IMG/VR virus record: IMGVR_UViG_3300046557_000378
Reading direction: 5' to 3' (one strand)
DNA length: 62,170 bases
Source of the DNA: a virus
Under the pieces are notes generated by a model. That model was given only the letters and a program-made list of their open reading frames with translations. It was not told the origin of the DNA and ran no database searches. Numbering within the stretch: the first letter of the stretch is position 1; every line of letters begins with the position of its first letter. Below are positions 1 through 62,170 of this stretch, one piece after another. The position numbers and the translations under genes were made by a program.

Positions 1-50
1 GCGACCTGGCCCCCGAGGGGGCCGTCTCCGCTCGCCTGAGCCTGCTAGTC
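1..50. repeat. terminal direct repeat (identical to 62121-62170); circular-assembly overlap or terminal redundancy
   Basis: 50/50 nt identity read directly; an ORF is continuous across the junction. Confidence 0.95.
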
Positions 51-911
51 CCCGGCGCTGCCGCCGGCGAAGTCTGGTACGTCGACCGAGCCGAGTGGCT
101 CGTAGGTGGCCTGACGGCTCTGGCGGAGGCAGCGAGCGGCGGAGGAGCGGCAATCACCCTGCGCGGACTGACGACGGGCGGACCCACCTATACGTGGTCC
201 CTTGTCCGCATCGTGTCCGGCATGGCGGCACAGCCCGTTCGAGGATGGCTCGGCGATCTGACGTCTCAGACCATCACTGGGGACATCGCCGTTGCCACAG
301 ACTACGAGGCTCCGTTAGGAGTTCCCGTGCAGTGGCGCGTCATTCTCCTGGATCCCAGTGGCGTAGCCCGCATGAGCTACACCTCCGATCCGGTGACGCT
401 GGACGCTGAGACAACGGACGTGTGGCTGAAGGATCCCGGCCTACCGCAGCGATCCGTCCGAGTGACCGTCGCAACCCCGATGCCGACGTGGTCGCGTGCC
501 GCTCGGCAGGGCGTGAACCAGGTTAGGGGACGCGCTCTTCCCGTCGCCATCAGCGACGTCCGCGCTGGCAAGACCGGGGATCTCACCGTCGTCACGGAGA
601 CGGACGCAGACCGAGAGGCCCTGTGGTGGGTGCTCGAATCCGGAAGCACACTGCTCATCCAATGGCCTCCGGCGTGGGGTGAGGACGACATCTACGTCTC
701 GGTCGGCGACGTCCAGGCCGCCCCCGTCGTCGACTACGCGGAGTTCCACGACCGCACATGGGTGTTGCCATTGACCGAAGTGGACCGCCCGATCGGCGGA
801 GTCACGGGCAGTGCTGACCGCACCTGGCAGACCGTCAAGGACACCAACCCAACATGGGCCGATGTGCTAGCTGGCGCGTCGTCGTGGCTCGACGTCTACA
901 CGGGAGCGTGA
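1..911 (+). CDS. minor tail protein, C-terminal part (continuation of ORF 60836-62170; Dit/siphovirus tail-component-like)
   Basis: Frame 3 open from nt 3 to stop 909-911 and in phase with 60836 ORF through the 50-nt overlap (1285+911 nt = 732 codons); lies after tape measure. Confidence 0.85.
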   Translation, partial: DLAPEGAVSARLSLLVPGAAAGEVWYVDRAEWLVGGLTALAEAASGGGAAITLRGLTTGGPTYTWSLVRIVSGMAAQPVRGWLGDLTSQTITGDIAVATDYEAPLGVPVQWRVILLDPSGVARMSYTSDPVTLDAETTDVWLKDPGLPQRSVRVTVATPMPTWSRAARQGVNQVRGRALPVAISDVRAGKTGDLTVVTETDADREALWWVLESGSTLLIQWPPAWGEDDIYVSVGDVQAAPVVDYAEFHDRTWVLPLTEVDRPIGGVTGSADRTWQTVKDTNPTWADVLAGASSWLDVYTGA

Positions 912-918
912 GGCACTG

Positions 919-2028
919 ATGTATGCAGTCAGCAGCACATTCCTGAAGACCCTGGCGACCTCACACGTGATGGTTGCCAGGGTCGATGCCTACTACAACG
1001 GCGTACTTACGGCGTCTGCCCTTCCGTTCACCGACGGGGCTGTGACCGTCGACCGCGGGAGCAAGACGCGGAGGACGCTGACACTGACGGTCTCCGACCC
1101 GAAGTATCTGCCGTGGAGTGCAACCGACCCGCTCGCGGCCTACGGTCAACAGCTCGTCGTATCGCGCGGGATCAGATTCTCGAACGGTGCTGAAGAGTGG
1201 GTGCCGCTCGGGACGTTCCGCATCAACGAGCCTGGAGGCGACGTCCATCTAGGCCCCGTGAACATCACGGGCGCGTCGATGGAGTGCGCCGTCATCGACG
1301 ACAAGTTCCAGGCGCCGGCCACCACCCGTGGATACGGCGGATGCGTCGACGCTATTACGGCGCTCATCCGGCAGACGCTGCCTGACTCCATCATCGTCAA
1401 TCTCACCTCCGGAGCCCGCAATCCAACGTGCGCCGTTGCGACGTGGGATGCGGGCGGTGACCGATGGGACGCCGTTGTCCAAATCGCTCTGGCGATGCAA
1501 GCGGAGATCTACGTCGACGCTCAAAACCGCTTCGTGATAACCGACTTGCCTGATGTCGTAAACGGCACTGTTGCGTGGGACATCGCGGAGGGGGAAGGCG
1601 GAACGCTCATCTCGGCGGCCCGAACGATGCCACGAACGGCCGTTTGCAACGCCGTTGTGGCGTCGGGCGAGAACTCCGCTTCGGGAGCGGCTCCGGTAAG
1701 CGGAGTTGCCCGCGACACCGACCCTACGAGCCCCACCTATTGGGGTGGTCCGTTCGGCAAGGTCACCAAATTCGTTTCATCCGCCCTCTGGATAACGGCG
1801 GCTGACTGCGTGGCTAATGCGCAGTACGCGCTATTCGATGCCATCGCTCCGAATGTTCAGACGTCGATCGATTCTCTTCCGAATCCGGCGCTGGAGGGTA
1901 ACGACATCATCCGCCTGGCCTACGTGGGACGGAAGGAGCGCTATCTCGTGCAATCCCTGACGGTCCCGCTGACGCCAGACGGCAGCTTCGCCCTGGCGCT
2001 GCGCGGAGGGAAGGACGACAGCTCGTGA
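919..2028 (+). CDS. minor tail protein (tail-tip/Tal-like; N-terminus reminiscent of DUF5047-type prophage tail proteins)
   Basis: 369-aa ORF 8 nt after upstream stop; position after Dit-like gene. Confidence 0.7.
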   Translation: MYAVSSTFLKTLATSHVMVARVDAYYNGVLTASALPFTDGAVTVDRGSKTRRTLTLTVSDPKYLPWSATDPLAAYGQQLVVSRGIRFSNGAEEWVPLGTFRINEPGGDVHLGPVNITGASMECAVIDDKFQAPATTRGYGGCVDAITALIRQTLPDSIIVNLTSGARNPTCAVATWDAGGDRWDAVVQIALAMQAEIYVDAQNRFVITDLPDVVNGTVAWDIAEGEGGTLISAARTMPRTAVCNAVVASGENSASGAAPVSGVARDTDPTSPTYWGGPFGKVTKFVSSALWITAADCVANAQYALFDAIAPNVQTSIDSLPNPALEGNDIIRLAYVGRKERYLVQSLTVPLTPDGSFALALRGGKDDSS

Positions 2029-2279
2029 CGCTCTCAAAGCGCCTGGCGGACGCAGTGCAGCGCGCGGCAGAGCGCGCTGTCGAACAGCGCGCCTCGTCGT
2101 GGATTCTCGCCACTGTGACGGTCGTGAACACGGGCGGGACGGTCGACATTTCGACGGCCCGCGGTCCCGTTGCGGCCGTCCGTCGAATGGCGTCCTACTC
2201 GGCTCCAGTTGTGGGCGACGTCGTAAAGGTTTCACGCAACGCGGACGGTAACTGGGTCGTTGACGGCGCCCTTGCATAA
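2025..2279 (+). CDS. hypothetical protein, tail module
   Basis: 84 aa; GTG start overlaps upstream stop (GTGA coupling). Confidence 0.55.
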   Translation: MTLSKRLADAVQRAAERAVEQRASSWILATVTVVNTGGTVDISTARGPVAAVRRMASYSAPVVGDVVKVSRNADGNWVVDGALA

Positions 2280-2314
2280 CTCCTCTTTCCCGATGCGCAG
2301 GAGGCGCTAATCCA

Positions 2315-2947
2315 ATGCCCCGCAGTGATTCGTACAGTCAGAACGTGCAATACCCGGTCCTCGGTGACGCAGCGGATATCGAGCTAGCAACGCAAACGCT
2401 GATAGGCGGCATCGTTCCCAAGCTCGTCATGCGTTTCGCGGACGCCAACGCCCGTGCAGCAGCGTTGACCGGCTCAACGGCCCCCGTTCCCGGGATGATT
2501 ACCTACCTCGTCGCCGAAGACCGATGGGAGGGACGTCAGGGTGACGGAACATGGCTCCTGTTGTCTGACGGTCCGTGGCAGCCGTTGACCTACAAAACGG
2601 GTTACGCAGCGCATGACGGCGCACCCGGTTGGCGAAAGAAGGCGGGTGGCGGAATCGAACTCCGCGGGCGCGTCCGGAGAACTTCCGGCGGACCGTTCGA
2701 GGACGATGGATCACTCGTTCCGTTCGCATTGATCCCGTCCAGCATCGCGCCTGCCGCCTTCCGCTACTTCCTGGTCCCAGCGAAGCGGGTAACCGTCAGC
2801 GGGGTAACGCGGTACTCGTCGCGCGTGGAGGTCACAACCGCGGGCGTCTTGCAGTACACCGTCGAAGCCGGCGGAGGGGCAGGTACATCGGCCGACCCGG
2901 GTTGGATCGCGCTCGACGGAATCCAGTTCAGCCCCGCCGGCGACTGA
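2315..2947 (+). CDS. minor tail protein, possible receptor-binding protein
   Basis: 210 aa; AGGAGG RBS 8 nt upstream of ATG; last gene of tail block. Confidence 0.6.
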   Translation: MPRSDSYSQNVQYPVLGDAADIELATQTLIGGIVPKLVMRFADANARAAALTGSTAPVPGMITYLVAEDRWEGRQGDGTWLLLSDGPWQPLTYKTGYAAHDGAPGWRKKAGGGIELRGRVRRTSGGPFEDDGSLVPFALIPSSIAPAAFRYFLVPAKRVTVSGVTRYSSRVEVTTAGVLQYTVEAGGGAGTSADPGWIALDGIQFSPAGD

Positions 2948-2968
2948 CGCACACCACAAGACATTCAA

Positions 2969-2993
2969 GCCTCGCAGCAGCGGGGCGCTTTTT
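2969..2993 (+). terminator. intrinsic terminator-like hairpin
   Basis: GCCTCGC-agca-GCGGGGC (one G-U) followed by GCTTTTT. Confidence 0.55.
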
Positions 2994-3010
2994 CATGCCC
3001 TGGAGGAAAC

Positions 3011-3922
3011 ATGACCGCGCACATCTACCCCGGCGCTGACGCATCGACGCAGTGGTTCCACTCGAAGTACCCCGGCGACACCATGGCGCACCCCAACACG
3101 CTGGTGCTCCACACGACGGAGGGCGGCACCTTCCCCGACTACTCGGGCGGTTCCGTAGCCCCGACGTTCACCGTCCACCCGGACGGCAGGGTCCGTCAGC
3201 ACTTCTACGCCAACGAGTCCGCGCGAGCCCTCGTCAACGCGAGCGGTGGCGTGCAGACGAACACCCTGAACGCCGTGCAGATCGAGCTGATCGGTACGTG
3301 TGACAAGGGCGGTCCCGGAGTCATCTGGCCCAGTGCGACGGACGCTCAGCTCGCCGGGCTGGTCAAGCTCGTGAAGTGGCTGACGTCCACCTACCCGATA
3401 CCGCTGAAGTCGACGTCGAAGCCGTGGCTGAGTTACCCGACGTCGTACGGCTCGGCGAGCGGGCAGCGGATGAGCTTCGCGGAGTGGGAAGCCTTCAGCG
3501 GCATCTGCGGTCACCAGCACGTTCCCGAGAACTACCACGGCGACCCGGGTAACTTCCCGATCGCCCGGCTGATCAAGCTGGTTGGCGGGGCGACGTCGAC
3601 GCCCACCACGCCCACGAAGCCGACGACGAAGCCGACCGTCTCCGTCGCGCACCTGAACGCCGCGCGGGCGAAGGACATCCCCGCCGCGACCGGGCACACG
3701 ACCTACAAGGCCGAAGTCCTCGTATTTGAGAACGCCCTTGTGGCGGAGGGTCTGCTCAGCAAGTCCTACGCGGACGGATCCTTCGGCACGCTGACGCAGA
3801 CGGCCTACGACACGTTCCGGCGCAAGGTTCTGAAGCTGACCGGCTCCGACGCGACCGGCACCATCGGCCTGGCGTCGCTCAAGGCTCTGGCTGCGCGTCA
3901 CGGGTTCACGGCGAAGGCCTGA
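3011..3922 (+). CDS. endolysin: N-acetylmuramoyl-L-alanine amidase with C-terminal peptidoglycan-binding domain
   Basis: Amidase_2/PGRP-like N-terminus (TLVLHTTEG...HQHVPENYHGDPG), Thr/Pro linker, PG_binding_1-like end (YKAEVLVFENALVAEGLL...GSFG). Confidence 0.85.
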   Translation: MTAHIYPGADASTQWFHSKYPGDTMAHPNTLVLHTTEGGTFPDYSGGSVAPTFTVHPDGRVRQHFYANESARALVNASGGVQTNTLNAVQIELIGTCDKGGPGVIWPSATDAQLAGLVKLVKWLTSTYPIPLKSTSKPWLSYPTSYGSASGQRMSFAEWEAFSGICGHQHVPENYHGDPGNFPIARLIKLVGGATSTPTTPTKPTTKPTVSVAHLNAARAKDIPAATGHTTYKAEVLVFENALVAEGLLSKSYADGSFGTLTQTAYDTFRRKVLKLTGSDATGTIGLASLKALAARHGFTAKA

Positions 3923-4224
3923 TGAGTCCTGACGTCCTCGTTGCTGTGGTCACCGCCGCGTCAGTACTTGGCGCAGCGGTGATTGCGGCCGTCCCCGCAT
4001 TCCTCGCCCTCCACAGACGCACCACAGGTGCAGTCGCTCAGGAGGGGACGGCGACGAGAGAAGCCCTGGAGGGCATCGCGACCGCACTGAACACGCGCAT
4101 CGACGACGTCCGCGACGACATCGACGGCGTCCGGGAGGACGTCGCCCGCGTACGCGAGTGGCAGGCCGGCCACGACGCGGAGCACCTGCTGATCGACCGC
4201 CCACGCCCACGAGGAGACGCCTAA
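3922..4224 (+). CDS. membrane protein, holin-like/lysis-associated
   Basis: 100 aa; ATGA overlap with lysin stop; N-terminal TM VLVAVVTAASVLGAAVIAAVPAFLAL then charged helix. Confidence 0.5.
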   Translation: MSPDVLVAVVTAASVLGAAVIAAVPAFLALHRRTTGAVAQEGTATREALEGIATALNTRIDDVRDDIDGVREDVARVREWQAGHDAEHLLIDRPRPRGDA

Positions 4225-4226
4225 CC

Positions 4227-6590
4227 ATGCCCGCAATCCCGTCCGGTATCGCAACCGTCGTCCTCACTGGCCGGTACATCCGCCCGGACGGGACGCCGCT
4301 CTCTGGGTCACTCACATTCACGCCGCCGGCCACGCTGACTATGCCCGGGGCCGACACCATCAGCTCAGGCGCGGCGTCTATCGCGCTCGCCTCTGACGGA
4401 TCGTTCTCCGTCATCCTGATCGCCACTGACCAAGCGGGAATGCAGCCGTCCGACTGGACGTACACCGTCGTCGAGAAGCTCTCGCACGCGACGGGCCGGA
4501 CCTTCCCCATCAAGCTGCCTGAGGCAACGCCCGTCGTCGATCTGGCGGACATCGCGCCGACGGATCCCGACCAAGGTGACTACGTCATCATCACGGGGCC
4601 GGCAGGCAAGGACGGCTCGCAGATATACAGCGGGACGGGCGCCCCCTCCAACTCGCTGGGGGTCGACGGCGATTACTACGTCGACACGACGGTTGACGCA
4701 GTCCGCCTCTTCGGAGCGAAGGCATCCGGCGCCTGGCCGACGCCAGGAGTCCTCTTGAACGGCGTGACGTCCGTCAACGGCGAGACTGGCATCGTCTCTC
4801 TGTCGGCTGCGGACGTGGGCGCGGATGCAGCCGGTACAGCAGCCGCCCTAACGGCCGTCGGCCTCACCGACTGGGTCAACGTAAAGAATGCTTCGTATGG
4901 GGCTGTTGGCGACGGGGTTACCGACGACACGGCCGCGATACAGAGCGCGATCAGCGCTGTTGCGGCAACTGGCGGCGTCGTTTACCTCCCCGCAGGCAAG
5001 TACCTTCTGAACGGCTCCAGTGGCCTCAGTATCCCCACCAGCGCCGTGACCCTCCGCGGAGCGGGAACGGAGGCGTCAAGGATCCTCATCGGATCGAGCT
5101 TCACCGGGTCGTCAGCAATCACCGTAACGGGTGCCAACGCCCAAGTGACGGACCTTAGTGTCAACGGCAGCAGCACGACGACGACCAGCAACCCCGCGGC
5201 ACACGGCATCACTGTGAGTGGCGCCCGACGGCTGAGAGTCTTCAACTGCCAAATGTGGTACCTGAACGGATACGCCGTCCGTGCCCTGGCCACGAGCGGG
5301 AGCAGCACCACCAACCCGCACGGTACCCAGATCTCGAACGTCCGGATCAATCAGTGCGCCGGCGGGCTGTACTTCCTGGGCGACACCACTCAGGGCTACG
5401 CCGTCAACAGCTTCGTCACCGACGTGCATATTCAACAGAGCGGCGCGGCGAGCGGCACGAACGCCAACGCAGATGGCATCCGCATCGAGGATGCGTGGGA
5501 CGTACTACTGGAGAACGTCATTACGTGGCTCCAGGCCGGTACCGGATCGGCGTTCCATGTGATCGGCAACTGTGCCGCAACCTTCGCCAAGAACATCGAC
5601 GCGCTGGGGCCGAACAGTCTCGCCCCGAACGTGCTGGTGGAGGACGGGGCGAACGGAAGCCCGCAGAACGTGCAGATCAGCGGTGGCGTGATCCAGCAAG
5701 GCACCGTGGGAATCAAGATCTCCGGCGGCGCACAGCACGTTCACGTGGACTCCCTCCGGATCATCAACAACAGCGGGCACGGTGCGCAGGTCGACGGATC
5801 GGGCGTCGGCATCTACTTCCACAAGGTGTTCTTCTCGCAGTCGGGCCAGGGCGCTGCCGGCACGAACTACGACATCAACTGGAGTGGGACGGCGACGGGG
5901 CACGTCCTCAACTGCCGCTTCTCATCGCCCGTCGTCGCAACCGGCGTCGCAGGCGTGCAGCAGACGATCAACGTTGCTGCCGGACAGGGCGTCCGTGTCC
6001 TCAACACAGACTTCCAGGGCTCCGGCGCCAGTTCGGCCAACTGGTTCACGAACCTACCGATGGTGGTCACTCGCGTCGACGGCACCAACATGGAGCACAT
6101 TGGCAACCTGGACGTCCGGCTGCCGACCGGTACCCGCGTCAGCCTCCGACCCGTAGCAGCAGGTAACAACGCCCTTGCCATCAACGTGAACGGGGCAGAC
6201 TCCGTTGACCGATTCAGGCTTCTAGGCAGCGGTAACCAGGAGTTCGGCACCGGTGCAGTGGCCCGCGACACCACGTGGGGGCGCCAGGGAACTGCCCAGA
6301 TAGGCAGCCCCGACTCTGACATCATCATCGGCCTCGCAGGAAAGGGGCTGCGGGTGAAGGAGGGCACCAACGCACGCCAGGGGACGGTGACGCTGGTTGC
6401 CGGAGCGGCAACGGTGGCCAACACCTCCATCACGGCGACGTCTCGTGTCCAGCTGACGTCACAGGCGGACGGAGGCACGCCGGGATGGCTTCGAGTGAGT
6501 ACCCGGACGGTGGGGACGTCGTTTGTCATCACCTCGTCCAGCTCCTCCGACACGAGCACCGTGGCGTACTTCATCACGGAGCCCGCGTGA
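4227..6590 (+). CDS. tailspike/tail fiber with right-handed beta-helix (pectate-lyase-superfamily) domain
   Basis: ATG 4227 with GAGGAG RBS (track start 4158 is an Arg-rich extension overlapping the upstream gene); collagen-like GPAGKDG; YGAVGDGVTDDTAAIQSAI...GGVVYLPAGKY motif. Confidence 0.8.
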   Translation: MPAIPSGIATVVLTGRYIRPDGTPLSGSLTFTPPATLTMPGADTISSGAASIALASDGSFSVILIATDQAGMQPSDWTYTVVEKLSHATGRTFPIKLPEATPVVDLADIAPTDPDQGDYVIITGPAGKDGSQIYSGTGAPSNSLGVDGDYYVDTTVDAVRLFGAKASGAWPTPGVLLNGVTSVNGETGIVSLSAADVGADAAGTAAALTAVGLTDWVNVKNASYGAVGDGVTDDTAAIQSAISAVAATGGVVYLPAGKYLLNGSSGLSIPTSAVTLRGAGTEASRILIGSSFTGSSAITVTGANAQVTDLSVNGSSTTTTSNPAAHGITVSGARRLRVFNCQMWYLNGYAVRALATSGSSTTNPHGTQISNVRINQCAGGLYFLGDTTQGYAVNSFVTDVHIQQSGAASGTNANADGIRIEDAWDVLLENVITWLQAGTGSAFHVIGNCAATFAKNIDALGPNSLAPNVLVEDGANGSPQNVQISGGVIQQGTVGIKISGGAQHVHVDSLRIINNSGHGAQVDGSGVGIYFHKVFFSQSGQGAAGTNYDINWSGTATGHVLNCRFSSPVVATGVAGVQQTINVAAGQGVRVLNTDFQGSGASSANWFTNLPMVVTRVDGTNMEHIGNLDVRLPTGTRVSLRPVAAGNNALAINVNGADSVDRFRLLGSGNQEFGTGAVARDTTWGRQGTAQIGSPDSDIIIGLAGKGLRVKEGTNARQGTVTLVAGAATVANTSITATSRVQLTSQADGGTPGWLRVSTRTVGTSFVITSSSSSDTSTVAYFITEPA

Positions 6591-6605
6591 CGACTCCATC
6601 CCACT

Positions 6606-6639
6606 CCCGCGTCACATCACCCTCTGATTCCCCCATTAC
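6606..6639 (+). promoter_or_regulatory. phage-specific promoter-like motif, copy 1 (CCCGCGTCACA-N11-TTCCCCCATTAC)
   Basis: One of five near-identical sites; GTCACA 6611-6616 and CATTAC 6634-6639 are 17 nt apart; 31 nt before ATG 6670. Confidence 0.5.
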
Positions 6640-6669
6640 CTGTGTGTCATCACATGGAGGAGGAGACGG

Positions 6670-7269
6670 ATGGGCAACATCGGCATCATCGGCCGCGCGA
6701 GGGCCGGCAAGGACACCGCGGGGAAGTTCTTCGTCGACGGGCACGGGTACAGGCGGATCGGGTTCGCGGACGCGCTGAAGGAAGCGGCGCTGAGGCTGGA
6801 TCCGGTCGTCGGGTGCTTTCCGGACGAGGACACCCGAGCGGCCGTGTACGTGCACCTGTCGGAGGTCGTCGGTACGCACGGGTGGGAGGTTGCCAAGGAG
6901 ACCCCCGAAGTCCGCCGCATCCTCCAGGAACTCGGCTCCGCCATGCGCGCCGTCGACGAGGAGGTCTGGCTCCGCGCGGCACTGGCGAAGGTCCGCAACG
7001 CCAACGACCAGGGTGTGCCCGTCGTCATCACCGACGTCCGGTACCGCAACGAAGCGGCGTCCCTCGTCCGCGCCGGATTCCACCTGCTTCACATCAACCG
7101 ACCCGGCGTCCCGCAGCTCGACCACGAGTCGGAGCGGGATCTCGGGCCGGAGGACGCGCGCTACCTCGTCCAGAACGACGGCGATCTTGCCCACTTGGGT
7201 GAGCAGCTCGAACTCATCTGGGACGAGATTTTCGCCCTGGAGTCCGCCCGCCACTTCGCCCGCCTCTGA
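6670..7269 (+). CDS. deoxynucleoside monophosphate kinase-like P-loop kinase
   Basis: 199 aa; N-terminal Walker A GIIGRARAGKDT; size and pattern as phage dNMP kinases. Confidence 0.7.
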   Translation: MGNIGIIGRARAGKDTAGKFFVDGHGYRRIGFADALKEAALRLDPVVGCFPDEDTRAAVYVHLSEVVGTHGWEVAKETPEVRRILQELGSAMRAVDEEVWLRAALAKVRNANDQGVPVVITDVRYRNEAASLVRAGFHLLHINRPGVPQLDHESERDLGPEDARYLVQNDGDLAHLGEQLELIWDEIFALESARHFARL

Positions 7270-7278
7270 AAGGCATTC

Positions 7279-7521
7279 ATGCAGCAGATCCGAGACTTCC
7301 TGAACACGCTTTCCCTCCGTGCGGTCGTCGCGCTCCAGACGTTCGCTGCGACGGAGCCCGTGCGACTCCGGTCGATCCTGACGTCACTCGTCCTCGCCGG
7401 CGGGTTCCTCCTCCCGGCACTGGCCAACCACAACGTCGCGCAGGCCATCGCGAGCATCGGCGCCGTGGCGCTCCCCATCGCCGTCGGGGAGACGACGAGG
7501 GCAAGGGTGACGCCCGCCTAA
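7279..7521 (+). CDS. membrane protein (2 predicted TM, holin-like size)
   Basis: 80 aa; hydrophobic stretches AVVALQTFAA and SLVLAGGFLLPALA...IGAVALPIAV. Confidence 0.55.
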   Translation: MQQIRDFLNTLSLRAVVALQTFAATEPVRLRSILTSLVLAGGFLLPALANHNVAQAIASIGAVALPIAVGETTRARVTPA

Positions 7522-7582
7522 CGTACGAAAAGGGGTAAGCGCTCACCGCCTCCCCTGTGATGTAACCGATTCCGCCAAGCCT

Positions 7583-7615
7583 CCGTCTTCCCACCTGGGA
7601 GGGCGGGGGTTTTTG
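7583..7615 (+). terminator. intrinsic terminator
   Basis: CCGTCTTCCC-acct-GGGAGGGCGG (two G-U) followed by GGGTTTTT. Confidence 0.7.
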
Positions 7616-7628
7616 CGTTAAGAGCTTC

Positions 7629-7689
7629 GTAAGACGACTGACGGAGCTGCCTCATAGCGTGTTGTGGTGGTCGACATAATGCCTATACT
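7629..7689 (+). promoter_or_regulatory. early promoter/operator module 1 (palindrome variant + TTGTGG-N16-TATACT, GGTCGACATAA in spacer)
   Basis: GTAAGACGACTGAC 7629-7642; TTGTGG 7662-7667; TATACT 7684-7689, 6 nt before ATG 7696 (leaderless). Confidence 0.55.
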
Positions 7690-7695
7690 CCGGCC

Positions 7696-8322
7696 ATGCC
7701 GACCTCACCCGGCCCGCTACTGCAAGCGCTCGTCGACCTATGGGATCGACTACAAGCCGAAGTACCGGAGCTACCACGTATAACCCCTGTCGTCTCCCCG
7801 ACGACCAGGAGGAAAGACCACGGCCCCGAGAGGTGGAGGAGAGACGCCGACGGATCCGTATCGGGTCTCGTCATCACCGCTGACGTCCTGCATGAGGGCG
7901 CTGAAGCCACCCTCGTAATGGTCCTGCACGACGCTGCCCACATCCTCAACTGGACCCGCGACGTGCAAGACACAACGATGCGGGGCGTCTACCACAATCA
8001 GAGATTCCTGACGGCCGCGGAGGAAGTGGGCCTCGAATGGCCTGCCCACTCAGAGCGTGCTCCGGGACAGGGGTACGTCAACCCAGTGCTTAACGCGGTC
8101 GCCCACACACGGCACAAGCCTGATCTACAGAGGCTGACGGAGGTCATCCCGGAAATCCTCCCGCACCTGGAGGTTCCCGCGTCCTCCAGCGCCGGCCGCG
8201 TCGACCGGTTGACGTTGAAGTGCGGGTGCAAGCCAGCACGGTCCTTCCGCATCTCCAGAACGGTTGCTGCTCAAGGGCCGATCACGTGCAACGTGTGCGA
8301 CACCGAGTTCACCTCTGAATGA
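7696..8322 (+). CDS. hypothetical protein with HDAAH metallopeptidase-like motif and C-terminal Cys4 zinc-ribbon-like end
   Basis: 208 aa; VLHDAAHIL; LKCGC...ITCNVC; first gene after early promoter. Confidence 0.65.
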   Translation: MPTSPGPLLQALVDLWDRLQAEVPELPRITPVVSPTTRRKDHGPERWRRDADGSVSGLVITADVLHEGAEATLVMVLHDAAHILNWTRDVQDTTMRGVYHNQRFLTAAEEVGLEWPAHSERAPGQGYVNPVLNAVAHTRHKPDLQRLTEVIPEILPHLEVPASSSAGRVDRLTLKCGCKPARSFRISRTVAAQGPITCNVCDTEFTSE

Positions 8323-8412
8323 TCACCACGGCTACCGTGCGGTAAGGTCTGTCGAAAGTCAGTGATTGACGGTACTGTGCGTGCGGTAGCCGTGTGCCCT
8401 AGAGAGGTCAGG

Positions 8413-9180
8413 ATGAGCCGTAAGGACGTCGCCCGAGCGGGGCAAGGCATCGTGGCTGGCATCAAAGACGTCGCCCTGCCGGCGCTGGACCTCGACGAGA
8501 TCGAGAACGAGCCTGAAGGCGCGCTCATCGCGCGAGGTGCTGCCTACGCTCGTGAGTATGCGGCGATCGAGGACAAGCCGACGATCCTGGCAATGAACAT
8601 CGCCACCGTGCTACTCGCGATCAGGAAACAGCACGACGACTGGCTAGGCAGATCTCATGAGTACCGTCTGGTAGCAGCAGAGGTCTACGCACAGGCCAAC
8701 ATCCCGGATGACGCCAGAAAGCGACTTCAAGGCGCAGTCAGATACCACGTCGGAAACATGCTCCGTCGGTACCTGACCCCCCGTGAACTGAAGTCACTGG
8801 AGCTGCTGGACACGTCCCCGCTGGAGCGTCAGCAAGACAACCGAGCGACGAACTCAGTGCTCCTGTCTGCGATGCGGGTAAGCGCAGAGGTTGAGGCGTC
8901 AACTCCGAAGCGCGCCCCGGCGCCGGCGAAGGGGAAGGCGACGTCGAAGGAGACGGTCCCCGAACAAGGAGGGGGCGCAGGCCTCGTCGTCAAGGCGACT
9001 GCCGATCACCTCCGCCTGGCACACGCCGCATCCAACATCCTCGGGCAGCTCAACGCCAGCGTCATCGACGAGCACATGACCGACGGACAGCGCGCCAAAC
9101 TTGACGAGGAGCTAGCGGAGGTCGAACGCGTGACCCGTCGGCTACGTCGGATGCTGAAAAGGGCCGGTTCAGAGGCCTGA
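8413..9180 (+). CDS. hypothetical protein
   Basis: ATG 8413 in frame within track ORF 8362-9180, preceded by GAGAGG; helical, Lys/Ala/Pro-rich linker. Confidence 0.6.
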   Translation: MSRKDVARAGQGIVAGIKDVALPALDLDEIENEPEGALIARGAAYAREYAAIEDKPTILAMNIATVLLAIRKQHDDWLGRSHEYRLVAAEVYAQANIPDDARKRLQGAVRYHVGNMLRRYLTPRELKSLELLDTSPLERQQDNRATNSVLLSAMRVSAEVEASTPKRAPAPAKGKATSKETVPEQGGGAGLVVKATADHLRLAHAASNILGQLNASVIDEHMTDGQRAKLDEELAEVERVTRRLRRMLKRAGSEA

Positions 9181-9230
9181 TCCGGCCTCTACGTCGCCCC
9201 GCATCCTCGTCCCCGGCTGACACAAACTGC

Positions 9231-9299
9231 CAAACTAACCCCTTATTTCTAACTCTCTCTAACGCGTTATAGAGAGAAGTGAAAAGAAGGGTTAGTTTG
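9231..9299. repeat. 69-bp AT-rich imperfect palindrome, copy 1 (homologous to 41022-41090)
   Basis: CAAACTAACCCC...ACGCGT...GGGTTAGTTTG read directly; followed by ACGTTTTGG. Confidence 0.9.
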
Positions 9300-9385
9300 A
9301 CGTTTTGGCGCCGGACTGGCCACGGGGGAGGACGAGGTTCGTTGACGGCCTGCCGGGCATGGGGTGGACTCGCCATACTCGGCAG

Positions 9386-10129
9386 ATGGACACTCAAGAC
9401 CGGCAGGACGACGATCGGTGGCACCGGACGGCGCTTGTGGCCACTGTGGTTGCTGTGGTTGGTACCTGCCTCGCGGGGTTGAGTGCTGTTCTCGGGCCTA
9501 GTTACGATCCAGCGTGGTGGCAATTGGTGGTTCTCATCATTCTGCTCTCCGCTGTGGTGCTTGGGCTCATTGCCCTCACGTTCGTAATTGCCAGGCGCCG
9601 AGAGTTCCATCCCAGGGGGCTCACTTGGCTTCTGCTGCTTGGGATGCTGGTCCTCGTCGTGTGGCTTACCTGGTACAGCCTTCGGCACGTATTGGAGGCG
9701 TACCAAGCGCATGCCTCGCTGAGTCCGGATGACGCACCAGCCATCCTCGGGGCACTGTCCGGTAGCGTCGCCATGGCAACGGCTGTCAGCGTCATCGTTG
9801 TACGCCTTATGCGCGGGTTCGGCGCGATGAGGAAGGACAGCGGGAGCGGGACGGAGTCGGCCAGTAAGGGACGAGCCGAGATCATCAGGGCGGAGGCAGA
9901 GGCAGAGGCGATGTTGATCACGGCGAACGCTGAGGCTGAAGCCACGCGTATTCGGGCCCGAGTGGAGTTGCGTCGTGCGGAAACTGACACTATTCGTGCG
10001 GATCTTTATCGCATGTCTTATGAGTCTTTGAACGGTAGCCAACCCGTTCAAGGTCAGGGACCGAGTGCGACCGGGGATTCTGGCCCTGCGGTTGGTCTAC
10101 CTGGCACCGATCAGTCAGAAACAGTCTGA
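9386..10129 (+). CDS. polytopic membrane protein with C-terminal Glu/Ala-rich coiled segment
   Basis: ATG 9386 in frame in track ORF 9305-10129; about 5 hydrophobic helices; AEIIRAEAEAEAMLITANAEAEATRIRA tail. Confidence 0.65.
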   Translation: MDTQDRQDDDRWHRTALVATVVAVVGTCLAGLSAVLGPSYDPAWWQLVVLIILLSAVVLGLIALTFVIARRREFHPRGLTWLLLLGMLVLVVWLTWYSLRHVLEAYQAHASLSPDDAPAILGALSGSVAMATAVSVIVVRLMRGFGAMRKDSGSGTESASKGRAEIIRAEAEAEAMLITANAEAEATRIRARVELRRAETDTIRADLYRMSYESLNGSQPVQGQGPSATGDSGPAVGLPGTDQSETV

Positions 10130-10132
10130 AGT

Positions 10133-10166
10133 CCCGCGTCACATCTGCCCCCGCTTCCCCCATAAC
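10133..10166 (+). promoter_or_regulatory. phage-specific promoter-like motif, copy 2
   Basis: CCCGCGTCACA-N11-TTCCCCCATAAC; 39 nt before ATG 10205. Confidence 0.5.
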
Positions 10167-10204
10167 TCCTGTGTAAGCACGAGCAAGGCGACACAGGAGG
10201 CCGA

Positions 10205-11008
10205 ATGGCCGGAGTGAGCACGATCAAGCGTGGCGGCAGCCGCTTCTACATCGACCCGGACGACGGAGCGATCAAGGTTCCGGGCGTGACCAGCGTGGGC
10301 GGCATGCTGCCGAAGGACTTCCTGACGTTCTGGGCAGCGAAGGAGGCCGCGGATGCGGCCGTCAACAACTGGGACATCGTCTCGGAGCTGATCAAGCGCG
10401 ACCCGAAGGGCGCCGTCGACTACCTGAAAAATGCGCACCGACGGAAGACGACGGCCGCAAGTGACTTGGGGTCCACAGCGCACGACCTCTTCGAGCGCCT
10501 GGCGCGCGGGGAGACCATCAACCCGCGGCACGTGCACGTCGACGTGAAGCCCCACGTCAGGTGGTTCTCGGAGTTCCTCCAGGAGGTGCAGCCGGAGTTC
10601 CTGTACCTCGAAGAGACGGTCTGGAGCGACACCAACCACTACGCCGGCAGCTTCGACGCCATCGCGGTTGTCGACGGGGAGACGGTCGTCCTCGACTGGA
10701 AGACGTCGAAGGCCGTGTACGACTCGGTGGCGCTCCAGTTGAGTGCCTACCGCTACGCGGACCGCATCATCCTCTCGTCCGACGGATCCTCAGTTCCGAT
10801 GCCGCAGATGGCCGGCGGAGCCGTCCTCCACGTCCGCCCGGAGGGCTGGCAGTTCGTCCCCGTCAAGTGCGACGAGGAGATCTACGAGACGTTCCTCCAC
10901 CTGCGCGGAGTCTTCGACTGGGAGAGCGGCGGCAAGCGTGGCGTCGTCGGCCGGCCGATCGCATCCGGCGGCGAGCTGGTGACGGGGACGCAGAGGCGGG
11001 CAGCGTGA
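10205..11008 (+). CDS. RecB/Cas4-family PD-(D/E)XK exonuclease
   Basis: 267 aa; SFDAIAVVDGETVVLDWKTSK (D...DxK) and QLSAYRYA (QxxxY) motifs. Confidence 0.8.
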   Translation: MAGVSTIKRGGSRFYIDPDDGAIKVPGVTSVGGMLPKDFLTFWAAKEAADAAVNNWDIVSELIKRDPKGAVDYLKNAHRRKTTAASDLGSTAHDLFERLARGETINPRHVHVDVKPHVRWFSEFLQEVQPEFLYLEETVWSDTNHYAGSFDAIAVVDGETVVLDWKTSKAVYDSVALQLSAYRYADRIILSSDGSSVPMPQMAGGAVLHVRPEGWQFVPVKCDEEIYETFLHLRGVFDWESGGKRGVVGRPIASGGELVTGTQRRAA

Positions 11009-11010
11009 GG

Positions 11011-11574
11011 ATGCCGACGACGATGCTCCTCGCGCGGGTCTTCAACAAGGGCCGTGACGCGGTGGACGGCTACCGGGACCTCATTCCGTCGGAGGACGTC
11101 TCCAGTCTCCTGGACAGCTTGGAGACCGAAGCCCTTCGGGTGCTGTACGACGAGAACGAGGAGGGCGGCCATGCTCGCAGGGTGGTTGCCGGCGCGGCTC
11201 GCGCGCTGAACGTCGATCTCAATGAGGGAATTCACGACCAGTGGAGCCCCGAGAACATGGCGCGAGTCGTCAGCGCTGCGCAGGCGGTTGCCGACGACCG
11301 GGACCACTGGCGGCAGGAAGCGGAAAACCACGGCAAGCAGGCGGAGCTGTGGAAGTCGCTTGCGCAGCGCCAGGACAACACCGCTCCGCTCCGCACGGGA
11401 CTGCGAACCGCGGAGCGCGAGCGCGACCACTGGCGTGCGCGGTTCGAGGGCGCACAGGCCAACGCAGAGTACGTCCGGGGTCAGTACGGGCATCCGGACG
11501 AGGTCGACGAGCTGAAGGCGACCGTCGTCCGCCAGGCGCGCGAGATCACGCAGTTGAAGGGGGAGGGCGAGTGA
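11011..11574 (+). CDS. hypothetical coiled-coil protein
   Basis: ATG 11011, 2 nt after upstream stop, in frame in track ORF 10561-11574. Confidence 0.65.
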   Translation: MPTTMLLARVFNKGRDAVDGYRDLIPSEDVSSLLDSLETEALRVLYDENEEGGHARRVVAGAARALNVDLNEGIHDQWSPENMARVVSAAQAVADDRDHWRQEAENHGKQAELWKSLAQRQDNTAPLRTGLRTAERERDHWRARFEGAQANAEYVRGQYGHPDEVDELKATVVRQAREITQLKGEGE

Positions 11575-11885
11575 GCCTCGAAGACCTGTTGAGCAAGGTG
11601 GAGTTCGGCGGGCACACCGACTACGACGACGCAGCGATGATCCCGACACCCGTTGCGGATCTTCTCCGCGGCCTGGTAGGCGACGTCCAGGCGCTGATGG
11701 AAGTGGCGCAGCGTCCGCAGGCGGAGTCCGGCGCCATGTCCCGCCCCGACGCCTTGAAGCTCGCCCGCGAGCACGTCGAAGCCATGAGCACGAACGGCCG
11801 TGGCTACCAGGACGGCGTGAAGCTGCACGACAAGGTCCAGGCCATGGAGCGCTTCGCGCGCTTCCTGATGGGGGAGAGCGAATGA
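11571..11885 (+). CDS. hypothetical protein
   Basis: GTG 11571 overlaps upstream stop (GTGA); in frame in track ORF 11241-11885. Confidence 0.6.
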   Translation: MSLEDLLSKVEFGGHTDYDDAAMIPTPVADLLRGLVGDVQALMEVAQRPQAESGAMSRPDALKLAREHVEAMSTNGRGYQDGVKLHDKVQAMERFARFLMGESE

Positions 11886-12124
11886 GCGACGATCAGCATC
11901 CAGGTACCGATGAGTTCCCGGCGGTACGAAAGACCGCACACACCTTCGGGTGGACCATCGGGTTCCTGGCCGGCGTATCCGTCGAAGCGCTCTTTGCTTG
12001 GATCCTCCTGGCAGGGCTGAACGCCGCAATCTCGTCCGACGTGCCAGCTACCTACAGCGTGGCATTCCTTGTCACTCTCGCCACGGAGTCGACTCGGGAG
12101 GCCGTGCGGAGCCTTCGCAAGTAG
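11882..12124 (+). CDS. membrane protein
   Basis: 80 aa; ATGA coupling; two hydrophobic helices. Confidence 0.6.
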   Translation: MSDDQHPGTDEFPAVRKTAHTFGWTIGFLAGVSVEALFAWILLAGLNAAISSDVPATYSVAFLVTLATESTREAVRSLRK

Positions 12125-12188
12125 CACAAGTCACTCATGCTAGGCGTCCACATCGGGCGCCCCGCTTCGCATGCATGGAGGAGAGACC

Positions 12189-12827
12189 ATGACAGAGTTC
12201 GCCCCTGAGTTCCACGAGTGGCCCAAGACGAAGCGGCTCTTCAGGCCCATCACGGTGTCGGAGAAGCTCGACGGCTCGAACAGTGGCGTCGGGATCACCA
12301 AACTCGACTGGACGGACGACATCACCGCTCCGCCCGTGGACTTCAAGGTCGTGACTGTCGGCGCCGACGCGTACGCCGTTCACGCGCAGTCGAAGAACCG
12401 GATCATCTATCCCGGGAAGACCAGCGACAACTACGGCTTCGCCGGCTGGGTCTACGACAACGCCGCGGAACTCGTCGACGTCTTCGGCCCCGGACTGCAC
12501 TACGGCGAGTGGTGGGGGAGGGGGATCCAGCGAGGCTACGGCGTCGACGGTAAGCGGTTCTCGCTCTTCAACACGGCGCGGCACTTTGAGAACCCGGGGG
12601 CGGAGATCGGCGGTGTTCCGGTCGGTCCCGTTCCGGTGCTGTACGAGGGCATCTTCGACGAGTCCGCCATCACGGGCGCCCTGATGGACCTCCGGACGTA
12701 CGGTTCCGTCGCGGCCTCCGGCTTCGACAACCCGGAAGGCATCTGCGTCTACCACACACAGACCCGCAACGTCTTCAAGGTCACGCTTGACAACAACGAC
12801 GCCGGCAAGTGGGAGGCGGCTGCGTGA
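12189..12827 (+). CDS. ATP-dependent RNA ligase-like nucleotidyltransferase (minimal, adenylyltransferase domain only)
   Basis: Motif I SEKLDGSN, motif III-like YGEWWG, motif IV EGICVY, motif V FKVTL; ATG 12189 after GGAGGAGAG. Confidence 0.7.
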   Translation: MTEFAPEFHEWPKTKRLFRPITVSEKLDGSNSGVGITKLDWTDDITAPPVDFKVVTVGADAYAVHAQSKNRIIYPGKTSDNYGFAGWVYDNAAELVDVFGPGLHYGEWWGRGIQRGYGVDGKRFSLFNTARHFENPGAEIGGVPVGPVPVLYEGIFDESAITGALMDLRTYGSVAASGFDNPEGICVYHTQTRNVFKVTLDNNDAGKWEAAA

Positions 12828-12855
12828 GTCGTTTGACGGAGCCCGTCAGAGCGAC
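12828..12855. promoter_or_regulatory. inverted pair of palindrome half-variants (GTCGTTTGACGG-agc-CCGTCAGAGCGAC)
   Basis: Reverse-oriented copy of GTCAAACGAC operator variant directly after stop 12825-12827. Confidence 0.45.
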
Positions 12856-12942
12856 AGAAGACGACATGCGCAGCCCCGATTGGTGCCACCGTCACGGCTG
12901 CCACCGATCCCAGTGCCCCGGACCGAACCACTAGGAGGAGCG

Positions 12943-13155
12943 GTGACCGACGAGGAGTACGCCGCGGAGCTGGAGAGGGAGCGCAAGGAGCGGAACGACC
13001 GGGCGCTCTATCAAGTGCGGCCGGAGCGCGGCGAGTTCCTGCTCCAGCGTCGCAACGGTTCTGGACAGGCGTGGGGGTTCAGCAGATACGTCAAACGAGA
13101 GACCGCTGACCTGGCGGCAGCGTTCTTGAACAAGCTGAAGGAGGACGAGGCATGA
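12943..13155 (+). CDS. hypothetical protein
   Basis: GTG 12943 after TAGGAGGAG; upstream part of track ORF 12787-13155 is Arg/Pro-rich and unlikely to be coding. Confidence 0.55.
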   Translation: MTDEEYAAELERERKERNDRALYQVRPERGEFLLQRRNGSGQAWGFSRYVKRETADLAAAFLNKLKEDEA

Positions 13156-13216
13156 TCCTGCTTGCGCTGATCGCCGGACTGGTCATCGGATACGGCCTGG
13201 CGGAGTGGCGGGCCCT

Positions 13217-13405
13217 ATGACCCTCGAAGACCACGCCCGCGCGATAGAGGCCGCGATCAAGTCGGCTGCGGAGGAGGGCTACGAGCTGGACAACGGGGCC
13301 GGAACACCGCTCTTCGCCATCGAGCTGAACAAGGTGGTCGGCGGGGAGTTCATCGTCGCGCCAGAGTTCTCGGTGAAGATCTACGCCCCGTACAGCTACT
13401 ACTGA
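13217..13405 (+). CDS. hypothetical protein
   Basis: 62 aa; ATG 13217 in frame in track ORF 13205-13405. A possible 22-codon membrane micro-ORF (13152-13220) links it to the upstream gene. Confidence 0.55.
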   Translation: MTLEDHARAIEAAIKSAAEEGYELDNGAGTPLFAIELNKVVGGEFIVAPEFSVKIYAPYSYY

Positions 13406-13428
13406 CGCAAGTCACACATGCACTACCG

Positions 13429-13460
13429 AGCCCCCGGATGCTTCGGCGCCGGGGGCTTTC
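13429..13460 (+). terminator. terminator-like hairpin, member of a repeated hairpin+leader module
   Basis: AGCCCCCGG-11 nt-CCGGGGGCT then TTTCGG; about 85% identical to 20570-20600. Confidence 0.6.
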
Positions 13461-13490
13461 GGCGTGTAACCACACGAGAGGAGAGCCACC

Positions 13491-13670
13491 GTGATCAGCG
13501 GCGGACGCACCATCCACACGGCCGACGGCTCGTCGGTGAGCATCCGGCCCGTGGGCCTGGAGTACGACCTCGAAACCCGCAACGCGCTGGGGGAGACGAT
13601 CTCCACGGTCCGCATGAACTCCGACGACCTGGCGGGGCTGATCAGCGAGGCGGAGGAGGTGCAGGGATGA
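13491..13670 (+). CDS. hypothetical protein (59 aa, below ORF-track cutoff)
   Basis: GTG after GAGGAGAG RBS; stop overlaps next ATG (ATGA at 13667). Confidence 0.5.
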   Translation: MISGGRTIHTADGSSVSIRPVGLEYDLETRNALGETISTVRMNSDDLAGLISEAEEVQG

Positions 13671-13993
13671 GGACCGACGCACAAAGGCAACGCCTGATCA
13701 TCGCCGATCTGCTCGACGAACGAGCAGCGCAAGACCGGAAGTTCGGCCCGCAGGATCTTCCGAACGGTACGGACTCCGGTTCGTTCGGCCCTATCGCCGA
13801 CGCCCATCGAACCGAGTGCGACGCAGCGTTCGCCGCAGGGTGCGGCACCTTCCGTCACGTCTTCCTGGAGGAGGTTTTCGAGGCCATGGCGGAGAGCGAC
13901 CCCGTGAAGCTGCGAGCGGAGCTGGTGCAGGCAACTGCTGTCGGGGTCAAGTGGATTGAGGCCATCGACCGGGCTGCGGAGAGCGGCGGGTGA
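13667..13993 (+). CDS. MazG-like nucleotide pyrophosphohydrolase (tentative)
   Basis: 108 aa all-helical; ERAAQDRKFGPQ...LEEVFEAMAE...ELVQATAVGVKWIEAIDR pattern. Confidence 0.45.
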   Translation: MRTDAQRQRLIIADLLDERAAQDRKFGPQDLPNGTDSGSFGPIADAHRTECDAAFAAGCGTFRHVFLEEVFEAMAESDPVKLRAELVQATAVGVKWIEAIDRAAESGG

Positions 13994-14352
13994 GCCCCAA
14001 CCTCACACATGACCTGGGCCGCATGTTCGGGTCCATCCCCGACCCCGAGTCCGCCTACGGCGACCTCGTGACGCAGATGGCGCACGCCGAAGGCGGATAC
14101 ATCTGGAGCGAGGAGGAAGCCCGCGCGCTCGTTGATGCGGTCCTGAACGAGGCCGCGGAGAAGGTCCGTTGCACGGACGCCCCGGAGGGGCATGAGGACA
14201 CCTTCGACGCCGGCGCCGTGTGGGCGTCGGACCTGATACGTCCGGCGGGGGATCCCGTGATGGTGACTGTCGCCGTGGATCACACCCCGGTCAAGTTGGG
14301 GCTTCGCGCGTGGGCGGAAGAGCTGGACGCCTTGAAGGAGATGACCGAATGA
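13990..14352 (+). CDS. hypothetical protein
   Basis: 120 aa; GTGA coupling. Confidence 0.6.
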   Translation: MSPNLTHDLGRMFGSIPDPESAYGDLVTQMAHAEGGYIWSEEEARALVDAVLNEAAEKVRCTDAPEGHEDTFDAGAVWASDLIRPAGDPVMVTVAVDHTPVKLGLRAWAEELDALKEMTE

Positions 14353-14594
14353 GTATGGCCGACCTCGTAGCCGCCGGAGCCCCGGTGCTGCCGGAGGGGT
14401 GGTTCTACCGCCTCACGACGTCTGGACCCATCTGCGGGTGGCCAACGGTGGAGATCAGGCAGCCGGGACGGTGGTTCGGCTCGCGAGTCGTTTCCTACTC
14501 CCTCGTTCGCACCGAGGAGCACGACGAGCACCTGAGGAAGACGAGCGAGGCACTGGCGCTTCGCGGAGACCACGACCCGAAGGGCGGACGCTGA
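14349..14594 (+). CDS. hypothetical protein
   Basis: ATGA coupling; in frame in track ORF 14220-14594. Confidence 0.55.
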   Translation: MSMADLVAAGAPVLPEGWFYRLTTSGPICGWPTVEIRQPGRWFGSRVVSYSLVRTEEHDEHLRKTSEALALRGDHDPKGGR

Positions 14595-14806
14595 TGTTCG
14601 GAACCCATACCCCCACCATCGAAGAGCAACGCGAGGCACTGACGGAACAGCTCATGGACCACCGAGCATCGGTCCTGACGCCCATCTTCGACACGGCGGA
14701 CGGTATGCGCGCGGATCTGCTCGCCCGTGGCTGGTCGGAGCACGTCGTGGAGTACCTCGCCGGCCAGTGGCTCGCCTCGATGCTTGCGAAGATCGGGGCG
14801 AGGTAG
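14594..14806 (+). CDS. hypothetical protein
   Basis: ATG overlaps upstream stop (TGATG); in frame in track ORF 14399-14806. Confidence 0.55.
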   Translation: MFGTHTPTIEEQREALTEQLMDHRASVLTPIFDTADGMRADLLARGWSEHVVEYLAGQWLASMLAKIGAR

Positions 14807-15255
14807 TGCCGTACACCCTCGCCGACGCCATCCGCGACGAGTTCGAGCGCACGCACCCGAATGGCAAGAACACCCTTCTGTGCATCGGCCTGTGTCGGCG
14901 CTGGAAGGACCGGGAGGAGTTCCGCGAGACTCCGTGGCACGGCCGTGCGGCTGAGTGCGTGCGCTGTGAGGGGCTGCGCTACGTCGACGAACTGCGGCTC
15001 CGCCAAGCGTGGGAGCTGGAGCAAGAGCGGGTGAAGGTGCGGATGCTCGTCCGACACGTCCAACGGCTTCGGATGCAACGGATCTTGACACCCGTTGTCC
15101 GGTCGGCCGATGCCTTCGCGGCGCATCACCAGCCGTACTACGACGCCCTTGAGCGCGGTCAGCGCCGTTGGCTGGCGGCGTACATGTCGCTGCCGGAGCC
15201 CTCATTCAGGATGCGCTCGAAGCGCACACGACTGACGAAGGAGACGACTCGATGA
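14806..15255 (+). CDS. hypothetical protein with CxxxC...CxxC cluster
   Basis: GTG overlaps upstream TAG; LLCIGLC...ECVRCEG. Confidence 0.55.
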   Translation: MPYTLADAIRDEFERTHPNGKNTLLCIGLCRRWKDREEFRETPWHGRAAECVRCEGLRYVDELRLRQAWELEQERVKVRMLVRHVQRLRMQRILTPVVRSADAFAAHHQPYYDALERGQRRWLAAYMSLPEPSFRMRSKRTRLTKETTR

Positions 15256-15425
15256 CGCAGTCCCTGGCCTCCCTGATCTACCAGACGTGGGCCGACCAGT
15301 ACGACCGGGAGGCGGACCCGGCGACCGTCCAGGCCCGTCATAACATCCTGGCCGTGTGGGCGCCCCACCTCTACGCCCCGATGGTGCCGGAGACGTTCCG
15401 GGGTTCGAAGTGGGGGATGCGGTGA
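15252..15425 (+). CDS. hypothetical protein
   Basis: 57 aa; ATGA coupling. Confidence 0.5.
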   Translation: MTQSLASLIYQTWADQYDREADPATVQARHNILAVWAPHLYAPMVPETFRGSKWGMR

Positions 15426-15757
15426 GCGTCAGCGTCACCCAACGCACCGTGCTGGACTGCGAGATCGAGGGGCGTCACTTCCTCCTGGAGGTCCGCGTTC
15501 GGGACATCGGCGCCACGATCGGGACCGAGATCCTGGACGACGAATCGGCGCGCATCGTCGCCTACAGGTCTGGCACCCGTTACAGCGACCGGGCGGAGGA
15601 GATCGCAAGGGAGCACGTTCGAGAGTCATTGACGCGAGTCGCTGCGGACCCGGAACGCCGATCCGCATACCTGCCCGACCTCGTCCGTGTGCACCTGGCC
15701 GAAGTAGTCGCGGCCGAGCAGCCCTGGACCCCGGACGAAGAGGACGAGGAATGGTGA
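15422..15757 (+). CDS. hypothetical protein, acidic C-terminus
   Basis: GTGA coupling; in frame in track ORF 15356-15757. Confidence 0.55.
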   Translation: MSVSVTQRTVLDCEIEGRHFLLEVRVRDIGATIGTEILDDESARIVAYRSGTRYSDRAEEIAREHVRESLTRVAADPERRSAYLPDLVRVHLAEVVAAEQPWTPDEEDEEW

Positions 15758-16302
15758 CTTACCCGCAGCCCGGAGACTTCGCCCTGACGAGGATCGGCGG
15801 TCTCACCGGTCGGTTCATCGCTGCCGGCCAGTACCTCGTAGGCGACGGCTCACCGGTTCAGCATGCCCTCGTCTACGTCGGCAACGGTCAGATCGTCCAA
15901 GCCATGCCCGGCGGGGCGGAGCTGATCCCGCTGGAGGACGCGAACGAGCCGTACGTCTGGTCCTCCGGGAAGATCGAGCTGACGACATCGGAGCGCGTGC
16001 GCATCTGCGGTGCCGCGCGCGGCCTCGTCGGTACGCCGTACTCCTTCCTCGACTACGGCTCCATCGCCCTGGCGCACTACCACGTCCGCCCGGCGTGGGT
16101 GCGGGACTTCGTGGCGGACAGCGGACACCTGATCTGCTCGCAGCTCGTCGACGAGGCGTACCTCCGTGCGGCCGTGCATCTCTTCGACGACGGCCGGCTC
16201 CCGGGCGACGTGACACCGGGGGATCTGTGGAAGCTGCTGCACCCGAAGCGTGTGACATCGACGGACCGTGAGTTGGGGAGGTTGGCGTATGGAGCTGCAT
16301 GA
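15751..16302 (+). CDS. papain-fold (NlpC/P60-superfamily, YiiX/C92-like) hydrolase
   Basis: 183 aa; HALVYVGNG...AMPGG then GTPYSF...HLICSQLV pattern. Confidence 0.5.
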   Translation: MVTYPQPGDFALTRIGGLTGRFIAAGQYLVGDGSPVQHALVYVGNGQIVQAMPGGAELIPLEDANEPYVWSSGKIELTTSERVRICGAARGLVGTPYSFLDYGSIALAHYHVRPAWVRDFVADSGHLICSQLVDEAYLRAAVHLFDDGRLPGDVTPGDLWKLLHPKRVTSTDRELGRLAYGAA

Positions 16303-16708
16303 CCGGCTGTGTGACGCCGTAGACGTCATCCTGTACGGCCCTGACAGCCCGAAGAGCAATGCGGAGCACGCGGACGACTTGCTTGACGTGCTGCGGTCAG
16401 AGTTGGAGGAGCTGAGTCGGCTCCGCAACGCCTGGCGCGCCGCTCGCCGTCGGGCATCCCGTGCCATGGGTGCCTGGCGCTACATGCGTTGGCACGAGGA
16501 TGCGCAGAACAAGGAGATGCGGGCACAGGACGATTTCGCGTCGTGGCTCTGGAAGCAGATGTCCGAGCGCCGTAAGGAACGCGACCGCTACCGCCTCGCC
16601 TGGCTATCCGCCCGCCGGCGTGCCGCGGACGAGGCCAACTTCGGCACGGAGGCCCTGGCACTCCGGGACGCAGAGATCCGGCGCCTGAAGGCTCCGTCAG
16701 TCGACTGA
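16289..16708 (+). CDS. hypothetical basic coiled-coil protein
   Basis: ATG 16289 in frame in track ORF 16268-16708. Confidence 0.55.
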   Translation: MELHDRLCDAVDVILYGPDSPKSNAEHADDLLDVLRSELEELSRLRNAWRAARRRASRAMGAWRYMRWHEDAQNKEMRAQDDFASWLWKQMSERRKERDRYRLAWLSARRRAADEANFGTEALALRDAEIRRLKAPSVD

Positions 16709-16709
16709 C
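16696..16709. promoter_or_regulatory. perfect 14-bp palindrome GTCAGTCGACTGAC
   Basis: Overlaps stop codon 16706-16708. Confidence 0.6.
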
Positions 16710-16722
16710 GAACCCCAAAAGT

Positions 16723-16756
16723 CCCGCGTCACATCGACGCTCCATTCCCCCATAAC
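16723..16756 (+). promoter_or_regulatory. phage-specific promoter-like motif, copy 3
   Basis: CCCGCGTCACA-N11-TTCCCCCATAAC; 65 nt before ATG 16821. Confidence 0.5.
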
Positions 16757-16820
16757 TCCTATGTAAGGCCGAACGGCCGCACACAACACGCACACTGCCA
16801 CCTGCGAAAGGCATTCACGT

Positions 16821-17567
16821 ATGGCCAACAACCTTGCCTCCATCTGGGACGCCGACCCGGACGCCGCTCCGAAGGACCGTCCCAACTTCGCCGATGACAT
16901 CGTCGGCCGCTTCCGCTCCGGTCGCCTGGTCAAGCTGGGCACGAAGGAGACCCCGGAGTCGCTGAACGAGTGGCGCGTCACCACCGGTGACCCGTCCGTC
17001 GCTGCGAAGGTTGCGGAGCTGCTCGGCGGGGAGTCGGAGGAGTGGGAGACGGAGAAGGAGGACAACCTCCAGATCCTCACCGACGCCTCGTCCGTGCAGA
17101 TCATCATCGAGCCGGATGGCGTCGACGCGTCGTTCAAGCAGTTCGTTCCCGGCGCCGGTATGACGCACCACTGCGATGGGTTTTCCTACCTCTCGCCCGA
17201 CGAGGACAAGGGCCAGTCGTGCGGCTGCCCCTCGCTGATCGCGGAGCGGAAGCTGAAGGCGCAGCAGCAGCGAGGCCCGAAGCCGAGCGTGGACATCGAG
17301 TTCCGCCTCGCCGACGCTCCGGATCTCGGCAAGTTCCGGTTCAACAGCGGCAGTTGGAAGCTGGTCGAGACCCTCGCCCCGCTCTTCAAGTCGCTGGACG
17401 ACGCGGGCAACGAGACCAACCCGGTCCGTGCGTCGCTGACGATCGAGAACGTCACGTACGTCCCGCAGAAGGGCCCGCGCGCCGGCCAGACCGTCAGCTA
17501 CAACAAGCCCGTCATCAAGGTCTTCGGGCCCGTGACGGCGACCGCGGACCTGGCGAAGGCCGCGTAA
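16821..17567 (+). CDS. hypothetical early protein; possible phiC31-gp3-type recombination directionality factor (size/position only)
   Basis: 248 aa; Cys/His cluster HHCDG...CGCP; strong GC3 bias; own promoter motif and terminator. Confidence 0.7.
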   Translation: MANNLASIWDADPDAAPKDRPNFADDIVGRFRSGRLVKLGTKETPESLNEWRVTTGDPSVAAKVAELLGGESEEWETEKEDNLQILTDASSVQIIIEPDGVDASFKQFVPGAGMTHHCDGFSYLSPDEDKGQSCGCPSLIAERKLKAQQQRGPKPSVDIEFRLADAPDLGKFRFNSGSWKLVETLAPLFKSLDDAGNETNPVRASLTIENVTYVPQKGPRAGQTVSYNKPVIKVFGPVTATADLAKAA

Positions 17568-17594
17568 GTCACTGGCACTGCACGGCAGCGCGTT

Positions 17595-17639
17595 GCGCCC
17601 GCTCCTCCCCGATTCCGGCAGGGAGGGGTGGGCGCTTTC
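17595..17639 (+). terminator. intrinsic terminator
   Basis: About 15-bp imperfect stem GCGCCCGCTCCTCCCC/GGGAGGGGTGGGCGC then TTT. Confidence 0.65.
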
Positions 17640-17674
17640 CACGAGTCTACGCACACTGAGGAGATAGATGTCCC

Positions 17675-18761
17675 ATGCCGATTCTCGAACTCTGCGCCGG
17701 TTACGGCGGTCTCGGAATTGCGGTTGAGGCCCTGACGGGCGACAAGGTCACCGTCGTCGCGGAAGTCCACAGAGCTGCCTGCAAGGTCATGGCGCACCGA
17801 TTCCCCGACGCCCCCAACATCGGTGACGTGCGAACCCAGAACTGGGGCGCGCTGCTGGGCGAGGGGATCGACACCATCACGGCGGGCTTCCCCTGCCAGG
17901 ACATCAGCAACGCGGGACGCCGGGAGGGGATCAAGGGTGAGCGGAGCGGGATTTGGTTCAACATCGCTGAAGGAATACGGGTTCTTCGACCCCGACACGT
18001 CTACCTGGAGAACGTCGGAGCACTCCGAAATCGGGGGCTCGACTCGGTCCTCACATCGCTTCACGAGATCGGGTACGACGCGGCATGGACGTCTATACGA
18101 GCTTCCGACATTGGGGCTCCGCACCATCGCGACCGCTGGTTCTGCGTTGCCACACCTTCCGTCCCCGACGGTAAGTGACGCGACCCGCGGACCGGACTAC
18201 GCCAAGCGGACCCGGGAGGGATCCGGCGGCGACGACCTGGTGACGGCTATCGCCCGCCTCTTCCCGCGGGAGAAGGCGGAGAAGCTGTTCAAGACGCCGA
18301 CAGCAAACCTGGCCAGCAACGGCAGCGCGCAGCACCCGGACAAGCGCAAGGCGGGAGGCCACGGGCCGACGCTGGAGGACGAGGTGTGTTTCCTCCTGAA
18401 CGTCGAGCCTGACGCCGAGCACCCCGACGACGGTCCGCACTCGCCGGCCGACTGGTGGGGCGAGTTCGCCCGCGCCGTCTACCGCTGGGAAATCTTCATG
18501 GGCACTCCGGCGCCCGTGCCGATCATGCGCGGTCCGCGCGGGGGCGTGAAGCTGGCGCCCAAGTTCTGTGAATGGCTGATGGGCCTCCCCGACGGGTGGG
18601 TCACCGACGTTCCGGACCTGACGCGCGAAGAACAGATCGGGCGCATCGGTAACGGTGTCTGCCCGCAGCAAGCACACCACGCGTTCCGCTTCCTGAGAGA
18701 GCAGTTGAGCGCGGTACACACGGAGGAGAGCAGCACACATGGGCAAAGCCCGACTGACTGA
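17675..18761 (+). pseudogene. dcm: DNA (cytosine-5)-methyltransferase, reading frame interrupted (+1 shift needed near 18146-18160)
   Basis: Frame 2: motif I LELCAGYGG, IV GFPCQDIS, VI ENV, VIII HHRDRWF, stop 18176-18178. Frame 3 continues with LPSPTVSDATRG...EWLMGLPDGW...GNGVCPQQA. Confidence 0.8.
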
Positions 18762-19014
18762 CTTCACGGGCGCGGAGATCCGCGTCGGTGTCGTCATCGC
18801 GTACCCGACGCGTCAGGGGAACGTCGTCCGGAACAGTGAGGCCATCGTCCTGGAGACGATGAGCGACAAGAGCACGGGGCGCATCGTCCCGATGCTGAAG
18901 GTGAGGCCGACGGGGAGGGACTCGGGCTTCATCGCGCGCAAGACGCTGACGGTGCAGAACGTCGCCGCGAAGCACGTCGTAGTCATCGTAGACACGCAGG
19001 GGGAGAGCAAGTGA
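18739..19014 (+). CDS. hypothetical protein
   Basis: 91 aa; overlaps end of methyltransferase frame. Confidence 0.55.
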   Translation: MGKARLTDFTGAEIRVGVVIAYPTRQGNVVRNSEAIVLETMSDKSTGRIVPMLKVRPTGRDSGFIARKTLTVQNVAAKHVVVIVDTQGESK

Positions 19015-19760
19015 CGGAGACGTTCGAGGTGGGGCAGAAGGTCAAGCACTACACCCGCGGTGACGTGGAGGTCTCGTACGGTCCGTACGACAGCCCGTTC
19101 GGCGGCCCCCGGTACGTGGTGAAGCTGGACAGTGGGAAAGAGACAGCGGTTAGCCCCGACACTCTCACCGCCATCCCCGTGACCCCGAAGTTCGCCGTTG
19201 GCGACGAGGTGACGCTTCGAACGCGCGGGAGTAAGGCGACCGTGGAGTACGGCCCGTTCGACGATCGGGACGTGTACGTCGTGAAGCTCGTCGACGAGCC
19301 GACCGACCCGGACGGGGTCCGCACGTTCACGGCCCTAGCGAGTGTCATGCAGGCGGTGCCGGAGATCAAGGTCGGTGACCGAGTGCGGGTGGTGAAGGAC
19401 GATCCGGCGATCAGGACGGGCGAGTTCGTCGGGAAGACGGGCGTCGTCCAGGGTCTGAACAGGCGGAGCTCCCGACTCCCCTTCGACGTCAGGTTCGACG
19501 CTGGTCAGGGTGCGCACTACGGATCGTGGAACGTGGCGGAGGTCGAGCCCGTCACCGACGAGAACGCCCACACCCACGACGGCGTGACGTACGACCTGAC
19601 CGCGAAGTACAAGGACCGGGACAGCGACACGTGGCACCTAGCGGTGATCGACGGTCGGCTGTACGGCGGTACCTCGTGGGCTCCGCGTGACCGCCACGAC
19701 GGCATATCTGTTGAGTCGATCCTCGAATCCTGGGGACCCCTCACCCGCGTCACCACCTGA
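19011..19760 (+). CDS. repeat protein: three (F/I)KVGD SH3/KOW-like modules plus HDGVxYDL...DRDxDxW...GPLTRV C-terminal domain (paralog 1)
   Basis: 249 aa; GTGA coupling; internal repeats read directly. Confidence 0.7.
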   Translation: MTETFEVGQKVKHYTRGDVEVSYGPYDSPFGGPRYVVKLDSGKETAVSPDTLTAIPVTPKFAVGDEVTLRTRGSKATVEYGPFDDRDVYVVKLVDEPTDPDGVRTFTALASVMQAVPEIKVGDRVRVVKDDPAIRTGEFVGKTGVVQGLNRRSSRLPFDVRFDAGQGAHYGSWNVAEVEPVTDENAHTHDGVTYDLTAKYKDRDSDTWHLAVIDGRLYGGTSWAPRDRHDGISVESILESWGPLTRVTT

Positions 19761-19774
19761 CCAACCCCCACCAC

Positions 19775-19806
19775 AGCCCCCGGACAGCGACGATCCGGGG
19801 GCTTCT
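19775..19806 (+). terminator. terminator-like hairpin
   Basis: AGCCCCCGG-11 nt-CCGGGGGCT then TCT. Confidence 0.5.
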
Positions 19807-19833
19807 GCACGAGCCATTCACGGAGGAGAGAGC

Positions 19834-20556
19834 ATGGCGAGCACGTTCAAGGTCGGCGACAAGGTGAAGCACGAGACCTACGGCGAGGTGGAGTTGGCGT
19901 TCGGTCCTGTCGACTTCGGGTCCTTCACGGGCGGCTGGCTGGTGAAGCAGGAGGACGGGGACTACGCCGTGGCGACTTCCGGCGCTCTCTCGTCGATCGC
20001 GAAGTTCAAGGTTGGGGACCAGACGCAGGGCGTCCGTACCGGCCAGAACTACACCATCGACGCGGGGCCGTTCTTCGACCCGAGCGAGTGGTACGTGACG
20101 CGGAAGGAGAACGGCGACGTCACGTCCACCCACGCTCGGAACATGGTCGCCGTGGAGTCCGTCGCCGACCCCATCAAGGTCGGTGACGTCATACGCATCC
20201 CGCGCGACAACCTCCAGGGCGCGGACGTCAAGGCGGGTGACCTCCTCGTCGTCTCTCGTGTCGGCGCCGGCGTCGTCCGTGCCCACGCTGCCCCGGGAGC
20301 GCGTCAGCGCACGTGGGTCTTCGCGCCGCGGAACGTTCAGAAGGTCGACGCGGACTCCGTCACCGTCCACGACGGCGTGGTCTACGACCTGGCGGAGACC
20401 TACCTCGACCGCGACCGTGACGCCTGGAAGCTGCGTCGTAACCCGGAGCTGCGTGACGAGGTGCAGGCGCAGATGACCCCGATCGACCAGGATGAGTGGC
20501 GCCACTACACGCTGGGCAGCCTCGTTCGGAGCTACGGCCCCCTGACCCGCGTCTGA
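19834..20556 (+). CDS. repeat protein, paralog 2 of 19011-19760
   Basis: ATG 19834 after GGAGGAGAG; same module order and same GPLTRV end. Confidence 0.7.
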   Translation: MASTFKVGDKVKHETYGEVELAFGPVDFGSFTGGWLVKQEDGDYAVATSGALSSIAKFKVGDQTQGVRTGQNYTIDAGPFFDPSEWYVTRKENGDVTSTHARNMVAVESVADPIKVGDVIRIPRDNLQGADVKAGDLLVVSRVGAGVVRAHAAPGARQRTWVFAPRNVQKVDADSVTVHDGVVYDLAETYLDRDRDAWKLRRNPELRDEVQAQMTPIDQDEWRHYTLGSLVRSYGPLTRV

Positions 20557-20569
20557 CTCAACTCCCTTC

Positions 20570-20600
20570 AGCCCCCGGTGACTTCGGTCCCGGTGGCTTT
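20570..20600 (+). terminator. terminator-like hairpin, second copy of the hairpin+leader module
   Basis: AGCCCCCGG.../CCGGTGGCT TTTCGGCGTGTAAGCAC. Confidence 0.55.
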
Positions 20601-20640
20601 CGGCGTGTAAGCACATGTCGTCGGAAAGAGGAGAGACCGC

Positions 20641-20811
20641 ATGGCCAAGGTGATTGCGAAGAGCGGCGTCACGGTGGAGCTGAGCGGCCGTGAGGTGGAG
20701 CTGATCCGGCAGGCGCTGCGGCACTCCGTCAGCCACAACACCAACTGGAACGACACGGACGACAACGACGCGCGCGAGCTGGAGGGCGTGCTGTCCGAGT
20801 CCCCGGAGTGA
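20641..20811 (+). CDS. hypothetical protein (56 aa, below track cutoff)
   Basis: ATG after GAGGAGAG; stop overlaps next GTG (GTGA 20808). Confidence 0.5.
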   Translation: MAKVIAKSGVTVELSGREVELIRQALRHSVSHNTNWNDTDDNDARELEGVLSESPE

Positions 20812-21002
20812 CCGGACTCCACGTCATCGACGACGCCAGCGCCCCCGCGCTGGGCGACGTCCGTGACGCCGGCCCCGGTGACCTGATCTACATCCGCCCC
20901 GTAGCAACGAGCCGCCGCGACTTCCCGAAGTACTGGGAGGCCGCGGGGGTTGCGCTCGCACGGGGCGCGCAGGTGGTTGTGATGAGTCGAGAGGAGAGCT
21001 AG
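20808..21002 (+). CDS. hypothetical protein
   Basis: 64 aa; coupled. Confidence 0.5.
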   Translation: MTGLHVIDDASAPALGDVRDAGPGDLIYIRPVATSRRDFPKYWEAAGVALARGAQVVVMSREES

Positions 21003-21250
21003 TGCCGTACCGAGATTCCTTCGGTGTCAAGATCGAAGAGGACGACTACGTCATGTCAGCTTCGACGAGCGGCGGGAACGCCAAGCTGGGGACGGTCTAC
21101 CTCGCGGCGTCGGGTCGGCCCATGCTCCACGTGGCGCACTCGAACCACGGGATGCGCAACCGGCGCAGCGAGCTGGGGTACATGACGCTCGTCCTCCGCA
21201 AGGCGGACGGTTCGGTGCCCGCGCACGTGGCGGGGGAGGTGGCCGACTGA
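21002..21250 (+). CDS. hypothetical protein
   Basis: 82 aa; start overlaps upstream stop. Confidence 0.5.
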   Translation: MPYRDSFGVKIEEDDYVMSASTSGGNAKLGTVYLAASGRPMLHVAHSNHGMRNRRSELGYMTLVLRKADGSVPAHVAGEVAD

Positions 21251-21528
21251 TGGCGCGGCACACGGGTGACGACGCTGAGACCTTCCGCGCAGTCCTGGAG
21301 GTCGAGCGGGCGAAGCGAAACCCCGAATACCACTACCGCGACAACCGCGACGTACCGGAATTCCTGGACGAGTGGGAGCCCGGAGTCAGCTACATGGGTC
21401 CGTACTCGACGAAGGGCGCTGCGCGAGCGCAGTTCAGTCGGCACCGCCGGGGGACGCTGTGGGGCGGGGCTCGGCTCGTCCGTCAGTACGTGCAGTGTGC
21501 GGCGCTGACGTGGGAGGACGTCGAATGA
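21250..21528 (+). CDS. hypothetical protein
   Basis: 92 aa; TGATG coupling. Confidence 0.5.
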   Translation: MARHTGDDAETFRAVLEVERAKRNPEYHYRDNRDVPEFLDEWEPGVSYMGPYSTKGAARAQFSRHRRGTLWGGARLVRQYVQCAALTWEDVE

Positions 21529-21719
21529 GCCGCATCAACATCCATCAGACAACGACTGGTGACAGCCGACTGGAGATCAACCTCCCCGCGCTCCAGCGAG
21601 GCGAGGAGACGCACTCGTTCACCGACGGCGAGGAACTGGGAGCAGCGTCGACGATCATCGACATGGTGTCTGCGCTCGACAACGGCGAGGCCCTCGTCAT
21701 CACGCGCGAGATCTTTTAG
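21525..21719 (+). CDS. hypothetical protein
   Basis: 64 aa; ATGA coupling. Confidence 0.5.
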   Translation: MSRINIHQTTTGDSRLEINLPALQRGEETHSFTDGEELGAASTIIDMVSALDNGEALVITREIF

Positions 21720-21836
21720 GGGGCGTCGTGGGGCAACAACTTCTGATCGCCGCAACGCTCATCCCGTCCGGCGTCGCCCTGGCGGCCCTCGTCTTCCTCT
21801 GGGCCTACGCGACGATCCACAGAGAGGAGATCAACA

Positions 21837-22049
21837 GTGTTCCGAGTAGTACAGACGCGTGAGGCCTTCGCGTACCCGGAGGGCAAGGTATGGGGGCCGT
21901 ACGTCGAAGAGGTCGACGCGCAGGAACGGGTGAAGACACTCCGGGAGTTCGACGGTGACGGCGTCATCGAGTCTGGTGAGTTCGGCACCCCGTGCCGCAT
22001 CCTCGTCGACGCCGGCGGGGGAGGTGGAGGTCTTCTAGTCACGGCGTGA
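21837..22049 (+). CDS. hypothetical protein
   Basis: 70 aa; GTG after AGAGAGGAG. A 44-codon membrane micro-ORF (21728-21862) may precede it. Confidence 0.5.
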   Translation: MFRVVQTREAFAYPEGKVWGPYVEEVDAQERVKTLREFDGDGVIESGEFGTPCRILVDAGGGGGGLLVTA

Positions 22050-22138
22050 AGGCATTGTGTCTGTGTGTACCCGCATCCCACATCGCTCGTTGGCTCATGG
22101 TCAGTACTCATACCCGCTGTATCGAACGCGCGTACGAT

Positions 22139-22336
22139 ATGACAGAGGCAAGAGACGAAGGGGTGCGGGCAGTGACGGACGAAGCGGCACAGAGCACAAC
22201 CGGGGACGGGGTTCTTACGTACCGGGAACGCACGTGGACAGTTCAGTCAGAGCCCGTAGTCATCGACTCCGACGGAGGGTCTGACCTCGTCGAAGTCTGG
22301 GTCCGAAGAGGTGAGGGCATCGAGCAACCCCAGTAA
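22139..22336 (+). CDS. hypothetical protein
   Basis: 65 aa; ATG in frame in track ORF 21992-22336. Confidence 0.45.
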   Translation: MTEARDEGVRAVTDEAAQSTTGDGVLTYRERTWTVQSEPVVIDSDGGSDLVEVWVRRGEGIEQPQ

Positions 22337-22727
22337 GGCCAAAGGCACCGCGTGGGAGTCGGCCATCGTCGGCTATCTGCGCGAACACCACGACCCGGGC
22401 GTCCATCGGAATGTACAGATGGGCGCCCGCGACATTGGCGACGTCGCCGGCTACTACCTGCACGCGCTGGAGGCGAAAGCGGAGCGCACGATCACGCTCT
22501 CTGACTACATCGCGCAGGCCAACCGGGAGGCCGTCAACGCGGGTCAGCCGTACGGCTGCGCGGTGGTGAAGCGGCGGATGAAGGGGGTCTCTGACGGCTA
22601 CGTCGTGAGGGACTTGCGTACCGACGTGCGGTTGATGAACCGCATGAAGGTCATGGAGGAGGCGCTCCAGGACGTCGATTACGACCGCTGGTGCGACGTC
22701 GACGCGGAGCACAGGGAGGCAGCGTGA
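22311..22727 (+). CDS. PD-(D/E)XK Holliday-junction-resolvase-like nuclease
   Basis: 138 aa; KGTAWESAIVGYL...DIGDV...LEAK pattern. Confidence 0.55.
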   Translation: MRASSNPSKAKGTAWESAIVGYLREHHDPGVHRNVQMGARDIGDVAGYYLHALEAKAERTITLSDYIAQANREAVNAGQPYGCAVVKRRMKGVSDGYVVRDLRTDVRLMNRMKVMEEALQDVDYDRWCDVDAEHREAA

Positions 22728-22924
22728 AGAAAGCCGTCATCGAGTTCTCAGGAACCCTCACCGTTCGTCCTGGCGACGAGTACGAGGGGGAGGAGATGTC
22801 CCTCGAAGACGCGCGTGGGTGGGTGAGTCACGCCCTGGCGCGCGGCGACAAGCACGCATCGGGCTACGACACGTACGGCGGGGTGACGTCGGTCAGCTAC
22901 GAGGACTACGACCCGGAGGAGTAG
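22724..22924 (+). CDS. hypothetical acidic protein
   Basis: 66 aa; GTGA coupling. Confidence 0.5.
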   Translation: MKKAVIEFSGTLTVRPGDEYEGEEMSLEDARGWVSHALARGDKHASGYDTYGGVTSVSYEDYDPEE

Positions 22925-22972
22925 CTCCGCCAGTCGTCTAGCGCATCGCCACAACCGCAAAGCACTGACACA

Positions 22973-22999
22973 AGGGGCGTCCTTCGGGGCGCCCCTTTA
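22973..22999 (+). terminator. intrinsic terminator
   Basis: AGGGGCG...CGCCCCT then TTT; preceded by palindrome variant 22929-22942. Confidence 0.65.
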
Positions 23000-23024
23000 G
23001 GCATGACTCAAGAGGGGAGAGACC

Positions 23025-25538
23025 TTGCGACTGACGGAGATTCTGGGGCGGCTCGAAGGAGTTGAGGAGGATCATGACGGCTATCTCGCGCTCTGCCCCG
23101 CGCACCGGGACCGGAACCACCCGTCGCTGAAGCTGACACTGAAGGAGGGCGGAAAGCTTCTGCTCGTCTGCCGTACGGGATGCGTGCAGTCTGACGTACT
23201 GCTGAAGATGGATCTCCGTCCGTCCGACCTCTTCGACGTCGACGGCGAGGGCGTGAAGACCGTCAGCGCGAGGGCTCCGGAGACGATCGGCCCTGGAGAG
23301 ATCGCGGGACTTCGAGTCGCCGTTGACCAGTGGGTGAGCGCGCTTCAGCACCAGGGAATGGGGGCAGGGTTCGCCGATGCCGCGCGGCAGTACGCCGCGG
23401 ACCGGTTCGGCCTGTCTGCGGAGCAGTGTGCCGAACTCCTCGTCGGCCTCTCCACCCCCGCAGAGCAGTCGTGGCCGTGGCTCTCACGTGGCTTCACACG
23501 GTACCCCCGCCTAACCGTCCCGTTGGTTGGCTTCGACGGTGTGGTCCGCGGCCTACAGGGGCGCGACCTGTCGGGGAAGTGTCCGGCCCGTTGGGTCTCC
23601 CTGACCAATGTGGAGGGGCGGACGTGGGCGAAGTACGGCGTCCTCTCCGCAGGCGCCGGCTATGACACGATCCTTGTGACCGAAGGTCCCGGCGACGGAC
23701 TGACCTCCGTCGGTGTCGGCTACGACGCGCTCGTCATCCGTGGCGCCGGGCTCGCCCGTAACGCCGCCCTCGTCGCGGAACTGGTTACTCACCTACGAGG
23801 CCGTGACGTCGTCCTGGCCTTCGACCCTGACGACGCTGGCGCGCGAGGTATTGGCGCCCTGGCGACGGCGCTTGTGGAGGACGGGAACCACCCTCGTCAG
23901 CTCCCGTTCCCCAACGCGGGGGAGGATCTGACGGACTGGCGTACGCGGGACCCGGAGGCGTTTCCCGCGGACCTGCACCGCGCTGTCCGTGCGGCGTCGG
24001 TGGTTGATCTGGAGGTCGGTAAGCCCGCAGCTTCCGCGTCAACTTCCGCTCCGTCGACGGAGGTTGACGTCCCTGACACGGACACCGCACTTCAGGGCAT
24101 GAGCGCTTCCTCGCGCGAGATGTTCGATCTGACGGACGTCGGCCTTGCCGTGCGCCTGCGCGACTATATGCGGAGCCAGGGCGGGGGAGTGCGCTACGCG
24201 CGAGGGCTCGGGTTCCTCGTATGGGACGGAACGATCTGGACGCAGACGACGGACGCTGTACGCGAGGCGCTGCACCGCATGGGCGCAGAGATGATCGCGG
24301 ACGGCAGCGACTTCGAGCGGAAGCTTGCGTTGAAGGCTCTGACCAACCGGCACATCGACGGCATCTTGAAGGAGCTTCCGTCGGTGCCCGGAGTTCCCGC
24401 CCGCGCTGACGCGTTCGACGCCTGTCCGGAGCTGCTCACAGTGGCCAACGGAACGGTGAACCTGCGCACAGGGCAGATTCACCCGCACACCCCTGCGGAC
24501 ATGATCACGAAGCGTCTCGACGTCGCGTACGACTCCACAGCGGAGGCGACGAGGTGGGAGAAGTTCCTTGAGGAGATCTTCCCCAACCACCCCGAGCTGC
24601 CCTCGTACATGCGGCGGTTGGTCGGCTACGGAGTCACCGGATCGACGGCTGAACAGTGCTTCGCCTTCCTCCACGGCCAGGGCGCGAACGGGAAGTCGGT
24701 GTTCCTGGACGCCCTACTCCACGTGTTCAAGGGCGTCACGAAGTCGACGGAGTTCTCCACCTTCGAGCAGCGCGTGAACGTCGGGCAGGCGAGCCCCGAA
24801 CTGGCGTCGCTCCGTGGCGCTCGACTGGTCACAGCGTCGGAGACGGAGAAGTACAGCCGCCTCGCGGAGGCACTGGTCAAGCAGCTAACAGGCGGGGATC
24901 CGGTGACATGCCGGTTCCTCAATCAGAACCCGTTCACCTACGTCCCGCGGTTCCTATTGATGGTGGCCGGCAACTACAAGCCCGCCATCCTGTCGCAGGA
25001 TCTCGGGGTCTGGCGACGGGTCAAGCTCGTTCCCTTCGAGGCCACCTTCCGCGGCGCGAAGGCGGATACCTCACTGCCCGCGACCCTGCGGGACGAGGCG
25101 GAGGGCATTCTCGCGTGGGCCGTGCGCGGCGCGCAGGAGTGGTACGAGCACGGACTCCAGGAGCCCGGCTCCGTCGCCACGGCCACGCAGGACTACCGCG
25201 AATCGGAAGACCGTCTCGCGGAGTTCATCACCGCGCGCCTCGTCCAGGAGCCCGCCGTCCGCGTCGCCCCCATGGCGGTCCGGCGTGCCTACGCCGAGTG
25301 GGCGGAGGACGCAGGCCTGAGCCGCAAGGAGGTGCTCTCCGGATGGGCTCTTGGCGTCGAACTGGAGTCGCGAGGCTTCACGAAGGACAAGCGCCGGAGC
25401 AAGTGGGGTTTCAACGGGATCCGCCTCATGACCGACGAGGAGGCACAGACCGCGCGGGCAGCGGAGACAGAGGCACCCACTGACGAGCCTGACCCGTCGG
25501 CAGACATCTTCGGACAGCAGCGAGAGGAGGCAGCGTGA
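23025..25538 (+). CDS. DNA primase/helicase (zinc-binding N-terminus, Toprim, D5/P4-type SF3 NTPase)
   Basis: 837 aa; CPAHRD...CRTGC; ILVTEGPGDG...AFDPDDAG; Walker A GQGANGKS; TTG start after GAGGGGAGAG. Confidence 0.85.
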   Translation: MRLTEILGRLEGVEEDHDGYLALCPAHRDRNHPSLKLTLKEGGKLLLVCRTGCVQSDVLLKMDLRPSDLFDVDGEGVKTVSARAPETIGPGEIAGLRVAVDQWVSALQHQGMGAGFADAARQYAADRFGLSAEQCAELLVGLSTPAEQSWPWLSRGFTRYPRLTVPLVGFDGVVRGLQGRDLSGKCPARWVSLTNVEGRTWAKYGVLSAGAGYDTILVTEGPGDGLTSVGVGYDALVIRGAGLARNAALVAELVTHLRGRDVVLAFDPDDAGARGIGALATALVEDGNHPRQLPFPNAGEDLTDWRTRDPEAFPADLHRAVRAASVVDLEVGKPAASASTSAPSTEVDVPDTDTALQGMSASSREMFDLTDVGLAVRLRDYMRSQGGGVRYARGLGFLVWDGTIWTQTTDAVREALHRMGAEMIADGSDFERKLALKALTNRHIDGILKELPSVPGVPARADAFDACPELLTVANGTVNLRTGQIHPHTPADMITKRLDVAYDSTAEATRWEKFLEEIFPNHPELPSYMRRLVGYGVTGSTAEQCFAFLHGQGANGKSVFLDALLHVFKGVTKSTEFSTFEQRVNVGQASPELASLRGARLVTASETEKYSRLAEALVKQLTGGDPVTCRFLNQNPFTYVPRFLLMVAGNYKPAILSQDLGVWRRVKLVPFEATFRGAKADTSLPATLRDEAEGILAWAVRGAQEWYEHGLQEPGSVATATQDYRESEDRLAEFITARLVQEPAVRVAPMAVRRAYAEWAEDAGLSRKEVLSGWALGVELESRGFTKDKRRSKWGFNGIRLMTDEEAQTARAAETEAPTDEPDPSADIFGQQREEAA

Positions 25539-27454
25539 AGTACTTCCCCTACACCATCGCGGGCACGGAGACTATGACCCGCGTTCCGGAGACGGCCGCG
25601 GACCTCGACGAGTTCCGTCGGTGGGTGGAGAACAAGGCTCGCGCCGACGAGATGATCGGGGCGGACACGGAGACGACCGGACTCGACACGTTCTCTCCGA
25701 CGTACCGTCTGCGTACATCGCAGTTCGGCGACAAGCGGGACGCGTGGGTCCTTCAGACCGAACTCTCCGACCGCACCGCGGGAACGGCTCGGTGGGCGTT
25801 CGACGTGCTGCCCCGTCTCGTGCTCCATAACGCCACCTTCGACATGTTGGTCTTGGACCGTCACCTAGGGGTCCCGCTGGCGACGCTGGCGCCCAAGGTG
25901 ACGGACTCGAAGATTATCGCGCATCTGTTCGATTCGCGACCCCGACACGAGGGCGGCTACGGACTGAAGCTGAAGGAGCTGTGCGCGAGGGACATTGACC
26001 CCAACGCCCCTGACACGCAAGAGGACTTGACCGCTGTTTTCCGCTCCATCGGGGAGACGAAGGCCACCGGGTGGGCGAAGATCGACATCAACCACCCGAC
26101 CTACCTCCAGTACGCAGGACTTGACGCGATCCTCGTTTCTCGGTGGCTCCCTGTCGGCGAGGAACGGCTCCGCAAGGTCGGAGTTCGTCAGGCACTCGTG
26201 GACTTCGAGCACCGCGTGATGTACGTCTGCGCGGTCATGGAGCGCCGCGGGATGCTCGTCGACCAGGACTATGTGCGCCCGCTCGTGGAGCGGCTGACGG
26301 AGGAAGCGGCACTTCACGCCGGCAAGGCGTCGAAGTACGGCGTGAACTCCGTCAACGCTCCGGCGCAGGTCTCCGCGGCGCTGCTCGGCATGGGCGAGAC
26401 ACTGACGGAGCGCACGGACTCCGGCAACCTGAAGGTGGACAAGGAGATCCTCCAGGTTCTTGCCGACGTCGACCGGGATTGGGAGCGGATCGGCGCACGC
26501 AAGCCGAACCCTCTGGCGGACGCGGTTCTCCGCTCGAAGCGCGCGGGGAAGTGGGCGAAGTCGTACGGCGTCGCCATGCGCGACGGCCTGGACGTCGACG
26601 GCCGCATCCATCCGAACATCAACTCACTTCAGGCACGCACGGCGCGGATGTCCATCTCGCGTCCTCCGCTCCAGCAGCTCCCGTCGGGGGACTGGACGAT
26701 CCGGCGCGCGATGCTCGCGGACCCGGGGCACCGCATCTTCTCCGTCGACTACTCCGCGGTGGAGATGCGCGTCCTTGCCGCCCTGGCCGACGAGAAGACG
26801 ATGAAGCGTGCCATCGCGGAAGGTCGCGACCTGCACGACTTCACCGCCGAACTCATCTGGGGCCCGAACTTCACGAAGGGGCACCGAAAGATCGGCAAGG
26901 GTGTCGGCTTCGGGAAGGTCTACGGAGGCGGAGCAACGACCTTGAGCCGTCAGACTGGTGCCCCGCTGGACGAGGTGAAGCAGGCTGTTGCGGCGTACGA
27001 CAGGGTGTATCCGGGGATCAAGCGCTACTCGCGCGACGTCCAGCGGAAGGCACGGGCTAACGGCTACGTCGTCATCACACCCACGGGCCGGCGCCTGGCG
27101 CTGGACCGGGACAGGGTCTACGCGGCGACTAACTACGCGGTCCAGAGCACCGCGCGGGACGTGCTCTGCCAGGCCCTGTTGAACATGCACAACGCGGGTC
27201 TGACGGAGTACCTCCTCCTGCCGATCCACGATGAGTGCCTAGGGTCGGCCCCCGTCGACGTCGTGGACGAGGTGGCGCGAGAGGTGGGCGAGGCCATGCG
27301 GATGGACTTCTTCGGGGTCCCACTGGACACGGATCCGGAAGTCGGGGGCCGGAGTTGGGGGTCGCTGTACATGAAGACCCCTGACGGCAAGTACGACCAC
27401 GCTCTCCGCGCGCGGGAAGACGAGTGGTACGCAAGCGTGAGGCTGGCGGCATGA
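25535..27454 (+). CDS. family A DNA polymerase with 3'-5' exonuclease domain
   Basis: 639 aa; ExoI GADTETTGLD; RDLHD; motif B KIGKGVGFGKVYGGG; motif C LPIHDE. Confidence 0.9.
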   Translation: MKYFPYTIAGTETMTRVPETAADLDEFRRWVENKARADEMIGADTETTGLDTFSPTYRLRTSQFGDKRDAWVLQTELSDRTAGTARWAFDVLPRLVLHNATFDMLVLDRHLGVPLATLAPKVTDSKIIAHLFDSRPRHEGGYGLKLKELCARDIDPNAPDTQEDLTAVFRSIGETKATGWAKIDINHPTYLQYAGLDAILVSRWLPVGEERLRKVGVRQALVDFEHRVMYVCAVMERRGMLVDQDYVRPLVERLTEEAALHAGKASKYGVNSVNAPAQVSAALLGMGETLTERTDSGNLKVDKEILQVLADVDRDWERIGARKPNPLADAVLRSKRAGKWAKSYGVAMRDGLDVDGRIHPNINSLQARTARMSISRPPLQQLPSGDWTIRRAMLADPGHRIFSVDYSAVEMRVLAALADEKTMKRAIAEGRDLHDFTAELIWGPNFTKGHRKIGKGVGFGKVYGGGATTLSRQTGAPLDEVKQAVAAYDRVYPGIKRYSRDVQRKARANGYVVITPTGRRLALDRDRVYAATNYAVQSTARDVLCQALLNMHNAGLTEYLLLPIHDECLGSAPVDVVDEVAREVGEAMRMDFFGVPLDTDPEVGGRSWGSLYMKTPDGKYDHALRAREDEWYASVRLAA

Positions 27455-27861
27455 GGCCTGCGCGTCTCGTGCCCCCAACGGCGGGACGTGCTACCGCAGT
27501 TGGCCGCACGGTGGCGGGAATTCGCCCCTCTGCCGTGCGTGTCGCACCTCGTCCCATGCGCATCACACCGTCTCTTCGTCCCCCGGAGCCCCCGCTGTAC
27601 CCCTCCCGTCGTGACGTTCTGCGACGGTGGGAGGAGTTGGAGGTGTGGTCCTGTGCCTACTGTGACTGCGCTTTCAACAAAAAGGTTGTACCGGAGGTGG
27701 ACCACGTTCGTCCGCTTGCGAAGGGCGGTCTTCACGAGTGGTCCAACTTCGCCCCGGCGTGCGCCTGGTGCAACCGCACGAAGGGTGATCAGGATGTTGT
27801 CAAATGGCTGGTCAAAACCACTGGTGAGAGTCTCACCGTGGAGCGCGCAGCGGACACGTAG
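27451..27861 (+). CDS. HNH endonuclease
   Basis: ATGA overlap with polymerase stop; CAYCDC...VDHVRPLAKGG...N..PAC.WCN. Confidence 0.8.
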   Translation: MRPARLVPPTAGRATAVGRTVAGIRPSAVRVAPRPMRITPSLRPPEPPLYPSRRDVLRRWEELEVWSCAYCDCAFNKKVVPEVDHVRPLAKGGLHEWSNFAPACAWCNRTKGDQDVVKWLVKTTGESLTVERAADT

Positions 27862-27944
27862 CGGTACACCGCACCGAGTCAACGTGCTTCACACTCTCTT
27901 CACTATGTAACGAATTAATTACGTCGAATCGCTCACGTCCCGGC

Positions 27945-27990
27945 TATGTCGACCGACATAACCCCAGGTGAGATTGGGTGGTCGACATAA
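27945..27990. promoter_or_regulatory. operator cluster: 16-bp dyad TATGTCGACCGACATA plus GGTCGACATAA
   Basis: Read directly in the AT-richer intergenic region 27862-28130. Confidence 0.5.
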
Positions 27991-28130
27991 CCCGGTCGCG
28001 TGCTCCGTATCGCCAAAGCGGACGTAGTTACCCATATGGGGCCGGATAGCGGAGCTGATCCGGCCGCTTGCTCATTGCCTGTGGAGGATGCGTGACTTAC
28101 AGTCCTGATCACGTCGCAGACGGACGGCGA

Positions 28131-28439
28131 ATGACCGAATTTCTTGACGCGCTTGATCGTGCGTCAGCTGAGGTCCGGCAGTTCGTCAACGCCTACGGCG
28201 ACGCAGTGACCATGCCGGGACGTCGTCCCGATGTGGATGCGGACGGAACCGGCCGGCAGGCGACGCACGGACCATCCCGCCCGACGGAGCTTGTGGCCCT
28301 AGACCTCGGTCGCGGAGCGCTCCAAGCAGAACTGAATAACGGCGTCAAGTGGCTGCCCTACGCGATAGCGGCAGTTCAAGGCGTCGCCGCATCCATGGAT
28401 CGCGCGCTCGCCCGATGGGAGGGGGAGGACGTGGCCTGA
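28131..28439 (+). CDS. hypothetical protein
   Basis: ATG 28131 in frame in track ORF 28068-28439. Confidence 0.5.
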   Translation: MTEFLDALDRASAEVRQFVNAYGDAVTMPGRRPDVDADGTGRQATHGPSRPTELVALDLGRGALQAELNNGVKWLPYAIAAVQGVAASMDRALARWEGEDVA

Positions 28440-28457
28440 ACAGTCCGGGGGGACGGG

Positions 28458-28679
28458 TTGATCATCATCACGGGGCCGCAAGCCACTGACGATGAAGTCG
28501 GGGATGTAGAAGAGATGGCGGCTTTGCTCGGGGCGCTGCCTGCCTACAGCGCCGCGATTCAGTGGGCGACGGTAACCGCCCTGTACTGCCTGGCCGGTTG
28601 GGAGACGTGCTCCCTGGCCGTGGCCGATGTTGCCGTGGCCGACGCACTCGGCCTGACGGTCCGGCACCTGCCTGTCTGA
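28458..28679 (+). CDS. hypothetical protein
   Basis: 73 aa; TTG start; acidic N-terminus, hydrophobic C-terminal half. Confidence 0.45.
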   Translation: MIIITGPQATDDEVGDVEEMAALLGALPAYSAAIQWATVTALYCLAGWETCSLAVADVAVADALGLTVRHLPV

Positions 28680-28684
28680 CCTCC

Positions 28685-28737
28685 GCTAGTCGACTGACGA
28701 AGCCCCCGTTCCTGCACGGGACGGGGGCTTTCGTTTG
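28685..28737 (+). terminator. palindrome variant GCTAGTCGACTGAC (28685-28698) followed by intrinsic terminator (28700-28737)
   Basis: AAGCCCCCGT-11 nt-ACGGGGGCTT then TCGTTT. Confidence 0.65.
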
Positions 28738-28771
28738 CCCAAATCACTGCGTGACCCAGGTCACTTACGAT

Positions 28772-28805
28772 CCCGCGTCACAACTAGCTCAGATTCCCCC
28801 ATTAC
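28772..28805 (+). promoter_or_regulatory. phage-specific promoter-like motif, copy 4 (upstream of sigma gene)
   Basis: CCCGCGTCACA-N11-TTCCCCCATTAC; 34 nt before ATG 28839. Confidence 0.5.
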
Positions 28806-28838
28806 CTCAGTACGCAAGGCACACACGGAGGAGACGGC

Positions 28839-29630
28839 ATGAACCGCATCGAGGTCACGGACGAGCAGATCCTTGCCGCACAGACGGGCGACGGTGACGC
28901 CATGTGGGACATCGTCCAGTCGTTCGACCCCATGCTGAAGAGCATCATCCGCAGCGCCGCCCCGAGCGCCAGCGCGGAGGACGCGGAGGATCACCTCCAA
29001 GAGGGACGCGCGGTATTGATCCAGCACATTCGCGACTACGACTCGTCGTCCTCGTCGGCTCAACTCTCCTCCTACGTCTACCGTGCTGTGCGCCGCGCCA
29101 TCGCGGAGGCGGACGTCGTGTCGAAGACTCCACTCACCATTGACGCAACGGCGGCGCTCCGTGTGCGCTGGGCGCTGTGGGAGTGCGGGGGAGACACCGA
29201 GCGGGCGTGGGCGACGTTCCGTGACGCGACGTCGCCGACGAAACGGATGAGCCGGGAACTGTTCATCGCGATGGTGGAGGCACTCGCCGGTACGGAGAGT
29301 CTGGACAGTCCGTTCGCGGGATCGCTTACCAGGCGTGCGGGCGCGATGGAGCGGGACAACGGCCTGACGCTCGCCGACGTCCTGGAAGACCGGGCGACGT
29401 CGGTCACCGACCCCCTGGAGCGCCGCGACCTCGCACGCTGGCTCATGACGCAGATCCCGCAACGTCAGTCACTCGCACTCCGCGCTTTCTACGGCGTCGG
29501 CATGACTCGCATGACCGACCCGGAACTGTGCGCGGACCTGGAGGTCAACGGCGTCGCCCTCCGACGGCTCCGCTCCCGCGGAGTGGCCTCCGCCCGCACC
29601 GTGGCCGACGCTCACGACCTTGCTGCGTAA
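28839..29630 (+). CDS. sigma-70-family RNA polymerase sigma factor (group-3-like)
   Basis: 263 aa; region-2-like DAMWDIVQSFDPMLKSII...EDHLQEGRAVLIQHIRDYD...SYVYRAVRRAI; region-4-like IPQRQSLALRAFYGVGMTRMTDPELCADLEVNGVALRRLRSRG. Confidence 0.7.
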   Translation: MNRIEVTDEQILAAQTGDGDAMWDIVQSFDPMLKSIIRSAAPSASAEDAEDHLQEGRAVLIQHIRDYDSSSSSAQLSSYVYRAVRRAIAEADVVSKTPLTIDATAALRVRWALWECGGDTERAWATFRDATSPTKRMSRELFIAMVEALAGTESLDSPFAGSLTRRAGAMERDNGLTLADVLEDRATSVTDPLERRDLARWLMTQIPQRQSLALRAFYGVGMTRMTDPELCADLEVNGVALRRLRSRGVASARTVADAHDLAA

Positions 29631-29664
29631 GACATTAACCATCATCTGACCTGGAGTTACGACC

Positions 29665-29811
29665 ATGAAGCGACTTCCTTCCCTCGACGACTACGACGTC
29701 GACGGTGTCCGCCTCGACGAGGCCGCCCTCTGGGGTGACGACATCAGGTACGCGGTGGAGGCCCGGAACGACTCAATGCCTCTCGACGGTTTCTCCGTCG
29801 AATCGCTCTGA
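29665..29811 (+). CDS. hypothetical acidic protein (48 aa, below track cutoff)
   Basis: ATG 34 nt after sigma stop; Asp-rich; ends 10 nt before operator 29822. Confidence 0.4.
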   Translation: MKRLPSLDDYDVDGVRLDEAALWGDDIRYAVEARNDSMPLDGFSVESL

Positions 29812-29821
29812 CCCACCCTCC

Positions 29822-29835
29822 GTCAAACGACTGAC
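29822..29835. promoter_or_regulatory. palindrome variant GTCAAACGACTGAC
   Basis: 28 nt before ATG 29863. Confidence 0.55.
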
Positions 29836-29862
29836 GCAGCTACAAGACACGAGGAGAGCCCC

Positions 29863-30330
29863 ATGGAGTTCACGCTGAAGTGCAAGCTCGACAGCAACGA
29901 GCGCGACCGCATCGAAGTCTCACGCGACTACGACGGCGACATCCGGTTCTACGCCCCCGCCAACAACACGGTGTTCACCGACGACTCCGGGGCGCGCGAG
30001 TTCGCCCGGAAGATCCTCGCGCTCGTCGGGGACGAGGCGCCGGAGGCGGAGCCGCTCAAGGTCGGTGACCTGGTGGAGGTCACCGTCGACCGTCACCACG
30101 ACACATCGGACGTCGGCAAGCGCGGGCGGCTGACGCGGATCGACACGGATGACGTCCCATACGGCGTCACCCTGGACAACGGCGCCTTCATCTGGGTCAC
30201 GGACGTCCGTAAGGTGCCGCCGACGGTCTCGTCCACCCGGTCCACCCTTCTCGCCGAAGCCCGCCGCGAGGCAGGTACCGGCGCCTCGCCGGCCGACGTT
30301 CTGGCGTACGCGAAGTTCCTGTCCGAGTAG
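29863..30330 (+). CDS. hypothetical protein with one KVGD SH3/KOW-like module (family member 3)
   Basis: 155 aa; LKVGDLVEVTV...; N-terminal domain shared with 30379 ORF. Confidence 0.65.
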   Translation: MEFTLKCKLDSNERDRIEVSRDYDGDIRFYAPANNTVFTDDSGAREFARKILALVGDEAPEAEPLKVGDLVEVTVDRHHDTSDVGKRGRLTRIDTDDVPYGVTLDNGAFIWVTDVRKVPPTVSSTRSTLLAEARREAGTGASPADVLAYAKFLSE

Positions 30331-30334
30331 CTCC

Positions 30335-30348
30335 GTCAGTCGACTGAC
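30335..30348. promoter_or_regulatory. perfect palindrome GTCAGTCGACTGAC
   Basis: 5 nt after stop 30328-30330, 31 nt before ATG 30379. Confidence 0.6.
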
Positions 30349-30378
30349 GCACCGCAAGACATCAACAGAGGAGAGAAC

Positions 30379-30951
30379 ATGACCGAGTACACGATCCGAT
30401 GCAACTCCGGTGTCAGCGACGTCATCATCGCCTACCGGGAGTCTGGCAGCGACTCCGTGAAGCTGAAGGGCACGCGTAGCGGAGAGTTCGCCATCGACGC
30501 GTACGCCACCCCGGACACCGCCCGCACATTCGCCCGCGGCATCCTCGCCCTGGCCGACGAGATCGACGGGGGAGAGGTTGCGGAGGCGGCCCCTCCCGCG
30601 CGTACCCCGGTGGTCGGCGACAAGGTCCGCGTCGCCGAAGACGACGCATTCAACCGGAGGGGCGAGTTCGTCGGCCTGGTCGGGACGCTGAAGGAGATCC
30701 GCTCCAGCGCCCGCCGGCTCCCGTACTACGTCGAGTTCGGCACCGGATCCGGGAAGCACGGCGACTCCGTGAACGGATCGTGGTACTGCGCGAGGGTCGA
30801 ACTCGTCGACGAGCCGGATACTGCCCCGGACCCGGAGCCGTCCCTCAGCGTGCGCGGTGAGTTCGTGGTGGAGGCTCAGGCGCTGCTCGTCGGCAAGGAG
30901 TACACGGCCATGGACCTCGTCACCGTGGCGGCGTTCCTGTCGGCGCCGTAG
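30379..30951 (+). CDS. hypothetical protein with one VVGD SH3/KOW-like module (family member 4)
   Basis: 190 aa; VVGDKVRVAEDDAFNRRGEFVG... matches module 3 of 19011 ORF. Confidence 0.65.
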   Translation: MTEYTIRCNSGVSDVIIAYRESGSDSVKLKGTRSGEFAIDAYATPDTARTFARGILALADEIDGGEVAEAAPPARTPVVGDKVRVAEDDAFNRRGEFVGLVGTLKEIRSSARRLPYYVEFGTGSGKHGDSVNGSWYCARVELVDEPDTAPDPEPSLSVRGEFVVEAQALLVGKEYTAMDLVTVAAFLSAP

Positions 30952-30955
30952 CTCC

Positions 30956-31024
30956 GTCAAACGACTGACGGAGGAAGTTTCTCCACGAACCATGTTGTGG
31001 TGGTCGACATAACTGTGCCATAGT
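30956..31024 (+). promoter_or_regulatory. early promoter/operator module 2
   Basis: GTCAAACGACTGAC 30956-30969; TTGTGG 30995-31000; N18 with GGTCGACATAA; CATAGT 31019-31024. Confidence 0.5.
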
Positions 31025-31088
31025 CGACCCCGCAAGGCACTGACGGAGAGGGGCGCTCCACACGGGGCGCCCCAGGGGAGGGGACGAG

Positions 31089-31400
31089 ATGGCCACCATC
31101 ACCGATTGGTCGGGCAAGGAAGTCACTGGCGTTCTTTCCGACGTCCCCGCCAAGTGGGCGTCTGTGAACGTGAGGGACGCGGGCTTCTCGCACTACGAGG
31201 CTGGCGGTGACCTGATCCGGGCGCGCGTCGAGTACAGCCACAAGCGCGGTTACTGGATCTGGGAGCTGTACTCGGGGTGCAGGTACGTGCCTGTTGACGA
31301 CAACGAGTACCGCACTCCCAAGACCTGTACCACGGCGCTCCAGGCTATTCGCGCCGTACAGCGCGCTGCCCGGAAGCACCGTGTAGCGCAGTACTTCTAG
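31089..31400 (+). CDS. hypothetical protein
   Basis: 103 aa; first six codons (MATITD) duplicated at 33138. Confidence 0.6.
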   Translation: MATITDWSGKEVTGVLSDVPAKWASVNVRDAGFSHYEAGGDLIRARVEYSHKRGYWIWELYSGCRYVPVDDNEYRTPKTCTTALQAIRAVQRAARKHRVAQYF

Positions 31401-31471
31401 CCGAAACGTCCTCCGGGGCGTCCGCGGGGCATGGCCTACCCGCGTTGAAGAGGCAGGCCGTTGGAGGGGAA

Positions 31472-31687
31472 ATGCGCGTCACTGGACGTTGGATCGACGA
31501 GGACGACAAGAACGGTCGGATGCCTGGAAAGTTCGGTACCGCTGAGGAGGCTGAGGACGCCGCCCGGAAGTTCATGGAGGGACACCCCACCGTGACCAGG
31601 GTGTCGATCAGCCACGAAACGGGCGGATGGCTCACCGACGTGGACCGAAGCGGAAAGTCGTCGCACGGGTGGCGTGCGAACCCCTGA
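31472..31687 (+). CDS. hypothetical protein
   Basis: ATG 31472 after GGAGGGG; in frame in track ORF 31445-31687. Confidence 0.5.
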   Translation: MRVTGRWIDEDDKNGRMPGKFGTAEEAEDAARKFMEGHPTVTRVSISHETGGWLTDVDRSGKSSHGWRANP

Positions 31688-31693
31688 ACCCCC

Positions 31694-31767
31694 GCCCCCA
31701 TAGGCAAGCCCGTCGACCTGGTACCCCCAGTGCCGGCGGGCGCGCGGTTCGAATCCGCGGCGGGGCA
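31694..31767 (+). pseudogene. tRNA remnant: intact T arm and 3' acceptor strand, degenerate 5' two-thirds
   Basis: CGCGG-TTCGAAT-CCGCG then GCGGGGC-A; 5' strand pairs 5/7; no D or anticodon arm can be drawn. Confidence 0.6.
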
Positions 31768-31802
31768 CGCGAAGCACCACACCCTGATTGAAAGTAGGAG
31801 CC

Positions 31803-32423
31803 ATGCCTCGACCCTCCCGCGCGCCGCTCATCGGAAGCCTCGCCCTGGCGGCAGTCGCCACGGCCGCAGCCATGTCGACGGTCCTGTCCGTCGCCTCCGA
31901 CGCGCAGGCGCCGGGTAACCCGCGCCTGTCCGACGTCACCACGGCGCCCGTCGTGACGCCCTCCCCGGTCGCTCCGTCGCCCTACCGCCCGACGCCGCAC
32001 ACGTCGCGTGAGGGGGAGCGCAAGGCACTGCCGCCGTCCTCCATCCTGCGCCTCACCACTCAGTCGACGAGGCCGGCGACGCCGCACCCCGTCGCGACGC
32101 CTCCGGCGGACATCAGGATCACCTACTACCGCGACTGCTCAGGGAACCCCCAGCCGTGCGTGGACGCGGGTTCCCTGACGCAGTACGCGGGACGGATCCT
32201 CGCCGGCCACAACTACATGGGCTACCAGTGGCTTTCCCGAGTCCCCGTCGGCCGCACGGTCCGCGTCATCTCCGGTCCACTCGCCGGGACGTACAAGGTC
32301 TACGGGCACCTGACCATCGGGCGCCAGGGCGGAGCCATCCCGAACTTCCCGGGGTCGCCGTCGCTGGTGCTTCAGACCTGCGAGGGAAGCGGGACGGGGT
32401 TCACGCTGCTGCACCGGGCGTAG
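31803..32423 (+). CDS. secreted sortase-like (class E/F-type fold) protein, tentative
   Basis: Signal-like N-terminus (LIGSLALAAVATAAAMSTVLSVASDAQA), Pro-rich linker, ILAGH...VGRTVRV...YKVYGH...LVLQTCEG...R matching the His/TLxTC/Arg layout. Confidence 0.45.
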   Translation: MPRPSRAPLIGSLALAAVATAAAMSTVLSVASDAQAPGNPRLSDVTTAPVVTPSPVAPSPYRPTPHTSREGERKALPPSSILRLTTQSTRPATPHPVATPPADIRITYYRDCSGNPQPCVDAGSLTQYAGRILAGHNYMGYQWLSRVPVGRTVRVISGPLAGTYKVYGHLTIGRQGGAIPNFPGSPSLVLQTCEGSGTGFTLLHRA

Positions 32424-32432
32424 CACCACAAG

Positions 32433-32636
32433 TCACTTACGTCGCCAACGGAAGATTGACTCAAGCAGTCCTCGGTAGAAGTAGGTCAGTGCGCGGATGA
32501 TGTCGGGGCGAGCGGCCTCCGACGTGCCACGGACACCGATGCGTAGGGTGATGATGCCGCCCACTATCACGACGACAACGAGGGCTAGCAGGTAGAGGGG
32601 CGCGACAGCCCATGGAACGACGCTGGCGTACGACAT
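32433..32636 (-). CDS. small membrane protein
   Basis: 67 aa; TM PWAVAPLYLLALVVVVIVGGIITL; GAGAGGAG RBS 4 nt upstream of ATG. Confidence 0.6.
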   Translation of the reverse strand: MSYASVVPWAVAPLYLLALVVVVIVGGIITLRIGVRGTSEAARPDIIRALTYFYRGLLESIFRWRRK

Positions 32637-33006
32637 GCGTCTCCTCTCAAAGTTGCTGCCTTCGAGAGGTCACCGCCCTGTGACGGTGCTTCAACCTCAA
32701 CGAAGGACAGGTTTTCCTGTCGACACGGCGCCCGCTTACCGTGCTCCGCCGGAGCGGATGTTTCGTTGAGGTCGTGTGCGCGACCTTCGGTACTGCATAG
32801 CGGGCGGGATAGCCGTCGGCTGGTAAGGCCGTCAGTGCCATCCCATACAGGGCATTCAGAAGCCCCAGCATCCTGTGGGGCAATGCCCCTGCAGGACGGA
32901 ATACGTGAGTGCGGCACCTCGGCGGCGGCGCCTCTTGTCTGTCGCGCAGGACGGTACACCACACATCGTCAGCCGCGCCAACTAGCTTGAGAGAACGGGA
33001 GTTGAA
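32637..33006 (-). other. highly structured untranslated region (candidate long 5' leader or ncRNA)
   Basis: No credible ORF; RBS-occluding hairpin 32643-32669; 79-nt cloverleaf 32694-32772 closed by an 11-bp helix; nested helices 32848-32891; TTCAAC-N16-TAGTTG promoter-like on minus strand at 33006-32979. Confidence 0.4.
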
Positions 33007-33038
33007 GGTGTAGGAGGCCGCGACGACGGCAGGGCTCC

Positions 33039-33101
33039 GTCAAACGACTGACGTTACTTCCCCTAAGGGTATTGTGGTGGTCGACATAACTGTGCCATAG
33101 T
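33039..33101 (+). promoter_or_regulatory. early promoter/operator module 3
   Basis: GTCAAACGACTGAC 33039-33052; TTGTGG 33072-33077; CATAGT 33096-33101. Confidence 0.5.
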
Positions 33102-33137
33102 GAGGGCAACGCAAGGGACTGACGAATGGGACGCAAA

Positions 33138-33350
33138 ATGGCCACCATCACCGACACTCAGATAGTTCGCATCGACACCGCCAACGACGAGCGTCGCAGC
33201 GTCTTCAGCATCCTGGTGGACGGTGGCTTTGACCCCGACGGCATCCGCCACGGCATCCGCGCTTCCGCGGGCCGTATTTGCCCCGCCCACTGCATCACCT
33301 GCCGCAACAACCGCGCTCACGCCAGCTGCGTTGGCTGCCCCGACTGCTAA
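33138..33350 (+). CDS. small Cys-rich protein
   Basis: 70 aa; C-terminal CPAHCITC...C.GCPDC (7 Cys in 24 aa). Confidence 0.55.
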   Translation: MATITDTQIVRIDTANDERRSVFSILVDGGFDPDGIRHGIRASAGRICPAHCITCRNNRAHASCVGCPDC

Positions 33351-33363
33351 ACCGAGCCACCCC

Positions 33364-33397
33364 GGAGCCCCTGTCAATTTCCGGCGACAGGGGCTCC
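33364..33397 (+). terminator. 12-bp stem-loop (no T-run)
   Basis: GGAGCCCCTGTC-10 nt-GACAGGGGCTCC. Confidence 0.5.
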
Positions 33398-33441
33398 ACA
33401 GCACCCCCAACTCACACACCACGCACACGAACTGAGGAGCC

Positions 33442-34089
33442 ATGAGAGCCAACCTGCGGGATCCACTCCTGATTCAGGCCGTCATAGCCGCAGCCCTCTC
33501 CTTCGCGCACATCCACGACATCGCGGACGCCGCGGGGCAGCACGGGTGGAAGGCATGGGCGTACCCGATCAGCGTCGACCTCCTCTTGGTCATGGCCTGG
33601 AAGCAGATCCGGGAGGCCGCGGAGGGTGAGTCGAAGCGCGCGCCGTGGGTGTGGTTCCTCCTGTCCATGGCCGCGTCGATCGGGGCGAACATTGCGACGG
33701 CCGGCGTCCTCGACCTGGAGCATCCCCCGACGATCCTCCGCGTCCTCGTCGCCGGCTGGCCCGTGCTCGCGTTCTTTGGTGGCTCGTTGCTCGTCCACTC
33801 GCGCAAGCCACGCACGGATGGGTCGCAGGAGGCCGCTGGAGAGCCTGCGGGGGATCAGGTGGAGGAAGTGGTCCCGGAGCCCGTGAAAGTTACCCCTGCG
33901 CGCGTCCTGGTGTCGTACAAGGAGGCTGCCGACGTCCTGGGCGTGGCCGTCGAAACGGTGCGAGGCGCGGCGAACGGATCGAACCCCCGACTGATGAAGT
34001 ACCCGGCGCCGGATGACCCCCGAGCCGTCCGCGTCGACCTGAGCGAGGCCCGTAGGGTCATCAACAACCGTCGCCCCGTGGCTGGGTAA
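33442..34089 (+). CDS. DUF2637-like membrane protein with C-terminal excisionase/MerR-type HTH
   Basis: 215 aa; 4 TM N-terminal half (AALSFAHIHDIA...AYPISVDLLLV); C-terminal VSYKEAADVLGVAVETVRGAA. Confidence 0.6.
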   Translation: MRANLRDPLLIQAVIAAALSFAHIHDIADAAGQHGWKAWAYPISVDLLLVMAWKQIREAAEGESKRAPWVWFLLSMAASIGANIATAGVLDLEHPPTILRVLVAGWPVLAFFGGSLLVHSRKPRTDGSQEAAGEPAGDQVEEVVPEPVKVTPARVLVSYKEAADVLGVAVETVRGAANGSNPRLMKYPAPDDPRAVRVDLSEARRVINNRRPVAG

Positions 34090-34168
34090 AGCAGTTTTAA
34101 AAGACCATAGACATCCTGTGCTCCGGCCTAGGCGTTTCGTGACGCTTATGCCACCATAATTCCTGAGT

Positions 34169-34345
34169 ATGCCCTCTGAGAAGCGTAGCGGAGACGCCGC
34201 AACCTCCGCCCCCATAAAAGCCGCCGTTGACCTGCGGATTGGGGGAGTGCGCCTCACTGTTCAGCGAGTGCCTCCATGGCTCTTAGCCCTTCCGGCTTCG
34301 GTTATCGGTTCGGGCGCGGGCATGGCTTGGTGGACCCACCGATGA
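34169..34345 (+). CDS. small membrane-anchored protein (58 aa, below track cutoff), paralog of 41905-42063
   Basis: DLRIGGVRLTVQRVP...WW aligns with ELRIGGFRVTAERIP...WW. Confidence 0.5.
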   Translation: MPSEKRSGDAATSAPIKAAVDLRIGGVRLTVQRVPPWLLALPASVIGSGAGMAWWTHR

Positions 34346-34411
34346 CACCACGAGTTCCCGTCGACCACATCGGCGGGGGCTTCGCCATGTCCGGACGTAG
34401 GATCCTGCCAC

Positions 34412-34669
34412 GTGGCCGATATTTCGTTCGATGACCTGATCAACCTGGAGCGTGACGCCGTCGAGGCGTACGAGGTGGCGCGGACGCTGGACTACTCCGC
34501 GGAGGCGTGGAAGCCGTGGCTGGACGCTGCCGCAGCCTTCCATGCGGCTGTCACCGCGTACGCCAAGCAGGAGGGGAAGGACCGGATGTCGGTCGAGATG
34601 GACGTGAAGAAGACCGTCCGTCACCCGGCGCCGACAGAACCGCTCGTGTCCAGTGATAGCCCAGACTGA
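34412..34669 (+). CDS. hypothetical protein
   Basis: 85 aa; GTG start; helical. Confidence 0.5.
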   Translation: MADISFDDLINLERDAVEAYEVARTLDYSAEAWKPWLDAAAAFHAAVTAYAKQEGKDRMSVEMDVKKTVRHPAPTEPLVSSDSPD

Positions 34670-34778
34670 CTCCGTGCCGCCGGAGCTGGAGCGCCGAAAT
34701 TTGGTTTCTCTCGATCGCCGGTAGATGTCGGAATGCGCAGCGGTCTGGCTGGCGAGGTAGGGGCCAGATGCCCGGCTG

Positions 34779-35297
34779 TCAGCTGGATGACGGGGGATGG
34801 AACGGCGGAGCGGCCCGCGGGGGCGGCTGAATGCCTTCACCGCCGTCCCCCTGCAACTGCTCCGTACGCCCCGTGACGATCATCGTTTTCCGCTCCAGCA
34901 AGCTCCGGAATGTCTCCAGTGGCACCCCTCTCCGCCGCTCTCTCGCCTGGATGAGCGCGAATTTTGCCTGCGCATCCAGGACTAGCAAAGCGTTGGTGCG
35001 AACCCTTGCCTCCTCTGCACGGACCTGCGGGTGGAGGAAGCTGGCAGCAGCAACCAGACCTGCACTGATGAGAGCCAGGATCGCCGCTGGCACGCGAGCG
35101 CCTGTCGCCGTCAGACCTGTGGTGCCGGATATCGCGGCGATTACAGCCGCCGGCAACCCCAAGACAGAGTGCACCAGCTCCCAATTTCGCGCCTGGACAC
35201 TGCCAATGTGCGCAAGTCTTTGACAATCTTGGCGGAAATCTTCGATCTCGCTCTCCACGCTTCTCGGGACCGGCGCGTCGCCTGCGCTAGTGGCCAT
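34779..35297 (-). CDS. SLATT-like 2TM protein (tentative)
   Basis: 172 aa; N-terminal helix, TM hairpin VLGLPAAVIAAISGTTGL / VPAAILALISAGLVAAASFL, C-terminal helices; opposite strand to neighbours. Confidence 0.45.
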   Translation of the reverse strand: MATSAGDAPVPRSVESEIEDFRQDCQRLAHIGSVQARNWELVHSVLGLPAAVIAAISGTTGLTATGARVPAAILALISAGLVAAASFLHPQVRAEEARVRTNALLVLDAQAKFALIQARERRRGVPLETFRSLLERKTMIVTGRTEQLQGDGGEGIQPPPRAAPPFHPPSSS

Positions 35298-35572
35298 GAG
35301 ACCGCCCCCCTCGCTCTAAGACCTCGGACACGCGTCATCCGAACTTGGACCGAGGGTGGCACCGTGATGAGTGTCCGGCCAGCCCATCCACCAGAAATCT
35401 TGTGCAGCGTGGAGGCCTTACCTTTCCACATCCGCTAGGAGATACCGGAGTAGGCCGGGGCCGGGCGGACATGGAGCTAGGAATCGACAACGCGTGACCT
35501 ATGGTGAGCAGTATTGACGTAACTGCGCTGGACTACTGCTGTTCATGACGGCTGCGCTCTATCGTCGTTGGC

Positions 35573-36106
35573 ATGGGGGACGCCTTCTTGAAGGCTCGCA
35601 ACAAGGTACGGCTCGGCCGTCAACTGCGATGGGCAGGGGCTGGCGTCTTCTGCGCTGTGGCTCTGGCGGCGCTGCTTTTTCCCTTCTCGGGAGGGCATGC
35701 GCGGGCGCCCACTGTGGATCATTCCTACTCCTCACAATCCTCTCCCGTCTCGGTAGTTACTTCCCGGCCTTCAGACGAGGGGACGAGCGGCGGAGAGGGG
35801 GTGAGCCCGCCTGCGTCCATTCCGCCGCCAGCTTCATCGAACGGCGAGACAAGCCTGCCGTCGGCTAGCTCTGCTCAACCACAGCCTCCCGCGCCGTTGA
35901 CGCCGACGTCCAACTCGGCCGTGGTAGATGTCCCTCCGCCGTATGCCCCTGCGGAGCCCGGCGCCGGCACGAACAATGCGGCTGAGATCATCAAGGCGAC
36001 TGCTTACCTTGTTGGGGCGATCGGAGGCGCAGCGGCTGCGGTTGTTGGGCAGGTTGTCTCGATGCGCGCAACGCGAAGGACAGCGCCACGGGATATGGAT
36101 CCCTAG
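35573..36106 (+). CDS. membrane protein with Ser/Pro-rich low-complexity ectodomain
   Basis: 177 aa; N- and C-terminal TM segments. Confidence 0.55.
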   Translation: MGDAFLKARNKVRLGRQLRWAGAGVFCAVALAALLFPFSGGHARAPTVDHSYSSQSSPVSVVTSRPSDEGTSGGEGVSPPASIPPPASSNGETSLPSASSAQPQPPAPLTPTSNSAVVDVPPPYAPAEPGAGTNNAAEIIKATAYLVGAIGGAAAAVVGQVVSMRATRRTAPRDMDP

Positions 36107-36122
36107 GAGCCCCCACCGCGCG

Positions 36123-36157
36123 AGAGCCCCGCCGGATGATCCGACGGGGGCTCTTTG
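36123..36157 (+). terminator. intrinsic terminator
   Basis: AGAGCCCCGCCGG...CCGACGGGGGCTCT then TTG. Confidence 0.6.
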
Positions 36158-36403
36158 CGGCGTGCGTTGGGCGACGTCGCCGCGCTTCACGGCGTCGGCG
36201 AGTGCGCCCCACGCGGCACTGCCAAAGACGACTGCCCGCCCGGCATGGCTCAGAGCTCCGGAGGGGGACACGTGCGGCAGTACGGGAGGAACAGCGCCGT
36301 CGCCTGACGCACCGCGGGATGGCTCTAGGCACCCTTGACGTCTGCGCCCTCCGGCGTGATGGTCGTAGAACATTGCGCAACCCGCGTGACAACGGAGGTC
36401 ATC

Positions 36404-36646
36404 ATGGCTCTACGCTCATTCGGCAAGGACCCCGAAACCAACGGCGACCACTGCCCGACTGTGTGGCTCGACGAGGAGAAGCAGGAGTTTGTGTTCCAGG
36501 GGTGGAAGGCGGACGAGGTTCTCCAGGCAGAATGCCTTGCTACGGGATCCATCCCCGACACGGAGGCAGTCGTCCGGCTGCCTGCCCGCATGGTTCAGCA
36601 GATCAGGGAGGCGTGCGATGCCGCAGATGGTGCCGCCGTTCGGTGA
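36404..36646 (+). CDS. small protein, first gene of a three-gene cassette
   Basis: 80 aa; ATG after ACGGAGG; DHCPTVWLDEEKQEFVFQGWK; overlaps next gene by 29 nt. Confidence 0.55.
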   Translation: MALRSFGKDPETNGDHCPTVWLDEEKQEFVFQGWKADEVLQAECLATGSIPDTEAVVRLPARMVQQIREACDAADGAAVR

Positions 36647-37142
36647 ACTGATCGCAGGCTGTCACCACTCCGCCGTTCACCTGGAGACGCGGGACGTCTA
36701 CGGAGTCGAAGAAGAGGACGCCGACTTCGCAGCGTGGCGTAACGGACAGGCGTACGACCTGAGTGATCGGGCGTCCTGGTGGAACGGCTTCCATCAGTCC
36801 ATCGCTGACGCCGTGGCACGTGGCGTTACCGTTCGTCGTGCCCGCGTCGTGTCGGAGCCCGTCAGTGAGTACATCCGCTACGAGCATTCGTGCACGGCGC
36901 AGAACATCGCGGCCGGCGAAGACATTCGGTGGCTGCCGCGACGTCTGGCGTCGGATCTTCTGATCCCCGGCAACGACCTTTGGATCTTCGACGACCGACT
37001 GATCCGGTCCAGCCTCTTTGCAGGCGACGGACGGTTTGTCGTTGACGTCATGGAGGACGCGGCCGACGTCGTGAAGCGCCACGCAGAAGCGTTCGCTGCC
37101 GTCTGGGAACGTGCCATCCCGCACGAGGACTTCCGGATCTGA
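36618..37142 (+). CDS. DUF6879-like protein (tentative)
   Basis: 174 aa; SAVHLETRDVY...ARVVSEPVSEYIRYE...AGEDIRWLPRR...DLWIFDD pattern. Confidence 0.55.
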   Translation: MPQMVPPFGELIAGCHHSAVHLETRDVYGVEEEDADFAAWRNGQAYDLSDRASWWNGFHQSIADAVARGVTVRRARVVSEPVSEYIRYEHSCTAQNIAAGEDIRWLPRRLASDLLIPGNDLWIFDDRLIRSSLFAGDGRFVVDVMEDAADVVKRHAEAFAAVWERAIPHEDFRI

Positions 37143-37155
37143 GCGACGCGCACCG

Positions 37156-38007
37156 ATGCAATCTCCCTACCCGTCGACGGCTCTTGACGCCGCACGCCGC
37201 GCCATCGCGGAGCAACTCCGCGAGATCCGGCGTGACGCTGGGCTGACGGGTAGGGAGGTCGCAGCCCGCGCAGGGTGGTTGCCCTCGAAGGTCTCACGCC
37301 TCCAGAGCGCAACTACGCCCCCGTCGGACGACGACATCCGCGCATGGTGCGTCGCGTGCAACGCTGAGGACAGGGTCCCGGATCTCCTGGCGGCGAACCG
37401 CACGGCAGAGTCCATGTACTTGGAGTGGCGCCGTGTCCAGCGAACAGGGCTCAGGCGACTTCAGGAGTCGCGCATCCCGCTGTACGAGCGAACGCAACAG
37501 TTCCGCGTCTACAGCTCTACCGTCATCCCTGGCTTCCTCCAGACCTACGAGTATGCGGCGGCCCTCTTGGGGAACATCGCGCGCGTCCACGGCACACCAG
37601 ACGACGTCGACGACGCGGCAGCCGCGCGGGTCGAGCGCTCGCACATCATCCGCGAGGGAGGGCACCGCTTCGGGATCCTCCTGGAGGAGTCTGTTCTCCG
37701 CCACATTGTGGGGGAGGCAGCGACCATGGCGGGGCAACTGGGCTATCTACTCTCGGTGATGGCTCTGCCGTCCGTGTCGGTCGGGATCATTCCGGCGAGT
37801 AGACCGCGGGGGATGTGGACGCTGGAGACGTTCACGCTGTTCGACGACGAGCGCGTTCATGTGGAACTGCTGACGGCCGCTATCACCGTGACGACGCCCG
37901 GAGAGATCTCGCAGTACGCCCACGCGTTCGAGGAAATGGCGTCACTCGCGGTACACGGAGCCGGCGCGCGCACGCTCATCTCAGCGGCCATTGACTCGCT
38001 CGATTGA
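37156..38007 (+). CDS. XRE-family HTH regulator with DUF5753-like C-terminal domain (WhiJ/Scr1-type)
   Basis: 283 aa; HTH LREIRRDAGLTGREVAARAGWLPSKVSRLQS; long C-terminal domain with IPGFLQTYEYA. Confidence 0.65.
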   Translation: MQSPYPSTALDAARRAIAEQLREIRRDAGLTGREVAARAGWLPSKVSRLQSATTPPSDDDIRAWCVACNAEDRVPDLLAANRTAESMYLEWRRVQRTGLRRLQESRIPLYERTQQFRVYSSTVIPGFLQTYEYAAALLGNIARVHGTPDDVDDAAAARVERSHIIREGGHRFGILLEESVLRHIVGEAATMAGQLGYLLSVMALPSVSVGIIPASRPRGMWTLETFTLFDDERVHVELLTAAITVTTPGEISQYAHAFEEMASLAVHGAGARTLISAAIDSLD

Positions 38008-38097
38008 AGTTGCATAGAACTTCGTAGGATTCCGTGGAACTTCCCCTCCCGCCCGTTCTAGCTTCGACGTACAGAAGCCCGCGGCGGAGGTGCAGGG

Positions 38098-38319
38098 ATG
38101 GCGCTGGAGACGACGCTCAGAGAGCCCGTTCAACTGACAGACCCACTCGATGCCGAGCCCCCGGAACCGGCGCCCGGCTGTGACGTCTGCGGCGCGCTGA
38201 TGCGGCAGTGGAGGCAGGCAACGGAGAAGGGAAGTCCCGCGCACGACCCGTCGCACGCAACGGACCTTGCCGTCGAAATCAAACGGCACCCGCACGCGTG
38301 GCAGAAGGAGAAGCGGTGA
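38098..38319 (+). CDS. hypothetical protein
   Basis: 73 aa; coupled (GTGA) to next ORF. Confidence 0.45.
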   Translation: MALETTLREPVQLTDPLDAEPPEPAPGCDVCGALMRQWRQATEKGSPAHDPSHATDLAVEIKRHPHAWQKEKR

Positions 38320-38807
38320 CGGGAATAGATCCCTTCCCCGAGGTGCGTACGCGCGTTGAACTCGGCGCCTTGCCGCCACGTGAGTGGATCGAGTGCGCGG
38401 GGTGCCTCGAACACGAATCCGTGGGCGATCCCATCGATCAGATGCTCTGGGCGGGGCAGCACGCCAAAGAGCATCCCGCCCACGACCGGTTTCGTACCGT
38501 GCGCCAGTCTGCCTTCCGCATCGCGCCGGCGGGGTTCGCCGTATCTGTCGACGTTCAGAGCGCCGAGGACGAGCCCGTATGCGACGTCACGGTCACGCTC
38601 CCCAGTGATCCGGAGTGGCTGACGCGGTTCGGCTTCGAACCGAAATTGGGCAGCGTCACCGTGACGTGCAGCGAACCGCCCCATACAGGCGCGGAGGGGG
38701 ACGTCGTCCACTGTGGTCACATCTTTGGCGACGACGGAGAGACGGTGACCGGCACCTACTACTGGGGTCCTGGCTACCGCCCGACGTCGCTTGCGCCACC
38801 CCCCTGA
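38316..38807 (+). CDS. hypothetical protein, N-terminus DUF7848-like (tentative)
   Basis: 163 aa; ECAGC...WAGQHAKEHPAHDRFRTV pattern. Confidence 0.5.
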   Translation: MTGIDPFPEVRTRVELGALPPREWIECAGCLEHESVGDPIDQMLWAGQHAKEHPAHDRFRTVRQSAFRIAPAGFAVSVDVQSAEDEPVCDVTVTLPSDPEWLTRFGFEPKLGSVTVTCSEPPHTGAEGDVVHCGHIFGDDGETVTGTYYWGPGYRPTSLAPPP

Positions 38808-39200
38808 GCCCGCTCGCTGGCTGCCTGTGCAGTTGGCGCGCGGCGGGCGCAGCGGGGGTCTGGGGTAGCTGATGTGAGGTCGGCCGACGCCCCAACCCCC
38901 GCCAGCGTCCGAACTCCTCGTCTCCGGCGTGCCCATCACACACGGCCGCGGACGAGGTGCCGACGTGGTTGGTTTCGCACCTTCCTGGCCACGTCGGAGC
39001 TGGGATCCCGCTCGTCCGTCTGCCGTGACTTGGGCGAGCGGGGTTCCCAGCGCCAGAACTTCCCGTCCCGAGCGATCGGAGGCGGGGCACCGCCCGTCGG
39101 TGGAGTCCCTGTCGCCAGGGACTGCCCGGGGCGGTACAGGAGCCCCACTCGTGCGACGTCCCCCGCGTTGCGTGAGTGGGGCTTCTTCATGATGCTGACA

Positions 39201-39248
39201 TACGCAGGTTCTTCTAGTACGACAACCCGTACACGGGATACCTGCGTA
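39201..39248. other. candidate attP (48-bp imperfect inverted repeat)
   Basis: TACGCAGGT...ACCTGCGTA perfect 9-bp outer arms, inner GTACG/CGTAC symmetry, centre AA; ends 15 nt before int ATG. Confidence 0.45.
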
Positions 39249-39263
39249 GGTATACTCGGACTC

Positions 39264-40826
39264 ATGACAACCCGCGTACTGGGCGCCAGGCGGCTGAGCC
39301 GCGTCAAGGACAACTCGACATCGTTCGAGCGGCAAGGCATAGCCATCGAGACGGTAGCCGCGTCTGTTGGGGGAGAAGTCGTCGCGTGGGCGGACGACCC
39401 TGACGTCAGTGCCGCGAAGGTGGCACCTAAGGACCGTCCGGAACTTGGCCCCTGGTTCGAGCGCCCCGACGAGTTCGACGCTATCGCATGGTGGAGGCTC
39501 GACAGGGCCGTTCGAAGCATGCGGGATATGGCATGGCTTGCAGGGTGGGCGCGCGATAAGAAAAAGCGTTTGATCTTCGCTGAAGGACCCGGCGGGGGAC
39601 GCCTTGAACTCGATATGTCGTCCCCCATGTCAGAGCTGATTCTGATGATTCTGGCCTTCGCCGCTCAGATGGAAGTCCAGGCAATTCAGGAGCGCACGGA
39701 AGGATCTACTGAATACCTCCGCAGCGTCGGCCGATGGAAAGGCGGACGGGTGCCTTTCGGGCGCATGCCGATCCCACATCCGGAGGAAGGCGAAGGATGG
39801 TGGCTGGGACGTCACGACAAAACAGCGAGCATCGTTGACGACATGGTGAAGCTCGTGATCGACGGAACGTCGTACAACGCACTCGCCGCGTGGCTAAACA
39901 GCAAACACCCTGGCGTCACGCCTTCCAATCACCGCCGTTCCCTGGCCACTCCGCCGAAAGAGCCGGACCCCAACGTCCGTTGGAATCCAGGGATGGTGAG
40001 TTCGTTCCTCCGTCAACCGTCGTTGAGGGGGTGGTCGATGATCGGCGACGATCCCGTGCGTGACGAGGAGGGTGAGCCCGTCAGGCTGGGTCCGCCTCTG
40101 ATCGACGATGAGACATGGAGGAGGCTCCAGGCGGAAATGGACACCAGGGAAGGAAACGGGGGCCGCAACAAGAGCGACACGCACCCGCTCCTGGGCGTTG
40201 CCTACTGCGGATCATGCGAAGGCAAGCTGTACCAAGGGTGGATCTCTGCCGGGGAGCGTCGCACAGCCAAGCGGCAGTACCGATGCGCAGCGAAGGCGCA
40301 CGGGCGCATATGCCGTAAGCCCGCGTACGTCACGGCGGATCCGGTGGACGAGTGTGTCGAAGAGGCCTTCCTCGATCAGTTCGGCCGCTTCGAGTTGATC
40401 GAGGTCATCGTCATCCCCGGTGTGGACCGCCGCGACGAGATCAAGGAGTTGGAGGCGGACGTCGAGACCCTCGCCGGGCAACTGGCCAACCTCCGCGGCG
40501 CTGCTGCGGACGCCGTCGGCCGGCAGATACAGGGGCGGTCCGACAAGCTTGCGCGTCTCCAGGAACAACCTGTCATTCCCGCGCGAACGGAGGAGGTGCG
40601 TACAGGCGTGACCTACGGCGACGCATGGCGCCGGGCAAAGGCCGACAGGGACTTGCATGCGTGCCGGAAGATGCTCCGCGATGTCGGGCTCCGTGTGACC
40701 GTTGGAGAGACGTACCGGGGCGCCCGTGACGTTCGCGCAAGGCTCAGTGTGGATGTGGTGACGCCGGATGACGTTGATCTCGCCCAGGATGCCCTTGACG
40801 ACGTGGCGGAGCAGGAGCGCCATTAG
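39264..40826 (+). CDS. int: large serine recombinase (integrase)
   Basis: 520 aa from ATG 39264; N-terminal RLSRVKDNSTSFERQ catalytic-Ser motif, Bxb1-like order; TATACT 39251-39256 suggests a leaderless mRNA; the 130 upstream in-frame codons are Arg-rich and non-coding-like. Confidence 0.85.
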   Translation: MTTRVLGARRLSRVKDNSTSFERQGIAIETVAASVGGEVVAWADDPDVSAAKVAPKDRPELGPWFERPDEFDAIAWWRLDRAVRSMRDMAWLAGWARDKKKRLIFAEGPGGGRLELDMSSPMSELILMILAFAAQMEVQAIQERTEGSTEYLRSVGRWKGGRVPFGRMPIPHPEEGEGWWLGRHDKTASIVDDMVKLVIDGTSYNALAAWLNSKHPGVTPSNHRRSLATPPKEPDPNVRWNPGMVSSFLRQPSLRGWSMIGDDPVRDEEGEPVRLGPPLIDDETWRRLQAEMDTREGNGGRNKSDTHPLLGVAYCGSCEGKLYQGWISAGERRTAKRQYRCAAKAHGRICRKPAYVTADPVDECVEEAFLDQFGRFELIEVIVIPGVDRRDEIKELEADVETLAGQLANLRGAAADAVGRQIQGRSDKLARLQEQPVIPARTEEVRTGVTYGDAWRRAKADRDLHACRKMLRDVGLRVTVGETYRGARDVRARLSVDVVTPDDVDLAQDALDDVAEQERH

Positions 40827-40923
40827 GTTACGGATTCATAACGTCGGAGTAGTGTCATCGCACACCCTTTGGGTATCTCGGTGGCGTTGGCAGCCGTCTC
40901 GTCCACGTCGACCAGCGTCCCCA

Positions 40924-40977
40924 TCATCCACAGGCGTCTGTGGATAACTGCAAAGCGTTACCGGTTTCTGTGGATTC
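40924..40977. other. cluster of three DnaA-box-like 9-mers
   Basis: TCATCCACA (40924-40932, +), TGTGGATAA = TTATCCACA (40939-40947, -), TGTGGATTC (40969-40977, -). Confidence 0.35.
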
Positions 40978-41021
40978 GCAACACTGCGTAGTCACGTGAC
41001 CCGTCGAACGGTCCAAAACGT

Positions 41022-41090
41022 CAAACTAACCCCCTACTTCTAACTCTTCTAATACGCGTTAGAGAGAAGTAGAAAAAGGGGGTTAGTTTG
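41022..41090. repeat. 69-bp AT-rich imperfect palindrome, copy 2
   Basis: About 85% identical to 9231-9299; preceded by CCAAAACGT (reverse complement of the copy 1 3' flank). Confidence 0.9.
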
Positions 41091-41127
41091 CCACTCTGTC
41101 GCACCCCCGCCGGAGGGTGCTACCAAG

Positions 41128-41157
41128 ATCACTACCGCGTCACACTTCCCCCATAAC
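41128..41157 (+). promoter_or_regulatory. phage-specific promoter-like motif, copy 5 (spacer 10 bp shorter)
   Basis: CCGCGTCACA-c-TTCCCCCATAAC; an alternative -35-like ATCACT lies 18 nt upstream of CATAAC. Confidence 0.4.
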
Positions 41158-41355
41158 AGTAGTAGGAGGGGAGGACGTGCGGCCGTCGCGAATGGCGGAC
41201 GGTCCGCTCCCCTCCCTGACGGCCGGCGCCGCTCCTGCGCTCCCCGTACTCTCTCCTCCGGGTTGAGCGCGGTTGAGCGGCCCCGGCTGTCCCAAGACTT
41301 CCTTGCCCGGTGCATGGGACTTCGACCCGCTCGAAGCCCGGAACGGGGGAGGGTA

Positions 41356-41467
41356 GATCACGTAGTGCAGCGGCCAAGCACACCCGAGGGAGTAGGGATC
41401 GAGTCCCGCCGTCTGACGGCAAGTGGTCGCCCCTGGCGTATCGCCGGTTCGAATCCGGTCGTGATCA
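41356..41467 (+). ncRNA. tRNA-like element (acceptor, D and T arms; 60-nt non-canonical core)
   Basis: GATCACG-TA-GTGC-AGCGGCCAA-GCAC ... GCCGG-TTCGAAT-CCGGT-CGTGATC-A. Confidence 0.4.
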
Positions 41468-41646
41468 CTCGCTGTGTGGAGGGTTCGAAAGCGAGCGCGG
41501 ATTGTGAGAGCGCGTGATGCCACGCAGTGGTCATGGTTCCGGGTAAGTCCCCGGCACGCGACGACCAACACCCGGACCTTGTGGGTCCGTGGCGAGTCCA
41601 CTTGCGCCCCGTACGGCGGGGAGGCGGCATACGGACTCACAACCCA

Positions 41647-41671
41647 CCCCGTCCCTTGTGGGCGGGGTTTT
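41647..41671 (+). terminator. intrinsic terminator
   Basis: CCCCGTCCC-ttgt-GGGCGGGG then TTTT. Confidence 0.75.
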
Positions 41672-41745
41672 CGACGTCACCGGAGCCGGACGCGAAGCGG
41701 TGACGCGGTCAGGACTTCGCGCCACTGGCCGCACGGTGACGTCAA

Positions 41746-41819
41746 GCCTCCGTAGCTCAGTTGGCTAGAGCGCTGCTCTCGTAAAGCAGAGGTCGCGCGT
41801 TCGACTCGCGCCGGGGGCT
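41746..41819 (+). tRNA. tRNA-Thr (anticodon CGT)
   Basis: Hand-folded cloverleaf: acceptor GCCTCCG/CGGGGGC, D arm GCTC-AGTTGGCTA-GAGC, anticodon arm CTGCT-CTCGTAA-AGCAG, T arm GCGCG-TTCGACT-CGCGC. Confidence 0.85.
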
Positions 41820-41823
41820 CTCA

Positions 41824-41901
41824 CGGGACGTGGCCAAGTTGGTTCAGGGCGCCCGCTTTGGGAGCGGGAGGGCGAAGGTTCGAGTCGCACCATCCCGACC
41901 A
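41824..41901 (+). tRNA. tRNA-Pro (anticodon TGG) with encoded CCA and aberrant T stem
   Basis: C1-G72, A73, anticodon arm CCCGC-TTTGGGA-GCGGG; T stem GAAGG/CGCAC pairs only at its two ends. Confidence 0.6.
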
Positions 41902-41904
41902 TAA

Positions 41905-42063
41905 CTAGTGTCCCGCCCACCAGGTGAGTGCGGCGGTTGCAACTCCGGTAAGTGCCGACAGGGCTTTCACGGGGATGCGCTCTGCTGTGACGCGGAAGCC
42001 TCCGATGCGGAGCTCGAAGTATGGCGCTGTCTTGGCGGTGATGTCGCGCTGGCCGCTCGTCAT
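41905..42063 (-). CDS. small membrane-anchored protein, paralog of 34169-34345
   Basis: 52 aa from internal ATG of track ORF 41905-42096. Confidence 0.45.
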   Translation of the reverse strand: MTSGQRDITAKTAPYFELRIGGFRVTAERIPVKALSALTGVATAALTWWAGH

Positions 42064-42213
42064 GGTGTGTCCTCCCACCGCTGCACGTGACTGCACGCGA
42101 ACTGTGCCACGAGCTTCAGACGGCCTGGAATCCTCTTAACGAAGAGGGCGACCGGTTGCAAGACTGGGGCACGCCGGGGAAAACTGAAGATTAGATGACT
42201 TTCACCCGAGACG

Positions 42214-42252
42214 CAGCCCCGCCGCGGAGGACGACTCCCGCGTGCGGGGCTG
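42214..42252 (-). terminator. stem-loop downstream of 42260 gene
   Basis: CAGCCCCGC-21 nt-GCGGGGCTG. Confidence 0.5.
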
Positions 42253-42259
42253 AGCTACG

Positions 42260-42454
42260 TCAAGCGGAGTTGGTGCCGCGCGCCCATGCTGCAAGCTCCT
42301 TGATTACCTCGACGACGACACGTTGTCGAGGTTCGGGAAGGAACGGCCAGGCTATCCAGGCAGGCGTGGACAGGGCGACGATGAGCAGGACGGGGAGGAC
42401 GCGGACGGCAGTCAGCAGAGCCTCGGAGACTCCCGGTGGAACGTGCGGAACCAT
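42260..42454 (-). CDS. small membrane protein
   Basis: 64 aa from internal ATG; TM VLPVLLIVALSTPAWIAWPFL. Confidence 0.5.
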   Translation of the reverse strand: MVPHVPPGVSEALLTAVRVLPVLLIVALSTPAWIAWPFLPEPRQRVVVEVIKELAAWARGTNSA

Positions 42455-42647
42455 GTTGTGCTCCCCCGTGTTCGGAGGCGGGCGCCAGTCGTTCGTAACT
42501 GGCACCCCTTGCTTACGTACGGGTTCTCCGCGGATGTTCTGATTCCGTTTGACGTGTGAGGGTGTCGGCTACTTCTGAGCCTGGTTAGGCGTCACGTTAC
42601 GTAAATTGGTGTAGTCGTTTCGCTCGGTGCGGTTGTCACCGGGGCGT

Positions 42648-42908
42648 TTAAGCGACGCCCTTTGAAACGGCGCGGAACGTCAGCGTCCAATACACCTGCC
42701 GGTACCCATGCGCATTCTTCTCGCCCTCTTGCTGATGCTCCAGAGCCCAACCCGCGGCCTCGACACGGGTGATGGCCTGAGCTAGCCCGCCATCTGGCCG
42801 GCCAGGTATGGCGTGGACGATGCGGACGTAGACCTGATCCCCGCGCTTGTACGCCTTCATGGCCACCTTGTCGGGTGCCGAAGGGTCGCGCCTCGTAAAG
42901 AGCCCCAT
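42648..42908 (-). CDS. hypothetical protein
   Basis: 86 aa from internal ATG of track ORF 42648-43133; the upstream part is Arg/Cys-rich. Confidence 0.5.
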   Translation of the reverse strand: MGLFTRRDPSAPDKVAMKAYKRGDQVYVRIVHAIPGRPDGGLAQAITRVEAAGWALEHQQEGEKNAHGYRQVYWTLTFRAVSKGVA

Positions 42909-42937
42909 GACCGAACACAGTAGCGGGAGGTGAGCGT

Positions 42938-43246
42938 GTGTCAGCCTGGATTGGCAGCACGCGTAGAGCCCGCCTTCCGAAGGACTGGCCTCGTCGCCGG
43001 CTCCGTGTACTAAGGCGCGATAAGCACTCATGCACCATGGCGTTCTCCGACGGTCGCGTGTGTGGCGCACCTGCGAACCAGGTGGACCACATCGAGCCCG
43101 GTGACGACCACAGCATGGCCAACCTCCAGGCACTGTGCGCCTGGTGCCACACGCACAAGAGCAGCAGCGAGGGAGGCACAGCAGCCGCCCTCACGCGCGT
43201 GCGCACACACAGGCCCAAGCCCACACACCCAGCCCTGGAGGACTGA
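42938..43246 (+). CDS. HNH endonuclease (packaging-associated type)
   Basis: 102 aa; VDHIEPG...NLQALCAWCHTHK. Confidence 0.8.
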   Translation: MSAWIGSTRRARLPKDWPRRRLRVLRRDKHSCTMAFSDGRVCGAPANQVDHIEPGDDHSMANLQALCAWCHTHKSSSEGGTAAALTRVRTHRPKPTHPALED

Positions 43247-43367
43247 TGGAGCCACGCGCAGAGGCACCCACGCAGGGCGCTACCACGTGTAGGTGGACGT
43301 GGTACGCAGGGCGTAGATGGGTGGACAACGGCAGCACGCACCCACGTGACACGGATGGGGACGAGGC

Positions 43368-43619
43368 ATGAGTGGTGCCCATGTGGTGCTGGAGGAGGCA
43401 GACGACGCAGGCGCAGACGGAGTGATCGTCACGCGCGTGAGCATCAACGGTGTTGACGTCGGCAAGCTTGCCGGCCCTCCGAAGGTCAAGGTCGGTCACG
43501 ACCGCCAGTGCACGACGGTGACCATCGTCCTCGTGCCGAGTCGCCTGGAGATCAGGGGCGAGCTTGCCGACGGCGAACGTCGCCCGCCTCGCGCCGGATT
43601 CGCTGCGAAGATCGACTAG
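43368..43619 (+). CDS. hypothetical protein
   Basis: 83 aa. Confidence 0.5.
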   Translation: MSGAHVVLEEADDAGADGVIVTRVSINGVDVGKLAGPPKVKVGHDRQCTTVTIVLVPSRLEIRGELADGERRPPRAGFAAKID

Positions 43620-43871
43620 CCCTGGACCCAGGGGGGTGACCCCCTCCGGGAGGATCTCCGAATCGTAAAGGTGCTGGGCCTCGCTGTCTGTACGGGTCTG
43701 GGGGATGCCGTCACGGCGTCCGCAGGAGCCCGCTGGAGCCTCGAACCGCACCCTTCCGGGGTGTTGAGGGGTTCGAATCGGCACACGGGCGCACAGCGAT
43801 CCGGTCTCACAGTGAAATGAATCATCGCAGGTCAGTGGACTAAAAGCGTTCGCGGCCGATAGGATGAACCC

Positions 43872-44486
43872 ATGCCAACGACACCCGCCAGGACGTGCGA
43901 GCAGTGCTCGTCGCCCCTTCCACTGATGGCCCGTCAGCACGCTCGGTACTGCGACACGCGGTGTCGGTCGAAGGCATTCAGGGCGCAGAAGAACGACGCG
44001 ACTCCACGCGAGCTGACGATCCGCGACAGGTGGATCCGGCGCAGCGCGACGAAGGTCCCCGTGACGATCGGCGGCATGCCGGCGTCGTCGACGGACCCGC
44101 GCACCTGGAGCACGCACAAGGACGCTGCCGCCTCGACGGCCAGCGTCGGTCTGGGTTTCGTGCTGAGCGACGAGGACGACATCGTCTGCCTGGACCTGGA
44201 CCACTGCTTGAACCCGCTCACGGGCCGTCTGGCTCCGTGGGCCGCAGCCATCATCCGTGACGCGGGAGCCACCTACGTAGAGGTTTCCCCGTCCGGGGAC
44301 GGACTGCACATCTGGGGCCGTGCCGACGTCCGACAGGGACGGAAGCTTCGGCGCCCCGACGGTACGGCCGTAGAGATCTACGGGACCGGCCGCTACATCG
44401 CAATGACGGGGCGCCGACATGGCAACGCCCCATCATTGCTAGCGGACGTCTCCGAGGTCATTCGTCGGCTGACTGAGGCGGATTGA
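43872..44486 (+). CDS. AEP-superfamily primase-polymerase (Prim-Pol)-like protein with N-terminal zinc ribbon
   Basis: 204 aa; CEQC...CDTRC; RW...KVP; GLGFVLSDEDDIVCLDLDHC; VEVSPSGDGLHIWG. Confidence 0.6.
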   Translation: MPTTPARTCEQCSSPLPLMARQHARYCDTRCRSKAFRAQKNDATPRELTIRDRWIRRSATKVPVTIGGMPASSTDPRTWSTHKDAAASTASVGLGFVLSDEDDIVCLDLDHCLNPLTGRLAPWAAAIIRDAGATYVEVSPSGDGLHIWGRADVRQGRKLRRPDGTAVEIYGTGRYIAMTGRRHGNAPSLLADVSEVIRRLTEAD

Positions 44487-44913
44487 TCTCCCGGCGCTGC
44501 GGACCGCGAATCTCTTCGACAAGCTCCCGGATCGCGCGTACGGCCTTCTTAGCCTCGCGGCAGACGACGGGCACTCTACGAAGTGCCGACACAACCACCC
44601 ATGACACGGCGCTGATCCCCGAAACGATCGCCGCAGCCCATCCGTACGCTTCCATCTGGCTCGACGAGCCTCTCTGATAAGAGCGGTCGGGCCGAAGCGA
44701 AAAGGGCGCGCTCGGCCCGACCACATAACTGTGGTCGAAGCCGAGATGCGCCCTCGACGGCCGCGCGTCCGGCTCCCGAAGGGCCGTTCGCGCGAAGTAC
44801 GAATCTCGAAGTTCGTTGGTCTCAAAGAAAACTTCGTCGATGGTGTCTTTCAACGTCAGGCCCGTCGAGTCCTGACGCCTAGCAAAACTCAGGGCCTCAA
44901 CATACCAGGGCAA
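44458..44913 (-). CDS. hypothetical C-terminally membrane-anchored protein (opposite-strand insert)
   Basis: 151 aa; visibly lower GC; TM WAAAIVSGISAVSWVVVSAL; converges on and overlaps AEP gene by 29 nt. Confidence 0.55.
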   Translation of the reverse strand: MPWYVEALSFARRQDSTGLTLKDTIDEVFFETNELRDSYFARTALREPDARPSRAHLGFDHSYVVGPSAPFSLRPDRSYQRGSSSQMEAYGWAAAIVSGISAVSWVVVSALRRVPVVCREAKKAVRAIRELVEEIRGPQRREINPPQSADE

Positions 44914-44971
44914 TCCTCAGCAGTCCAAACACCCTGTATAGGGGCCTAGTTGTGTCAAAGGAGGAGCGCCC

Positions 44972-45436
44972 ATGGCAGGCCGCGGACCCGCCCCCAAGGA
45001 CCCAACCAAGCGCCGTCGGCGCAACGCCGCGGATCCCGAGACGGTCATCACCCCTGACGACGAGACCCGCGGCCCTGAACTGCCGGAGGGCGTCCTAGGC
45101 GTCGACACGAAGACGGGCGAACTCTACGAGTGGCACCCCATGACCGTGGCGTGGTGGCAGACCTGGCGCGAGTCCGCGCAGGCGTCGACGTTCACCGCTA
45201 CCGACTGGTCGTTCCTCATCGACACGGCCCTCATGCACCACTCGATGTGGGACAAGGGTCAATGGACCCTGGCTGCTGAAGTCCGGCTCAGGGCAGCCAA
45301 GTTCGGCGCCACGCCGGAGGACAGGGCCCGACTGAAGCTCAAGGTCGACGAGCCCTCCGCATCCCCTCAGAAGCCCGCACAGCGCCCCGACGGGGTGACT
45401 GACATCAACTCGCGCAGGGCGCGTCTTACAGGCTAG
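44972..45436 (+). CDS. terminase small subunit (P27-like)
   Basis: 154 aa; GRGPAPKDPTKRRRRN N-terminus; immediately upstream of large terminase. Confidence 0.75.
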   Translation: MAGRGPAPKDPTKRRRRNAADPETVITPDDETRGPELPEGVLGVDTKTGELYEWHPMTVAWWQTWRESAQASTFTATDWSFLIDTALMHHSMWDKGQWTLAAEVRLRAAKFGATPEDRARLKLKVDEPSASPQKPAQRPDGVTDINSRRARLTG

Positions 45437-45444
45437 GAGACCGG

Positions 45445-47154
45445 ATGCCGCACGTCACTGTGCGCGCCCCCGGTCACGACCGCTCCCGCTCGCTCGGGTG
45501 GCTGTCGGTCGCATGGATGGAGTACTTCGTCGTGCACGGCCCTGGTGACGTCCAGGGAGAGCCTGTACGCCACGGCGACGAGTACACAGGCTTCGTCGTT
45601 GACTGCTACGCGGTTGACGACGACGAGGGAAAACTCCTCTACGACTCCGCGTTCTTCTCCCGCCCGAAAGGGTGCGATAAGAGCGGGCTCGGTGCCCGCA
45701 TCGGGCTCTTCGAGGCGTTCGGCCCCTGCCGGTTCGACGGATGGGCGGAAGGCGGTGAGGTCTACGAGGACCCTTGGGGTCTCGGCTTCGAGTACGTCTA
45801 CGAGCCCGGTGAGCCGATGGGACGCCCGGTCCGCGTCCCGTACCTCCGCATCATGGCAACGGAGGAAGGCCAGACCGGCAACGTCTACGACACCATCCAT
45901 TTCAACCTGACCGACGAGGCGTCACGCCTTTCGCAAATCCCGGGCGTAGACCCCGGATTGACAAAGATCAACCTTCCCGACGGCGGAGAGATAACGCCGT
46001 CAACGGCGTCCGCATCGTCGAAAGACGGCGGTAAGGAAACGTGGGTCTGTTTCGACGAGACCCATCTGTACAACACGCCTGAACTGCGCCGGATGTACAC
46101 GACAATGACTCGTAACCTCCGGAAGCGAAAGAAGAACGCCGGCACATGGTATTTGGAAACAACGACCATGTTCGCCCCCGGTCAAGACTCTGTAGCTGAA
46201 AAGACCTACGAGGAAGCCGAAGCCATCCGTGAGGGGAGGAAAAAGCGCGGTCGCGCGCGACTCCTCTACGACCACCGATACGGCGTCTGCAAAGACCTCA
46301 AGAACGAGGACGAACTCCGCGCGGCGCTGATCGACTCCTACGGCGACGCCATGGAGTGGATGGACATCGAGACCCTTGTCGATGACTTCTACGACCTGCG
46401 TAACGATGCCGCGGACGGCAAGCGCTACTTCCTCAACTCCCGGACGTCCTCCTCCGACGCGTGGATGGACTCCGACGCGTGGGAGGTATGCCGCCGGCCG
46501 GAGGAGATAGCCCCCGGTGAACTGGTCACACTCGGGTTCGACGGCTCGATTCGCGACGACGCAACGGCGTTGTGCGCCTGTCGGGTGTCTGACGGGCACC
46601 TGCAACTTCTCGGCGTCTGGGAGAAGCCCGAAGGGCCCGAAGGCGAGGGCTGGCAAGTCGACCGCGAGTCCGTTGACAACACCGTTGCCCGAGCGTTCGA
46701 CAAATACGAGGTCTGCGGTTTCTACTGCGACCCGCCGCACTGGCAGGACTACGTGGACAAATGGACGTCGGAGCACAGCGAAGGCCTCCAGGTGTGCGCC
46801 ACACAGGCACGCCCGCTGGAATGGTGGACCAACCGGCCAACGGCGATGGAACACGCGTTGGACCGCTTCGTTGAGGCCGTTGACGACAAGGCGTTGTCGT
46901 TTGCCGGAACTGAACGCTCGGATGACGAGGAATCGTTTTCCAAACTCGGGGCAACGCTCACCCGTCACGTACTAAACGCCAAGCGACGCCCGATGGGGCG
47001 CAACCACATGGGCATCGGCAAGGAACACGCTAAGTCCTCGAAGAAAATCGACGCCGCCATGTCCGCCACGCTCGCTTACGAGTGCCGCGCTGACGCCATC
47101 GCGGCCGGAATCACGAAGCGCAAAAAGCGCTCGTCCAAGCTACACGCCTTTTAG
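45445..47154 (+). CDS. terminase large subunit
   Basis: 569 aa; position and size; ATPase then nuclease-like halves (CFDETH, GFDGS...D). Confidence 0.85.
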   Translation: MPHVTVRAPGHDRSRSLGWLSVAWMEYFVVHGPGDVQGEPVRHGDEYTGFVVDCYAVDDDEGKLLYDSAFFSRPKGCDKSGLGARIGLFEAFGPCRFDGWAEGGEVYEDPWGLGFEYVYEPGEPMGRPVRVPYLRIMATEEGQTGNVYDTIHFNLTDEASRLSQIPGVDPGLTKINLPDGGEITPSTASASSKDGGKETWVCFDETHLYNTPELRRMYTTMTRNLRKRKKNAGTWYLETTTMFAPGQDSVAEKTYEEAEAIREGRKKRGRARLLYDHRYGVCKDLKNEDELRAALIDSYGDAMEWMDIETLVDDFYDLRNDAADGKRYFLNSRTSSSDAWMDSDAWEVCRRPEEIAPGELVTLGFDGSIRDDATALCACRVSDGHLQLLGVWEKPEGPEGEGWQVDRESVDNTVARAFDKYEVCGFYCDPPHWQDYVDKWTSEHSEGLQVCATQARPLEWWTNRPTAMEHALDRFVEAVDDKALSFAGTERSDDEESFSKLGATLTRHVLNAKRRPMGRNHMGIGKEHAKSSKKIDAAMSATLAYECRADAIAAGITKRKKRSSKLHAF

Positions 47155-47166
47155 GGAGGTTCGCGA

Positions 47167-48681
47167 GTGCCTATCGATGCTACGAAGGTCGAGTCTCCCG
47201 GCTGGTGGCTTCAGCGGCTCGGTAAGAAGCTGCTCGACGAGCGTGACGACTGCCGTGACGCTGACGGGGAGACGGAGCCAGGCCTCAACACGCTGCGGCG
47301 CTACGCGGAGAACAAGGCCCCGCTGCCGCACGTCCCCGGCATCGACCCCGCGGAGATCGCGGAATGGATGAAGGACGCGCGCACCAACTGGACGTCACTC
47401 GTCATCGACTCCCCGGTTGAGCGCATGCACGTCGACGGATTCCGCTTCGGATCGCCCTCTGACGGCGACACTGCGCAGGCCGCGGACGACGACGCCAACC
47501 GCATATGGCAGGAGAACAGCCTCGACGCGGATGCCGACCTAGTCCACTACGGAGCCCTGTCCCAGCGACGGGCGTTCGTCATGGTGGAGGAGGAAGCCGG
47601 GCGCCCGGTCCTGACCCACGAGTCGCCACGCCAGGTGGCTGTGGAGCACGTCCAGGGCAGCCGGCGGAAGTTGGCCGCGGGCTTGAAGATGTGGCGCGAC
47701 GACTGGACTGGCGACACTCGCGCGACGCTGTGGACGCCAGAGAGTGTGTACGACTTCGTGACGAAGTCGCAGTCCCCGGTGTTCGCTGGCAACTCGGCGT
47801 CGCTCCGTGGCTGGGATGCCTTCGCGCTCCCCAGCTCGACGGACGGCACACGGGCCAACCTGTTGCGTGCGGTCCCTATCGTCCCCTTCATCAACCGGCG
47901 CAACCGACGGCTGATGGGCTTCGCGGAGCACGAAGACGTGCTGACGATTCAGAACCGGATCACGCTCTCGCTGATCAACCTGATTGCCGCCATGAAGTAC
48001 GGCGCATTCAGGCAGCGTTACGCGTCGGGCCTGGAGGTCGACGAGGACCCGATCACGGGTAAGAAGCTCACGCCCTACAAGCTCGACATCAAGAGTCTGT
48101 GGACGTCGGAGGACCCGGAGACGAAGTTCGGCGAGTTCGCCGCGACGGACCTCGCTCCGTACGTGCGCGCAGTCGAATCCGCGGTACAGGATCTCGCGGC
48201 CATCAGTCGCACGCCTCCGCACTACCTGATCGGCGCTGTAGTCAACGTCTCCGGCGACGCTCTGAAGGCAGCGGAGACAGGGCTCGTCAGCAAGGTCCGG
48301 GATCGTCAGCGCACCTTCGGCGAGTCCTGGGAACAGACGATGAGATTGGCGTTCCGTGTCCTAGGGGACGAGGCGAAGGCCACGGCGTACACCGCCGAAA
48401 CCCTCTGGCGTGACCCCGAATCCCGCTCCATCAGTGAACTCGCGGACGCTGCTGTGAAGGCGGAGGCCGCGGGCGTTCCCTGGCGTCAGCGCATGGAGGA
48501 CATGGGCTACACGCCCGCACAGATCGCGCGGATGGAGATCGACCGCGCGGCGGACGCGATCACCGCGCAGGCTGCCGCGGACGCTGCGGCCCCACAGCCG
48601 ACGTCCCTGGACGCTGCCCGTGCGGCACGCGATCAGCGGACCGTGATCGGACGAGGCGCCAATGCCCCTGTCGCCGCTTGA
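47167..48681 (+). CDS. portal protein
   Basis: 504 aa directly after terminase. Confidence 0.85.
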   Translation: MPIDATKVESPGWWLQRLGKKLLDERDDCRDADGETEPGLNTLRRYAENKAPLPHVPGIDPAEIAEWMKDARTNWTSLVIDSPVERMHVDGFRFGSPSDGDTAQAADDDANRIWQENSLDADADLVHYGALSQRRAFVMVEEEAGRPVLTHESPRQVAVEHVQGSRRKLAAGLKMWRDDWTGDTRATLWTPESVYDFVTKSQSPVFAGNSASLRGWDAFALPSSTDGTRANLLRAVPIVPFINRRNRRLMGFAEHEDVLTIQNRITLSLINLIAAMKYGAFRQRYASGLEVDEDPITGKKLTPYKLDIKSLWTSEDPETKFGEFAATDLAPYVRAVESAVQDLAAISRTPPHYLIGAVVNVSGDALKAAETGLVSKVRDRQRTFGESWEQTMRLAFRVLGDEAKATAYTAETLWRDPESRSISELADAAVKAEAAGVPWRQRMEDMGYTPAQIARMEIDRAADAITAQAAADAAAPQPTSLDAARAARDQRTVIGRGANAPVAA

Positions 48682-49462
48682 CCGTCGCTATGGGTCGGCC
48701 GTACGAAGCGTCTGGACGAGCGTCCTCGGGCGAACTGACCAGTCCTGGAAGGGCCTTCGGTCCTGGCGCGACGCCGATATGCGCACCTTCCAGCGTCGGG
48801 CACTTCCGATCATCCTGGCTGGCGAACGCCAGGTAGCGACGCTCACGGCGGCCTACTTGGAGCAGCTCTACAAGGAGATCGACGACAAGGCGAAGCGCGT
48901 AGCCCTCGACTTGGACGCAGTGACGGGCAAATCCCTTCGCGGCGTCGACCCGAGCGAGGTCTACGCGCGCCCCTTCACCGAGGTGTACACGGCGCTCTCC
49001 AAGGGGACGCCGCTCGATGCCGCAGTAGATCAGGGCGCACGCCGCTTGGAGACCCTCGTAAAGACGGATCTCCAACTCGCCCGAACGCACACCGTGCGCG
49101 AAGTGTCGGCCGACATGCCGCGCTTCACCTACACCGTGCGCGAGCTGCAAGGTGAGTACGACTGTGCGCTCTGCATCGTCGCTTCGACTCAGCGCTACCT
49201 CAAACGAGATCTCGCTCCGATCCATCCCGGGTGTGACTGCCTGATCAAGACGGTCACGGCGGACGAGGATCCCGGGCAGGTCATCGACGAGCAGAAGCTT
49301 GAGCAGATTCACAAGGCCGTGGAAGACGCCCTAGGTCAGTCAGACCGGGGCGGACGAGCCATCGACTACCGACAGATTCTCGTGACCAACGATCACGGGG
49401 AGATCGGGCCCGTTCTGGGCTTCAAGGGTCAGCGCTTCACAGGCCCTGACGGAATCCTTTGA
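48662..49462 (+). CDS. MuF-like head morphogenesis/minor capsid protein
   Basis: 266 aa after portal; CALC...HPGCDC motif. Confidence 0.65.
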   Translation: MPLSPLDRRYGSAVRSVWTSVLGRTDQSWKGLRSWRDADMRTFQRRALPIILAGERQVATLTAAYLEQLYKEIDDKAKRVALDLDAVTGKSLRGVDPSEVYARPFTEVYTALSKGTPLDAAVDQGARRLETLVKTDLQLARTHTVREVSADMPRFTYTVRELQGEYDCALCIVASTQRYLKRDLAPIHPGCDCLIKTVTADEDPGQVIDEQKLEQIHKAVEDALGQSDRGGRAIDYRQILVTNDHGEIGPVLGFKGQRFTGPDGIL

Positions 49463-49517
49463 GGAATTCAGAGGCCTGGGACCTGGTCAAGCGATTTCAA
49501 CTCGACTGAGTTCGATC

Positions 49518-50168
49518 TCATATGTCCTGAAGGCCGTCTGGTAGTTGTCGGTGCCCGTTAGGGGCTAGCGGGAGGTTTCGTAGGCTGATACCGAGCGGCT
49601 GAAGGGCAATCTTGTATGTTTCGTTCAAATACACGCGCGCCTTATCCGCATCGTTGATCATTTCGGTAAGGGTCTCGAAATCAGACTGTTGCACCGGGGC
49701 CGGGAGCTGGCTGTTCCAAGGTGGAATTGGAAGGTTGCCGCGCTGGATCTCCTGAACTAGGCGCTGGGTCTCCTGAACTCGATGTATGTAGGTCCCCAGC
49801 TTTCTGCCTGCCACTATGGCAAGGCTGTTAAACGTGAGCGTCCCCGAACCAACGTGTATGAAGGCGCGAGTTGCGTTGGCTTGAGCTTCGCGTGACTTCT
49901 GTGTCAGCTCCTCTAAGCGATTCCCGAATTCTTGCTCGTCCACATGTTTGCCGTTGGAGATGGCGTGCAGGGTGTCCTGGAGGAAGAAGATCACGTTTTG
50001 CCCTTTGATGCGTATCTGGATGCCGAGCTCAAGGGCTTGTTCAATCTTCCTCTCGCGGACTTCCGTTTGGCGATCATTGCTGGTCCTCTTCGCTGCGGCG
50101 AGCGAAGACCAGCCGGTAAGTCCCGCTCCGATGATCGCCCCGACTAATCCTGATATGGCCTCCCACAT
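49518..50168 (-). CDS. hypothetical N-terminally membrane-anchored helical protein (opposite-strand, low-GC moron)
   Basis: 216 aa from ATG 50168; TM ISGLVGAIIGAGLTGW; AT-richer codons than all neighbours. Confidence 0.6.
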   Translation of the reverse strand: MWEAISGLVGAIIGAGLTGWSSLAAAKRTSNDRQTEVRERKIEQALELGIQIRIKGQNVIFFLQDTLHAISNGKHVDEQEFGNRLEELTQKSREAQANATRAFIHVGSGTLTFNSLAIVAGRKLGTYIHRVQETQRLVQEIQRGNLPIPPWNSQLPAPVQQSDFETLTEMINDADKARVYLNETYKIALQPLGISLRNLPLAPNGHRQLPDGLQDI

Positions 50169-50275
50169 GAACACAGGGTCCCAGCGGGGATCCGCTGGGA
50201 CCAGAGAAAGAGGCCATTCATCTTCCGACCTGACGCCCGACATGGGCTGACGACTCCCGACAGGGGATAACACGC

Positions 50276-50965
50276 ATGCAGCTTCCGCACTCCTTCGCGC
50301 TCTCGCGCGCCCCGTACACGATCCTCGGCTACCGCAAGGACGGCCGTCCGATCCGCTTCATCGGAGGTGGCGACGGCACAGGCGACGGCACGGGTACCGG
50401 CTCCACGGGCGCTGGCGACGGTACGGCCCTCAACGAGCACGGCTATCCAGACGGTAAGCCCGTCGCGGAGATGACGTCGGAACAACAGGTCGCCTACTGG
50501 AAGCACCACGCGCGCAAGCACGAGCAGCGCGCCAACTCGGGTCCCGACGCCACGGAGCTGGAGCGCCTGAAGGTCCGTGACGCGGCGCTGAAGAAGATCG
50601 AGGACGAGAAGCTCACCGCGGACGAGCGAGCGGCGCAGGAGCGTCGGGCACTGGCGGCAGCACGGGACACCGCCACCTCAACCGCAACGACGCTGACCGA
50701 CGAGAACACCCGCCTCAAGGTCGCCCTGGCGAAGGGCCTGACTCTGGCGCAGGCGAACCGGCTGAGCGGCTCCACGCAGGCGGAGTTGGAGGCCGACGCG
50801 GATGCCTATCTCGCGGAGGTCGGCCAGACCGGCACCCAGACCGGAGGTAACTCCGGCGGAGGTGCTCAGCGCTCCGGCGGCAACCGCGGAGGCGACGTCG
50901 ACGGCGGAGCCAAGACCGTGGCGGCCGGCGCGGACCTCTACAAGCAGCGCCACGCGAAGCAGTAA
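50276..50965 (+). CDS. scaffolding protein
   Basis: 229 aa; Gly/Asp/Thr-rich then long Ala/Glu/Arg coiled coil; between MuF and capsid genes. Confidence 0.7.
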   Translation: MQLPHSFALSRAPYTILGYRKDGRPIRFIGGGDGTGDGTGTGSTGAGDGTALNEHGYPDGKPVAEMTSEQQVAYWKHHARKHEQRANSGPDATELERLKVRDAALKKIEDEKLTADERAAQERRALAAARDTATSTATTLTDENTRLKVALAKGLTLAQANRLSGSTQAELEADADAYLAEVGQTGTQTGGNSGGGAQRSGGNRGGDVDGGAKTVAAGADLYKQRHAKQ

Positions 50966-50986
50966 CGACCCCTCAACGGAGGATCA

Positions 50987-51385
50987 ATGAACCTCGGACT
51001 CATCACCGAGTCTTTCTCGCAGGACAAGCGTGACTGGATCGGCCACGAGCACGGCACGGACCTCGCCGTCAGCGTGACCCTCGACGTCACCAAGTTCACG
51101 GCGGGCACCCACTACCCGGACGGCTACATCAAGAGCGGCCTCCCGCTCGGCAAGATCACCACGGGCGGCAAGTACGGCCTGTACGACGACACCGCGACCG
51201 ACGGCCGACAGACCTGCGTGGGCTTCCTCTTCACGGGCGTGGAGGTCGTCACGCGGCGTGGCGCGACCCTCCCCACTGCCGTCGCTTCGATGCTCCTCCA
51301 CTGCGTGATCAAGGAGAGCAAGCTCCCCGTCGCCGTGGACGCCGCCGGCAAGGTCGATCTCGCCAGCCGCGTCATCTTCATCTGA
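50987..51385 (+). CDS. head decoration protein (lambda gpD-like position)
   Basis: 132 aa immediately upstream of major capsid. Confidence 0.55.
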   Translation: MNLGLITESFSQDKRDWIGHEHGTDLAVSVTLDVTKFTAGTHYPDGYIKSGLPLGKITTGGKYGLYDDTATDGRQTCVGFLFTGVEVVTRRGATLPTAVASMLLHCVIKESKLPVAVDAAGKVDLASRVIFI

Positions 51386-51401
51386 GAGGTAACCACCAGC
51401 T

Positions 51402-52418
51402 ATGCAGCTCATTGACGAGTTCGCGACTCCCGCGGAACTCACGGGCTACGCGCGAGCGGCCCTTGCCGACCGCCCGGAGAACGCGGAGACCCTCGACCGC
51501 TGGCTCCCGAACCGCACGATCAACGATCTCTCCTACCGCTTCACGCGAGGCGGAGGCGGCCTGACGGAAGCGGCCGTGTTCCGCGCCTACGACGCGTCGT
51601 CTGACGTCGCCGTGCGCCCCGGTGGCGCGCGAGTGAGTGGCGAACTGCCGCCCATCTCCCGCAAGATCCCCGTGGGGGAGTACGAACGGATCAAGCGGAG
51701 GAACGTCGACACCCAGAACGCGGAGATCCGCGATGCCATGCTCGACGACGGCGTCCGACTGGCCCGTCAGATCGAAGCCAGGCTCGAACTCGCGCGTGGC
51801 GAGGCTCTGTTCTCCGGTGCGGTGAACCTGAACGAGAACGGCGTGCAGGCCAGCGTCGACTTCGGCCGCAACGCCGCGCACTCCGTGACCGCTTCGACCC
51901 CGTGGAACACCTTCGCTACGGCGGACGCCTACGGCGACCTGTCGGCCTGGCTCGACGTCTACAACGCGACGAACGGCCGTCTCCCGGCTTACACCCTGAT
52001 GTCTCGCCTGGCCTACAACTGGCTGCGCCGGAACACGGGTCTGACGAAGCTCGCGAACTCGCTGAACCCTCCGACGGTTCTGACCCGGGACGCGCTGAAC
52101 ACCGTCCTCGGTGACTACGACATCCCGCCCGTCCTCATCTACGACGCGCAGGTTTCCGTGAGCGGCACCGCCACGCGAGTCACTCCCGTGGACAAGATCT
52201 TGTTCCTCCCGGAGTTCGGCGACGCCGTAGGCCAGACCCTGTGGGGCGTCCCGGTGGAGGCCGACGACCCGCGGTATGGGCTGGGCGGTGACGCTGCCGG
52301 CGTCGCGGTCGGTGGCTACAAGAGCGAGGACCCGCAGACCGTGTGGACCCGCGCCGTGGCCATCGCGCTTCCCGTCGTGGCTGCGCCCGACCTCACTTTC
52401 CAGGCCGACGTACTCTGA
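51402..52418 (+). CDS. major capsid protein (lambda gpE-type)
   Basis: 338 aa; MQLIDEFATPAELTGY N-terminus typical of the E-family; position. Confidence 0.8.
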   Translation: MQLIDEFATPAELTGYARAALADRPENAETLDRWLPNRTINDLSYRFTRGGGGLTEAAVFRAYDASSDVAVRPGGARVSGELPPISRKIPVGEYERIKRRNVDTQNAEIRDAMLDDGVRLARQIEARLELARGEALFSGAVNLNENGVQASVDFGRNAAHSVTASTPWNTFATADAYGDLSAWLDVYNATNGRLPAYTLMSRLAYNWLRRNTGLTKLANSLNPPTVLTRDALNTVLGDYDIPPVLIYDAQVSVSGTATRVTPVDKILFLPEFGDAVGQTLWGVPVEADDPRYGLGGDAAGVAVGGYKSEDPQTVWTRAVAIALPVVAAPDLTFQADVL

Positions 52419-52441
52419 CTCGAAGCGCGAGGCATTCACGC

Positions 52442-52687
52442 ATGGCAACCCTGACAACGAACGTCCACGTGACGGACGCAGAGGGCACGGCCCACGTGTT
52501 CGGCCCCGCGGACGATGTCCCGGAGTGGGCGCAGGCGCTCATCACGAACCCGAAGGCGTGGGCGGAGGCCGCACCGACCTCCGTCAGTCGACTGACGGAG
52601 CCCGCTCCGGCGCGGAAGGCTACGCCCGCCAAGCGGACCCCCGCGCGGCGAAAGGCGGCTGACGGTGGCGCTGTTCAGTCCGACTGA
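52442..52687 (+). CDS. hypothetical protein with basic C-terminus
   Basis: 81 aa; contains the 22-bp perfect palindrome. Confidence 0.5.
   Translation: MATLTTNVHVTDAEGTAHVFGPADDVPEWAQALITNPKAWAEAAPTSVSRLTEPAPARKATPAKRTPARRKAADGGAVQSD
52579..52600. promoter_or_regulatory. 22-bp perfect palindrome CTCCGTCAGTCGACTGACGGAG
   Basis: Read directly; core identical to 16696 and 30335 copies. Confidence 0.6.
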
Positions 52688-53045
52688 GCTTCGGACACTG
52701 CTGAAGCAACCTCTCACCGACGCTGAGTGCGCACTCGCTCACGACCTCACCGACGACGCCTTTTACGGCGAGGTCGGGGAGCGGCTGACCGACCCGCCAC
52801 AGCGCGGAGTCAAGTCGGTCGCTCTCATGGTCGCGGCACGCATCCTGACGAACCCCGGCGGACTTCGGTCCGAACAGGCGGGCGGCATGCTCCAGTCCTA
52901 CGCGGATTCGGAGACTGGCGTCGTCCTGTCCGACGATGAGCGTCGCCGGCTACGTCGCGCGGTCGGCCTGTCGACGGGAGCGTCTTCCCTGGACATCGGT
53001 CCGGAGGACGTAGCCCCGCCCATGCCGGTTTGGCGGCCGACGTGA
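52665..53045 (+). CDS. head-tail adaptor
   Basis: 126 aa; first of four small genes between capsid and major tail. Confidence 0.55.
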   Translation: MALFSPTELRTLLKQPLTDAECALAHDLTDDAFYGEVGERLTDPPQRGVKSVALMVAARILTNPGGLRSEQAGGMLQSYADSETGVVLSDDERRRLRRAVGLSTGASSLDIGPEDVAPPMPVWRPT

Positions 53046-53398
53046 GTCTCTTCGGGCAGATCTTCAACGAGACGATCACTATCGAGCGTTCCGGCACACC
53101 GACTCGGGACTCAACAGGGTCCGAGGTGCCGGGCTCTCCCGTGCGCGTGGACGTCGACTTCTGTGCCGTCATGCCGCCCTACGGTGTGACGGTCGGCAGC
53201 TCGACGGAGACACACGACGCCTCGACGACCATCGAAACCCGCCGTGTCCTCTTCGCCCCGCTCGGAACCGACGTCCGCCCCGCGGACCGCATCGTCCGGA
53301 GCAACGGCGAGATCTGGCAGGTACAGGGCCGACCCAACGTCCTGCCCGCGACATCCCTTGCCCACCTGGAAGCGAATCTGACGGAGGTGACCGGCTGA
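53042..53398 (+). CDS. head closure (stopper) protein
   Basis: GTGA coupling; 118 aa; position. Confidence 0.5.
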   Translation: MSLFGQIFNETITIERSGTPTRDSTGSEVPGSPVRVDVDFCAVMPPYGVTVGSSTETHDASTTIETRRVLFAPLGTDVRPADRIVRSNGEIWQVQGRPNVLPATSLAHLEANLTEVTG

Positions 53399-53757
53399 TG
53401 GCCTACCGCTCGCGCTACACCGGACGCTACTCCGGCATTGGTTCGATGCTCTCGCGACCCTGGCTCCAGGCCCCGTGCCTGGCTGCGGCGGAGAAGTTGA
53501 AGACGATCGCGGAGGCACGCTCTCCAGTCGGCGACCCCAGAACTGACCCGCACTCAGGCCGGTACAAGGCGTCGTTCAGCGTGGTGCCCATCACGAAGAA
53601 CGTGCCGTTTCGCGGTAAGCCACGGCGACGTTCTGGGGCGCGGCTGGTCAACTCATCCCCGGAAGCATGGATGGTCGAGTACGGAAACGGCGACACCCCC
53701 CGCTACCTGGTGCTCTGGAAGAGCGTCGAAGATCTGAAGGCGGCTCATCGTGCCTGA
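53398..53757 (+). CDS. neck/tail completion protein (HK97 gp10-like)
   Basis: 119 aa; TGATG coupling; position. Confidence 0.5.
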   Translation: MAYRSRYTGRYSGIGSMLSRPWLQAPCLAAAEKLKTIAEARSPVGDPRTDPHSGRYKASFSVVPITKNVPFRGKPRRRSGARLVNSSPEAWMVEYGNGDTPRYLVLWKSVEDLKAAHRA

Positions 53758-54115
53758 CGTCGAAGCGGTGCTAGCCCCGTGGGCGGAGTCGACGTTCGGC
53801 GTGTTCAGCGCCGCAGAGACCCCCGCGGACCTTGAGAAGCGGCTCCCCGTGATCCGTGTTGAGCGGGGCGGGGGAGACGACGATCGGTTCAGCGGGCACC
53901 CCAGGGTGTTCGTCGACGTCTTTGCCGCCACGGCCGACGAGGCTCGCACCCTAGCGAACACGGTTCGTGACGCGCTGCTCTTCCTCCGCGGTCCCGTGAA
54001 CGGCGCCGTCATCCGAAGCGTCCGATGCGACTCCGGCCCTTCTCGGCAACCGTGGGTGAGCGAAGCGGTACATCGTCGCGGAGCCACGTACACCGTGAGC
54101 CTCCGGGCTGCGTAA
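53750..54115 (+). CDS. tail terminator
   Basis: 121 aa immediately upstream of major tail gene. Confidence 0.5.
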   Translation: MPDVEAVLAPWAESTFGVFSAAETPADLEKRLPVIRVERGGGDDDRFSGHPRVFVDVFAATADEARTLANTVRDALLFLRGPVNGAVIRSVRCDSGPSRQPWVSEAVHRRGATYTVSLRAA

Positions 54116-54179
54116 ACCACTGACAACCTGACCCGACGCCGACGAGGCGGGCGGGTCTCTCGCATGCCCTGGAGGGCAC

Positions 54180-54773
54180 ATGGCGGACACCCGCAATGCC
54201 GATCTCACTTTCGGCGCAAACGACTACCTGATGTACCTGGCGCCGCTGAACACGGCGGCCCCGACCGGGTTCGCGGACCCCGCCTCCGCGTGGCTGTGCC
54301 TGGGATGGGTGACCACCGACGGCGGGCTCTTCAAGATCGACGAGGAAACCAAGGACGTCGACGCGGCCGGCAGCCTGGAGCCGATCCGGACGCTGATGAC
54401 GAAGTCGACGAAGAGCCTTCAGGTTACGTTCCTGGAGGGCCTCAACCCGCTCGTCCGCAGCCTCTACGACAACGTTCCGGTGGCGTCCATCGAGCCGGCG
54501 ACGGGCGTAGCGTCCTACGACCTGCCCGACAAGCCGAACGACCTGAGGTACGCCTACATCGCCGACACGATGGACGGCGACAAGAGGATGAGGTTTTACA
54601 TGCCCAACGGCAAGGTCGTGGAGCGCGGGGACGAGCAGCCGCAGACGACCGACGTCATGAACGTGCAGATGACGTTCAAGTTCTACAAGGGCAGCACCGG
54701 TGCGGCCGTGAAGCGCTACATCGACTTCGCCGACCTGGACGTCAGCGGGTTCTTCCCGTCGTCCGGCGGCTGA
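54180..54773 (+). CDS. major tail protein
   Basis: 197 aa; upstream of G/GT chaperone pair. Confidence 0.75.
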   Translation: MADTRNADLTFGANDYLMYLAPLNTAAPTGFADPASAWLCLGWVTTDGGLFKIDEETKDVDAAGSLEPIRTLMTKSTKSLQVTFLEGLNPLVRSLYDNVPVASIEPATGVASYDLPDKPNDLRYAYIADTMDGDKRMRFYMPNGKVVERGDEQPQTTDVMNVQMTFKFYKGSTGAAVKRYIDFADLDVSGFFPSSGG

Positions 54774-54794
54774 TCCATCAGTCCCTCATGAACC

Positions 54795-54830
54795 AGCGGG
54801 GCCCGTATCTGCGCGGGTCCGGGCCCCGCT
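54795..54830 (+). terminator. 11-bp stem-loop after major tail gene (attenuator-like, no T-run)
   Basis: AGCGGGGCCCG-14 nt-CGGGCCCCGCT. Confidence 0.5.
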
Positions 54831-54851
54831 CGCACTGCACCACCGACCCGC

Positions 54852-54865
54852 GCTAGTCGACTGAC
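54852..54865. promoter_or_regulatory. palindrome variant GCTAGTCGACTGAC
   Basis: 29 nt before ATG 54894. Confidence 0.5.
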
Positions 54866-54893
54866 GCACCCCAGACATAGGAGACCCGCGCGC

Positions 54894-55217
54894 ATGACCA
54901 CTGAGACCACCCCCGCTGAGGCGCAGGAGACGGAAGCGACCCAGGAGTACGTCACGGCGTCCCTCGCCGGAGAGTCGATCCGCGTCAAGACGGTCGAGTA
55001 CTGGCGTCCCTCGTTCCTGCGCGCGCTGCGCCAGGGCGACTACGACACGTGGGCGGAGGGTGCCATCCACCCCGACGACGTGGCGTCGTTCATCGACGCG
55101 GACGCGACCTTCAAGGAGATCAACGAGTTCACGTCGGAGGCCATGAGCGCTGCCGGGGAGGCCCCGGGAAAGTCTGGCGGACCCTCGCCACGCTCGACGC
55201 GCACCCGGAAGCGCTAG
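54894..55217 (+). CDS. tail assembly chaperone (G-like)
   Basis: 107 aa; between major tail and tape measure. Confidence 0.8.
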   Translation: MTTETTPAEAQETEATQEYVTASLAGESIRVKTVEYWRPSFLRALRQGDYDTWAEGAIHPDDVASFIDADATFKEINEFTSEAMSAAGEAPGKSGGPSPRSTRTRKR

Positions 55218-55624
55218 AGGCCGACCTCCTCCGCTACTTCAACGTCGACGTCCTTGACGTCTACCGCGGGCGGATGTCCATACGCAGGCTGCGGGTGCTC
55301 ATTGAGCACCTGCCGTCGGAGAGCGCGACCCTGACCGCCATCCGTCGGTCGATGCCCGTGAGCGAGCTGGAGCGTGCGACCGAGGAGCACCGTCCGGACC
55401 TCGCTCCCTGGAGCGGTACGGAAGTTCTCCTGGCGACCCTGACGGACGAGGTACGCCTCCTCCGCATGATCACGGTGGCTGCCAACGGCGGAACGCCGGA
55501 GCCATTCACACCTACGCCACGACCGGGGGTTCCCCCGAAGTCCGCGCAACAGAAGCGGGGGCTCACCGAAGAGCAGCGCCGCGCGCTTGACCCGCGGCTG
55601 AGAAATCAGACGCAGGAGGCGTAG
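54894..55624 (+). CDS. tail assembly chaperone, -1 frameshift fusion (GT-like)
   Basis: -1 frame open from the slip site to 55624; downstream frame equals track ORF 55049-55624. Confidence 0.75.
55166..55172 (+). promoter_or_regulatory. -1 programmed frameshift slippery heptamer G_GGA_AAG
   Basis: In zero frame CCG GGA AAG; identical to the lambda G/GT slip sequence. Confidence 0.75.
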
Positions 55625-58600
55625 TGGCTGGCGACCTTGACATTGTCGGTGGGGCAGCGGTCGACGTTGTCCCCATCGTCCCCAATTTCCACACGAAGCT
55701 GAAGGCCATCGTCCTCCCCATCGCTGACAGGGTCGGCGAAGAGGCGGGACAGAAGATGGGCGAGGCGATATCGAAGCACATCGTCATCGCCATCCCGGAC
55801 GGAATCACCGACGGCGGAAAGATCGGTGTCCGTCTCGCCGGCAAGCAGGGCGACGACGCGGGCGGGGCGTTCGCGCGCTCCATCCGCCGGAAGCTCGAAG
55901 CGGCGTTCAAGGCCATGCCCAAGCTCGACGTCAAGCTTGGCGACACTGGCGTTGACGCTGAACTCGCGCGCATCCGGGCGAAGTTGGAGCAGCTCTCCAA
56001 CAAGCGCGTCGGCATCGACGTCAGCGCAGAGGACGCAGAGGCGGAGATAACCCGCCTAGAGGCCAAGCTTCAGGAACTTGGAGCGCAGCACCCGAACGTG
56101 GCGGTCCGCGCGGATACAGCAGCCGCTCGCGCTGCTCTCGCGGAGATCCGTGCGGAGATCGCTGCCGTCGGTGGACGGCGAACCGTGACCCTGGAGGTCG
56201 ACGGAGCTTTCGGCGCCAAGCTGCGTGCGGTCGTGGCGGAGGCTCAGGCTTCCATCCCGGACATCAACGTCGACGCAGACACGTCGCCCGCGCGCGCTGA
56301 GGTTCAGGAACTCCGGGCACGCCTGGCCGCGCTGGCTGACGTCCGTGTCGGGATCGACATTGACGCCGGCACGGCACTGGCAGAGATCCAGGCTATTCAG
56401 GAGCGGCTAGAGCTCCTCTCCATTCAGCGTCACGACATCGACGTTCGAGTTGATGCCGCTCGCGCGGCGGCTCAACTTGCGGCCCTGGATGCCGAAGTCG
56501 ACTCGGTCAAGATCCTGAACATCAAGGCACTGGCAGACACTTCGGGGGCCTCGTCGGCCCTCATGGGTCTCGGCGTGCAGATGGCCATCCTGACGGCCAT
56601 TCCGCTGGGCCCCGTGCTCGCGGCGGGAATTGGCGCCATCGCCTCCGCTGCCGTTGCCGCCGGCGCCGGAGTCGGTGTCCTGGCACTGGCTGCGGTACCC
56701 GCCATCAAGGGCGTCACAGAGGCCATCACAGCGAAGTCGGCCGCGGACAAGGAAGCTTCCTCCGCGTCGGACAACTCCGTCGCTGCGGGCAACAGAGCAG
56801 CGCAGAGTGCCCTTCAGACGGTCGGCGCCCAACAGGCCCTGACGTCAGCGCACCGCAACGCCGCGCGGTCGATCGCGCAGGCCAGCGAGCAGATAGAGAA
56901 CGCGGAACGGTCCGTCGCGCAAGCCTCGCAGCGTGCCGCGGAACAGCGTCGGCAGGCTGTCGATAGCGTCGTCCAGGCGGAGCGCTCCCTCGCGGACGCT
57001 CAGCGACAGGAACAGCAAGCACAAACGGACCTGACGCAGGCGCGGAAGGACGCTGCACAGCAACTCGCCGACCTGAACGACAAGTTGACGGACGGCAAGC
57101 TCTCCGAGCGGGACGCCACCCTCCGTGTGACGGAGGCGGAAGAGCAGCTCAATCAGACGCGGCTCGCGTTCGACGCCGGCAAGGCATCAGACACCGACCT
57201 CGCTCGCGCTCAGCTCTCCTACGACCAGGCTGTTCAGGCGCAGAAGGAGCAGTCGAAGAACTACACGCAGCTCCAAGCCGACGCAAAGGCCGCAGAGAAG
57301 GCAGGCGTCAACGGCAACGCCAACGTCAAGACGGCCGCACAGCAGCTCGCCGACGCTCAGCAGAACGTCAAGGACCAGGTAACGGCCCTCGCAAAGGCTC
57401 AGCGAGACGCAGCTCAAGCGGAAATCGACGCGGCACAGTCGGTCGCCGATGCTCAGCGGAACCTTGCTGACGCAGTCCAGAACGCGGCAAACACGCAGGT
57501 CGACGCGGCGGATTCGATCGCGTCCGCCGAGCGTGGTGTCGAGTCGGCTCGACTGTCGAGCAGCAACGCAACCGGAACCGCGACGACGAAGGCCGACGAG
57601 TACAAAAGGGCCCTAGCCAAGCTGACGCCCGCGCAACGTGACCTCTACGACTCGATCGCCGGCCCCAAGGGGCTGACGAAGGCGTTAAAGGACTGGAGCA
57701 AGGAACTTCAGCCTGACGTTCTGCTGCTCTTCACGAGGGGCGTTGACGGGGCGAAGAACTCTCTGCCCGGACTGACGCCGCTCGTCAAGACCACGGCGGA
57801 TGCGGTGGGCATCCTCTTCGACAAGGCGTCTAAGGCGCTGAGGTCGCCGTTCTGGACGGGCTTCAAGGACGACATCAACAAGAACGCAAAGCCCGCGATC
57901 GTCGGACTAGGAATTTCGTTCGGCAACATCATCACGGGCATGGCCGGAATCGTTGACGCCTTCCTTCCGCACATGGACGGCATCTCGAAGACGATGCAGC
58001 GGATCACGAAGCGATTCGCCGACTGGGGGAAGAACCTCAAGGGTTCGCCGTCATTCGAGAAGTTCCTGCAGTATGTCAAGGACAACTCTCCGGGGCTGGC
58101 AGAATTCCTAGGCGATCTGCTGTCTACGATTGTCGACGTAGCCCAGGCGCTGGCTCCGCTGAGCCAGACAGCCATGGACGTGGTTAAGCCGATGTTGGAC
58201 GGCATTTCGTGGCTCGCGAACCATGCGCCGTGGACAATCCAGCTTCTGTGGGGGCTGTACACGGTATTCAAGGCGATCACGCTTATGCAAGCGGGTTTCG
58301 CAGCGGCAATGCTGATTTATGACATCGCCGTAGCCGGCGCCACGCTAGTTACAAGCGGGTGGGCTGCAGCGATCCAGGCGACAGGCATTGTCCCTCTGAT
58401 TGAGGCAATCGTCCTGGTCATTGCGTTGCTCGTCATCGGCATCATCTGGGCGTACAAGAACGTCGGTTGGTTCCGAACCATAGTTGACACCTCCTGGCAC
58501 TTCATCCGCGACGTCACGGTCTGGCTCTGGGAAAAGGCGCTGAAGCCTGTATTCCAGGGGATGTGGACGCTGATCAAGCTGGTCGGCGACATCTCTGTCT

Positions 58601-60651
58601 GGCTGTGGCAGAAGGCGCTATCCCCGGCGTTCGACGCCATCGGGCTGGCAGCGCGGATCCTGTTCGCGGTCGTGGTCGTCGCCGTTCTGACGCCCATGTG
58701 GCTCGCTTTCCAGGCTCTCGGCTTGATATCCATGTGGCTGTGGGAGAAGGCAATCAAGCCGTCTCTCGGGTTCATCGGGGCGTTGGCGGTATGGGTCTGG
58801 AAGAACCAGCTTCAGCCGTTCTTCCAGAGCATGTGGAATGCGATCCAGTGGGTCGGCGCCAAGTTCAAATGGCTTTACGACCACGCTATCAAGCCGATAT
58901 CCGAATGGATCGGCAGCAAGGTGAAAGCCCTATGGGACAGCTGGCTTTCCCCGGCATTCTCGTCTATCTGGGACGGAATCCAGTGGCTTGGCGGTAAGTT
59001 CAAGTGGCTGTACGACAAGGGCGTCAAACCCATCGTCGACGACATAGCCAGCGCCTTCAAGTCGATGGGCAAGAGCATCAAGGCGGCGTGGGATGACGTA
59101 GTTGACCACTCCAAGACGCCCGTCAACTTCATCATCAAGTGGGTGTACACGAACGGCATCAAGGCCGTTTGGGACAAGGTCGCTTCATTCGTCGGACTCT
59201 CGAAACTCCCTGCCGCACCGAAGCTGCTGGAGGCCGGCGGAACCGTCGGGAGCGGCTGGGGAACTGCCCGCCCGATGGTGACGAACCGTCCGACGGCGAT
59301 CGTCGGCGAAGGCAACCCGCGATACCCGGAATACGTCATCCCGACGGATCCGAAGTACCGGGGACAAGCGCAGGCACTACACCGTCAGGCCGGTACGCAG
59401 CTCCTCGAATCCGGCGGAGTTCTCGGCGGAATCTGGGACTGGACGAAGGACACCGTCTCTGACGTCGTCGGCAAGGGCGTCGACTGGGCGAAGACCGGAG
59501 CAAGTCTCCTCTCCGACCCCTCGTCGGTGTGGAAGAAGCTCACGACGCCGATCCTCAACAAGGTGTCGGACGGAGTCGGCACTTCCCCCATGGGCAAGGC
59601 GCTGACGCAGTACCCGACGAAGATGGTCGCGGGACTGAAGGACAAGATCGTCACTGCCGCGGAGTCTCTGTTCTCCAGCGGTGGCGGAGGTGGCGGGCAG
59701 TGGATCAAGCCCGTCAACGTGCCCTTCGGAACGCGCTTCGGAGTCTCCGGCCCCATGTGGTCGTCCGGGCATCACACGGGCCTGGACTTCCCGGCACCGA
59801 CCGGTACCCCCGTTCACGCGGTGGCCGACGGTGATGTCACGGGAGCAGCGAGCGGAGGCCCGTACGGAAATCACGTCATTCTCTCCCATGGTGGAGGCCT
59901 AGCGTCGCTCTACGCCCACATGTCGAAGATCCTGACGGCAGTCGGCAAGCACGTGACGCAGGGCCAGGAGATCGGCAAGGTCGGCGCGACGGGCAACGTC
60001 ACCGGTCCACACCTCCACCTGGAGGCACGCGTCAACGGCGCGGCCGTCGACCCGATGCCATACCTGACGGGATCGAAGGGCTTCACCGCTGGCGCAGCCG
60101 GTACGGCGCAGAAGTACGCGAAGGGCATGCTCGGCCAACACGGCTGGGACGCAGGGCAGTTCGGTCCGCTGAAGAGCCTGTGGCAGGGCGAGTCCGGTTG
60201 GAACTACCGCGCAAAGAACCCCAGTTCAGGCGCCTACGGCATCCCGCAGGCGCTCCCCGCGTCGAAGATGGCGTCCGCCGGCTCCGACTGGCTGACGAAC
60301 TACGCGACGCAGATCCGTTGGGGTCTCGGTTACATCGACGACCGGTACGGCACGCCGGCCAACGCCTACTCCAAGTGGATGGCACGCAGCCCGCATTGGT
60401 ACGACGATGGAGGCATGCTCCCGACGGGCCTGTCCCTTGTCGCCAACGGAACCGGCTCGCCTGAGCCCGTGTTCACCGGATCCCAGTGGTCCGACATCCG
60501 CGCGGCGAAGAGCGGTGGCGGAACGAGCACCATCCATGCCGACGTGAAGGTCTTCATCGGCGACCGCGAGATCACGGACATCGTCGACACCCGCATCGAG
60601 CTGCACGAGGACTCGACAGCTTCGGCAATCACTACTGGAAGGTGGGTCTGA
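55624..60651 (+). CDS. tape measure protein with embedded M23 peptidase and transglycosylase-like domains
   Basis: 1675 aa; coiled coils, W-rich TM repeats; HHTGLDFPAPTGTPVHA...GPHLHLE; WQGESGWNYRAKNPSSGAYGIPQA. Confidence 0.9.
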   Translation: MAGDLDIVGGAAVDVVPIVPNFHTKLKAIVLPIADRVGEEAGQKMGEAISKHIVIAIPDGITDGGKIGVRLAGKQGDDAGGAFARSIRRKLEAAFKAMPKLDVKLGDTGVDAELARIRAKLEQLSNKRVGIDVSAEDAEAEITRLEAKLQELGAQHPNVAVRADTAAARAALAEIRAEIAAVGGRRTVTLEVDGAFGAKLRAVVAEAQASIPDINVDADTSPARAEVQELRARLAALADVRVGIDIDAGTALAEIQAIQERLELLSIQRHDIDVRVDAARAAAQLAALDAEVDSVKILNIKALADTSGASSALMGLGVQMAILTAIPLGPVLAAGIGAIASAAVAAGAGVGVLALAAVPAIKGVTEAITAKSAADKEASSASDNSVAAGNRAAQSALQTVGAQQALTSAHRNAARSIAQASEQIENAERSVAQASQRAAEQRRQAVDSVVQAERSLADAQRQEQQAQTDLTQARKDAAQQLADLNDKLTDGKLSERDATLRVTEAEEQLNQTRLAFDAGKASDTDLARAQLSYDQAVQAQKEQSKNYTQLQADAKAAEKAGVNGNANVKTAAQQLADAQQNVKDQVTALAKAQRDAAQAEIDAAQSVADAQRNLADAVQNAANTQVDAADSIASAERGVESARLSSSNATGTATTKADEYKRALAKLTPAQRDLYDSIAGPKGLTKALKDWSKELQPDVLLLFTRGVDGAKNSLPGLTPLVKTTADAVGILFDKASKALRSPFWTGFKDDINKNAKPAIVGLGISFGNIITGMAGIVDAFLPHMDGISKTMQRITKRFADWGKNLKGSPSFEKFLQYVKDNSPGLAEFLGDLLSTIVDVAQALAPLSQTAMDVVKPMLDGISWLANHAPWTIQLLWGLYTVFKAITLMQAGFAAAMLIYDIAVAGATLVTSGWAAAIQATGIVPLIEAIVLVIALLVIGIIWAYKNVGWFRTIVDTSWHFIRDVTVWLWEKALKPVFQGMWTLIKLVGDISVWLWQKALSPAFDAIGLAARILFAVVVVAVLTPMWLAFQALGLISMWLWEKAIKPSLGFIGALAVWVWKNQLQPFFQSMWNAIQWVGAKFKWLYDHAIKPISEWIGSKVKALWDSWLSPAFSSIWDGIQWLGGKFKWLYDKGVKPIVDDIASAFKSMGKSIKAAWDDVVDHSKTPVNFIIKWVYTNGIKAVWDKVASFVGLSKLPAAPKLLEAGGTVGSGWGTARPMVTNRPTAIVGEGNPRYPEYVIPTDPKYRGQAQALHRQAGTQLLESGGVLGGIWDWTKDTVSDVVGKGVDWAKTGASLLSDPSSVWKKLTTPILNKVSDGVGTSPMGKALTQYPTKMVAGLKDKIVTAAESLFSSGGGGGGQWIKPVNVPFGTRFGVSGPMWSSGHHTGLDFPAPTGTPVHAVADGDVTGAASGGPYGNHVILSHGGGLASLYAHMSKILTAVGKHVTQGQEIGKVGATGNVTGPHLHLEARVNGAAVDPMPYLTGSKGFTAGAAGTAQKYAKGMLGQHGWDAGQFGPLKSLWQGESGWNYRAKNPSSGAYGIPQALPASKMASAGSDWLTNYATQIRWGLGYIDDRYGTPANAYSKWMARSPHWYDDGGMLPTGLSLVANGTGSPEPVFTGSQWSDIRAAKSGGGTSTIHADVKVFIGDREITDIVDTRIELHEDSTASAITTGRWV

Positions 60652-60652
60652 C

Positions 60653-60832
60653 GTGCCCGACGAGCCAACGACTGACGACGAGGGCGAAGGCGAGGTCGTT
60701 CCCCCCATCGTCGACTACACGCCGGAGGAGGTGGACCCCGATCCGGTGATCGTTCCGAGCACACCAGAGAGCAACGACGGATCGTCCATCATCAACGACG
60801 GCCCGACGTACCCGGCACCCGGGGAGGGCTAA
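60653..60832 (+). CDS. hypothetical acidic Pro-rich protein (59 aa, below track cutoff)
   Basis: GTG 2 nt after TMP stop; stop 3 nt before next GTG. Confidence 0.4.
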   Translation: MPDEPTTDDEGEGEVVPPIVDYTPEEVDPDPVIVPSTPESNDGSSIINDGPTYPAPGEG

Positions 60833-60835
60833 GCA

Positions 60836-62170
60836 GTGGCCATCACTGGCAACCTTCTGTCGGCCAACGCGGAGAGCATCGAAACGGATGCCTCCGCGTG
60901 GTCGGCGCTGGTCAACGCGGCGACCCTCACGCAGGGCTCAGGGGGCACGCTCGGTACCCATTGCCTGTCGTTCAAGTCCGTTGCGGCGGGGGACTGCCAA
61001 GTCGGTCTTGCCGCTCGGGTCGCAGTGACGCCAGGTGTCGAGCACTGGAGTTGCGCCTCGATCTTCCCGCCGGCGAGTGGCGCCACGGCGTGGCTTGAGA
61101 TCCGCTGGTACACATCCGGCGGGACGCTGATCAGTACGACGACGGGGCCGACGATCGCCGCCCCGGCCGCAACCTGGTTCCAGATAGCGGCAGTTGGAAC
61201 CGCCCCTGCCACGGCGGCAACTGCGCTAGTCGTTTTGCGCGTCACGGCAACGGCCGCTACTCAAAGCTGGTTCGCCGACAGGATCTTCCTGGGGCAGACG
61301 ATCCGGTCGACGGGCAACCTGTTGCCGTGGAGCACGGAGACGATCGAAGTCGACCGCTCCGGATGGGCTGCGGACACGAACTGCACGCTCGGCATCTCCA
61401 CGACGTCGTACACGTGGTATCAGTCGATGATCCTCACGTCGTCCGCGGCCGGCGCATGCCTAGCGCGGAATGCGGTGGCGGACGCTCCAGCAGTGACGCC
61501 AGGCGTCGAGTACGCAGCACAGGTTCAGGTGTCACCCGGAGTCAGCGCGCTGTCCTTCGCGATTCAGATCCGGTGGAGGGACGCGTCAGGGACGGAGATC
61601 GGAACCTCCTCCGCAGCCTTCACGCCGGCGAGCGGCCAATGGACGCGGTGCACAGTCGCTGCGACCGCCCCGGTCGGTGCCGTGACTGCACGCGTTGCAC
61701 TGGCACCCACGGCAACAGCCGCAGGGCAACAGTGGGTCCTCGACCGCATGCTCCTCGCGCCGACGAGCGCGCTCATGACGTCCGGGAACCTACTTCCCTA
61801 CAACACGAGCGACATCGAACAGGACTCGACCGGTTGGACGGTGACCGGCGGGACGGCCACGCAGACGACGGAGCAAGTCCTAGGCGGTGCCTACGCCTTG
61901 CGAATCGCCGCTACTGGCGGCGACGTCGTGGCAACGATCACCGTACCTGTTGGCGGCGTGCAAGAGGATCTCGGCTATCAGTTCGCTCCCTGCGTCTACA
62001 AGCCCGTCACTCGCGTCTACCAAACGCGCATCGAGTGGTTGAACTCCGCAGGCGATGCGGTGCGGACGAGGTGGCAGTCCTGGACCGGCGCCGTGGGTGG
62101 GTGGGCCGTCGCACGCATGGGCGACCTGGCCCCCGAGGGGGCCGTCTCCGCTCGCCTGAGCCTGCTAGTC
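60836..62170 (+). CDS. minor tail protein, N-terminal part with three tandem ~150-aa carbohydrate-binding-module-like repeats (continues at nt 51-911)
   Basis: No stop to window end; repeats each begin GNLL(S/P)xN...E.D..GW; full product is 731 aa after removing the overlap. Confidence 0.85.
   Translation, partial: MAITGNLLSANAESIETDASAWSALVNAATLTQGSGGTLGTHCLSFKSVAAGDCQVGLAARVAVTPGVEHWSCASIFPPASGATAWLEIRWYTSGGTLISTTTGPTIAAPAATWFQIAAVGTAPATAATALVVLRVTATAATQSWFADRIFLGQTIRSTGNLLPWSTETIEVDRSGWAADTNCTLGISTTSYTWYQSMILTSSAAGACLARNAVADAPAVTPGVEYAAQVQVSPGVSALSFAIQIRWRDASGTEIGTSSAAFTPASGQWTRCTVAATAPVGAVTARVALAPTATAAGQQWVLDRMLLAPTSALMTSGNLLPYNTSDIEQDSTGWTVTGGTATQTTEQVLGGAYALRIAATGGDVVATITVPVGGVQEDLGYQFAPCVYKPVTRVYQTRIEWLNSAGDAVRTRWQSWTGAVGGWAVARMGDLAPEGAVSARLSLLV
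62121..62170. repeat. terminal direct repeat (identical to 1-50)
   Basis: Read directly. Confidence 0.95.

Follow-up and report, generated by a model that had tools for sequence, protein, structure and literature searches.

Two long AT-rich palindromes at the lysogeny-to-lytic boundaries of a phage related to Samy: possible transcription terminators or insulators

Functional analogues of the elements described here are found in phage lambda, namely the terminators t_imm, which ends the cI-rex operon, and tI/sib, which lies after int. The serine integrase in widest use comes from phiC31-type phages. phiC31 itself (AJ006589), together with other Lomovskayaviruses, has two unannotated 120-nt repeats, at 21649-21768 and 40428-40547. 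One is preceded by the repressor and gp54 and followed by gene 1. The other comes behind int, with the mapped late promoter 18 nt further on. The accessible literature gives no account of how the first early and late promoters of phiC31-type phages are insulated or controlled. Temperate actinophages also contain repeated intergenic sites that can stop transcription, namely CIR operators and the stoperators of mycobacteriophages. Pairs of distant, homologous replication sites that act in cis occur in P4 (ori and crr) and in SPP1 (oriL and oriR).

Here we describe a pair of palindromes at the same two positions as the phiC31 repeats, in IMG/VR record IMGVR_UViG_3300046557_000378, a temperate Streptomyces phage. 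The window analysed is the whole stretch of 62,170 nt. Its bases 1-50 are identical to 62121-62170, so that it is a circular assembly, and the phage genome is a circle of 62,120 bp. The palindromes, here called R and I, occupy 9221..9309 and 41012..41099, neither being assigned to a strand (cores 9231-9299 and 41022-41090; nhmmer E=1e-22 and 2e-24, respectively), and they divide the circle into one arc of 31.8 kb and another of 30.3 kb. Over the 69-nt cores the copies share 84.7% identity (61/72), and each core is ~80% self-complementary; the centre of R is ACGCGT. The A+T content is 62% in R and 59% in I, compared to a genome mean of 34.7%, and the most AT-rich 70-nt window of the genome is R, followed by I. 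The pattern AACTAACCC-N30-55-GGGTTAGTT, which describes the termini, has two matches in the window and none in 100 shuffles, and nhmmer with the family profile finds R and I as the sole copies in the window. The RNA of R folds with -32.9 kcal/mol if read from the + strand and with -40.1 if read from the - strand (z -6.2 and -7.2, respectively), and that of I with -35.6 and -41.1 kcal/mol; z for both copies is in the range -6.1 to -7.2. When Rfam covariance models were run over the whole window, only two tRNAs reached the gathering score, and the palindromes had no match.

An earlier sequence-only reading had located the cores at exactly these positions. It described them as imperfect palindromes with near-identical termini, about 85% identical to each other, AT-rich in a GC-rich genome and dividing the circle into two arcs, and the measurements bear this out. 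The length of 69 nt that it gave is too short, because with its outer arms, CCAAA-n4-5 / n4-5-TTTGG, the full dyad of relatives measures ~90 bp. Each window copy has kept a good outer arm on a single side: in R, 9300-9308 is ACGTTTTGG while 9221-9230 is degenerate, and in I, 41013-41021 is CCAAAACGT while 41091-41099 is degenerate. These two sequences had been correctly noticed, but as flanks, whereas they are the outer arms of the palindrome. The copies had also been described as inverted relative to each other. This is true of the window copies only when the outer arms are added (inverted 0.84, direct 0.80); for the cores, direct alignment (84.7%) is slightly better than inverted (81.7%). 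Among the R/I pairs of 10 two-copy genomes, the best alignment is direct in 7 and inverted in 3. Within a genome R and I are near-identical (0.93 vs 0.82), and they evolve in concert. Gene conversion, and not recognition by a common protein, may be the cause of this near-identity.

R is located at the end of the lysogeny operon. The first gene of the operon, at 7696..8322 (+), encodes an SprT-like metalloprotease (phrog_6361; 63% identity to Samy SAMYPH_31). It is followed at 8362..9180 (+) by an immunity-repressor-like gene, with 63% identity to Samy SAMYPH_32 ('putative immunity repressor'), whose stop codon is ~40 nt 5' of the palindrome. Beyond R, a promoter-like motif for the first early operon is found at 10133..10166 (+), with the form CCCGCGTCACAT-N17-CATAAC (repeat families D2/D3). 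It is kept upstream of exo in relatives. The exonuclease is the first early gene after R, at 10205..11008 (+; phrog_298, E 2e-54). Between R and this promoter is a membrane-protein moron, at 9360..10129 (+), taken from the ORF list and having weak matches to DUF7937 and acyltransferase-3. The presence of this 0.8-kb moron 3' of R is peculiar to the window phage among the ~31 R loci compared. In the other R loci the distance from palindrome to exo is 107-130 nt, and the spacing from palindrome to promoter is constant in 30/31.

I follows the large serine integrase ORF at 38874..40826 (+; Resolvase, Recombinase and Zn_ribbon_recom domains; phrog_95). The integrase probably starts later than 38874, and its stop is 186 nt 5' of the palindrome. 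After I come a promoter-like cassette at 41125..41157 (+), containing AAGATC, CCGCGTCACAC and CATAAC, and then tRNA-Thr and tRNA-Pro at 41746..41901 (+; ARAGORN, Rfam), which are the start of the late arc. The phiC31 counterpart of this cassette is the promoter annotated 'late lytic'. The cassette is kept in 17 of 24 distinct I loci; in the other seven the palindrome is kept after int and the cassette is absent. The duplication at R and I extends beyond the palindrome, to a larger cassette consisting of palindrome, CAGTCTGnCC, AAGATC(TT), CGCGTCACA and CATAAC. When the neighbourhood changes, as with the moron in the window and the seven I loci that have no promoter, the palindrome stays with the upstream gene.

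The same arrangement is found in relatives. The R context is invariant, with sprT and repressor, palindrome, and exonuclease as first early gene. At I the order is serine integrase, palindrome, promoter, tRNAs and late genes, and the palindrome follows a large serine integrase even where the integrases are 23-46% identical or are recognised by Pfam only. A scan of 185,579 species genomes gave 31 true copies on ~25 contigs, in Streptomyces only, all of them at R or I of a prophage. Of 50,697 phage records, Samy's is the only one with the palindrome. When loci were retrieved through the exonuclease, without use of the palindrome, all those with an exonuclease at least 60% identical were found to carry it. 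About 55 copies of this CTAAC type were collected. More distant relatives have in the same place a dyad of 95-110 nt and of other sequence, in one case with perfect A7...T7 flanks. In these searches the element is confined to Samy-like Streptomyces phages and prophages. In the database records examined the pair has no annotation. The Samy publications (PMC11302927, PMC12924846) do not mention a palindrome, hairpin or stem-loop, and a literature search with the arm sequences matched only unrelated primers.

Transcription data are available for Samy lysogens (host S. ambofaciens ATCC 23877), from strand-specific RNA-seq, as gene-level counts from this related phage rather than from the window phage. 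In Samy lysogens the sprT-rep and int units are the only constitutive + strand units before the lytic genes (PMC11302927, S3 Table, S1 Data): SAMYPH_31 (sprT) is constitutive, and SAMYPH_32 (repressor) is high in all lysogen conditions. The MP24a reads are 3716 for sprT, 3353 for rep, 10 for the antisense ORF over the palindrome and 26 for exo (PMC11302927). By these gene-level counts, RNA per base drops ~130-fold (>100-fold) across the 250-nt gap at Samy R, in which the palindrome is the only strong hairpin, and no transcription leaves Samy R in either direction. At I, the count is 2494 for int and 1 for the HNH gene, which lies further downstream (PMC11302927). However, SAMYPH_95 (243 nt, directly 3' of I) has 316 reads, compared to the 2494 of int over 1533 nt, and the ratio of read densities, SAMYPH_95 to int, is 0.7-2.8 over 7 samples. 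Since the density in SAMYPH_95 is at least that of int, termination at I would need a lysogen-active promoter between them.

The energies of folding range from -33 to -68 kcal/mol over ~50 members, and z from -5.5 to -11. The members have a C4-5/G4-5 clamp, then UUAGUUUG (5 U in 8) and then a second UUUU run. The ACGCG(T) loop or centre is nearly invariant, the arms are composed of tandem 8-mers (GCCAAAnn x2), and many members have a conserved internal asymmetric loop, with TTTCTAAC opposite TTTTCAC-T. An analysis of 49 pattern-selected copies with MAFFT and RNAalifold recovered only the basal stem, which was invariant because the search pattern demanded it, and loci were therefore re-sampled through exonuclease homologues. 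The exo-anchored loci have matched changes on both arms in the conserved block (CTAGAC/GTCTAG, GATGGAC/GTCCATC and CCTGAC/GTCAG), and among close relatives there are four basal-arm alleles with matching partner arms. Where only one arm of the conserved block has changed, this is usually the 5' arm (5-6 elements), and in one element it is the U-rich 3' arm. A scan for the I copies of the CTAGAC-allele phages gave only their R copies and chance matches.

The basal and outer positions are paired at 78.7%, against 67.7 +/- 2.2% with the right arms swapped, and none of 2000 shuffles reaches 78.7%. Over the whole arm, complementarity is 0.80 with the element's own arm and 0.78 across elements, the excess being situated in the basal and outer 20 positions. 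Because the own-arm value is only slightly higher, much of the symmetry consists of conserved half-site sequence. The two strands are also not equivalent at R: the sense hairpin is stabler in 19 elements and weaker in 9 (mean 2.7 kcal/mol, Wilcoxon p=0.011), and there are 77 G·U pairs in sense compared to 46 in antisense. At I the numbers are 38 and 32, that is, no sense excess, and GTGAC-type relatives have no strand bias.

Our tentative reading is that the palindromes are bidirectional intrinsic terminators or insulators at the boundaries between lysogeny and lytic genes. On this view, the likeliest of those considered, they are strong transcription stops that would prevent constitutive lysogeny transcription from running on into lytic genes. 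R would end the sprT-repressor operon and I would end the integrase transcript, and each element would directly precede a lytic promoter in the same direction. The sense RNA would form a hairpin of ~40 bp, with an A-rich 5' arm CAAACUAA, the C4-5/G4-5 clamp and, inside the clamp, a stem rich in A and U that ends in an ACGCGU loop, followed by the U-rich 3' arm, UUAGUUUG-nnnn-UUUUGG. This would be the layout of a factor-independent bidirectional intrinsic terminator, with RNA 3' ends predicted to fall inside the palindrome, and the hairpin would probably also shield the 3' end of the upstream mRNA. The earlier sequence-only reading had assigned no function but listed five options: a bidirectional terminator, a recombination or inversion site, a partition element, a replication element and a MITE. 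The terminator is the best supported of them, by the positions, the clamp and U-rich arm, the covariation of the arms, the G·U excess at R and the RNA drop in Samy. It fares less well at I, where there is no G·U excess and where the density in SAMYPH_95 is at least that of int, and copy I is therefore only presumed to terminate. Consensus promoter and terminator scans called nothing around R or I. The terminator scanner was probably silent because the stems hold interior loops, whereas its rule needs an uninterrupted stem beside a T-run.

Comparison with known terminators gives a mixed picture. The hairpin has a G/C-rich base between tracts that are rich in A on the 5' side and in U on the 3' side, as in intrinsic terminators. 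As with the lambda terminators, one palindrome lies behind the last gene of the immunity operon and the other behind int, and in Samy the lysogen RNA drops steeply at R. If they are terminators, they are not a new kind of element. Unlike intrinsic terminators, which have 5-14 GC-rich pairs, they have a stem of ~40 bp that is AU-rich and has conserved interior loops; the U-tract is interrupted (UUAGUUUG), the loop is conserved, and two homologous copies co-evolve. Ordinary GC-rich hairpins are present elsewhere in the window phage, and so a terminator role leaves the ~40-bp AU-rich stem unexplained. The near-invariant ACGCG(T) loop is not needed by a terminator, and terminators do not require R and I to be near-identical within a genome.

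In the main rival reading, which on balance we consider rather unlikely, the palindrome is a regulatory dyad that acts as double-stranded DNA. A conserved phage or host protein on both arms would control the first early and the late/tRNA promoters together; the dyad could serve as its operator, as the site of a roadblock or as an upstream site for activation. The palindrome does belong to a larger duplicated promoter cassette with fixed spacing in 30/31 R loci, its symmetry is mostly due to half-site conservation around a nearly invariant ACGCG centre, and the GCCAAAnn 8-mers in its arms are repeated in tandem. Concerted evolution of R and I is expected if one protein recognises both, and a roadblock could also account for the RNA drop across R. 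On the other hand, no candidate binding protein was found, the four matched basal-arm alleles fit base pairing better than a fixed protein specificity, and an excess of G·U pairs in the sense strand at R is not predicted for a double-stranded site. The window phage also tolerates 0.8 kb between palindrome and promoter, and seven of 24 I loci have no promoter. If a protein does bind, it is not as an immunity operator. The palindrome is common to phages whose repressors are 31-68% identical and whose CIR-like repeats differ (CCGTCAGTCGACTGACGG in the window, GCGTAAAACGACTCACGC in Samy), and this rejects the immunity operator and also counts against a bound dyad more generally. The core of the window's operator is shared by none of 87 loci. 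CIR operators and stoperators do resemble the palindromes in being palindromic, intergenic and repeated in temperate actinophages, but CIR-like sites are 17-24 bp, number ~8-18 per genome and vary from one heteroimmune phage to another, whereas the palindromes are 90 bp, two per genome, and are common to phages with different CIR-like sites, the window having its own CIR-like family.

The phiC31 repeats bear on the same question. Like the palindromes, they are two per genome and form a long nested dyad with an AT-rich centre, and the phiC31 repeat aligns with dyads upstream of the exonuclease in intermediate relatives. There is no nhmmer similarity between the two kinds: the phiC31 arms are made of GTGAC repeats, and phiC31-type dyads have no U-tract, have separate GC-rich hairpins upstream and have weaker z (-2.5 to -3.5). 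GTGAC recurs 4-6 times in phiC31-type elements and is conserved across very distant phages; in sequence, these repeated motifs look like sites of protein binding. In one case (L142) all copies of the motif have shifted together to ATGAC/GTCAT, and the two dyad-preceded promoters of phiC31 have no nearby CIR operator. It is possible, although we regard it as doubtful, that the palindromes and their phiC31-type counterparts make up an undescribed class of paired dyads, read by a conserved phage protein at the two entry promoters of phiC31-like temperate phages, as a master switch or roadblock that couples the first early and late operons or as a dual replication element for the P4-alpha-like primase-helicase, with the lineage-specific CTAAC and GTGAC arms co-evolving with it.

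A role in replication is improbable. The palindromes would then be an origin or auxiliary site in cis, bound by the P4-alpha-like primase-helicase, with the AT-rich centre unwinding. The phage does have a gene for a P4 alpha-type protein with Toprim, D5_N and SF3-helicase domains, no place in its genome of 65% G+C is more AT-rich than the two palindromes, their arms are made up of short repeats (8-mers), and the two copies evolve in concert. P4 and SPP1 likewise have two distant, homologous non-coding sites with repeats and an AT-rich stretch and, in the case of P4, this type of primase-helicase. The per-base cumulative G-C minimum is at 9263, the centre of R, though largely by construction, since C is abundant in the left arm and G in the right one. 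The skew maximum, at 43,866, is 2.8 kb from I, and the phiC31 curve is monotonic. Unlike the sites of P4 and SPP1, the palindromes are positioned at the ends of transcription units and not by replication genes. No exchange of the primase C-terminal domain was found between arm types (the protein is 44% identical to phiC31 gp9a from end to end), and the sense-strand bias and RNA drop would be left unexplained. No convincing iterons were found in the polymerase-sigma intergenic region.

It is slightly less probable again that the palindromes are principally RNase III processing or mRNA-stability hairpins, which would be cut or left intact to set the half-lives of the repressor and integrase mRNAs, in the manner of T7 RNase III sites or lambda sib. 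A double-stranded RNA stem of ~40 bp with a conserved internal asymmetric loop would suit RNase III, the rep and int mRNAs each have a copy at the 3' end, both arms are conserved in sequence as in T7 sites, and there is the sense-strand bias at R. This proposal overlaps termination rather than excluding it. Differential retroregulation in the manner of lambda cannot operate, because attP lies upstream of int.

Two other functions that had been suggested from the sequence alone are very improbable, namely that the 31.7-kb segment is recombined or inverted at the palindromes, and that they are mobile insertions resembling a MITE. There are two homologous palindromes that exchange sequence in either orientation, and a serine recombinase gene adjoins I. 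Against this, the palindrome is conserved between phages whose integrases have diverged strongly, and in all 10 two-copy genomes, which are collinear, rep and int are co-oriented as in the window, with no inversion isomers. The search of relatives and host genomes found 1-2 copies per contig among the 185,579 species genomes, at two fixed and conserved prophage positions, and no target-site duplications around them, because the flanks belong to the palindrome; this refutes a MITE. The attP of Samy has been defined experimentally upstream of int, and a Samy int-attP vector without the palindrome still integrates (PMC12924846). Two further candidates were rejected. Sigma-70-like promoters within the palindrome (TAGAGA...TAGTTT) have poor hexamers, and there is no Samy transcription leaving R. 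A protelomerase target was considered because the central ACGCGCGT resembles N15 telO, but there are two internal copies, and the Samy annotation contains no protelomerase.

A conserved pair of long dyads is here located precisely at the first early and the late promoters, and phiC31 has a second type of arm. If the palindromes are protein-bound, they would mark an unknown layer of the lysis-lysogeny decision, or the phage's replication origin. If they are strong bidirectional terminators, they would provide ready-made insulator parts for synthetic biology in high-GC Streptomyces. Termination would also explain how a constitutive repressor and integrase can be arranged head-to-tail with lytic operons.

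The two palindromes lie at 9231-9299 (R, after the repressor ORF) and 41022-41090 (I, after the serine integrase), where the two sequences quoted in the sequence-only reading match exactly. Their 69-nt cores are 84.7% identical, as against the 85% or so first claimed, and each is about 80% self-complementary. Bases 1-50 of the window recur exactly at 62121-62170 as a 50-bp terminal direct repeat, which makes the assembly circular and the genome 62,120 bp long; the two copies divide this circle into arcs of 31.8 and 30.3 kb, essentially as described. The terminal pattern AACTAACCC-N30-55-GGGTTAGTT has two matches in the window and none in 100 shuffles, and a family-wide profile picks out R and I in the window and no further copy. 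The elements were also correctly called AT-rich in a GC-rich genome: no 70-nt window is richer in A+T than R (about 62-63%), with I (about 59-60%) next, the genome mean being 34.7%.

The length of 69 nt needs correction. The true element is about 90 bp, with outer arms that belong to the same dyad, in relatives CCAAA-n4-5 (left) and n4-5-TTTGG (right). The sequences ACGTTTTGG and CCAAAACGT, taken earlier for flanks, are present but are these outer arms, a good one being retained on one side only in each window copy. Only through these outer arms, consequently, does the proposed inverted orientation hold: direct alignment is the better for the cores (84.7% vs 81.7% inverted), and inverted alignment gains a slight advantage (0.84 vs 0.80) once the outer arms are counted. 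Cumulative G-C, counted per base, has its genome-wide minimum at 9263, the centre of R, and its maximum at 43866, 2.8 kb past I. A C-rich left arm and a G-rich right arm largely produce this minimum by construction; no such switch was found in the cumulative G-C of phiC31.

Nearly all window genes are on the + strand. R lies about 40 nt past a repressor-like ORF (rep, 8362-9180), which is itself preceded by a SprT-like ORF (sprT), while I is 186 nt past the end (40826) of a large serine integrase gene (int) and is followed by genes for tRNA-Thr, tRNA-Pro, packaging and the virion. The Streptomyces ambofaciens prophage Samy (OR263580), the sole GenBank phage with nucleotide similarity to the window (about 70%), has both copies at the same two positions. 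The duplicated unit exceeds the palindrome, and consists of the palindrome, CAGTCTGnCC, AAGATC(TT), CGCGTCACA and CATAAC. The spacing from the palindrome to the promoter of the exonuclease gene (exo) is fixed in 30 of 31 R loci. The exception is the window, where a membrane-protein ORF (9360-10129, with weak DUF7937 and acyltransferase-3 matches) intervenes; this 0.8-kb insertion is absent from the other 30 or so R loci and is a candidate moron for lysogenic conversion or superinfection exclusion. At I, the palindrome is kept and the promoter cassette is missing in 7 of 24 distinct loci.

A small conserved hairpin, CCACAGGCGTCTGTGG then ATAACTGC, is located between int and I, some 70-95 nt upstream of the palindrome, in both phages (window 40928-40952; about 3918-3942 in the Samy sequence L002). 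From the I promoter motif to the tRNAs, the window (41160-41745) looks non-coding; it starts with a GGAGGGGAGGACG...CGCTCCCCTCC hairpin and is 76% identical to Samy over 290 nt. The Samy counterpart (OR263580 58,879-59,121, SAMYPH_95) may be a leader or small RNA instead of the annotated hypothetical protein.

Pattern scans found 23 true copies in IMG/VR and 31 among 185,579 species represented by one genome each. The 31 are all in Streptomyces, at 1-2 per contig, and leave out 13 non-Streptomyces matches and one Streptomyces match without the inner features of the family. In 50,697 phage records the element turned up in Samy alone. Contexts were assigned by tblastn and Pfam, and there are just two, namely sprT, rep, palindrome, exonuclease (R) and serine integrase, palindrome (I), the latter holding with integrases that are 23-46% identical or recognisable by domains alone. 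Since only these contexts were found, the element is prophage-bound at two fixed sites and a MITE is ruled out. An inversion site does not fit either, all ten genomes with both copies being collinear; both readings are essentially refuted.

The pattern scans forced invariant arm blocks; loci were re-sampled via exonuclease homologues, independently of the palindrome. Where exo is at least 60% identical, all loci carry the element 107-130 nt upstream of exo, the single apparent exception having exo split by a homing-endonuclease gene. In L114 (IMG/VR 2912640942_000002), a 168-aa Cys-rich endonuclease-like ORF (998-1504) follows the first 12 or so exo codons and looks like such an insertion. In L070 (Streptomyces sp. 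NPDC006284), a single ORF (60-1874) fuses an EF-Tu-type GTP-binding N-terminus to the serine integrase, probably because the prophage integrated into a GTPase gene; host transcription could then enter int directly, up to the I palindrome.

An immunity operator was rejected, in that the palindrome is common to phages with repressors just 31-68% identical, while sites resembling CIR, the phiC31 repressor operators, differ: CCGTCAGTCGACTGACGG in the window (about 8 copies), GCGTAAAACGACTCACGC in Samy and CCTACTCACGTGAGTAGG in phiC31. The operator core of the window was sought in 87 related loci and is shared by none. The window family, a 20-24-bp palindrome (GCTCCGTCAGTCGACTGACGGAGC) with about 8-10 copies when related ones are included (28-nt copies at 12819, 16691, 22924, 28680, 29817, 30330, 52578 and 54847; related sequences at 7621 and 33031), often lies directly upstream of promoter-like motifs and is the likely counterpart of CIR. 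An integrase substrate was also rejected: attP in Samy is upstream of int, and integration in six hosts was obtained with a vector whose insert, Samy 56,510-58,494, leaves out the palindrome.

The window and Samy share two families of promoter-like repeats, CCCGCGTCACAT-N17-CCCCCATAAC (window 6605, 10132, 16722, 28771, 41133) and GTTGTGGTGGTCGACATAAC-TGTGCCATAGT (7649, 30982, 33059). One class may depend on a phage sigma factor, since the phage encodes a sigma-70 region-2 protein (28839-29630). The window has two oppositely oriented copies (33367-33399, 39100-39132) of a GC-rich hairpin, GCCCCTGTCA-ATTTCCGG-TGACAGGGGC, and Samy has three (24319, 25984 and 26847 of sequence L088). The hairpin sequence is conserved between the two phages, and it resembles an 'I-shaped' terminator lacking a U-tract.

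Our preferred reading, held tentatively, is that the palindromes act as sense-strand RNA hairpins that would terminate constitutive lysogenic transcripts, probably stabilise their 3' ends, and insulate the lytic promoters just downstream. It is favoured by their position after two constitutive lysogeny units, by the anatomy of hairpin, clamp and U-rich arm, and by the fact that the palindrome stays by its upstream gene when the downstream neighbourhood changes. The window copies fold as RNA with -33 to -41 kcal/mol (z-scores -6 to -7).

Compensatory arm changes point the same way. In the exonuclease-retrieved set the 'conserved' block varies, often in both arms jointly (CTAGAC/GTCTAG, GATGGAC/GTCCATC, CCTGAC/GTCAG). 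Pairing at 20 basal and outer positions is 78.7%, compared with 67.7 +/- 2.2% when right arms are exchanged among elements; the observed 78.7% was reached by none of 2000 shuffles, which were not phylogeny-aware. The excess over the whole arm is small (0.80 own vs 0.78 exchanged), so the symmetry is in large part conserved half-site sequence. A sense-strand bias at R also favours termination. With copies oriented by the surrounding genes, the sense hairpin is the stabler in 19 of 29 distinct R copies and the less stable in 9 (mean difference 2.7 kcal/mol; Wilcoxon p=0.011, uncorrected for relatedness); in the window itself, the antisense fold is the more stable at both R and I. R folds contain 77 G·U pairs in the sense strand and 46 in the antisense, and basal and outer positions have 48 sense-strand G·U cells vs 17 A·C cells. 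Of the elements changed in just one arm of the conserved block, 5-6 are altered in the 5' arm and one in the U-rich 3' arm. No G·U bias was found in I copies (38 vs 32).

Gene-level RNA-seq counts from non-induced Samy lysogens (S1 Data, PMC11302927) give a further argument for termination at R. In sample MP24a, sprT has 3716 reads and rep 3353, whereas the minus-strand ORF over the R palindrome has 10 and the exonuclease 26, a drop of about 130-fold per base from these counts, and the rep-exo gap contains no strong hairpin besides the palindrome. In Samy it is sprT-rep and int that, as constitutive + strand units, lead head-to-tail into lytic genes, and the two palindrome sites are exactly these. 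Across I there is no fall in read density: in MP24a int has 2494 reads, SAMYPH_95 (243 nt, after I) 316, the tRNAs 0-7 and HNH 1, and the level of SAMYPH_95 is above that of int in 5 of 7 samples. Either a lysogen-active promoter lies between I and SAMYPH_95, or I is non-terminating.

This RNA level after I is consistent with a different function, a protein-bound regulatory dyad, the main rival, which we consider less likely than termination. It would also account for the conserved loop, the half-site conservation, the 8-mer repeats in the arms, and the concerted evolution of R and I. Mean identity is 0.93 between R and I within a genome, and 0.83 (R-R) and 0.82 (I-I) between genomes; the two are identical in two genomes, and R has its own I as closest relative in 6 of 10. 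The best R-I alignment is inverted in 3 of 10. These figures suggest that sequence passes between R and I in either orientation, with no crossover involved.

A phiC31-type counterpart also favours protein binding. Phages with exo 48-58% identical have a dyad of different sequence at the R site, where it immediately follows a rep-like ORF and is separated from exo by 95-136 nt. The dyad spans 95-110 nt, with outer arms AGTGACGAAGTGAC...GTCACTTCGTCACC and an inner motif CCTATT(C/T)C...GGAATAG, one variant having A7...T7 flanks. With these dyads can be aligned an unannotated, nested-dyad pair of 120-nt repeats in phiC31 (L087, AJ006589; 21649-21768 and 40428-40547; 76% identical), which follow c/gp54 (upstream of gene 1) and int, each abutting a phage promoter motif. 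The I copy precedes by 18 nt the mapped late promoter, which X91149 labels 'late lytic', and no CIR was found near the two dyad-preceded promoters. All Lomovskayaviruses found have two unannotated copies per genome. Unlike the window type, phiC31-type elements have no U-tract, are preceded by separate GC-rich hairpins and fold more weakly. The GTGAC motifs in them are kept even among distant phages, and in one lineage changed jointly, a pattern that looks like protein recognition.

A replication cis-element is improbable; it would serve the primase-helicase (23025-25538), which has Toprim, D5_N and DUF5906 domains in a P4-alpha-like architecture and is 44% identical to phiC31 gp9a along its whole length. 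A role in RNase III processing or mRNA stability is more doubtful still, and overlaps with termination. We remain tentative about termination because several features are needless for it.

The element is annotated neither in Samy, nor in phiC31, nor in any record examined, and was not found in the searchable literature. If the palindromes are a terminator pair, their build is unusual for terminators. That long dyads are conserved as a pair at the first early and late promoters across phiC31-like phages may interest actinophage specialists, and would give a testable handle on the regulation of phiC31.

Follow-up and report, generated by a model that had tools for sequence, protein, structure and literature searches.

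A temperate, φC31-like phage with a Streptomyces host encodes a σ70-family protein that, judging from sequence comparisons, very probably reads five promoters of the phage, including that of its own gene, with the two conserved blocks of these promoters divided between regions 4.2 and 2.4/3.0 of the protein. The relatives of the phage show which parts of the sigma factor track which parts of the promoter. The window, by which we mean the whole stretch of 62,170 nucleotides that was analyzed, is a complete φC31-like phage genome: its closest relative and nearest sequenced phage is Streptomyces phage Samy (OR263580), and it has in common with φC31 the gene order dNMP kinase, repressor (homologue at 8392-9126), exonuclease, gp3 recombination directionality factor (RDF), primase, polymerase, sigma, integrase and tRNA. 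An initial annotation had proposed that a phage sigma factor reads a multi-copy promoter of the −35/−10 type that also precedes the sigma gene itself; synteny, genome-specific blocks, covariation and a purine at the predicted start site all favor this proposal.

The sigma protein and its promoter sites

The ORF initially taken for a sigma gene encodes a σ70-family protein by several lines of evidence. The Pfam Sigma70_r2 model scores 29.1 bits on it (cut-off 24) and matches 44/44 members of its family; the ORF also matches the PHROG sigma-factor families 351 and 15865. Comparison of the family profile with the PDB recovers SigA (8x6f_E, E=4e-5) and also RpoS, in an alignment that covers regions 2, 3.0 and 4.2. 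The AlphaFold model (pLDDT 84) contains a helical helix-turn-helix (HTH) at residues 208-258 (pLDDT ~95), and its best 50 Foldseek matches are all σ70-family chains, with ~255-290 aligned columns (top match 5ipl_F, E=3.8e-6); the low TM-scores against these targets (~0.3) reflect the comparison of a compact free model with chains that lie in holoenzymes. The fold and the domain order, σ2-σ3-σ4, are those of the σ70 family, and the best profile and fold matches are to SigA/σ70 and RpoS, in regions 2.1-2.4, 3.0 and 4.2. The core-binding motif of region 2.2, DxLQE(G/A)RxxLIQHxRDYD, aligns with DLIQEGNxGLIKAVEKFD of SigA; D101 aligns with the SigA residue that reads the extended −10 element, and R242/R243 with the −35-contacting positions of the SigA recognition helix. 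The protein departs from SigA/σ70 and RpoS in having no region 1, in showing RA in the profile alignment where the YATWWIRQAI motif of SigA has its WW pair, and in a region 4 too diverged for the Pfam models of that region, which match 1/44 family members (E=0.078). The region-4-like HTH of the initial annotation, while missed by these models, has support from the SigA/RpoS profile alignment, which extends through 4.2, and from the predicted fold.

Within the σ70 family the protein belongs to the lineage of φC31 gp12: it is homologous to gp12, it is syntenic with its counterparts in Samy and φC31 (in the early region, after the DNA polymerase gene), and the Samy annotation relates gp68 to φC31 gp12. 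Identity in the alignment is 55% to the Samy sigma and 30% to φC31 gp12. The family comprises 142 protein clusters, most of them from Streptomyces prophages. Membership in the ECF group is not indicated: with TIGR02937 the protein reaches 33.4 bits where 42.9 are required, and as distinct from the ECF type its σ2 and σ4 are separated by ~90 residues and a region 3.0-like helix.

The resemblance to FliA/WhiG sigma factors that was suggested at first finds no support. The length is similar (~260 aa), CCCCATAA in the window matches GCCGATAA at 6/8 positions, and a single-sequence PDB search gives a weak match (E=0.1) to 6pfv/6pfj, an ‘RNA polymerase sigma factor’, which we take to be the WhiG-RsiG complex. 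However, SigA/RpoS are the best matches of the family profile, no FliA/WhiG model is among the NCBIfam or Pfam matches of the ORF, and the −35 block GTCACA is unrelated to the TAAA of TAAA-N15-GCCGATAA; neither the family models nor this promoter form places the protein in the FliA/WhiG group.

The motif CCCGCGTCACA-N11-TTCCCCCATWAC has four exact matches in the window, all intergenic and on the + strand (Table 1), where dinucleotide shuffles of the window give 0.00 expected; together with one short copy these constitute the five-site motif that had been noted. The 12-mer TTCCCCCATWAC has no further copies on either strand of the window. At all four long sites GTCACA and CATWAC are 17 bp apart, and the distances from the end of the downstream block to the start codons at 6670, 10205, 16821 and 28839 are 31, 39, 65 and 34 nt, respectively, in agreement with the spacing and the 31-65 nt range first reported. 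A position matrix trained on relatives only and then scanned over the window assigns 32-41 bits to the four long sites and 2.8 to the next-best position (shuffle maximum 14.9); it recovers just these four, with no weaker extra sites in the window, for example ahead of late genes. The genes that follow sites 1, 2 and 3 match phrog_139, phrog_298 and phrog_9220, respectively, the last being a φC31 gp3-like RDF with 81% identity to that of Samy. Each hexamer agrees with its counterpart, TTGACA or TATAAT, at 4/6 positions, and the −35 block, 17-bp spacer, extended −10 and start 7 nt downstream are features of SigA/σ70-type promoters, which differ in having T for the C at −12 and −7. Seven nt past the −10 hexamer, all 69 of 69 long-form sites have a purine, and the base preceding it is a pyrimidine in 68/69.

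Table 1. Putative promoter sites and associated features of the window
Feature	Coordinates	Strand	Remarks
Promoter site 1, long form	6606..6639	+	before dNMP kinase gene 6670-7269; predicted start G 6646; 34.5 bits
Promoter site 2, long form	10133..10166	+	before exonuclease operon (10205-11008 onwards); predicted start G 10173; 41.4 bits
Promoter site 3, long form	16723..16756	+	before RDF gene 16821-17567 and genes after it; predicted start G 16763; 39.6 bits
Operator-like palindrome CCGTCAGTCGACTGACGG, one copy	28683..28700	.	element distinct from the promoter motif
Terminator-like hairpin with T tract	28708..28728	+	separates sigma unit from upstream operon
Palindrome CGTGACCCAGGTCACT, TGTGA-N6-TCACA type	28750..28765	.	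centre at position −54.5 relative to the sigma promoter
Promoter site 4, long form	28772..28805	+	before sigma gene; exact motif match; 32.1 bits
−35 block of site 4, GTCACA	28777-28782	+	
−10 block of site 4, CATTAC	28800-28805	+	predicted start A 28812
Sigma factor gene, 263 aa	28839..29630	+	σ70 family (σ2, σ3-like, σ4); orthologous to Samy gp68 and distantly homologous to φC31 gp12
Promoter site 5, short form	41134..41157	+	GTCACA 41139-41144, 1 nt, TTCCCCCATAAC 41146-41157; predicted start A 41164
Transcription unit of site 5	41158..41901	+	leader 41158-41745, tRNA-Thr 41746-41820, tRNA-Pro 41824-41901

In the mechanism that we propose, the sigma protein would bind the host core RNA polymerase and direct initiation at these five sites, from which the dNMP kinase gene, the exonuclease operon, the gp3-like RDF gene and the genes following it, the sigma gene, and the leader with its two tRNAs would be transcribed. 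The C-terminal HTH, by its helix at residues 239-248, would read the −35 block (CGC)GTCACA of the four long-form promoters, region 2.4/3.0 (residues about 91-135) would read the extended −10 TTCCCC-CATWAC across the 17-bp spacer, and transcription would start at the purine 7 nt past the hexamer. As the promoter of the sigma gene would itself be read by the product of that gene, the sigma factor is predicted to be autoregulated in a positive feedback.

Conservation of the sites goes beyond the two hexamers, and a compact short form could suit a free, compact protein; both would be in keeping with operators or other non-initiating sites, bound by a repressor or by the sigma-like protein acting as a free DNA-binding regulator. 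We consider this very unlikely. Every copy is on the coding strand, 31-65 nt ahead of a start codon or before the tRNA unit; the sites show −35/17-bp/−10 geometry and, as a start signature, the regular +1 purine with a pyrimidine before it; and the sigma protein retains the core-binding motif of region 2.2. Further, the repressor-site reading, which the initial annotation had named as the outcome that would count against its proposal, is made improbable by the repressor homologue and by a different, palindromic operator family that already fills that role: CCGTCAGTCGACTGACGG has 8 copies at <=3 mismatches against 0.14 expected, some adjoining host-type promoters and others upstream of sites 3 and 4, and is likely the counterpart of the φC31 repressor operators. 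The ‘host-like’ promoters at about 7662, 30995 and 33072 do form a separate family, as had been stated.

Covariation of promoter blocks with segments of the sigma factor

Site 1 has a syntenic counterpart in Samy and in 8 IMG/VR contigs, sites 2 and 3 have theirs in relatives, and the architecture of site 4 was found upstream of every sigma homologue examined. Both blocks are genome-specific and uniform within each genome (five genomes, four sites each); the combinations are GTCACA/GCGCCC (two genomes), CGAACA/ACGCCC, ACTGGA/TTCCCC and GTCACA/TTACGA. We compared these differences with those of the sigma protein, among phage proteins the one for which covariation was computed, in 43 non-redundant sigma/promoter pairs that are not phylogenetically independent, using a blind sliding window of 10 residues and with a control for how similar the proteins are outside that window of residues. 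For the −35 block the peak is at residues 239-248, the predicted recognition helix of region 4.2 (r=0.70, a value that 0/300 permutations reach; permuted maximum 0.44), and elsewhere in the protein the signal is at ~0. The −18..−7 block gives its peak at residues ~91-135, in the predicted region 2.4/3.0 (r=0.57; permuted maximum 0.29, 0/300). Apart from these two segments, no part of the protein covaries with the blocks. The change in the −35 block can be followed within one subclade: GTCACA goes with the helix ALRxLRSRG in L015 and L018, and CGA[AG]CA with the helix RLxxxRxxG in L012 and L063. Residues 239-248 are VALRRLRSRG in the window protein, and genomes of the ACTGGA type have the helix SVQPYRAEA. 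The link between region 2.4/3.0 and positions −18..−13 is confounded by phylogeny, with an exception in L024/L059, where TTCCCC is found with an ‘EEWVR’-type segment; no simple residue code emerged for −18..−13.

Primary sigma factors require positions −7 and −12 of the promoter, and C at both departs from that need. This bears on the reading that a host sigma, HrdB or an alternative one, recognizes the motif and that the phage sigma-like protein has some other role. The 4/6 matches of each hexamer would agree with such a reading, as would the finding that a scan of 28400-28900 revealed no host-type promoter for the initial expression of the sigma gene. Yet both blocks vary between phages of one host genus and are uniform within each phage, a pattern that a host reader would not give, and both covary with the phage protein. 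Together with the two cytosines, these observations make a host reader highly improbable and favor the phage sigma factor.

The natural sigma/promoter pairs contain two modules that vary independently of each other, and the pairs could be of use as orthogonal expression switches in antibiotic-producing Streptomyces. Targets for mutation are singled out by the covariation: residues 239-248 where the −35 block is concerned, and residues about 91-135 in the case of the extended −10.

The short-form site and the geometry of reading

Site 5 has the form ACCGCGTCACA-C-TTCCCCCATAAC, with a spacer of 1 nt in place of 11, i.e. exactly 10 bp less. The initial annotation had recognized the shortened spacer correctly and had placed the start of the site at 41135 rather than 41134; the −35/−10 geometry that it invoked is incompatible with this spacer, a point that it passed over. 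Both tRNAs of the downstream unit were found by ARAGORN and Rfam, and the non-coding leader between site and tRNAs is conserved in Samy and L058; apart from the two tRNAs, Rfam gives just weak, sub-threshold matches for the leader, none of them credible. Samy and six further genomes also have the short form at this locus, in each with that genome's own variant of the upstream block. In L069/L072 and L066 the short-form sites deviate from the long-form blocks of their own genome, and one genome has the long form at this locus instead. The short form predicted for the CGAACA genome was looked for by an exact scan for CGAACA-N-ACGCCCCATWAC, which returned two unrelated contigs only (GC 0.60 and 0.42), a negative that carries little information. 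A conventionally spaced −35 element for site 5, ATCACT in the window with 18-bp spacing, was considered and rejected, as Samy has ATCGTT in its place and the genome of the ACTGGA type does not keep this hexamer either.

In the short form the upstream block occupies −25..−20, which is outside the reach of the canonical σ2-σ4 spacing, and yet it covaries there too. That each genome keeps its own upstream block in the short form implies the same reader at −25; this is not predicted by canonical holoenzyme geometry. The 10-bp difference between the forms is one helical turn, which is typical of activator sites and not of −35 elements, and it could mean that the sigma factor reads the downstream block only and that another activator, of the phage or the host, binds the upstream block on the same face of the helix, at −33 or −23. 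The occurrence of the long form in one genome where others carry the short one, and the compactness of the φC31-group promoters throughout, are also compatible with two readers. Against this stands the sharp and exclusive covariation of the upstream block with the C-terminal recognition helix of the sigma protein (r=0.70, 0/300 permutations, as above): physical linkage does not account for this signal, because no part of the gene lies farther from the promoter than the one that encodes this helix. A second reader encoded near the sigma gene, close to its 3' end, is conceivable, but a division of the blocks between two proteins is on the whole unlikely, and we favor reading of both by the sigma factor.

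If the sigma factor does read both, it is conceivable, and we put it forward tentatively as possible rather than probable, that this sigma family reads its upstream element at two distances, at −35 with a 17-bp spacer or at ~−25 with a 7-bp spacer; that the compact geometry is the rule in φC31, φBT1, TG1 and relatives; and that the family amounts to a natural library of modular, mutually orthogonal Streptomyces sigma/promoter pairs, the specificity code of which can be read from covariation. Such reading at two distances would give σ70-family holoenzymes a promoter geometry that is not known to have been described for them, and a short-spacer promoter truly read by the same region 4 would challenge the rule of a fixed σ2-σ4 spacing.

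Related phage systems and elements near the sigma gene

Systems of this kind are already known, and the present one corresponds to the phage-specific early promoters of φC31 with gp12. The unusual early promoters of φC31 have been known since the 1990s; Ingham et al. are reported to have mapped these promoters in 1993 and to have shown that they are activated only during lytic growth. Both phages have a multi-copy, one-strand motif upstream of early genes, the sigma gene and tRNA included (5 copies in the window, about 11 in φC31), as well as a separate family of palindromic operators, and Pfam region 2 is found in both sigma proteins. Not only φC31 but all seven other phages of its group that were examined have a multi-copy, one-strand motif of their own, with one copy before the sigma gene. 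The motifs of the φC31 group are unrelated in sequence to that of the window; they are compact, contiguous blocks of ~15-21 bp, such as CCGGGTTGCCGACTCCCTTAC, which lack a −35 at 17-bp spacing, whereas the promoters of the window have two blocks with an 11-nt variable spacer at 4/5 sites and only site 5 is compact. In addition, φC31 gp12 has 396 aa and, unlike the sigma protein of the window, a roughly 100-residue insertion before region 4. The RefSeq annotation of gp12 is RNA polymerase sigma factor, and in the literature that we searched no paper was found that links gp12 or its homologues to the φC31 early promoters. The covariation points to the gp12-family sigma as the reader of the φC31-type early promoters and makes this old question testable.

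Phage sigma factors such as gp28 and gp33/34 of the Bacillus phage SPO1 and gp55 of T4 form cascades that redirect the host core polymerase to phage promoters of their own consensus. The phage reported here resembles these in principle; it is of an unrelated lineage, has an unrelated host and is temperate, and it differs further in that its sigma promoter is of the class predicted to be read by its own product, i.e. in positive feedback, and in that one copy has the 10-bp-shorter spacer. In Samy the promoters stand at five matching positions, the short form ahead of the conserved leader and tRNAs among them, and their −35 block is that of the window. Its downstream block is TTACGACAYAAC where the window has TTCCCCCATWAC, and the region 2.4/3.0 segment of its sigma factor differs correspondingly. 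The paper describing Samy mentions neither the promoters nor the Samy sigma.

Just upstream of the sigma promoter is a CRP-type palindrome. Of 43 sigma loci, 42 carry a palindrome of the form TGTGA..TCACA; its centre is at −53.5 or −54.5 in 39 cases and a helical turn farther out in another 2; among the window promoters with the motif, the sigma promoter alone has it. It is probably the site of a separate dimeric regulator. That one protein reads both this palindrome and the −35 block was considered and rejected, since the palindrome stays TGTGA..TCACA where the −35 block has changed. The copy in the window fits the Crp consensus of S. coelicolor, GTG(N)6GNCAC (PMC3520106); matches to this loose consensus number 9 in the window where 17 are expected, so that it shows no enrichment there. 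The conserved palindrome indicates that ‘phage-autonomous’, as the regulon was called initially, may be too strong a term, and a CRP-type site at the sigma promoter suggests a possible link between host physiology and prophage induction. Farther upstream, the terminator-like hairpin gggacgggggctttcg is kept ahead of most sigma homologues.

A sigma factor in a φC31-like gene order

The ORF that the initial annotation took for a sigma-70-family factor does encode one. Its 263-aa product exceeds the cut-off for Pfam region 2, as do all 44 aligned family members, and matches the PHROG sigma-factor families. Searched against the PDB, the family profile finds SigA (E=4e-5) and RpoS, with an alignment spanning the core-binding region 2.2, a region-3.0-like helix and the region 4.2 helix-turn-helix (HTH). 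An AlphaFold model (mean pLDDT 84) has σ70-family chains as all of its best 50 Foldseek matches. The proposed HMM search upheld region 2; the C-terminus goes undetected by the Pfam region-4 models, so that region 4 rests on the profile, the fold and the covariation described below. The ECF-type model scored below its cut-off; none of the FliA/WhiG models matched. The analogy drawn with WhiG/FliA-type group-3 factors is not supported.

The exact 50-nt direct repeat at the ends of the window shows it to be a circular assembly of a complete phage genome of ~62,120 bp. Among records, the temperate Streptomyces phage Samy comes closest, with part of the region matching at ~74% DNA identity; its annotation links many genes to φC31, one being that for sigma ('related to φC31 Gp12'). 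The gene order matches that of Samy and φC31: tail fibre, site 1 and dNMP kinase; a host-type promoter with the SprT-like and repressor genes; site 2 and the exonuclease operon; site 3, the gp3-like recombination directionality factor gene, primase and polymerase; terminator, palindrome, site 4 and the sigma gene; integrase; and site 5, a leader and tRNA-Thr/tRNA-Pro. Of the systems described, the nearest is the one formed by the φC31 early promoters and gp12, a sigma factor according to its RefSeq annotation. The window system, whose functional roles we infer throughout from sequence, belongs to this kind and is thus already known in kind. It differs in that four of its five sites are canonical two-block promoters, its sigma is shorter (263 aa versus 396 aa in gp12) and its motif sequence is another. 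The findings that exceed annotation-level knowledge are the map of covariation, the modular diversity seen over 142 clusters and the dual spacing.

The 48-aa ORF directly 3' of the sigma gene is 71% identical to Samy gp69 and hence conserved within the sigma operon; it could conceivably encode a partner or modulator of the factor. Elsewhere, a terminator hairpin occurs in two copies, each followed by a conserved GGCGTGTAA(C/G)CACA, which may form a further regulatory or processing element within the early region.

Features of the window and their positions
Feature	Position	Remark
Terminal direct repeat	1-50; 62121-62170	50 nt, exact
Site 1	6606	long form
Site 2	10133	long form
Site 3	16723	long form
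Site 4	28772	long form
Site 5	41134-41157	short form; 12-mer at 41146-41157
Sigma gene	28839-29630	263 aa
48-aa ORF	29665-29811	
Repressor homologue	8392-9126	
CCGTCAGTCGACTGACGG palindromes	7627; 16694; 28683; 29820; 30333; 30954; 33037; 52581	
TTGTGGTGGTCGACATAA repeats	7649-7691; 30982-31024; 33059-33101	host-type promoter-like
CRP-type palindrome	28750-28765	TGTGA-N6-TCACA
Terminator hairpins	13429-13474; 20570-20615	
GAAAAnnGGGGTTAGTTTG…CCAAGATCA	40830-41130	in most relatives (L065-L074)
Leader	41158-41745	GGTTCGAATCC near 41455

Putative two-block promoters and probable repressor operators

The pattern CCCGCGTCACA-N11-TTCCCCCATWAC has four exact matches in the window (sites 1-4), all on the + strand, versus 0.00 expected from dinucleotide-preserving shuffles. 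The downstream 12-mer occurs only once more, at site 5, where it follows the upstream block ACCGCGTCACA after 1 nt, as against 11 in the long sites. The five-copy motif first described by the initial annotation therefore stands, as does its −35/−10-like spacing: in the long sites 17 bp separate GTCACA (the −35 block) from CATWAC (the end of the extended −10 block). Start codons lie 31-65 nt past the motif end, and likeness among the sites extends 3' of it (e.g. ..tGTGTAAG..). The recommended scan against shuffled controls agreed: a matrix trained without the window's sites recovers exactly the four long-form sites at 32-41 bits (runner-up position 2.8; shuffle maximum 14.9).

The consensus drawn from 69 long-form sites, GTCACA-TC…CCC-CA(T/C)(A/T)AC, has hexamers that share four of six positions with TTGACA and TATAAT, respectively, with C at −12 and −7. 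The seventh base 3' of the −10 hexamer is always a purine (69/69), preceded by a pyrimidine in 68. In Samy all five positions are likewise occupied, by sites with an identical upstream block and TTACGACAYAAC downstream. Ahead of all the sigma homologues examined, which come from 27 genomes and 23 viral contigs, a conserved layout is seen: terminator, palindrome, nnnACA hexamer and, after 17 bp, CAYWAC. In exonuclease loci, a loose search pattern, NNNACA-N11-N6-CAYWAC, matches the + strand at the syntenic positions, of which there are two or three, and nowhere else. In the five genomes with four sites recovered, the sites are uniform within each genome and differ between genomes: GTCACA/GCGCCC (two genomes), CAAC-CGAACA/ACGCCC, GGT-ACTGGA/TTCCCC and GTCACA/TTACGA. 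Hence, the two blocks change independently of each other and in concert within a genome, a pattern to be expected of a reader that the phage itself encodes and that recognises DNA through two modules.

The motif might instead be read as a repressor site; against this, the window has a different palindrome, CCGTCAGTCGACTGACGG, in 8 copies versus 0.14 expected, as well as a repressor homologue. Copies of CCGTCAGTCGACTGACGG adjoin three host-type promoters and also lie upstream of sites 3 and 4. This family mirrors the φC31 palindromic repeat CCTACTCACGTGAGTAGG (16 copies) and is probably the counterpart of the φC31 repressor operators. The separate host-like promoters first placed near 7662, 30995 and 33072 proved to be a three-copy repeat, TTGTGGTGGTCGACATAA…TATACT/CATAGT, each immediately 3' of an operator palindrome; these are probably repressor-controlled promoters read by the host polymerase.

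Covariation of sigma segments with promoter blocks

We matched each of 43 non-redundant sigma sequences to the promoter before its gene and, in a 10-residue sliding window, correlated pairwise segment identity with pairwise DNA-block identity, controlling for identity in the rest of the protein; the pairs are phylogenetically non-independent. The −35 hexamer gives a single sharp peak at residues 239-248 (VALRRLRSRG; r=0.70; highest of 300 label permutations 0.44) and is flat near zero elsewhere. The −18..−7 block peaks over residues ~91-135 (r=0.57; permuted maximum 0.29), with L024/L059 (L numbers denote relatives' genomes or contigs) as an exception to this −10-side link. These segments are predicted to be the region 4.2 recognition helix and the region 2.4/3.0 segment, respectively; R242/R243 align with −35-contacting positions of SigA, and D101 with the extended-−10 reader. 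GTCACA genomes keep the helix ALR(R/K/Q)LRS(R/N)G; its counterpart is SVQPYRAEA in ACTGGA genomes, RLRALRHDG in the CGAACA genome and RLRRLRFDG in GGAACA genomes. Within a single subclade the helix differs between two GTCACA and two CGA(A/G)CA genomes. No other stretch of the gene lies further from its promoter than the one encoding this covarying helix, so physical linkage does not account for the signal.

Possible regulation of the sigma gene, and the putative short-form promoter

Through site 4 the sigma gene would be a target of its own product, a putative positive feedback. Among the phage promoters, only this one has a TGTGA-N6-TCACA palindrome. Across the window and the equivalent position in L001 and L004-L063, it is present in 42 of 43 sigma loci, centred at −53.5 or −54.5 in 39 and exactly one turn (10 bp) further out in L018 and L053, and it is invariant when the −35 block varies. 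The palindrome agrees with the footprint consensus for S. coelicolor Crp, GTG(N)6GNCAC (PMC3520106), a consensus by itself too loose to be meaningful. Sigma expression may be gated or set off by a second, dimeric regulator, for which host Crp is a candidate; a scan of 28400-28900 turned up no host-type promoter.

Samy and six further genomes also have the 1-nt-spacer form at the site-5 locus, followed by the conserved leader and tRNAs; in one genome this locus carries the long form. Short-form sites carry their own genome's upstream variant (GCCACA in L058, GTACTGG in L059, GTCAC(A/G) elsewhere), with L069/L072 and L066 deviating from their long-form blocks; an exact search did not recover a third, predicted variant. 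The same reader thus seems to act at −25..−20, in conflict with the canonical holoenzyme geometry, which allows a spacer of 17±1 bp. Possibly σ4 docks flexibly one turn closer; further possibilities are a −35-independent promoter whose upstream block binds sigma unproductively, and binding by free sigma. The φC31-group phages (L002 φC31; L075-L081 φBT1, TG1, Euratis, Rowa, Shaeky, Sebastisaurus, Nesbitt) have compact promoters only, each with its own sequence in about 10-15 copies on one strand, one of them preceding the sigma gene. Among the four sharing the downstream part (four genomes only), HTH helix and adjacent upstream sub-block again vary together: the helix is shared by φBT1 and Euratis (both GTCAC) and is different in each of φC31 (GTTGC) and TG1 (GTCGC).

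Between the short-form promoter and the tRNAs, the conserved non-coding leader contains a T-arm-like GGTTCGAATCC as well as GACGGCCGGCnnCGCTCCnGnGCTCCCCG, which recurs in Samy and in about nine other phage contigs. The leader yielded no credible Rfam match and no tRNA by ARAGORN, and could be a degenerate tRNA or else a structured RNA of the phage. On the other side of this promoter, towards the integrase gene, most relatives share a conserved GAAAAnnGGGGTTAGTTTG…CCAAGATCA.

Follow-up and report, generated by a model that had tools for sequence, protein, structure and literature searches.

What does the short palindrome that abuts the stop codon of gene 29863-30330 do, and why do related palindromes recur along the genome in which it lies? 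The window (the whole stretch of 62,170 nucleotides analysed here) is a circular 62.1-kb temperate Streptomyces phage that is syntenic with phage Samy. Samy is itself phiC31-like, and the window and phiC31 have gene order and several genes in common. A preliminary description of this DNA proposed, by analogy with the conserved inverted repeats (CIRs) of phiC31, that the palindromes form an operator- or stoperator-like network, and this proposal is supported as far as sequence analysis goes.

A network of dispersed inverted repeats

The repeat is an inverted repeat of 18-22 bp, with the core CCGTCAGTCGACTGACGG and the extension CTCC...GGAG. Its 14-mer GTCAGTCGACTGAC is present in three exact copies, at 16696, 30335 and 52583 (0.00 expected; 0/100 shuffles), and the last of these extends into the 22-bp perfect palindrome that had been reported inside a small gene, which we recognise as a homologue of head-tail connectors. 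The variant copies at 7629, 22929, 28685, 29822, 30956, 33039 and 54852 are likewise all found where they had been placed. Nine copies are recovered when up to two mismatches are allowed (0.62 expected, largest shuffle 3), whereas the signal is diluted at three mismatches (12 versus 5.95 expected). A search for CCGNNNNNCGACTGACG with at most one mismatch hit 11 distinct places (14 matches in all, where 2.3 would be expected). A 22-nt matrix scores 11 sites at 22.9-35 bits, compared with a best score of 22.3 and a 95th percentile of 18.1 in 200 simulated genomes; this test is circular, as the matrix was built from the same copies and the training sites score themselves. The pattern that describes the element across the phage family (NCG-NN-A[AG][ATC]-CG-[ATG][CT]T-NN-CGN) locates 12 sites in the window versus 0.53 expected (maximum 4). 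The network thus comprises 11 strong sites and one weak site, the latter found only by the family-wide pattern (Table 1). The sites exist and are strongly enriched, as the preliminary description had suspected before any statistic was computed.

The sites are spread over early and late regions at gene boundaries, and two of them lie in the late operon. Seven of the 12 are located 0-6 nt after a stop codon or overlap one (CTCC directly continues TAG at three sites, TGA precedes two more at distances of 1 and 6 nt, and the remaining two overlap the stop), and the earlier rule that copies lie 0-10 nt after a stop holds for these seven and fails for the rest. A start codon is close downstream at only three sites, 27-30 nt from the 14-mer and 23-26 nt from the 22-mer, so that the spacing of 28-45 nt before the next start is not general; the remaining sites have terminator-like hairpins or promoter-like boxes downstream. 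A sigma-70 scan of positions 22000-34000 did not call the boxes at 30995 and 33072, which are of the same family as the one at 7662-7689. Eight of the ten asymmetric copies in the window are forward and two are inverted. An inverted pair had been described at 12828-12855; its first member is a genuine copy on the minus strand (12820-12841), and no copy is found at the second.

Table 1. Network sites, the promoter-like box of the repressor-like operon and candidate regulators in the window, with counterparts in relatives
Coordinates	Strand	Feature	Context	Counterparts
7625..7646	+	site CTTCGTAAGACGACTGACGGAG	between terminator-like hairpin and promoter-like box of SprT-like/repressor-like operon	Samy (24788) and all relatives; identical in L063 and L066
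7662..7689	+	promoter-like box TTGTGG-N16-TATACT	6 nt before ATG 7696, leaderless arrangement; serves SprT-like/repressor-like operon	conserved in all relatives (read from sequence)
8413..9180	+	candidate cognate protein, 255 aa, all-alpha 'repressor-like' ORF	downstream of SprT-like gene 7696-8322	
12820..12841	-	inverted copy CTCCGTCAAACGACTCACGCAG, read on minus strand	overlaps stop of gene 12189-12827	GTGAAACGACT(T/G)ACGC at gene start in Samy (28250) and relatives
16692..16713	+	perfect 14-mer core	overlaps stop of gene 16289-16708; 12 nt before conserved CGCGTCACA..CCCCCATAAC box ahead of recombination directionality factor (RDF) gene (16821)	upstream of RDF gene in Samy (31966), L059/L077, L072, L075, L076
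22925..22946	+	degenerate site CTCCGCCAGTCGTCTAGCGCAT, 22.9 bits	right after TAG stop, before hairpin and primase gene	aligned with Samy site 37877, flanks conserved
28681..28702	+	variant 14-mer copy	1 nt after TGA stop; downstream are strong terminator hairpin (28708-28728 and T-tract), conserved promoter-like box and sigma-like gene	same arrangement in Samy, c282/c250, L043, L044, L042
28839-29630		sigma-like protein	rival candidate	
29818..29839	+	variant copy	6 nt after TGA stop, 23 nt before ATG at 29863	
30331..30352	+	flagged copy, perfect 14-mer core	abuts TAG of 29863-30330; 26 nt before ATG 30379	CTCCGTCAAACGACTCACGCAC in c282, flanks nearly identical
30952..30973	+	site	right after TAG stop; 21 nt upstream of promoter-like box TTGTGG..CATAGT (30995)	
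33035..33056	+	site	15 nt upstream of promoter-like box TTGTGG..CATAGT (33072)	
33442-34089		gp25-like DUF2637 protein	rival candidate	
37111-38007		XRE-type HTH_31/DUF5753 protein, clear HTH	rival candidate	
52579..52600	.	perfect 22-bp palindrome	in linker of head-tail connector-like gene 52442-52687, encoding S-V-S-R-L-T-E	kept in L004 (DNA 89% identical) and L003 (73%); Samy has own motif, different amino acids (A-Q-N-D-S-R-V)
54848..54869	+	site	between major tail protein gene (after hairpin) and tail chaperone gene; 24 nt before ATG 54894	identical in L004; GCGCAAAACGACTCACGC at aligned place in Samy (10597); diverged in L003
61221..61242	-	candidate weak site, core GCGCAAAACGACTAGCGC on minus strand	adjoins small minus-strand ORFs; matches family-wide pattern; window matrix 12.9 bits, within null range	

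Fixed positions and lineage-specific sequences

We compared the window with Samy (OR263580) and about 17 other relatives; genomes drawn on include c282, c250, L003, L004, L042-L045, L063, L066 and L072. An 18-nt element is found at matching positions in Samy and in these relatives, and each genome possesses its own version of the sequence; conservation in related phages, which had been suggested as a check, is therefore seen in the positions of the sites, with sequences that are specific for lineages. Samy, for instance, contains about 15 copies of GCG(T/C)AAAACGACTCACGC at positions aligned with the window sites, and its version is GCGTAAAACGACTCACGC as compared with CCGTCAGTCGACTGACGG in the window. 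All copies within one genome are altered in concert, and the flanks are still alignable (for example, CTCCGTCAGTCGACTGACGCAC in the window versus CTCCGTCAAACGACTCACGCAC in c282). Concerted change inside alignable flanks calls for a trans-acting reader whose specificity changes. Inverted copies number four in Samy (against nine forward ones), one in c282, one in c250 and one or two in the window, though counterpart sites across genomes are non-independent observations in such counts. The paper on Samy mentions neither the motif nor an operator.

These correspondences bear on the idea that the repeat is a small mobile or selfish palindrome (REP- or MITE-like) residing in intergenic DNA, or an artefact of chance or composition. 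The element is short, palindromic, intergenic and multi-copy, as would be expected of a mobile repeat, and the same 18-mer does occur by chance in many unrelated genomes. However, the copies occupy counterpart positions within alignable flanks, with no target duplications or insertion gaps, and one copy lies in frame inside a gene. The enrichment is far beyond that in shuffled sequences, and matches in unrelated genomes are single-copy. Our motif search of public viral contigs recovered only L003 and L004 as true relatives, and that of public genome contigs gave 35 matches, mostly chance single copies. The two copies matched in S. fumanus are part of a different repeat of about 100 nt. The mobile-repeat explanation is largely refuted by the positional correspondence, and we regard mobility and chance together as a very remote explanation for the network.

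Selection on DNA rather than on RNA structure

The element might instead work in RNA, as a hairpin at cistron 3' ends that stabilises the mRNA upstream, that is processed in the manner of the RNase III sites between T7 genes, or that weakly terminates transcription and thereby adjusts expression ratios, for instance behind the capsid and tail-tube genes. In keeping with such a role, most copies are found right after stop codons and co-oriented with transcription, the best copies fold into 8-9-bp hairpins (-13 to -15 kcal/mol), and there are copies behind capsid-side and major-tail genes, whose mRNAs commonly differ in stability. The stability of the hairpin is, however, not conserved where the sequence is: folding energies range from -3.4 to -15.2 kcal/mol in the window, the Samy consensus gives -5.7, and the hairpins of c282 are weak (-1.6 to -2.1) although the site sequence is conserved there. 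The sites also carry no T-tract, and a true terminator follows the site at 28681; the terminator scan detected only this separate hairpin, at 28708. An Rfam search of the window identified two tRNAs only and no match to the repeat. Moreover, inverted copies exist, the site at 7625 has a terminator-like hairpin on one side and a promoter-like box on the other, and the copies of each genome share a single sequence and are altered jointly, something not required of a generic hairpin. We therefore consider an RNA function improbable.

The copy embedded in coding sequence at 52579 points the same way, as each genome keeps its own DNA motif there and the amino acids differ. Selection acts on the DNA, not on the encoded protein or the RNA fold. 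Together, the unconserved hairpin strength, the inverted copies and the sites between terminator and promoter indicate DNA sites for a phage-encoded protein. RNase III hairpins between T7 genes and the REP elements of enterobacteria, which act as RNA structures, resemble the window's repeats in being repeated palindromes at cistron boundaries of early and late transcripts. They differ in that the window's sequence is conserved and its structure is not, and that its copies may be inverted or located in spacers that are not transcribed.

A candidate reader of the sites

The preliminary description found no evident cognate protein. We nominate the product of 8413-9180 as the best candidate. The protein shares 63% identity with the 'putative immunity repressor' of Samy (SAMYPH_32), it occupies the position in the gene order that is held by c in phiC31, and its family comprises 147 homologues, almost all in Streptomyces prophages. 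Both SAMYPH_31 and SAMYPH_32 are expressed in 10/10 non-inducing RNA-seq conditions (PMC11302927). The window-type site is kept in L063 and L066, where the repressor-like protein shares 80% and 76% identity, respectively, with that of the window; genomes at 71% identity or below have other versions. Over 18 genomes (Mantel and partial Mantel tests), motif distance is correlated with the distance of the repressor-like protein (r = 0.63), and the partial correlation is 0.52-0.53 when two flanking genes are controlled for; the flanking genes themselves lose all signal. The distance of the RDF protein gives the same correlation with motif distance (r = 0.63), with a partial r of 0.37 each way against the repressor-like protein. 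As the RDF tracks the motif equally well, covariation does not single out the repressor-like protein.

Homology searches with the 8413-9180 protein gave no Pfam or PHROG match and no recognisable DNA-binding domain. A Foldseek search of PDB and BFVD with its AF2 model (confident and all-alpha, pLDDT 82.6) gave no match, and a DNA-binding fold could therefore not be shown. Its BLASTP alignment with phiC31 c (PF25746) is not significant (E = 0.008 over 94 residues), and profile-profile comparison (hhalign) returns a probability of 0.6-1.4%, with the same weak alignment from shallow and deep profiles. A note in the GenBank record of Samy (OR263580) claims an HHpred relation to phrog_19947 and 29596, which a PHROG look-up identifies as phiC31 c families. 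None of the candidate proteins that we examined matched an 'immunity repressor' family. The Arthrobacter phage MaGuCo encodes a partial homologue of the 8413-9180 protein and has no inverted-repeat network.

The sites might be bound by another phage regulator, perhaps an activator or boundary factor and not the immunity repressor; the XRE-type, gp25-like and sigma-like proteins (Table 1) and the RDF are the possible binders. Palindromes are typically read by HTH dimers, and the XRE-type protein has a clear HTH, whereas the repressor-like protein has no detectable DNA-binding fold. SAMYPH_91, the homologue of the XRE-type protein, and SAMYPH_89 are also expressed in 10/10 non-inducing conditions in Samy lysogens (PMC11302927), and the RDF follows the motif as described above. 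The similarity of XRE-type proteins is nevertheless discordant with the motif classes: those of the window and L045 are 62% identical and the motifs very different, those of Samy and cL043 share 75% identity and the motifs differ, and those of Samy and c250, whose motifs are similar, share 67%. The ordering of the sigma-like proteins conflicts with the motif classes as well. The distance from site to promoter varies (15-21 nt in the window and 4-5 nt in L043/L044, with values of 7 and about 20 nt both present in Samy), which argues against a position-dependent activator, and the sites within operons and within a coding region fit an activator poorly. As to the RDF, phiC31 gp3-type RDFs act on integrase. 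A binder of this kind seems to us unlikely, and the repressor-like protein is preferred. Gene-by-gene identity between the window and c282/c250 revealed no single diverged regulator, the genomes being too mosaic.

Comparison with known repressor-site systems

Networks of repressor sites that extend over the whole genome are a rare means of prophage silencing, different from the single control region of lambda-type phages, and are known from phiC31, the L5/Cluster A mycobacteriophages and R4-like phages. In phiC31 the CIRs are bound by the repressor c. Reading the phiC31 genome, we find at least 15 copies of the CIR CCTACTCACGTGAGTAGG, which are placed just behind stop codons in the early as well as the late regions, follow the capsid, tape-measure and tail-fibre genes, and occur in front of and inside gene c (with copies at 19204 and 19776). 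The window resembles this arrangement in having one inverted repeat that recurs about a dozen times, in early and late regions and mostly just after stops, in having copies after capsid and tail genes and at the repressor-like gene, and in having one copy (7625-7646) at the promoter-like box of the operon whose ORF is a presumed repressor. The repressor-like gene of the window follows virion, lysis and dNMP-kinase genes on the same strand, as c lies downstream of virion genes on the same strand in phiC31 (PMC4557955). The site sequences themselves are unrelated in detail (CCTACTCACGTGAGTAGG versus CCGTCAGTCGACTGACGG), and the family-wide pattern has no match in the phiC31 genome. Other differences from phiC31 are the size of the candidate protein (255 aa versus 683 aa for c), which does not match PF25746, and the many counterpart sites in the window's lineage that are asymmetric hybrids.

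Dispersed repressor sites number 18-30 in phiC31 and L5 (PMC4557955). In the stoperator systems (gp71 of L5/Cluster A; R4/phiJoe/phiScoe), the dispersed sites lie in short intergenic spaces, act at the early promoter and block elongating RNA polymerase (PMC4557955, PMC10276819), and in L5 a monomer binds each site, which is asymmetric and 13 bp long (PMC4557955). The window shares with L5 and R4 the many dispersed intergenic sites. A similar orientation bias relative to transcription is possible (8/10 asymmetric copies forward), but it would not be absolute. Unlike those of L5, the window's sites are 18-22 bp long and perfectly palindromic in the best copies, and the hybrids of its relatives keep the same 18-nt frame. 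Samy is closest, with the same places, the same frame (CG at 2-3, 9-10 and 16-17) and the half CGACT(C/G)AC in common; symmetric positions 1/18 and 5/14 and positions 7-8 differ, and the window's best copies are full palindromes where the Samy sites are hybrids (AAAAC|GACTC).

The network hence adds a new lineage to a known kind of system, most likely one of prophage-silencing repressor sites, and it reveals no new principle. It does show that a large, little-studied group of Samy-like Streptomyces prophages carries such a network at fixed positions with lineage-specific sequences, a natural series of genomes in which the co-evolution of immunity specificity with a dozen operators can be studied. 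Concrete sites become available for Samy, which is experimentally tractable, and the system could possibly provide orthogonal repressor/operator parts for Streptomyces engineering.

A proposed model for prophage silencing

On balance we think it probable that the sites are bound by a phage-encoded, sequence-specific regulator, most likely the product of 8413-9180, which would silence the prophage as the counterpart of the CIR and stoperator systems. That the sites correspond in position to those of the relatives and change in concert in each genome is observed; protein binding, the identity of the protein and repression by binding are what we infer from this pattern. In the prophage, the putative regulator, most likely the repressor-like protein, would occupy the sites. 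Those upstream of promoter-like boxes (7625, 16692, 28681, 30952 and 33035) may damp or autoregulate initiation, and those behind stops or inside operons (22925, 29818, 30331, 52579 and 54848) may form roadblocks against transcription that reads through. Genes of the early, middle and late classes would consequently be silent while the SprT/repressor operon stays on. The repressor operon of Samy is constitutively on despite the site at its own promoter, so that binding there cannot be fully repressive.

The regulator had been envisaged as dimeric. The operator-like character of the network is supported, but dimeric binding is uncertain: many counterpart sites are asymmetric hybrids, mostly co-oriented with transcription, and a simple symmetric dimer does not explain this layout. 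More tentatively, and with considerable doubt, we suggest that a new all-alpha repressor family without detectable HTH (the 147 homologues) could read the network through half-sites of two exchangeable types (G-TTT-N-ACGS and G-ACT-N-ACGS). The evolution of immunity specificity among Samy-like phages would then proceed through half-sites that switch in concert at a dozen fixed positions, one of them in a structural gene, and the mostly co-oriented hybrids would be directional roadblocks. If true, this would represent a third, independent version of the 'stoperator' strategy.

Isolated half-sites and a conserved leader

Four isolated half-sites (2941, 18751, 23028 and 60669) had been counted with the network, and none of them reaches the matrix threshold. 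Those at 2941 and 23028 encode a gene end and R-L-T-E, respectively. Both recur without any change in c282, where the network mainly has the motif ACTCAC; because they persist despite this other motif and have a coding role, they are probably coding coincidences. The half-site at 18751 lies inside a gene start and that at 60669 is absent in Samy, and the same explanation probably applies to all four.

A second block (GCAC..CAAGACA) had been described behind several copies. The combination of motif and CAAGACA block was considered as a promoter and rejected, as the distance between the two is not constant (it varies by 4 nt), transcription would start on the ribosome-binding site and the block has another identity. 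It constitutes the conserved leader of a set of tandem paralogous genes, common to the relatives regardless of their motif class.

The phage and its gene order

The first and last 50 nt of the window (nt 1-50 and 62121-62170) are identical, which marks the contig as circular or terminally redundant; 62,120 of its bases are unique. Its G+C content is 65%, and the + strand carries nearly all genes. Streptomyces phage Samy (OR263580) is the sole isolate with a DNA-level relationship to the window, and searches with Samy proteins as queries (tblastn) show a gene order common to both from end to end. Tail and lysis genes are followed by genes for a dNMP kinase (6670), a SprT-like protease (7696), a homologue of Samy's putative immunity repressor (8413-9180), an exonuclease, a recombination directionality factor (RDF, 16821), a primase, a DNA polymerase and a sigma-like protein (28839), and then by the lysogeny block, the terminase and the head genes up to the tape measure. 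Given this order, the lysogeny block and the annotation of Samy, which ties many of its shared genes to phiC31, the phage is temperate and of the Samy/phiC31 type.

The block at 36489-38007 encodes a DUF6879 protein and an XRE regulator (HTH_31 and DUF5753), the latter 62% identical to its counterpart in the relative L045 and only 29% to that of Samy, which lies on the other strand. The large serine integrase is about 26% identical to that of Samy, no more. Two tRNA genes occupy 41746-41819 and 41824-41898.

Repeat sites, their counterparts in Samy, motif versions of relatives, and other features
Feature	Window	Samy	Remark or motif version
Site before SprT/repressor promoter	7625	24788	
Site at gene junction	12820	28250	
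Site before RDF gene	16692	31966	
Site before primase gene	22925	37877	
Site before terminator preceding sigma-like gene	28681	44669	
Sites after next small genes	29818, 30331/30952	45790, 46832	
Site within head-tail connector gene	52579	8366	
Site between major tail protein and chaperone genes	54848	10597	
Relatives c282 / c250			CCGCAAAACGACTCACGG
Relative L059			CCGTAAAACGACTCACGG
Relative L056			CCGTAAGTCGACTCACGG
Relative L082			CCGCTAGTCGACTAGCGG
Relative L080			CCGCGAGTCGACTCGCGG
Relatives L075 / L076			GCGCAAAACGTTTTGCGC
Relative L074			GCGTGAACCGGTTCACGC
XRE regulator	37111-38007		lysogeny block
Large serine integrase	38874-40826		lysogeny block
Second repeat family	6608, 10135, 16725, 28774; compact variant 41136		co-oriented with genes
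Third repeat family	7662-7689, 30995-31024, 33072-33101		

A dispersed inverted repeat

The 14-mer palindrome of the preliminary description is real, with three exact copies against 0 expected and nine against 0.62 when up to two mismatches are allowed. A search with the right half as the pattern gave 14 matches, distributed over 11 places, where 2.3 matches would be expected. The true unit is 22 nt, CTCCGTCAGTCGACTGACGGAG, with a perfect copy at 52579-52600, and conservation inside the sites is uneven, being best in the left flank (CTCC) and in the right half (CGACTGACG). A matrix scan returned 11 sites at 22.9-35 bits against a top score of 22.3 bits among 200 simulated genomes, a circular comparison, since the matrix was built from the sites that it then scores. 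With a pattern based on the phage family as a whole, 12 window sites were found against 0.53 expected, namely these 11 and one at 61223 on the minus strand. The stretch from 34 to 52 kb, which holds the lysogeny block and the terminase through capsid genes, is without sites.

The isolated half-sites that had also been listed probably lie outside the network. Those at 2941 and 23028 are identical in c282, a relative with a network motif that is mostly ACTCAC, and coding accounts for both (the former ends a gene, the latter encodes R-L-T-E); the one at 60669 has no Samy counterpart, and that at 18751 falls within a gene start. Streptomyces fumanus (L012) has two perfect 14-mers, at 1100 and 6240, 5 kb from each other; they belong to a repeat roughly 100 nt long that is unrelated to the phage. 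The weak family-type site at 61221-61242, in minus orientation, lies beside small minus-strand ORFs (60829-61413) inserted in the tail region, one of them with a strong codon-position G+C signal; this is possibly a moron that carries a control site of its own.

Positional conservation and concerted change

The key result is that the element is conserved in position across the compared genomes while its sequence changes in concert within each genome. The window 14-mer was not found in Samy, which instead has about 15 copies of GCG(T/C)AAAACGACTCACGC at positions aligned with the window sites. Further relatives were retrieved with sigma, repressor, exonuclease and RDF proteins as anchors and through exact-protein look-ups, and every one has its own motif version in the same places. 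A single 18-nt frame, in which positions 2-3, 9-10 and 16-17 are CG, fits all versions; the differences between window and Samy fall on the symmetric pairs 1/18 and 5/14 and on positions 7-8. At 30331, for instance, the flanks are near-identical and the motif letters alone are changed (window ...GAGTAGCTCCGTCAGTCGACTGACGCACCGCAAGACA, c282 ...GAGTAGCTCCGTCAAACGACTCACGCACCGCAAGACA).

Close relatives keep the window version. Both late sites are retained in L004 (89% identical DNA), 52579 but not 54848 in L003 (73%), and site 7625 exactly in L063 and L066, whose repressor-like proteins are 80% and 76% identical.

Many genomes keep hybrid sites (AAAAC|GACTC), mostly in one orientation relative to transcription, and in the window lineage the site has been made symmetric. 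A plain symmetric dimer does not account for the hybrid sites or the orientation bias. Across the relatives L040-L082 and Samy two types of half-site occur, G-TTT-N-ACGS and G-ACT-N-ACGS, and inverted copies are concentrated immediately upstream of TTGTG(G/T) boxes.

DNA site or RNA element

Four observations favour a DNA site, presumably read by a sequence-specific factor, over an RNA element. The coding-embedded copy at 52579 keeps the DNA motif of each genome but encodes different residues, SVSRLTE in the window and AQNDSRV in Samy. Folding energies of the RNA hairpin show no conservation, ranging from -3.4 to -15.2 kcal/mol for window copies and from -1.6 to -2.1 in c282, with -5.7 for the Samy consensus. 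Asymmetric versions are found in both orientations; in Samy four copies are inverted, and each of them precedes a TTGTGT box by 7 nt. Window copy 12820 is inverted as well, and site 7625 has a terminator-like hairpin on one side and a promoter-like box on the other. Finally, all copies within one genome share one common sequence and change together, which a generic hairpin would not require. An Rfam scan of the window returned only the two tRNAs, and a real terminator lies downstream of site 28681.

Comparison with phiC31 and predicted mode of action

In the phiC31 genome we read directly at least 15 copies of CCTACTCACGTGAGTAGG, the conserved inverted repeat (CIR) bound by repressor c. They stand close behind stop codons, in early as well as late regions; copies follow the terminase, capsid, tape-measure and tail-fibre genes, and copies are also located before and within gene c, which lies downstream of the virion genes in the same transcription direction (PMC4557955). 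According to PMC4557955, dispersed repressor sites number 18-30 in phiC31 and L5, and PMC10276819 gives a like account of the repressor-stoperator system in R4-like Streptomyces phages. The window layout agrees with that of phiC31 feature by feature; the site sequence is not the same. The analogy with phiC31 and stoperators proposed earlier is supported by comparative sequence data, and the network is a predicted operator network of this CIR-like, stoperator-like and already known kind. It has not been described before in the Samy-like lineage, and the Samy paper mentions neither motif nor operator. Its value lies in the comparative series and in a repressor-like family without a fold match, rather than in a new principle.

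In the lysogen a phage regulator, probably the 8413-9180 product, would sit on the sites. Five of these precede a conserved promoter-like box by 12-21 nt, or precede a terminator that is followed by such a box, and binding there might limit initiation and, at 7625, bring about autoregulation. Five others are directly behind stop codons or within operons and may block read-through in the way reported for the L5 and R4 stoperators. Since the repressor operon is constitutively on in Samy, binding at its site cannot bring about full repression.

Candidate cognate protein

We nominate the 8413-9180 product as the best candidate binder, by reasoning and not as a result. Its gene has the same position in the gene order as phiC31 c, the protein is 63% identical to SAMYPH_32 (the 'putative immunity repressor' of Samy), and SAMYPH_31 and SAMYPH_32 belong to the small set of genes on in 10/10 non-inducing conditions in Samy RNA-seq. 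Homologues number 147, nearly all of them in Streptomyces. Pfam and PHROG searches gave no match; against phiC31 c, BLASTP gave E = 0.008 and profile-profile comparison about 1% probability. The AlphaFold2 model is confident and all-alpha (pLDDT 82.6), with no Foldseek match in PDB or BFVD. DNA binding and kinship with phiC31 c are hence not confirmed by any of these comparisons.

Covariation over 18 genomes is mixed. Motif distance follows the 8413-9180 protein (r = 0.63; partial r 0.52-0.53 after control for two flanking genes, which lose all signal), and it follows the RDF just as closely. As binders, the fit is poorer for the XRE regulator and the sigma-like protein, whose similarity orderings conflict with the motif classes.

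No inverted-repeat network was found in Arthrobacter phage MaGuCo, which has a partial homologue of the repressor-like protein. This homologue is gene 24, after the dNMP kinase gene in a phiC31-like gene order, and ten co-oriented copies of TGAGCA-N12-CTGGCCATCTTC precede early genes at 19670-41004.

Other repeats and promoter-like boxes

A second repeat family, CGCGTCACA-N16/17-CCCCCAT(A/T)AC followed by a TGTGTAAG-like sequence, is conserved in relatives and precedes the dNMP kinase, exonuclease, RDF and sigma-like genes. It looks like a phage-specific (early?) promoter set, possibly for the sigma-like protein. The third, TTGTGGTGGTCGACATAA...(TATACT/CATAGT), consists of promoter-like boxes with a palindrome copy before each. 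In a leaderless arrangement, the first box stands 6 nt ahead of the SprT-like gene's ATG; the other two were not called in a sigma-70 scan of 22000-34000.

The tandem paralogous genes 29863-30330 and 30379-30951 are both similar to SAMYPH_70 and have near-identical leaders (GCACCGCAAGACA...GAGGAGAGAACATG). The 'second conserved block' noted earlier behind some palindromes is explained as the leader of these paralogues.
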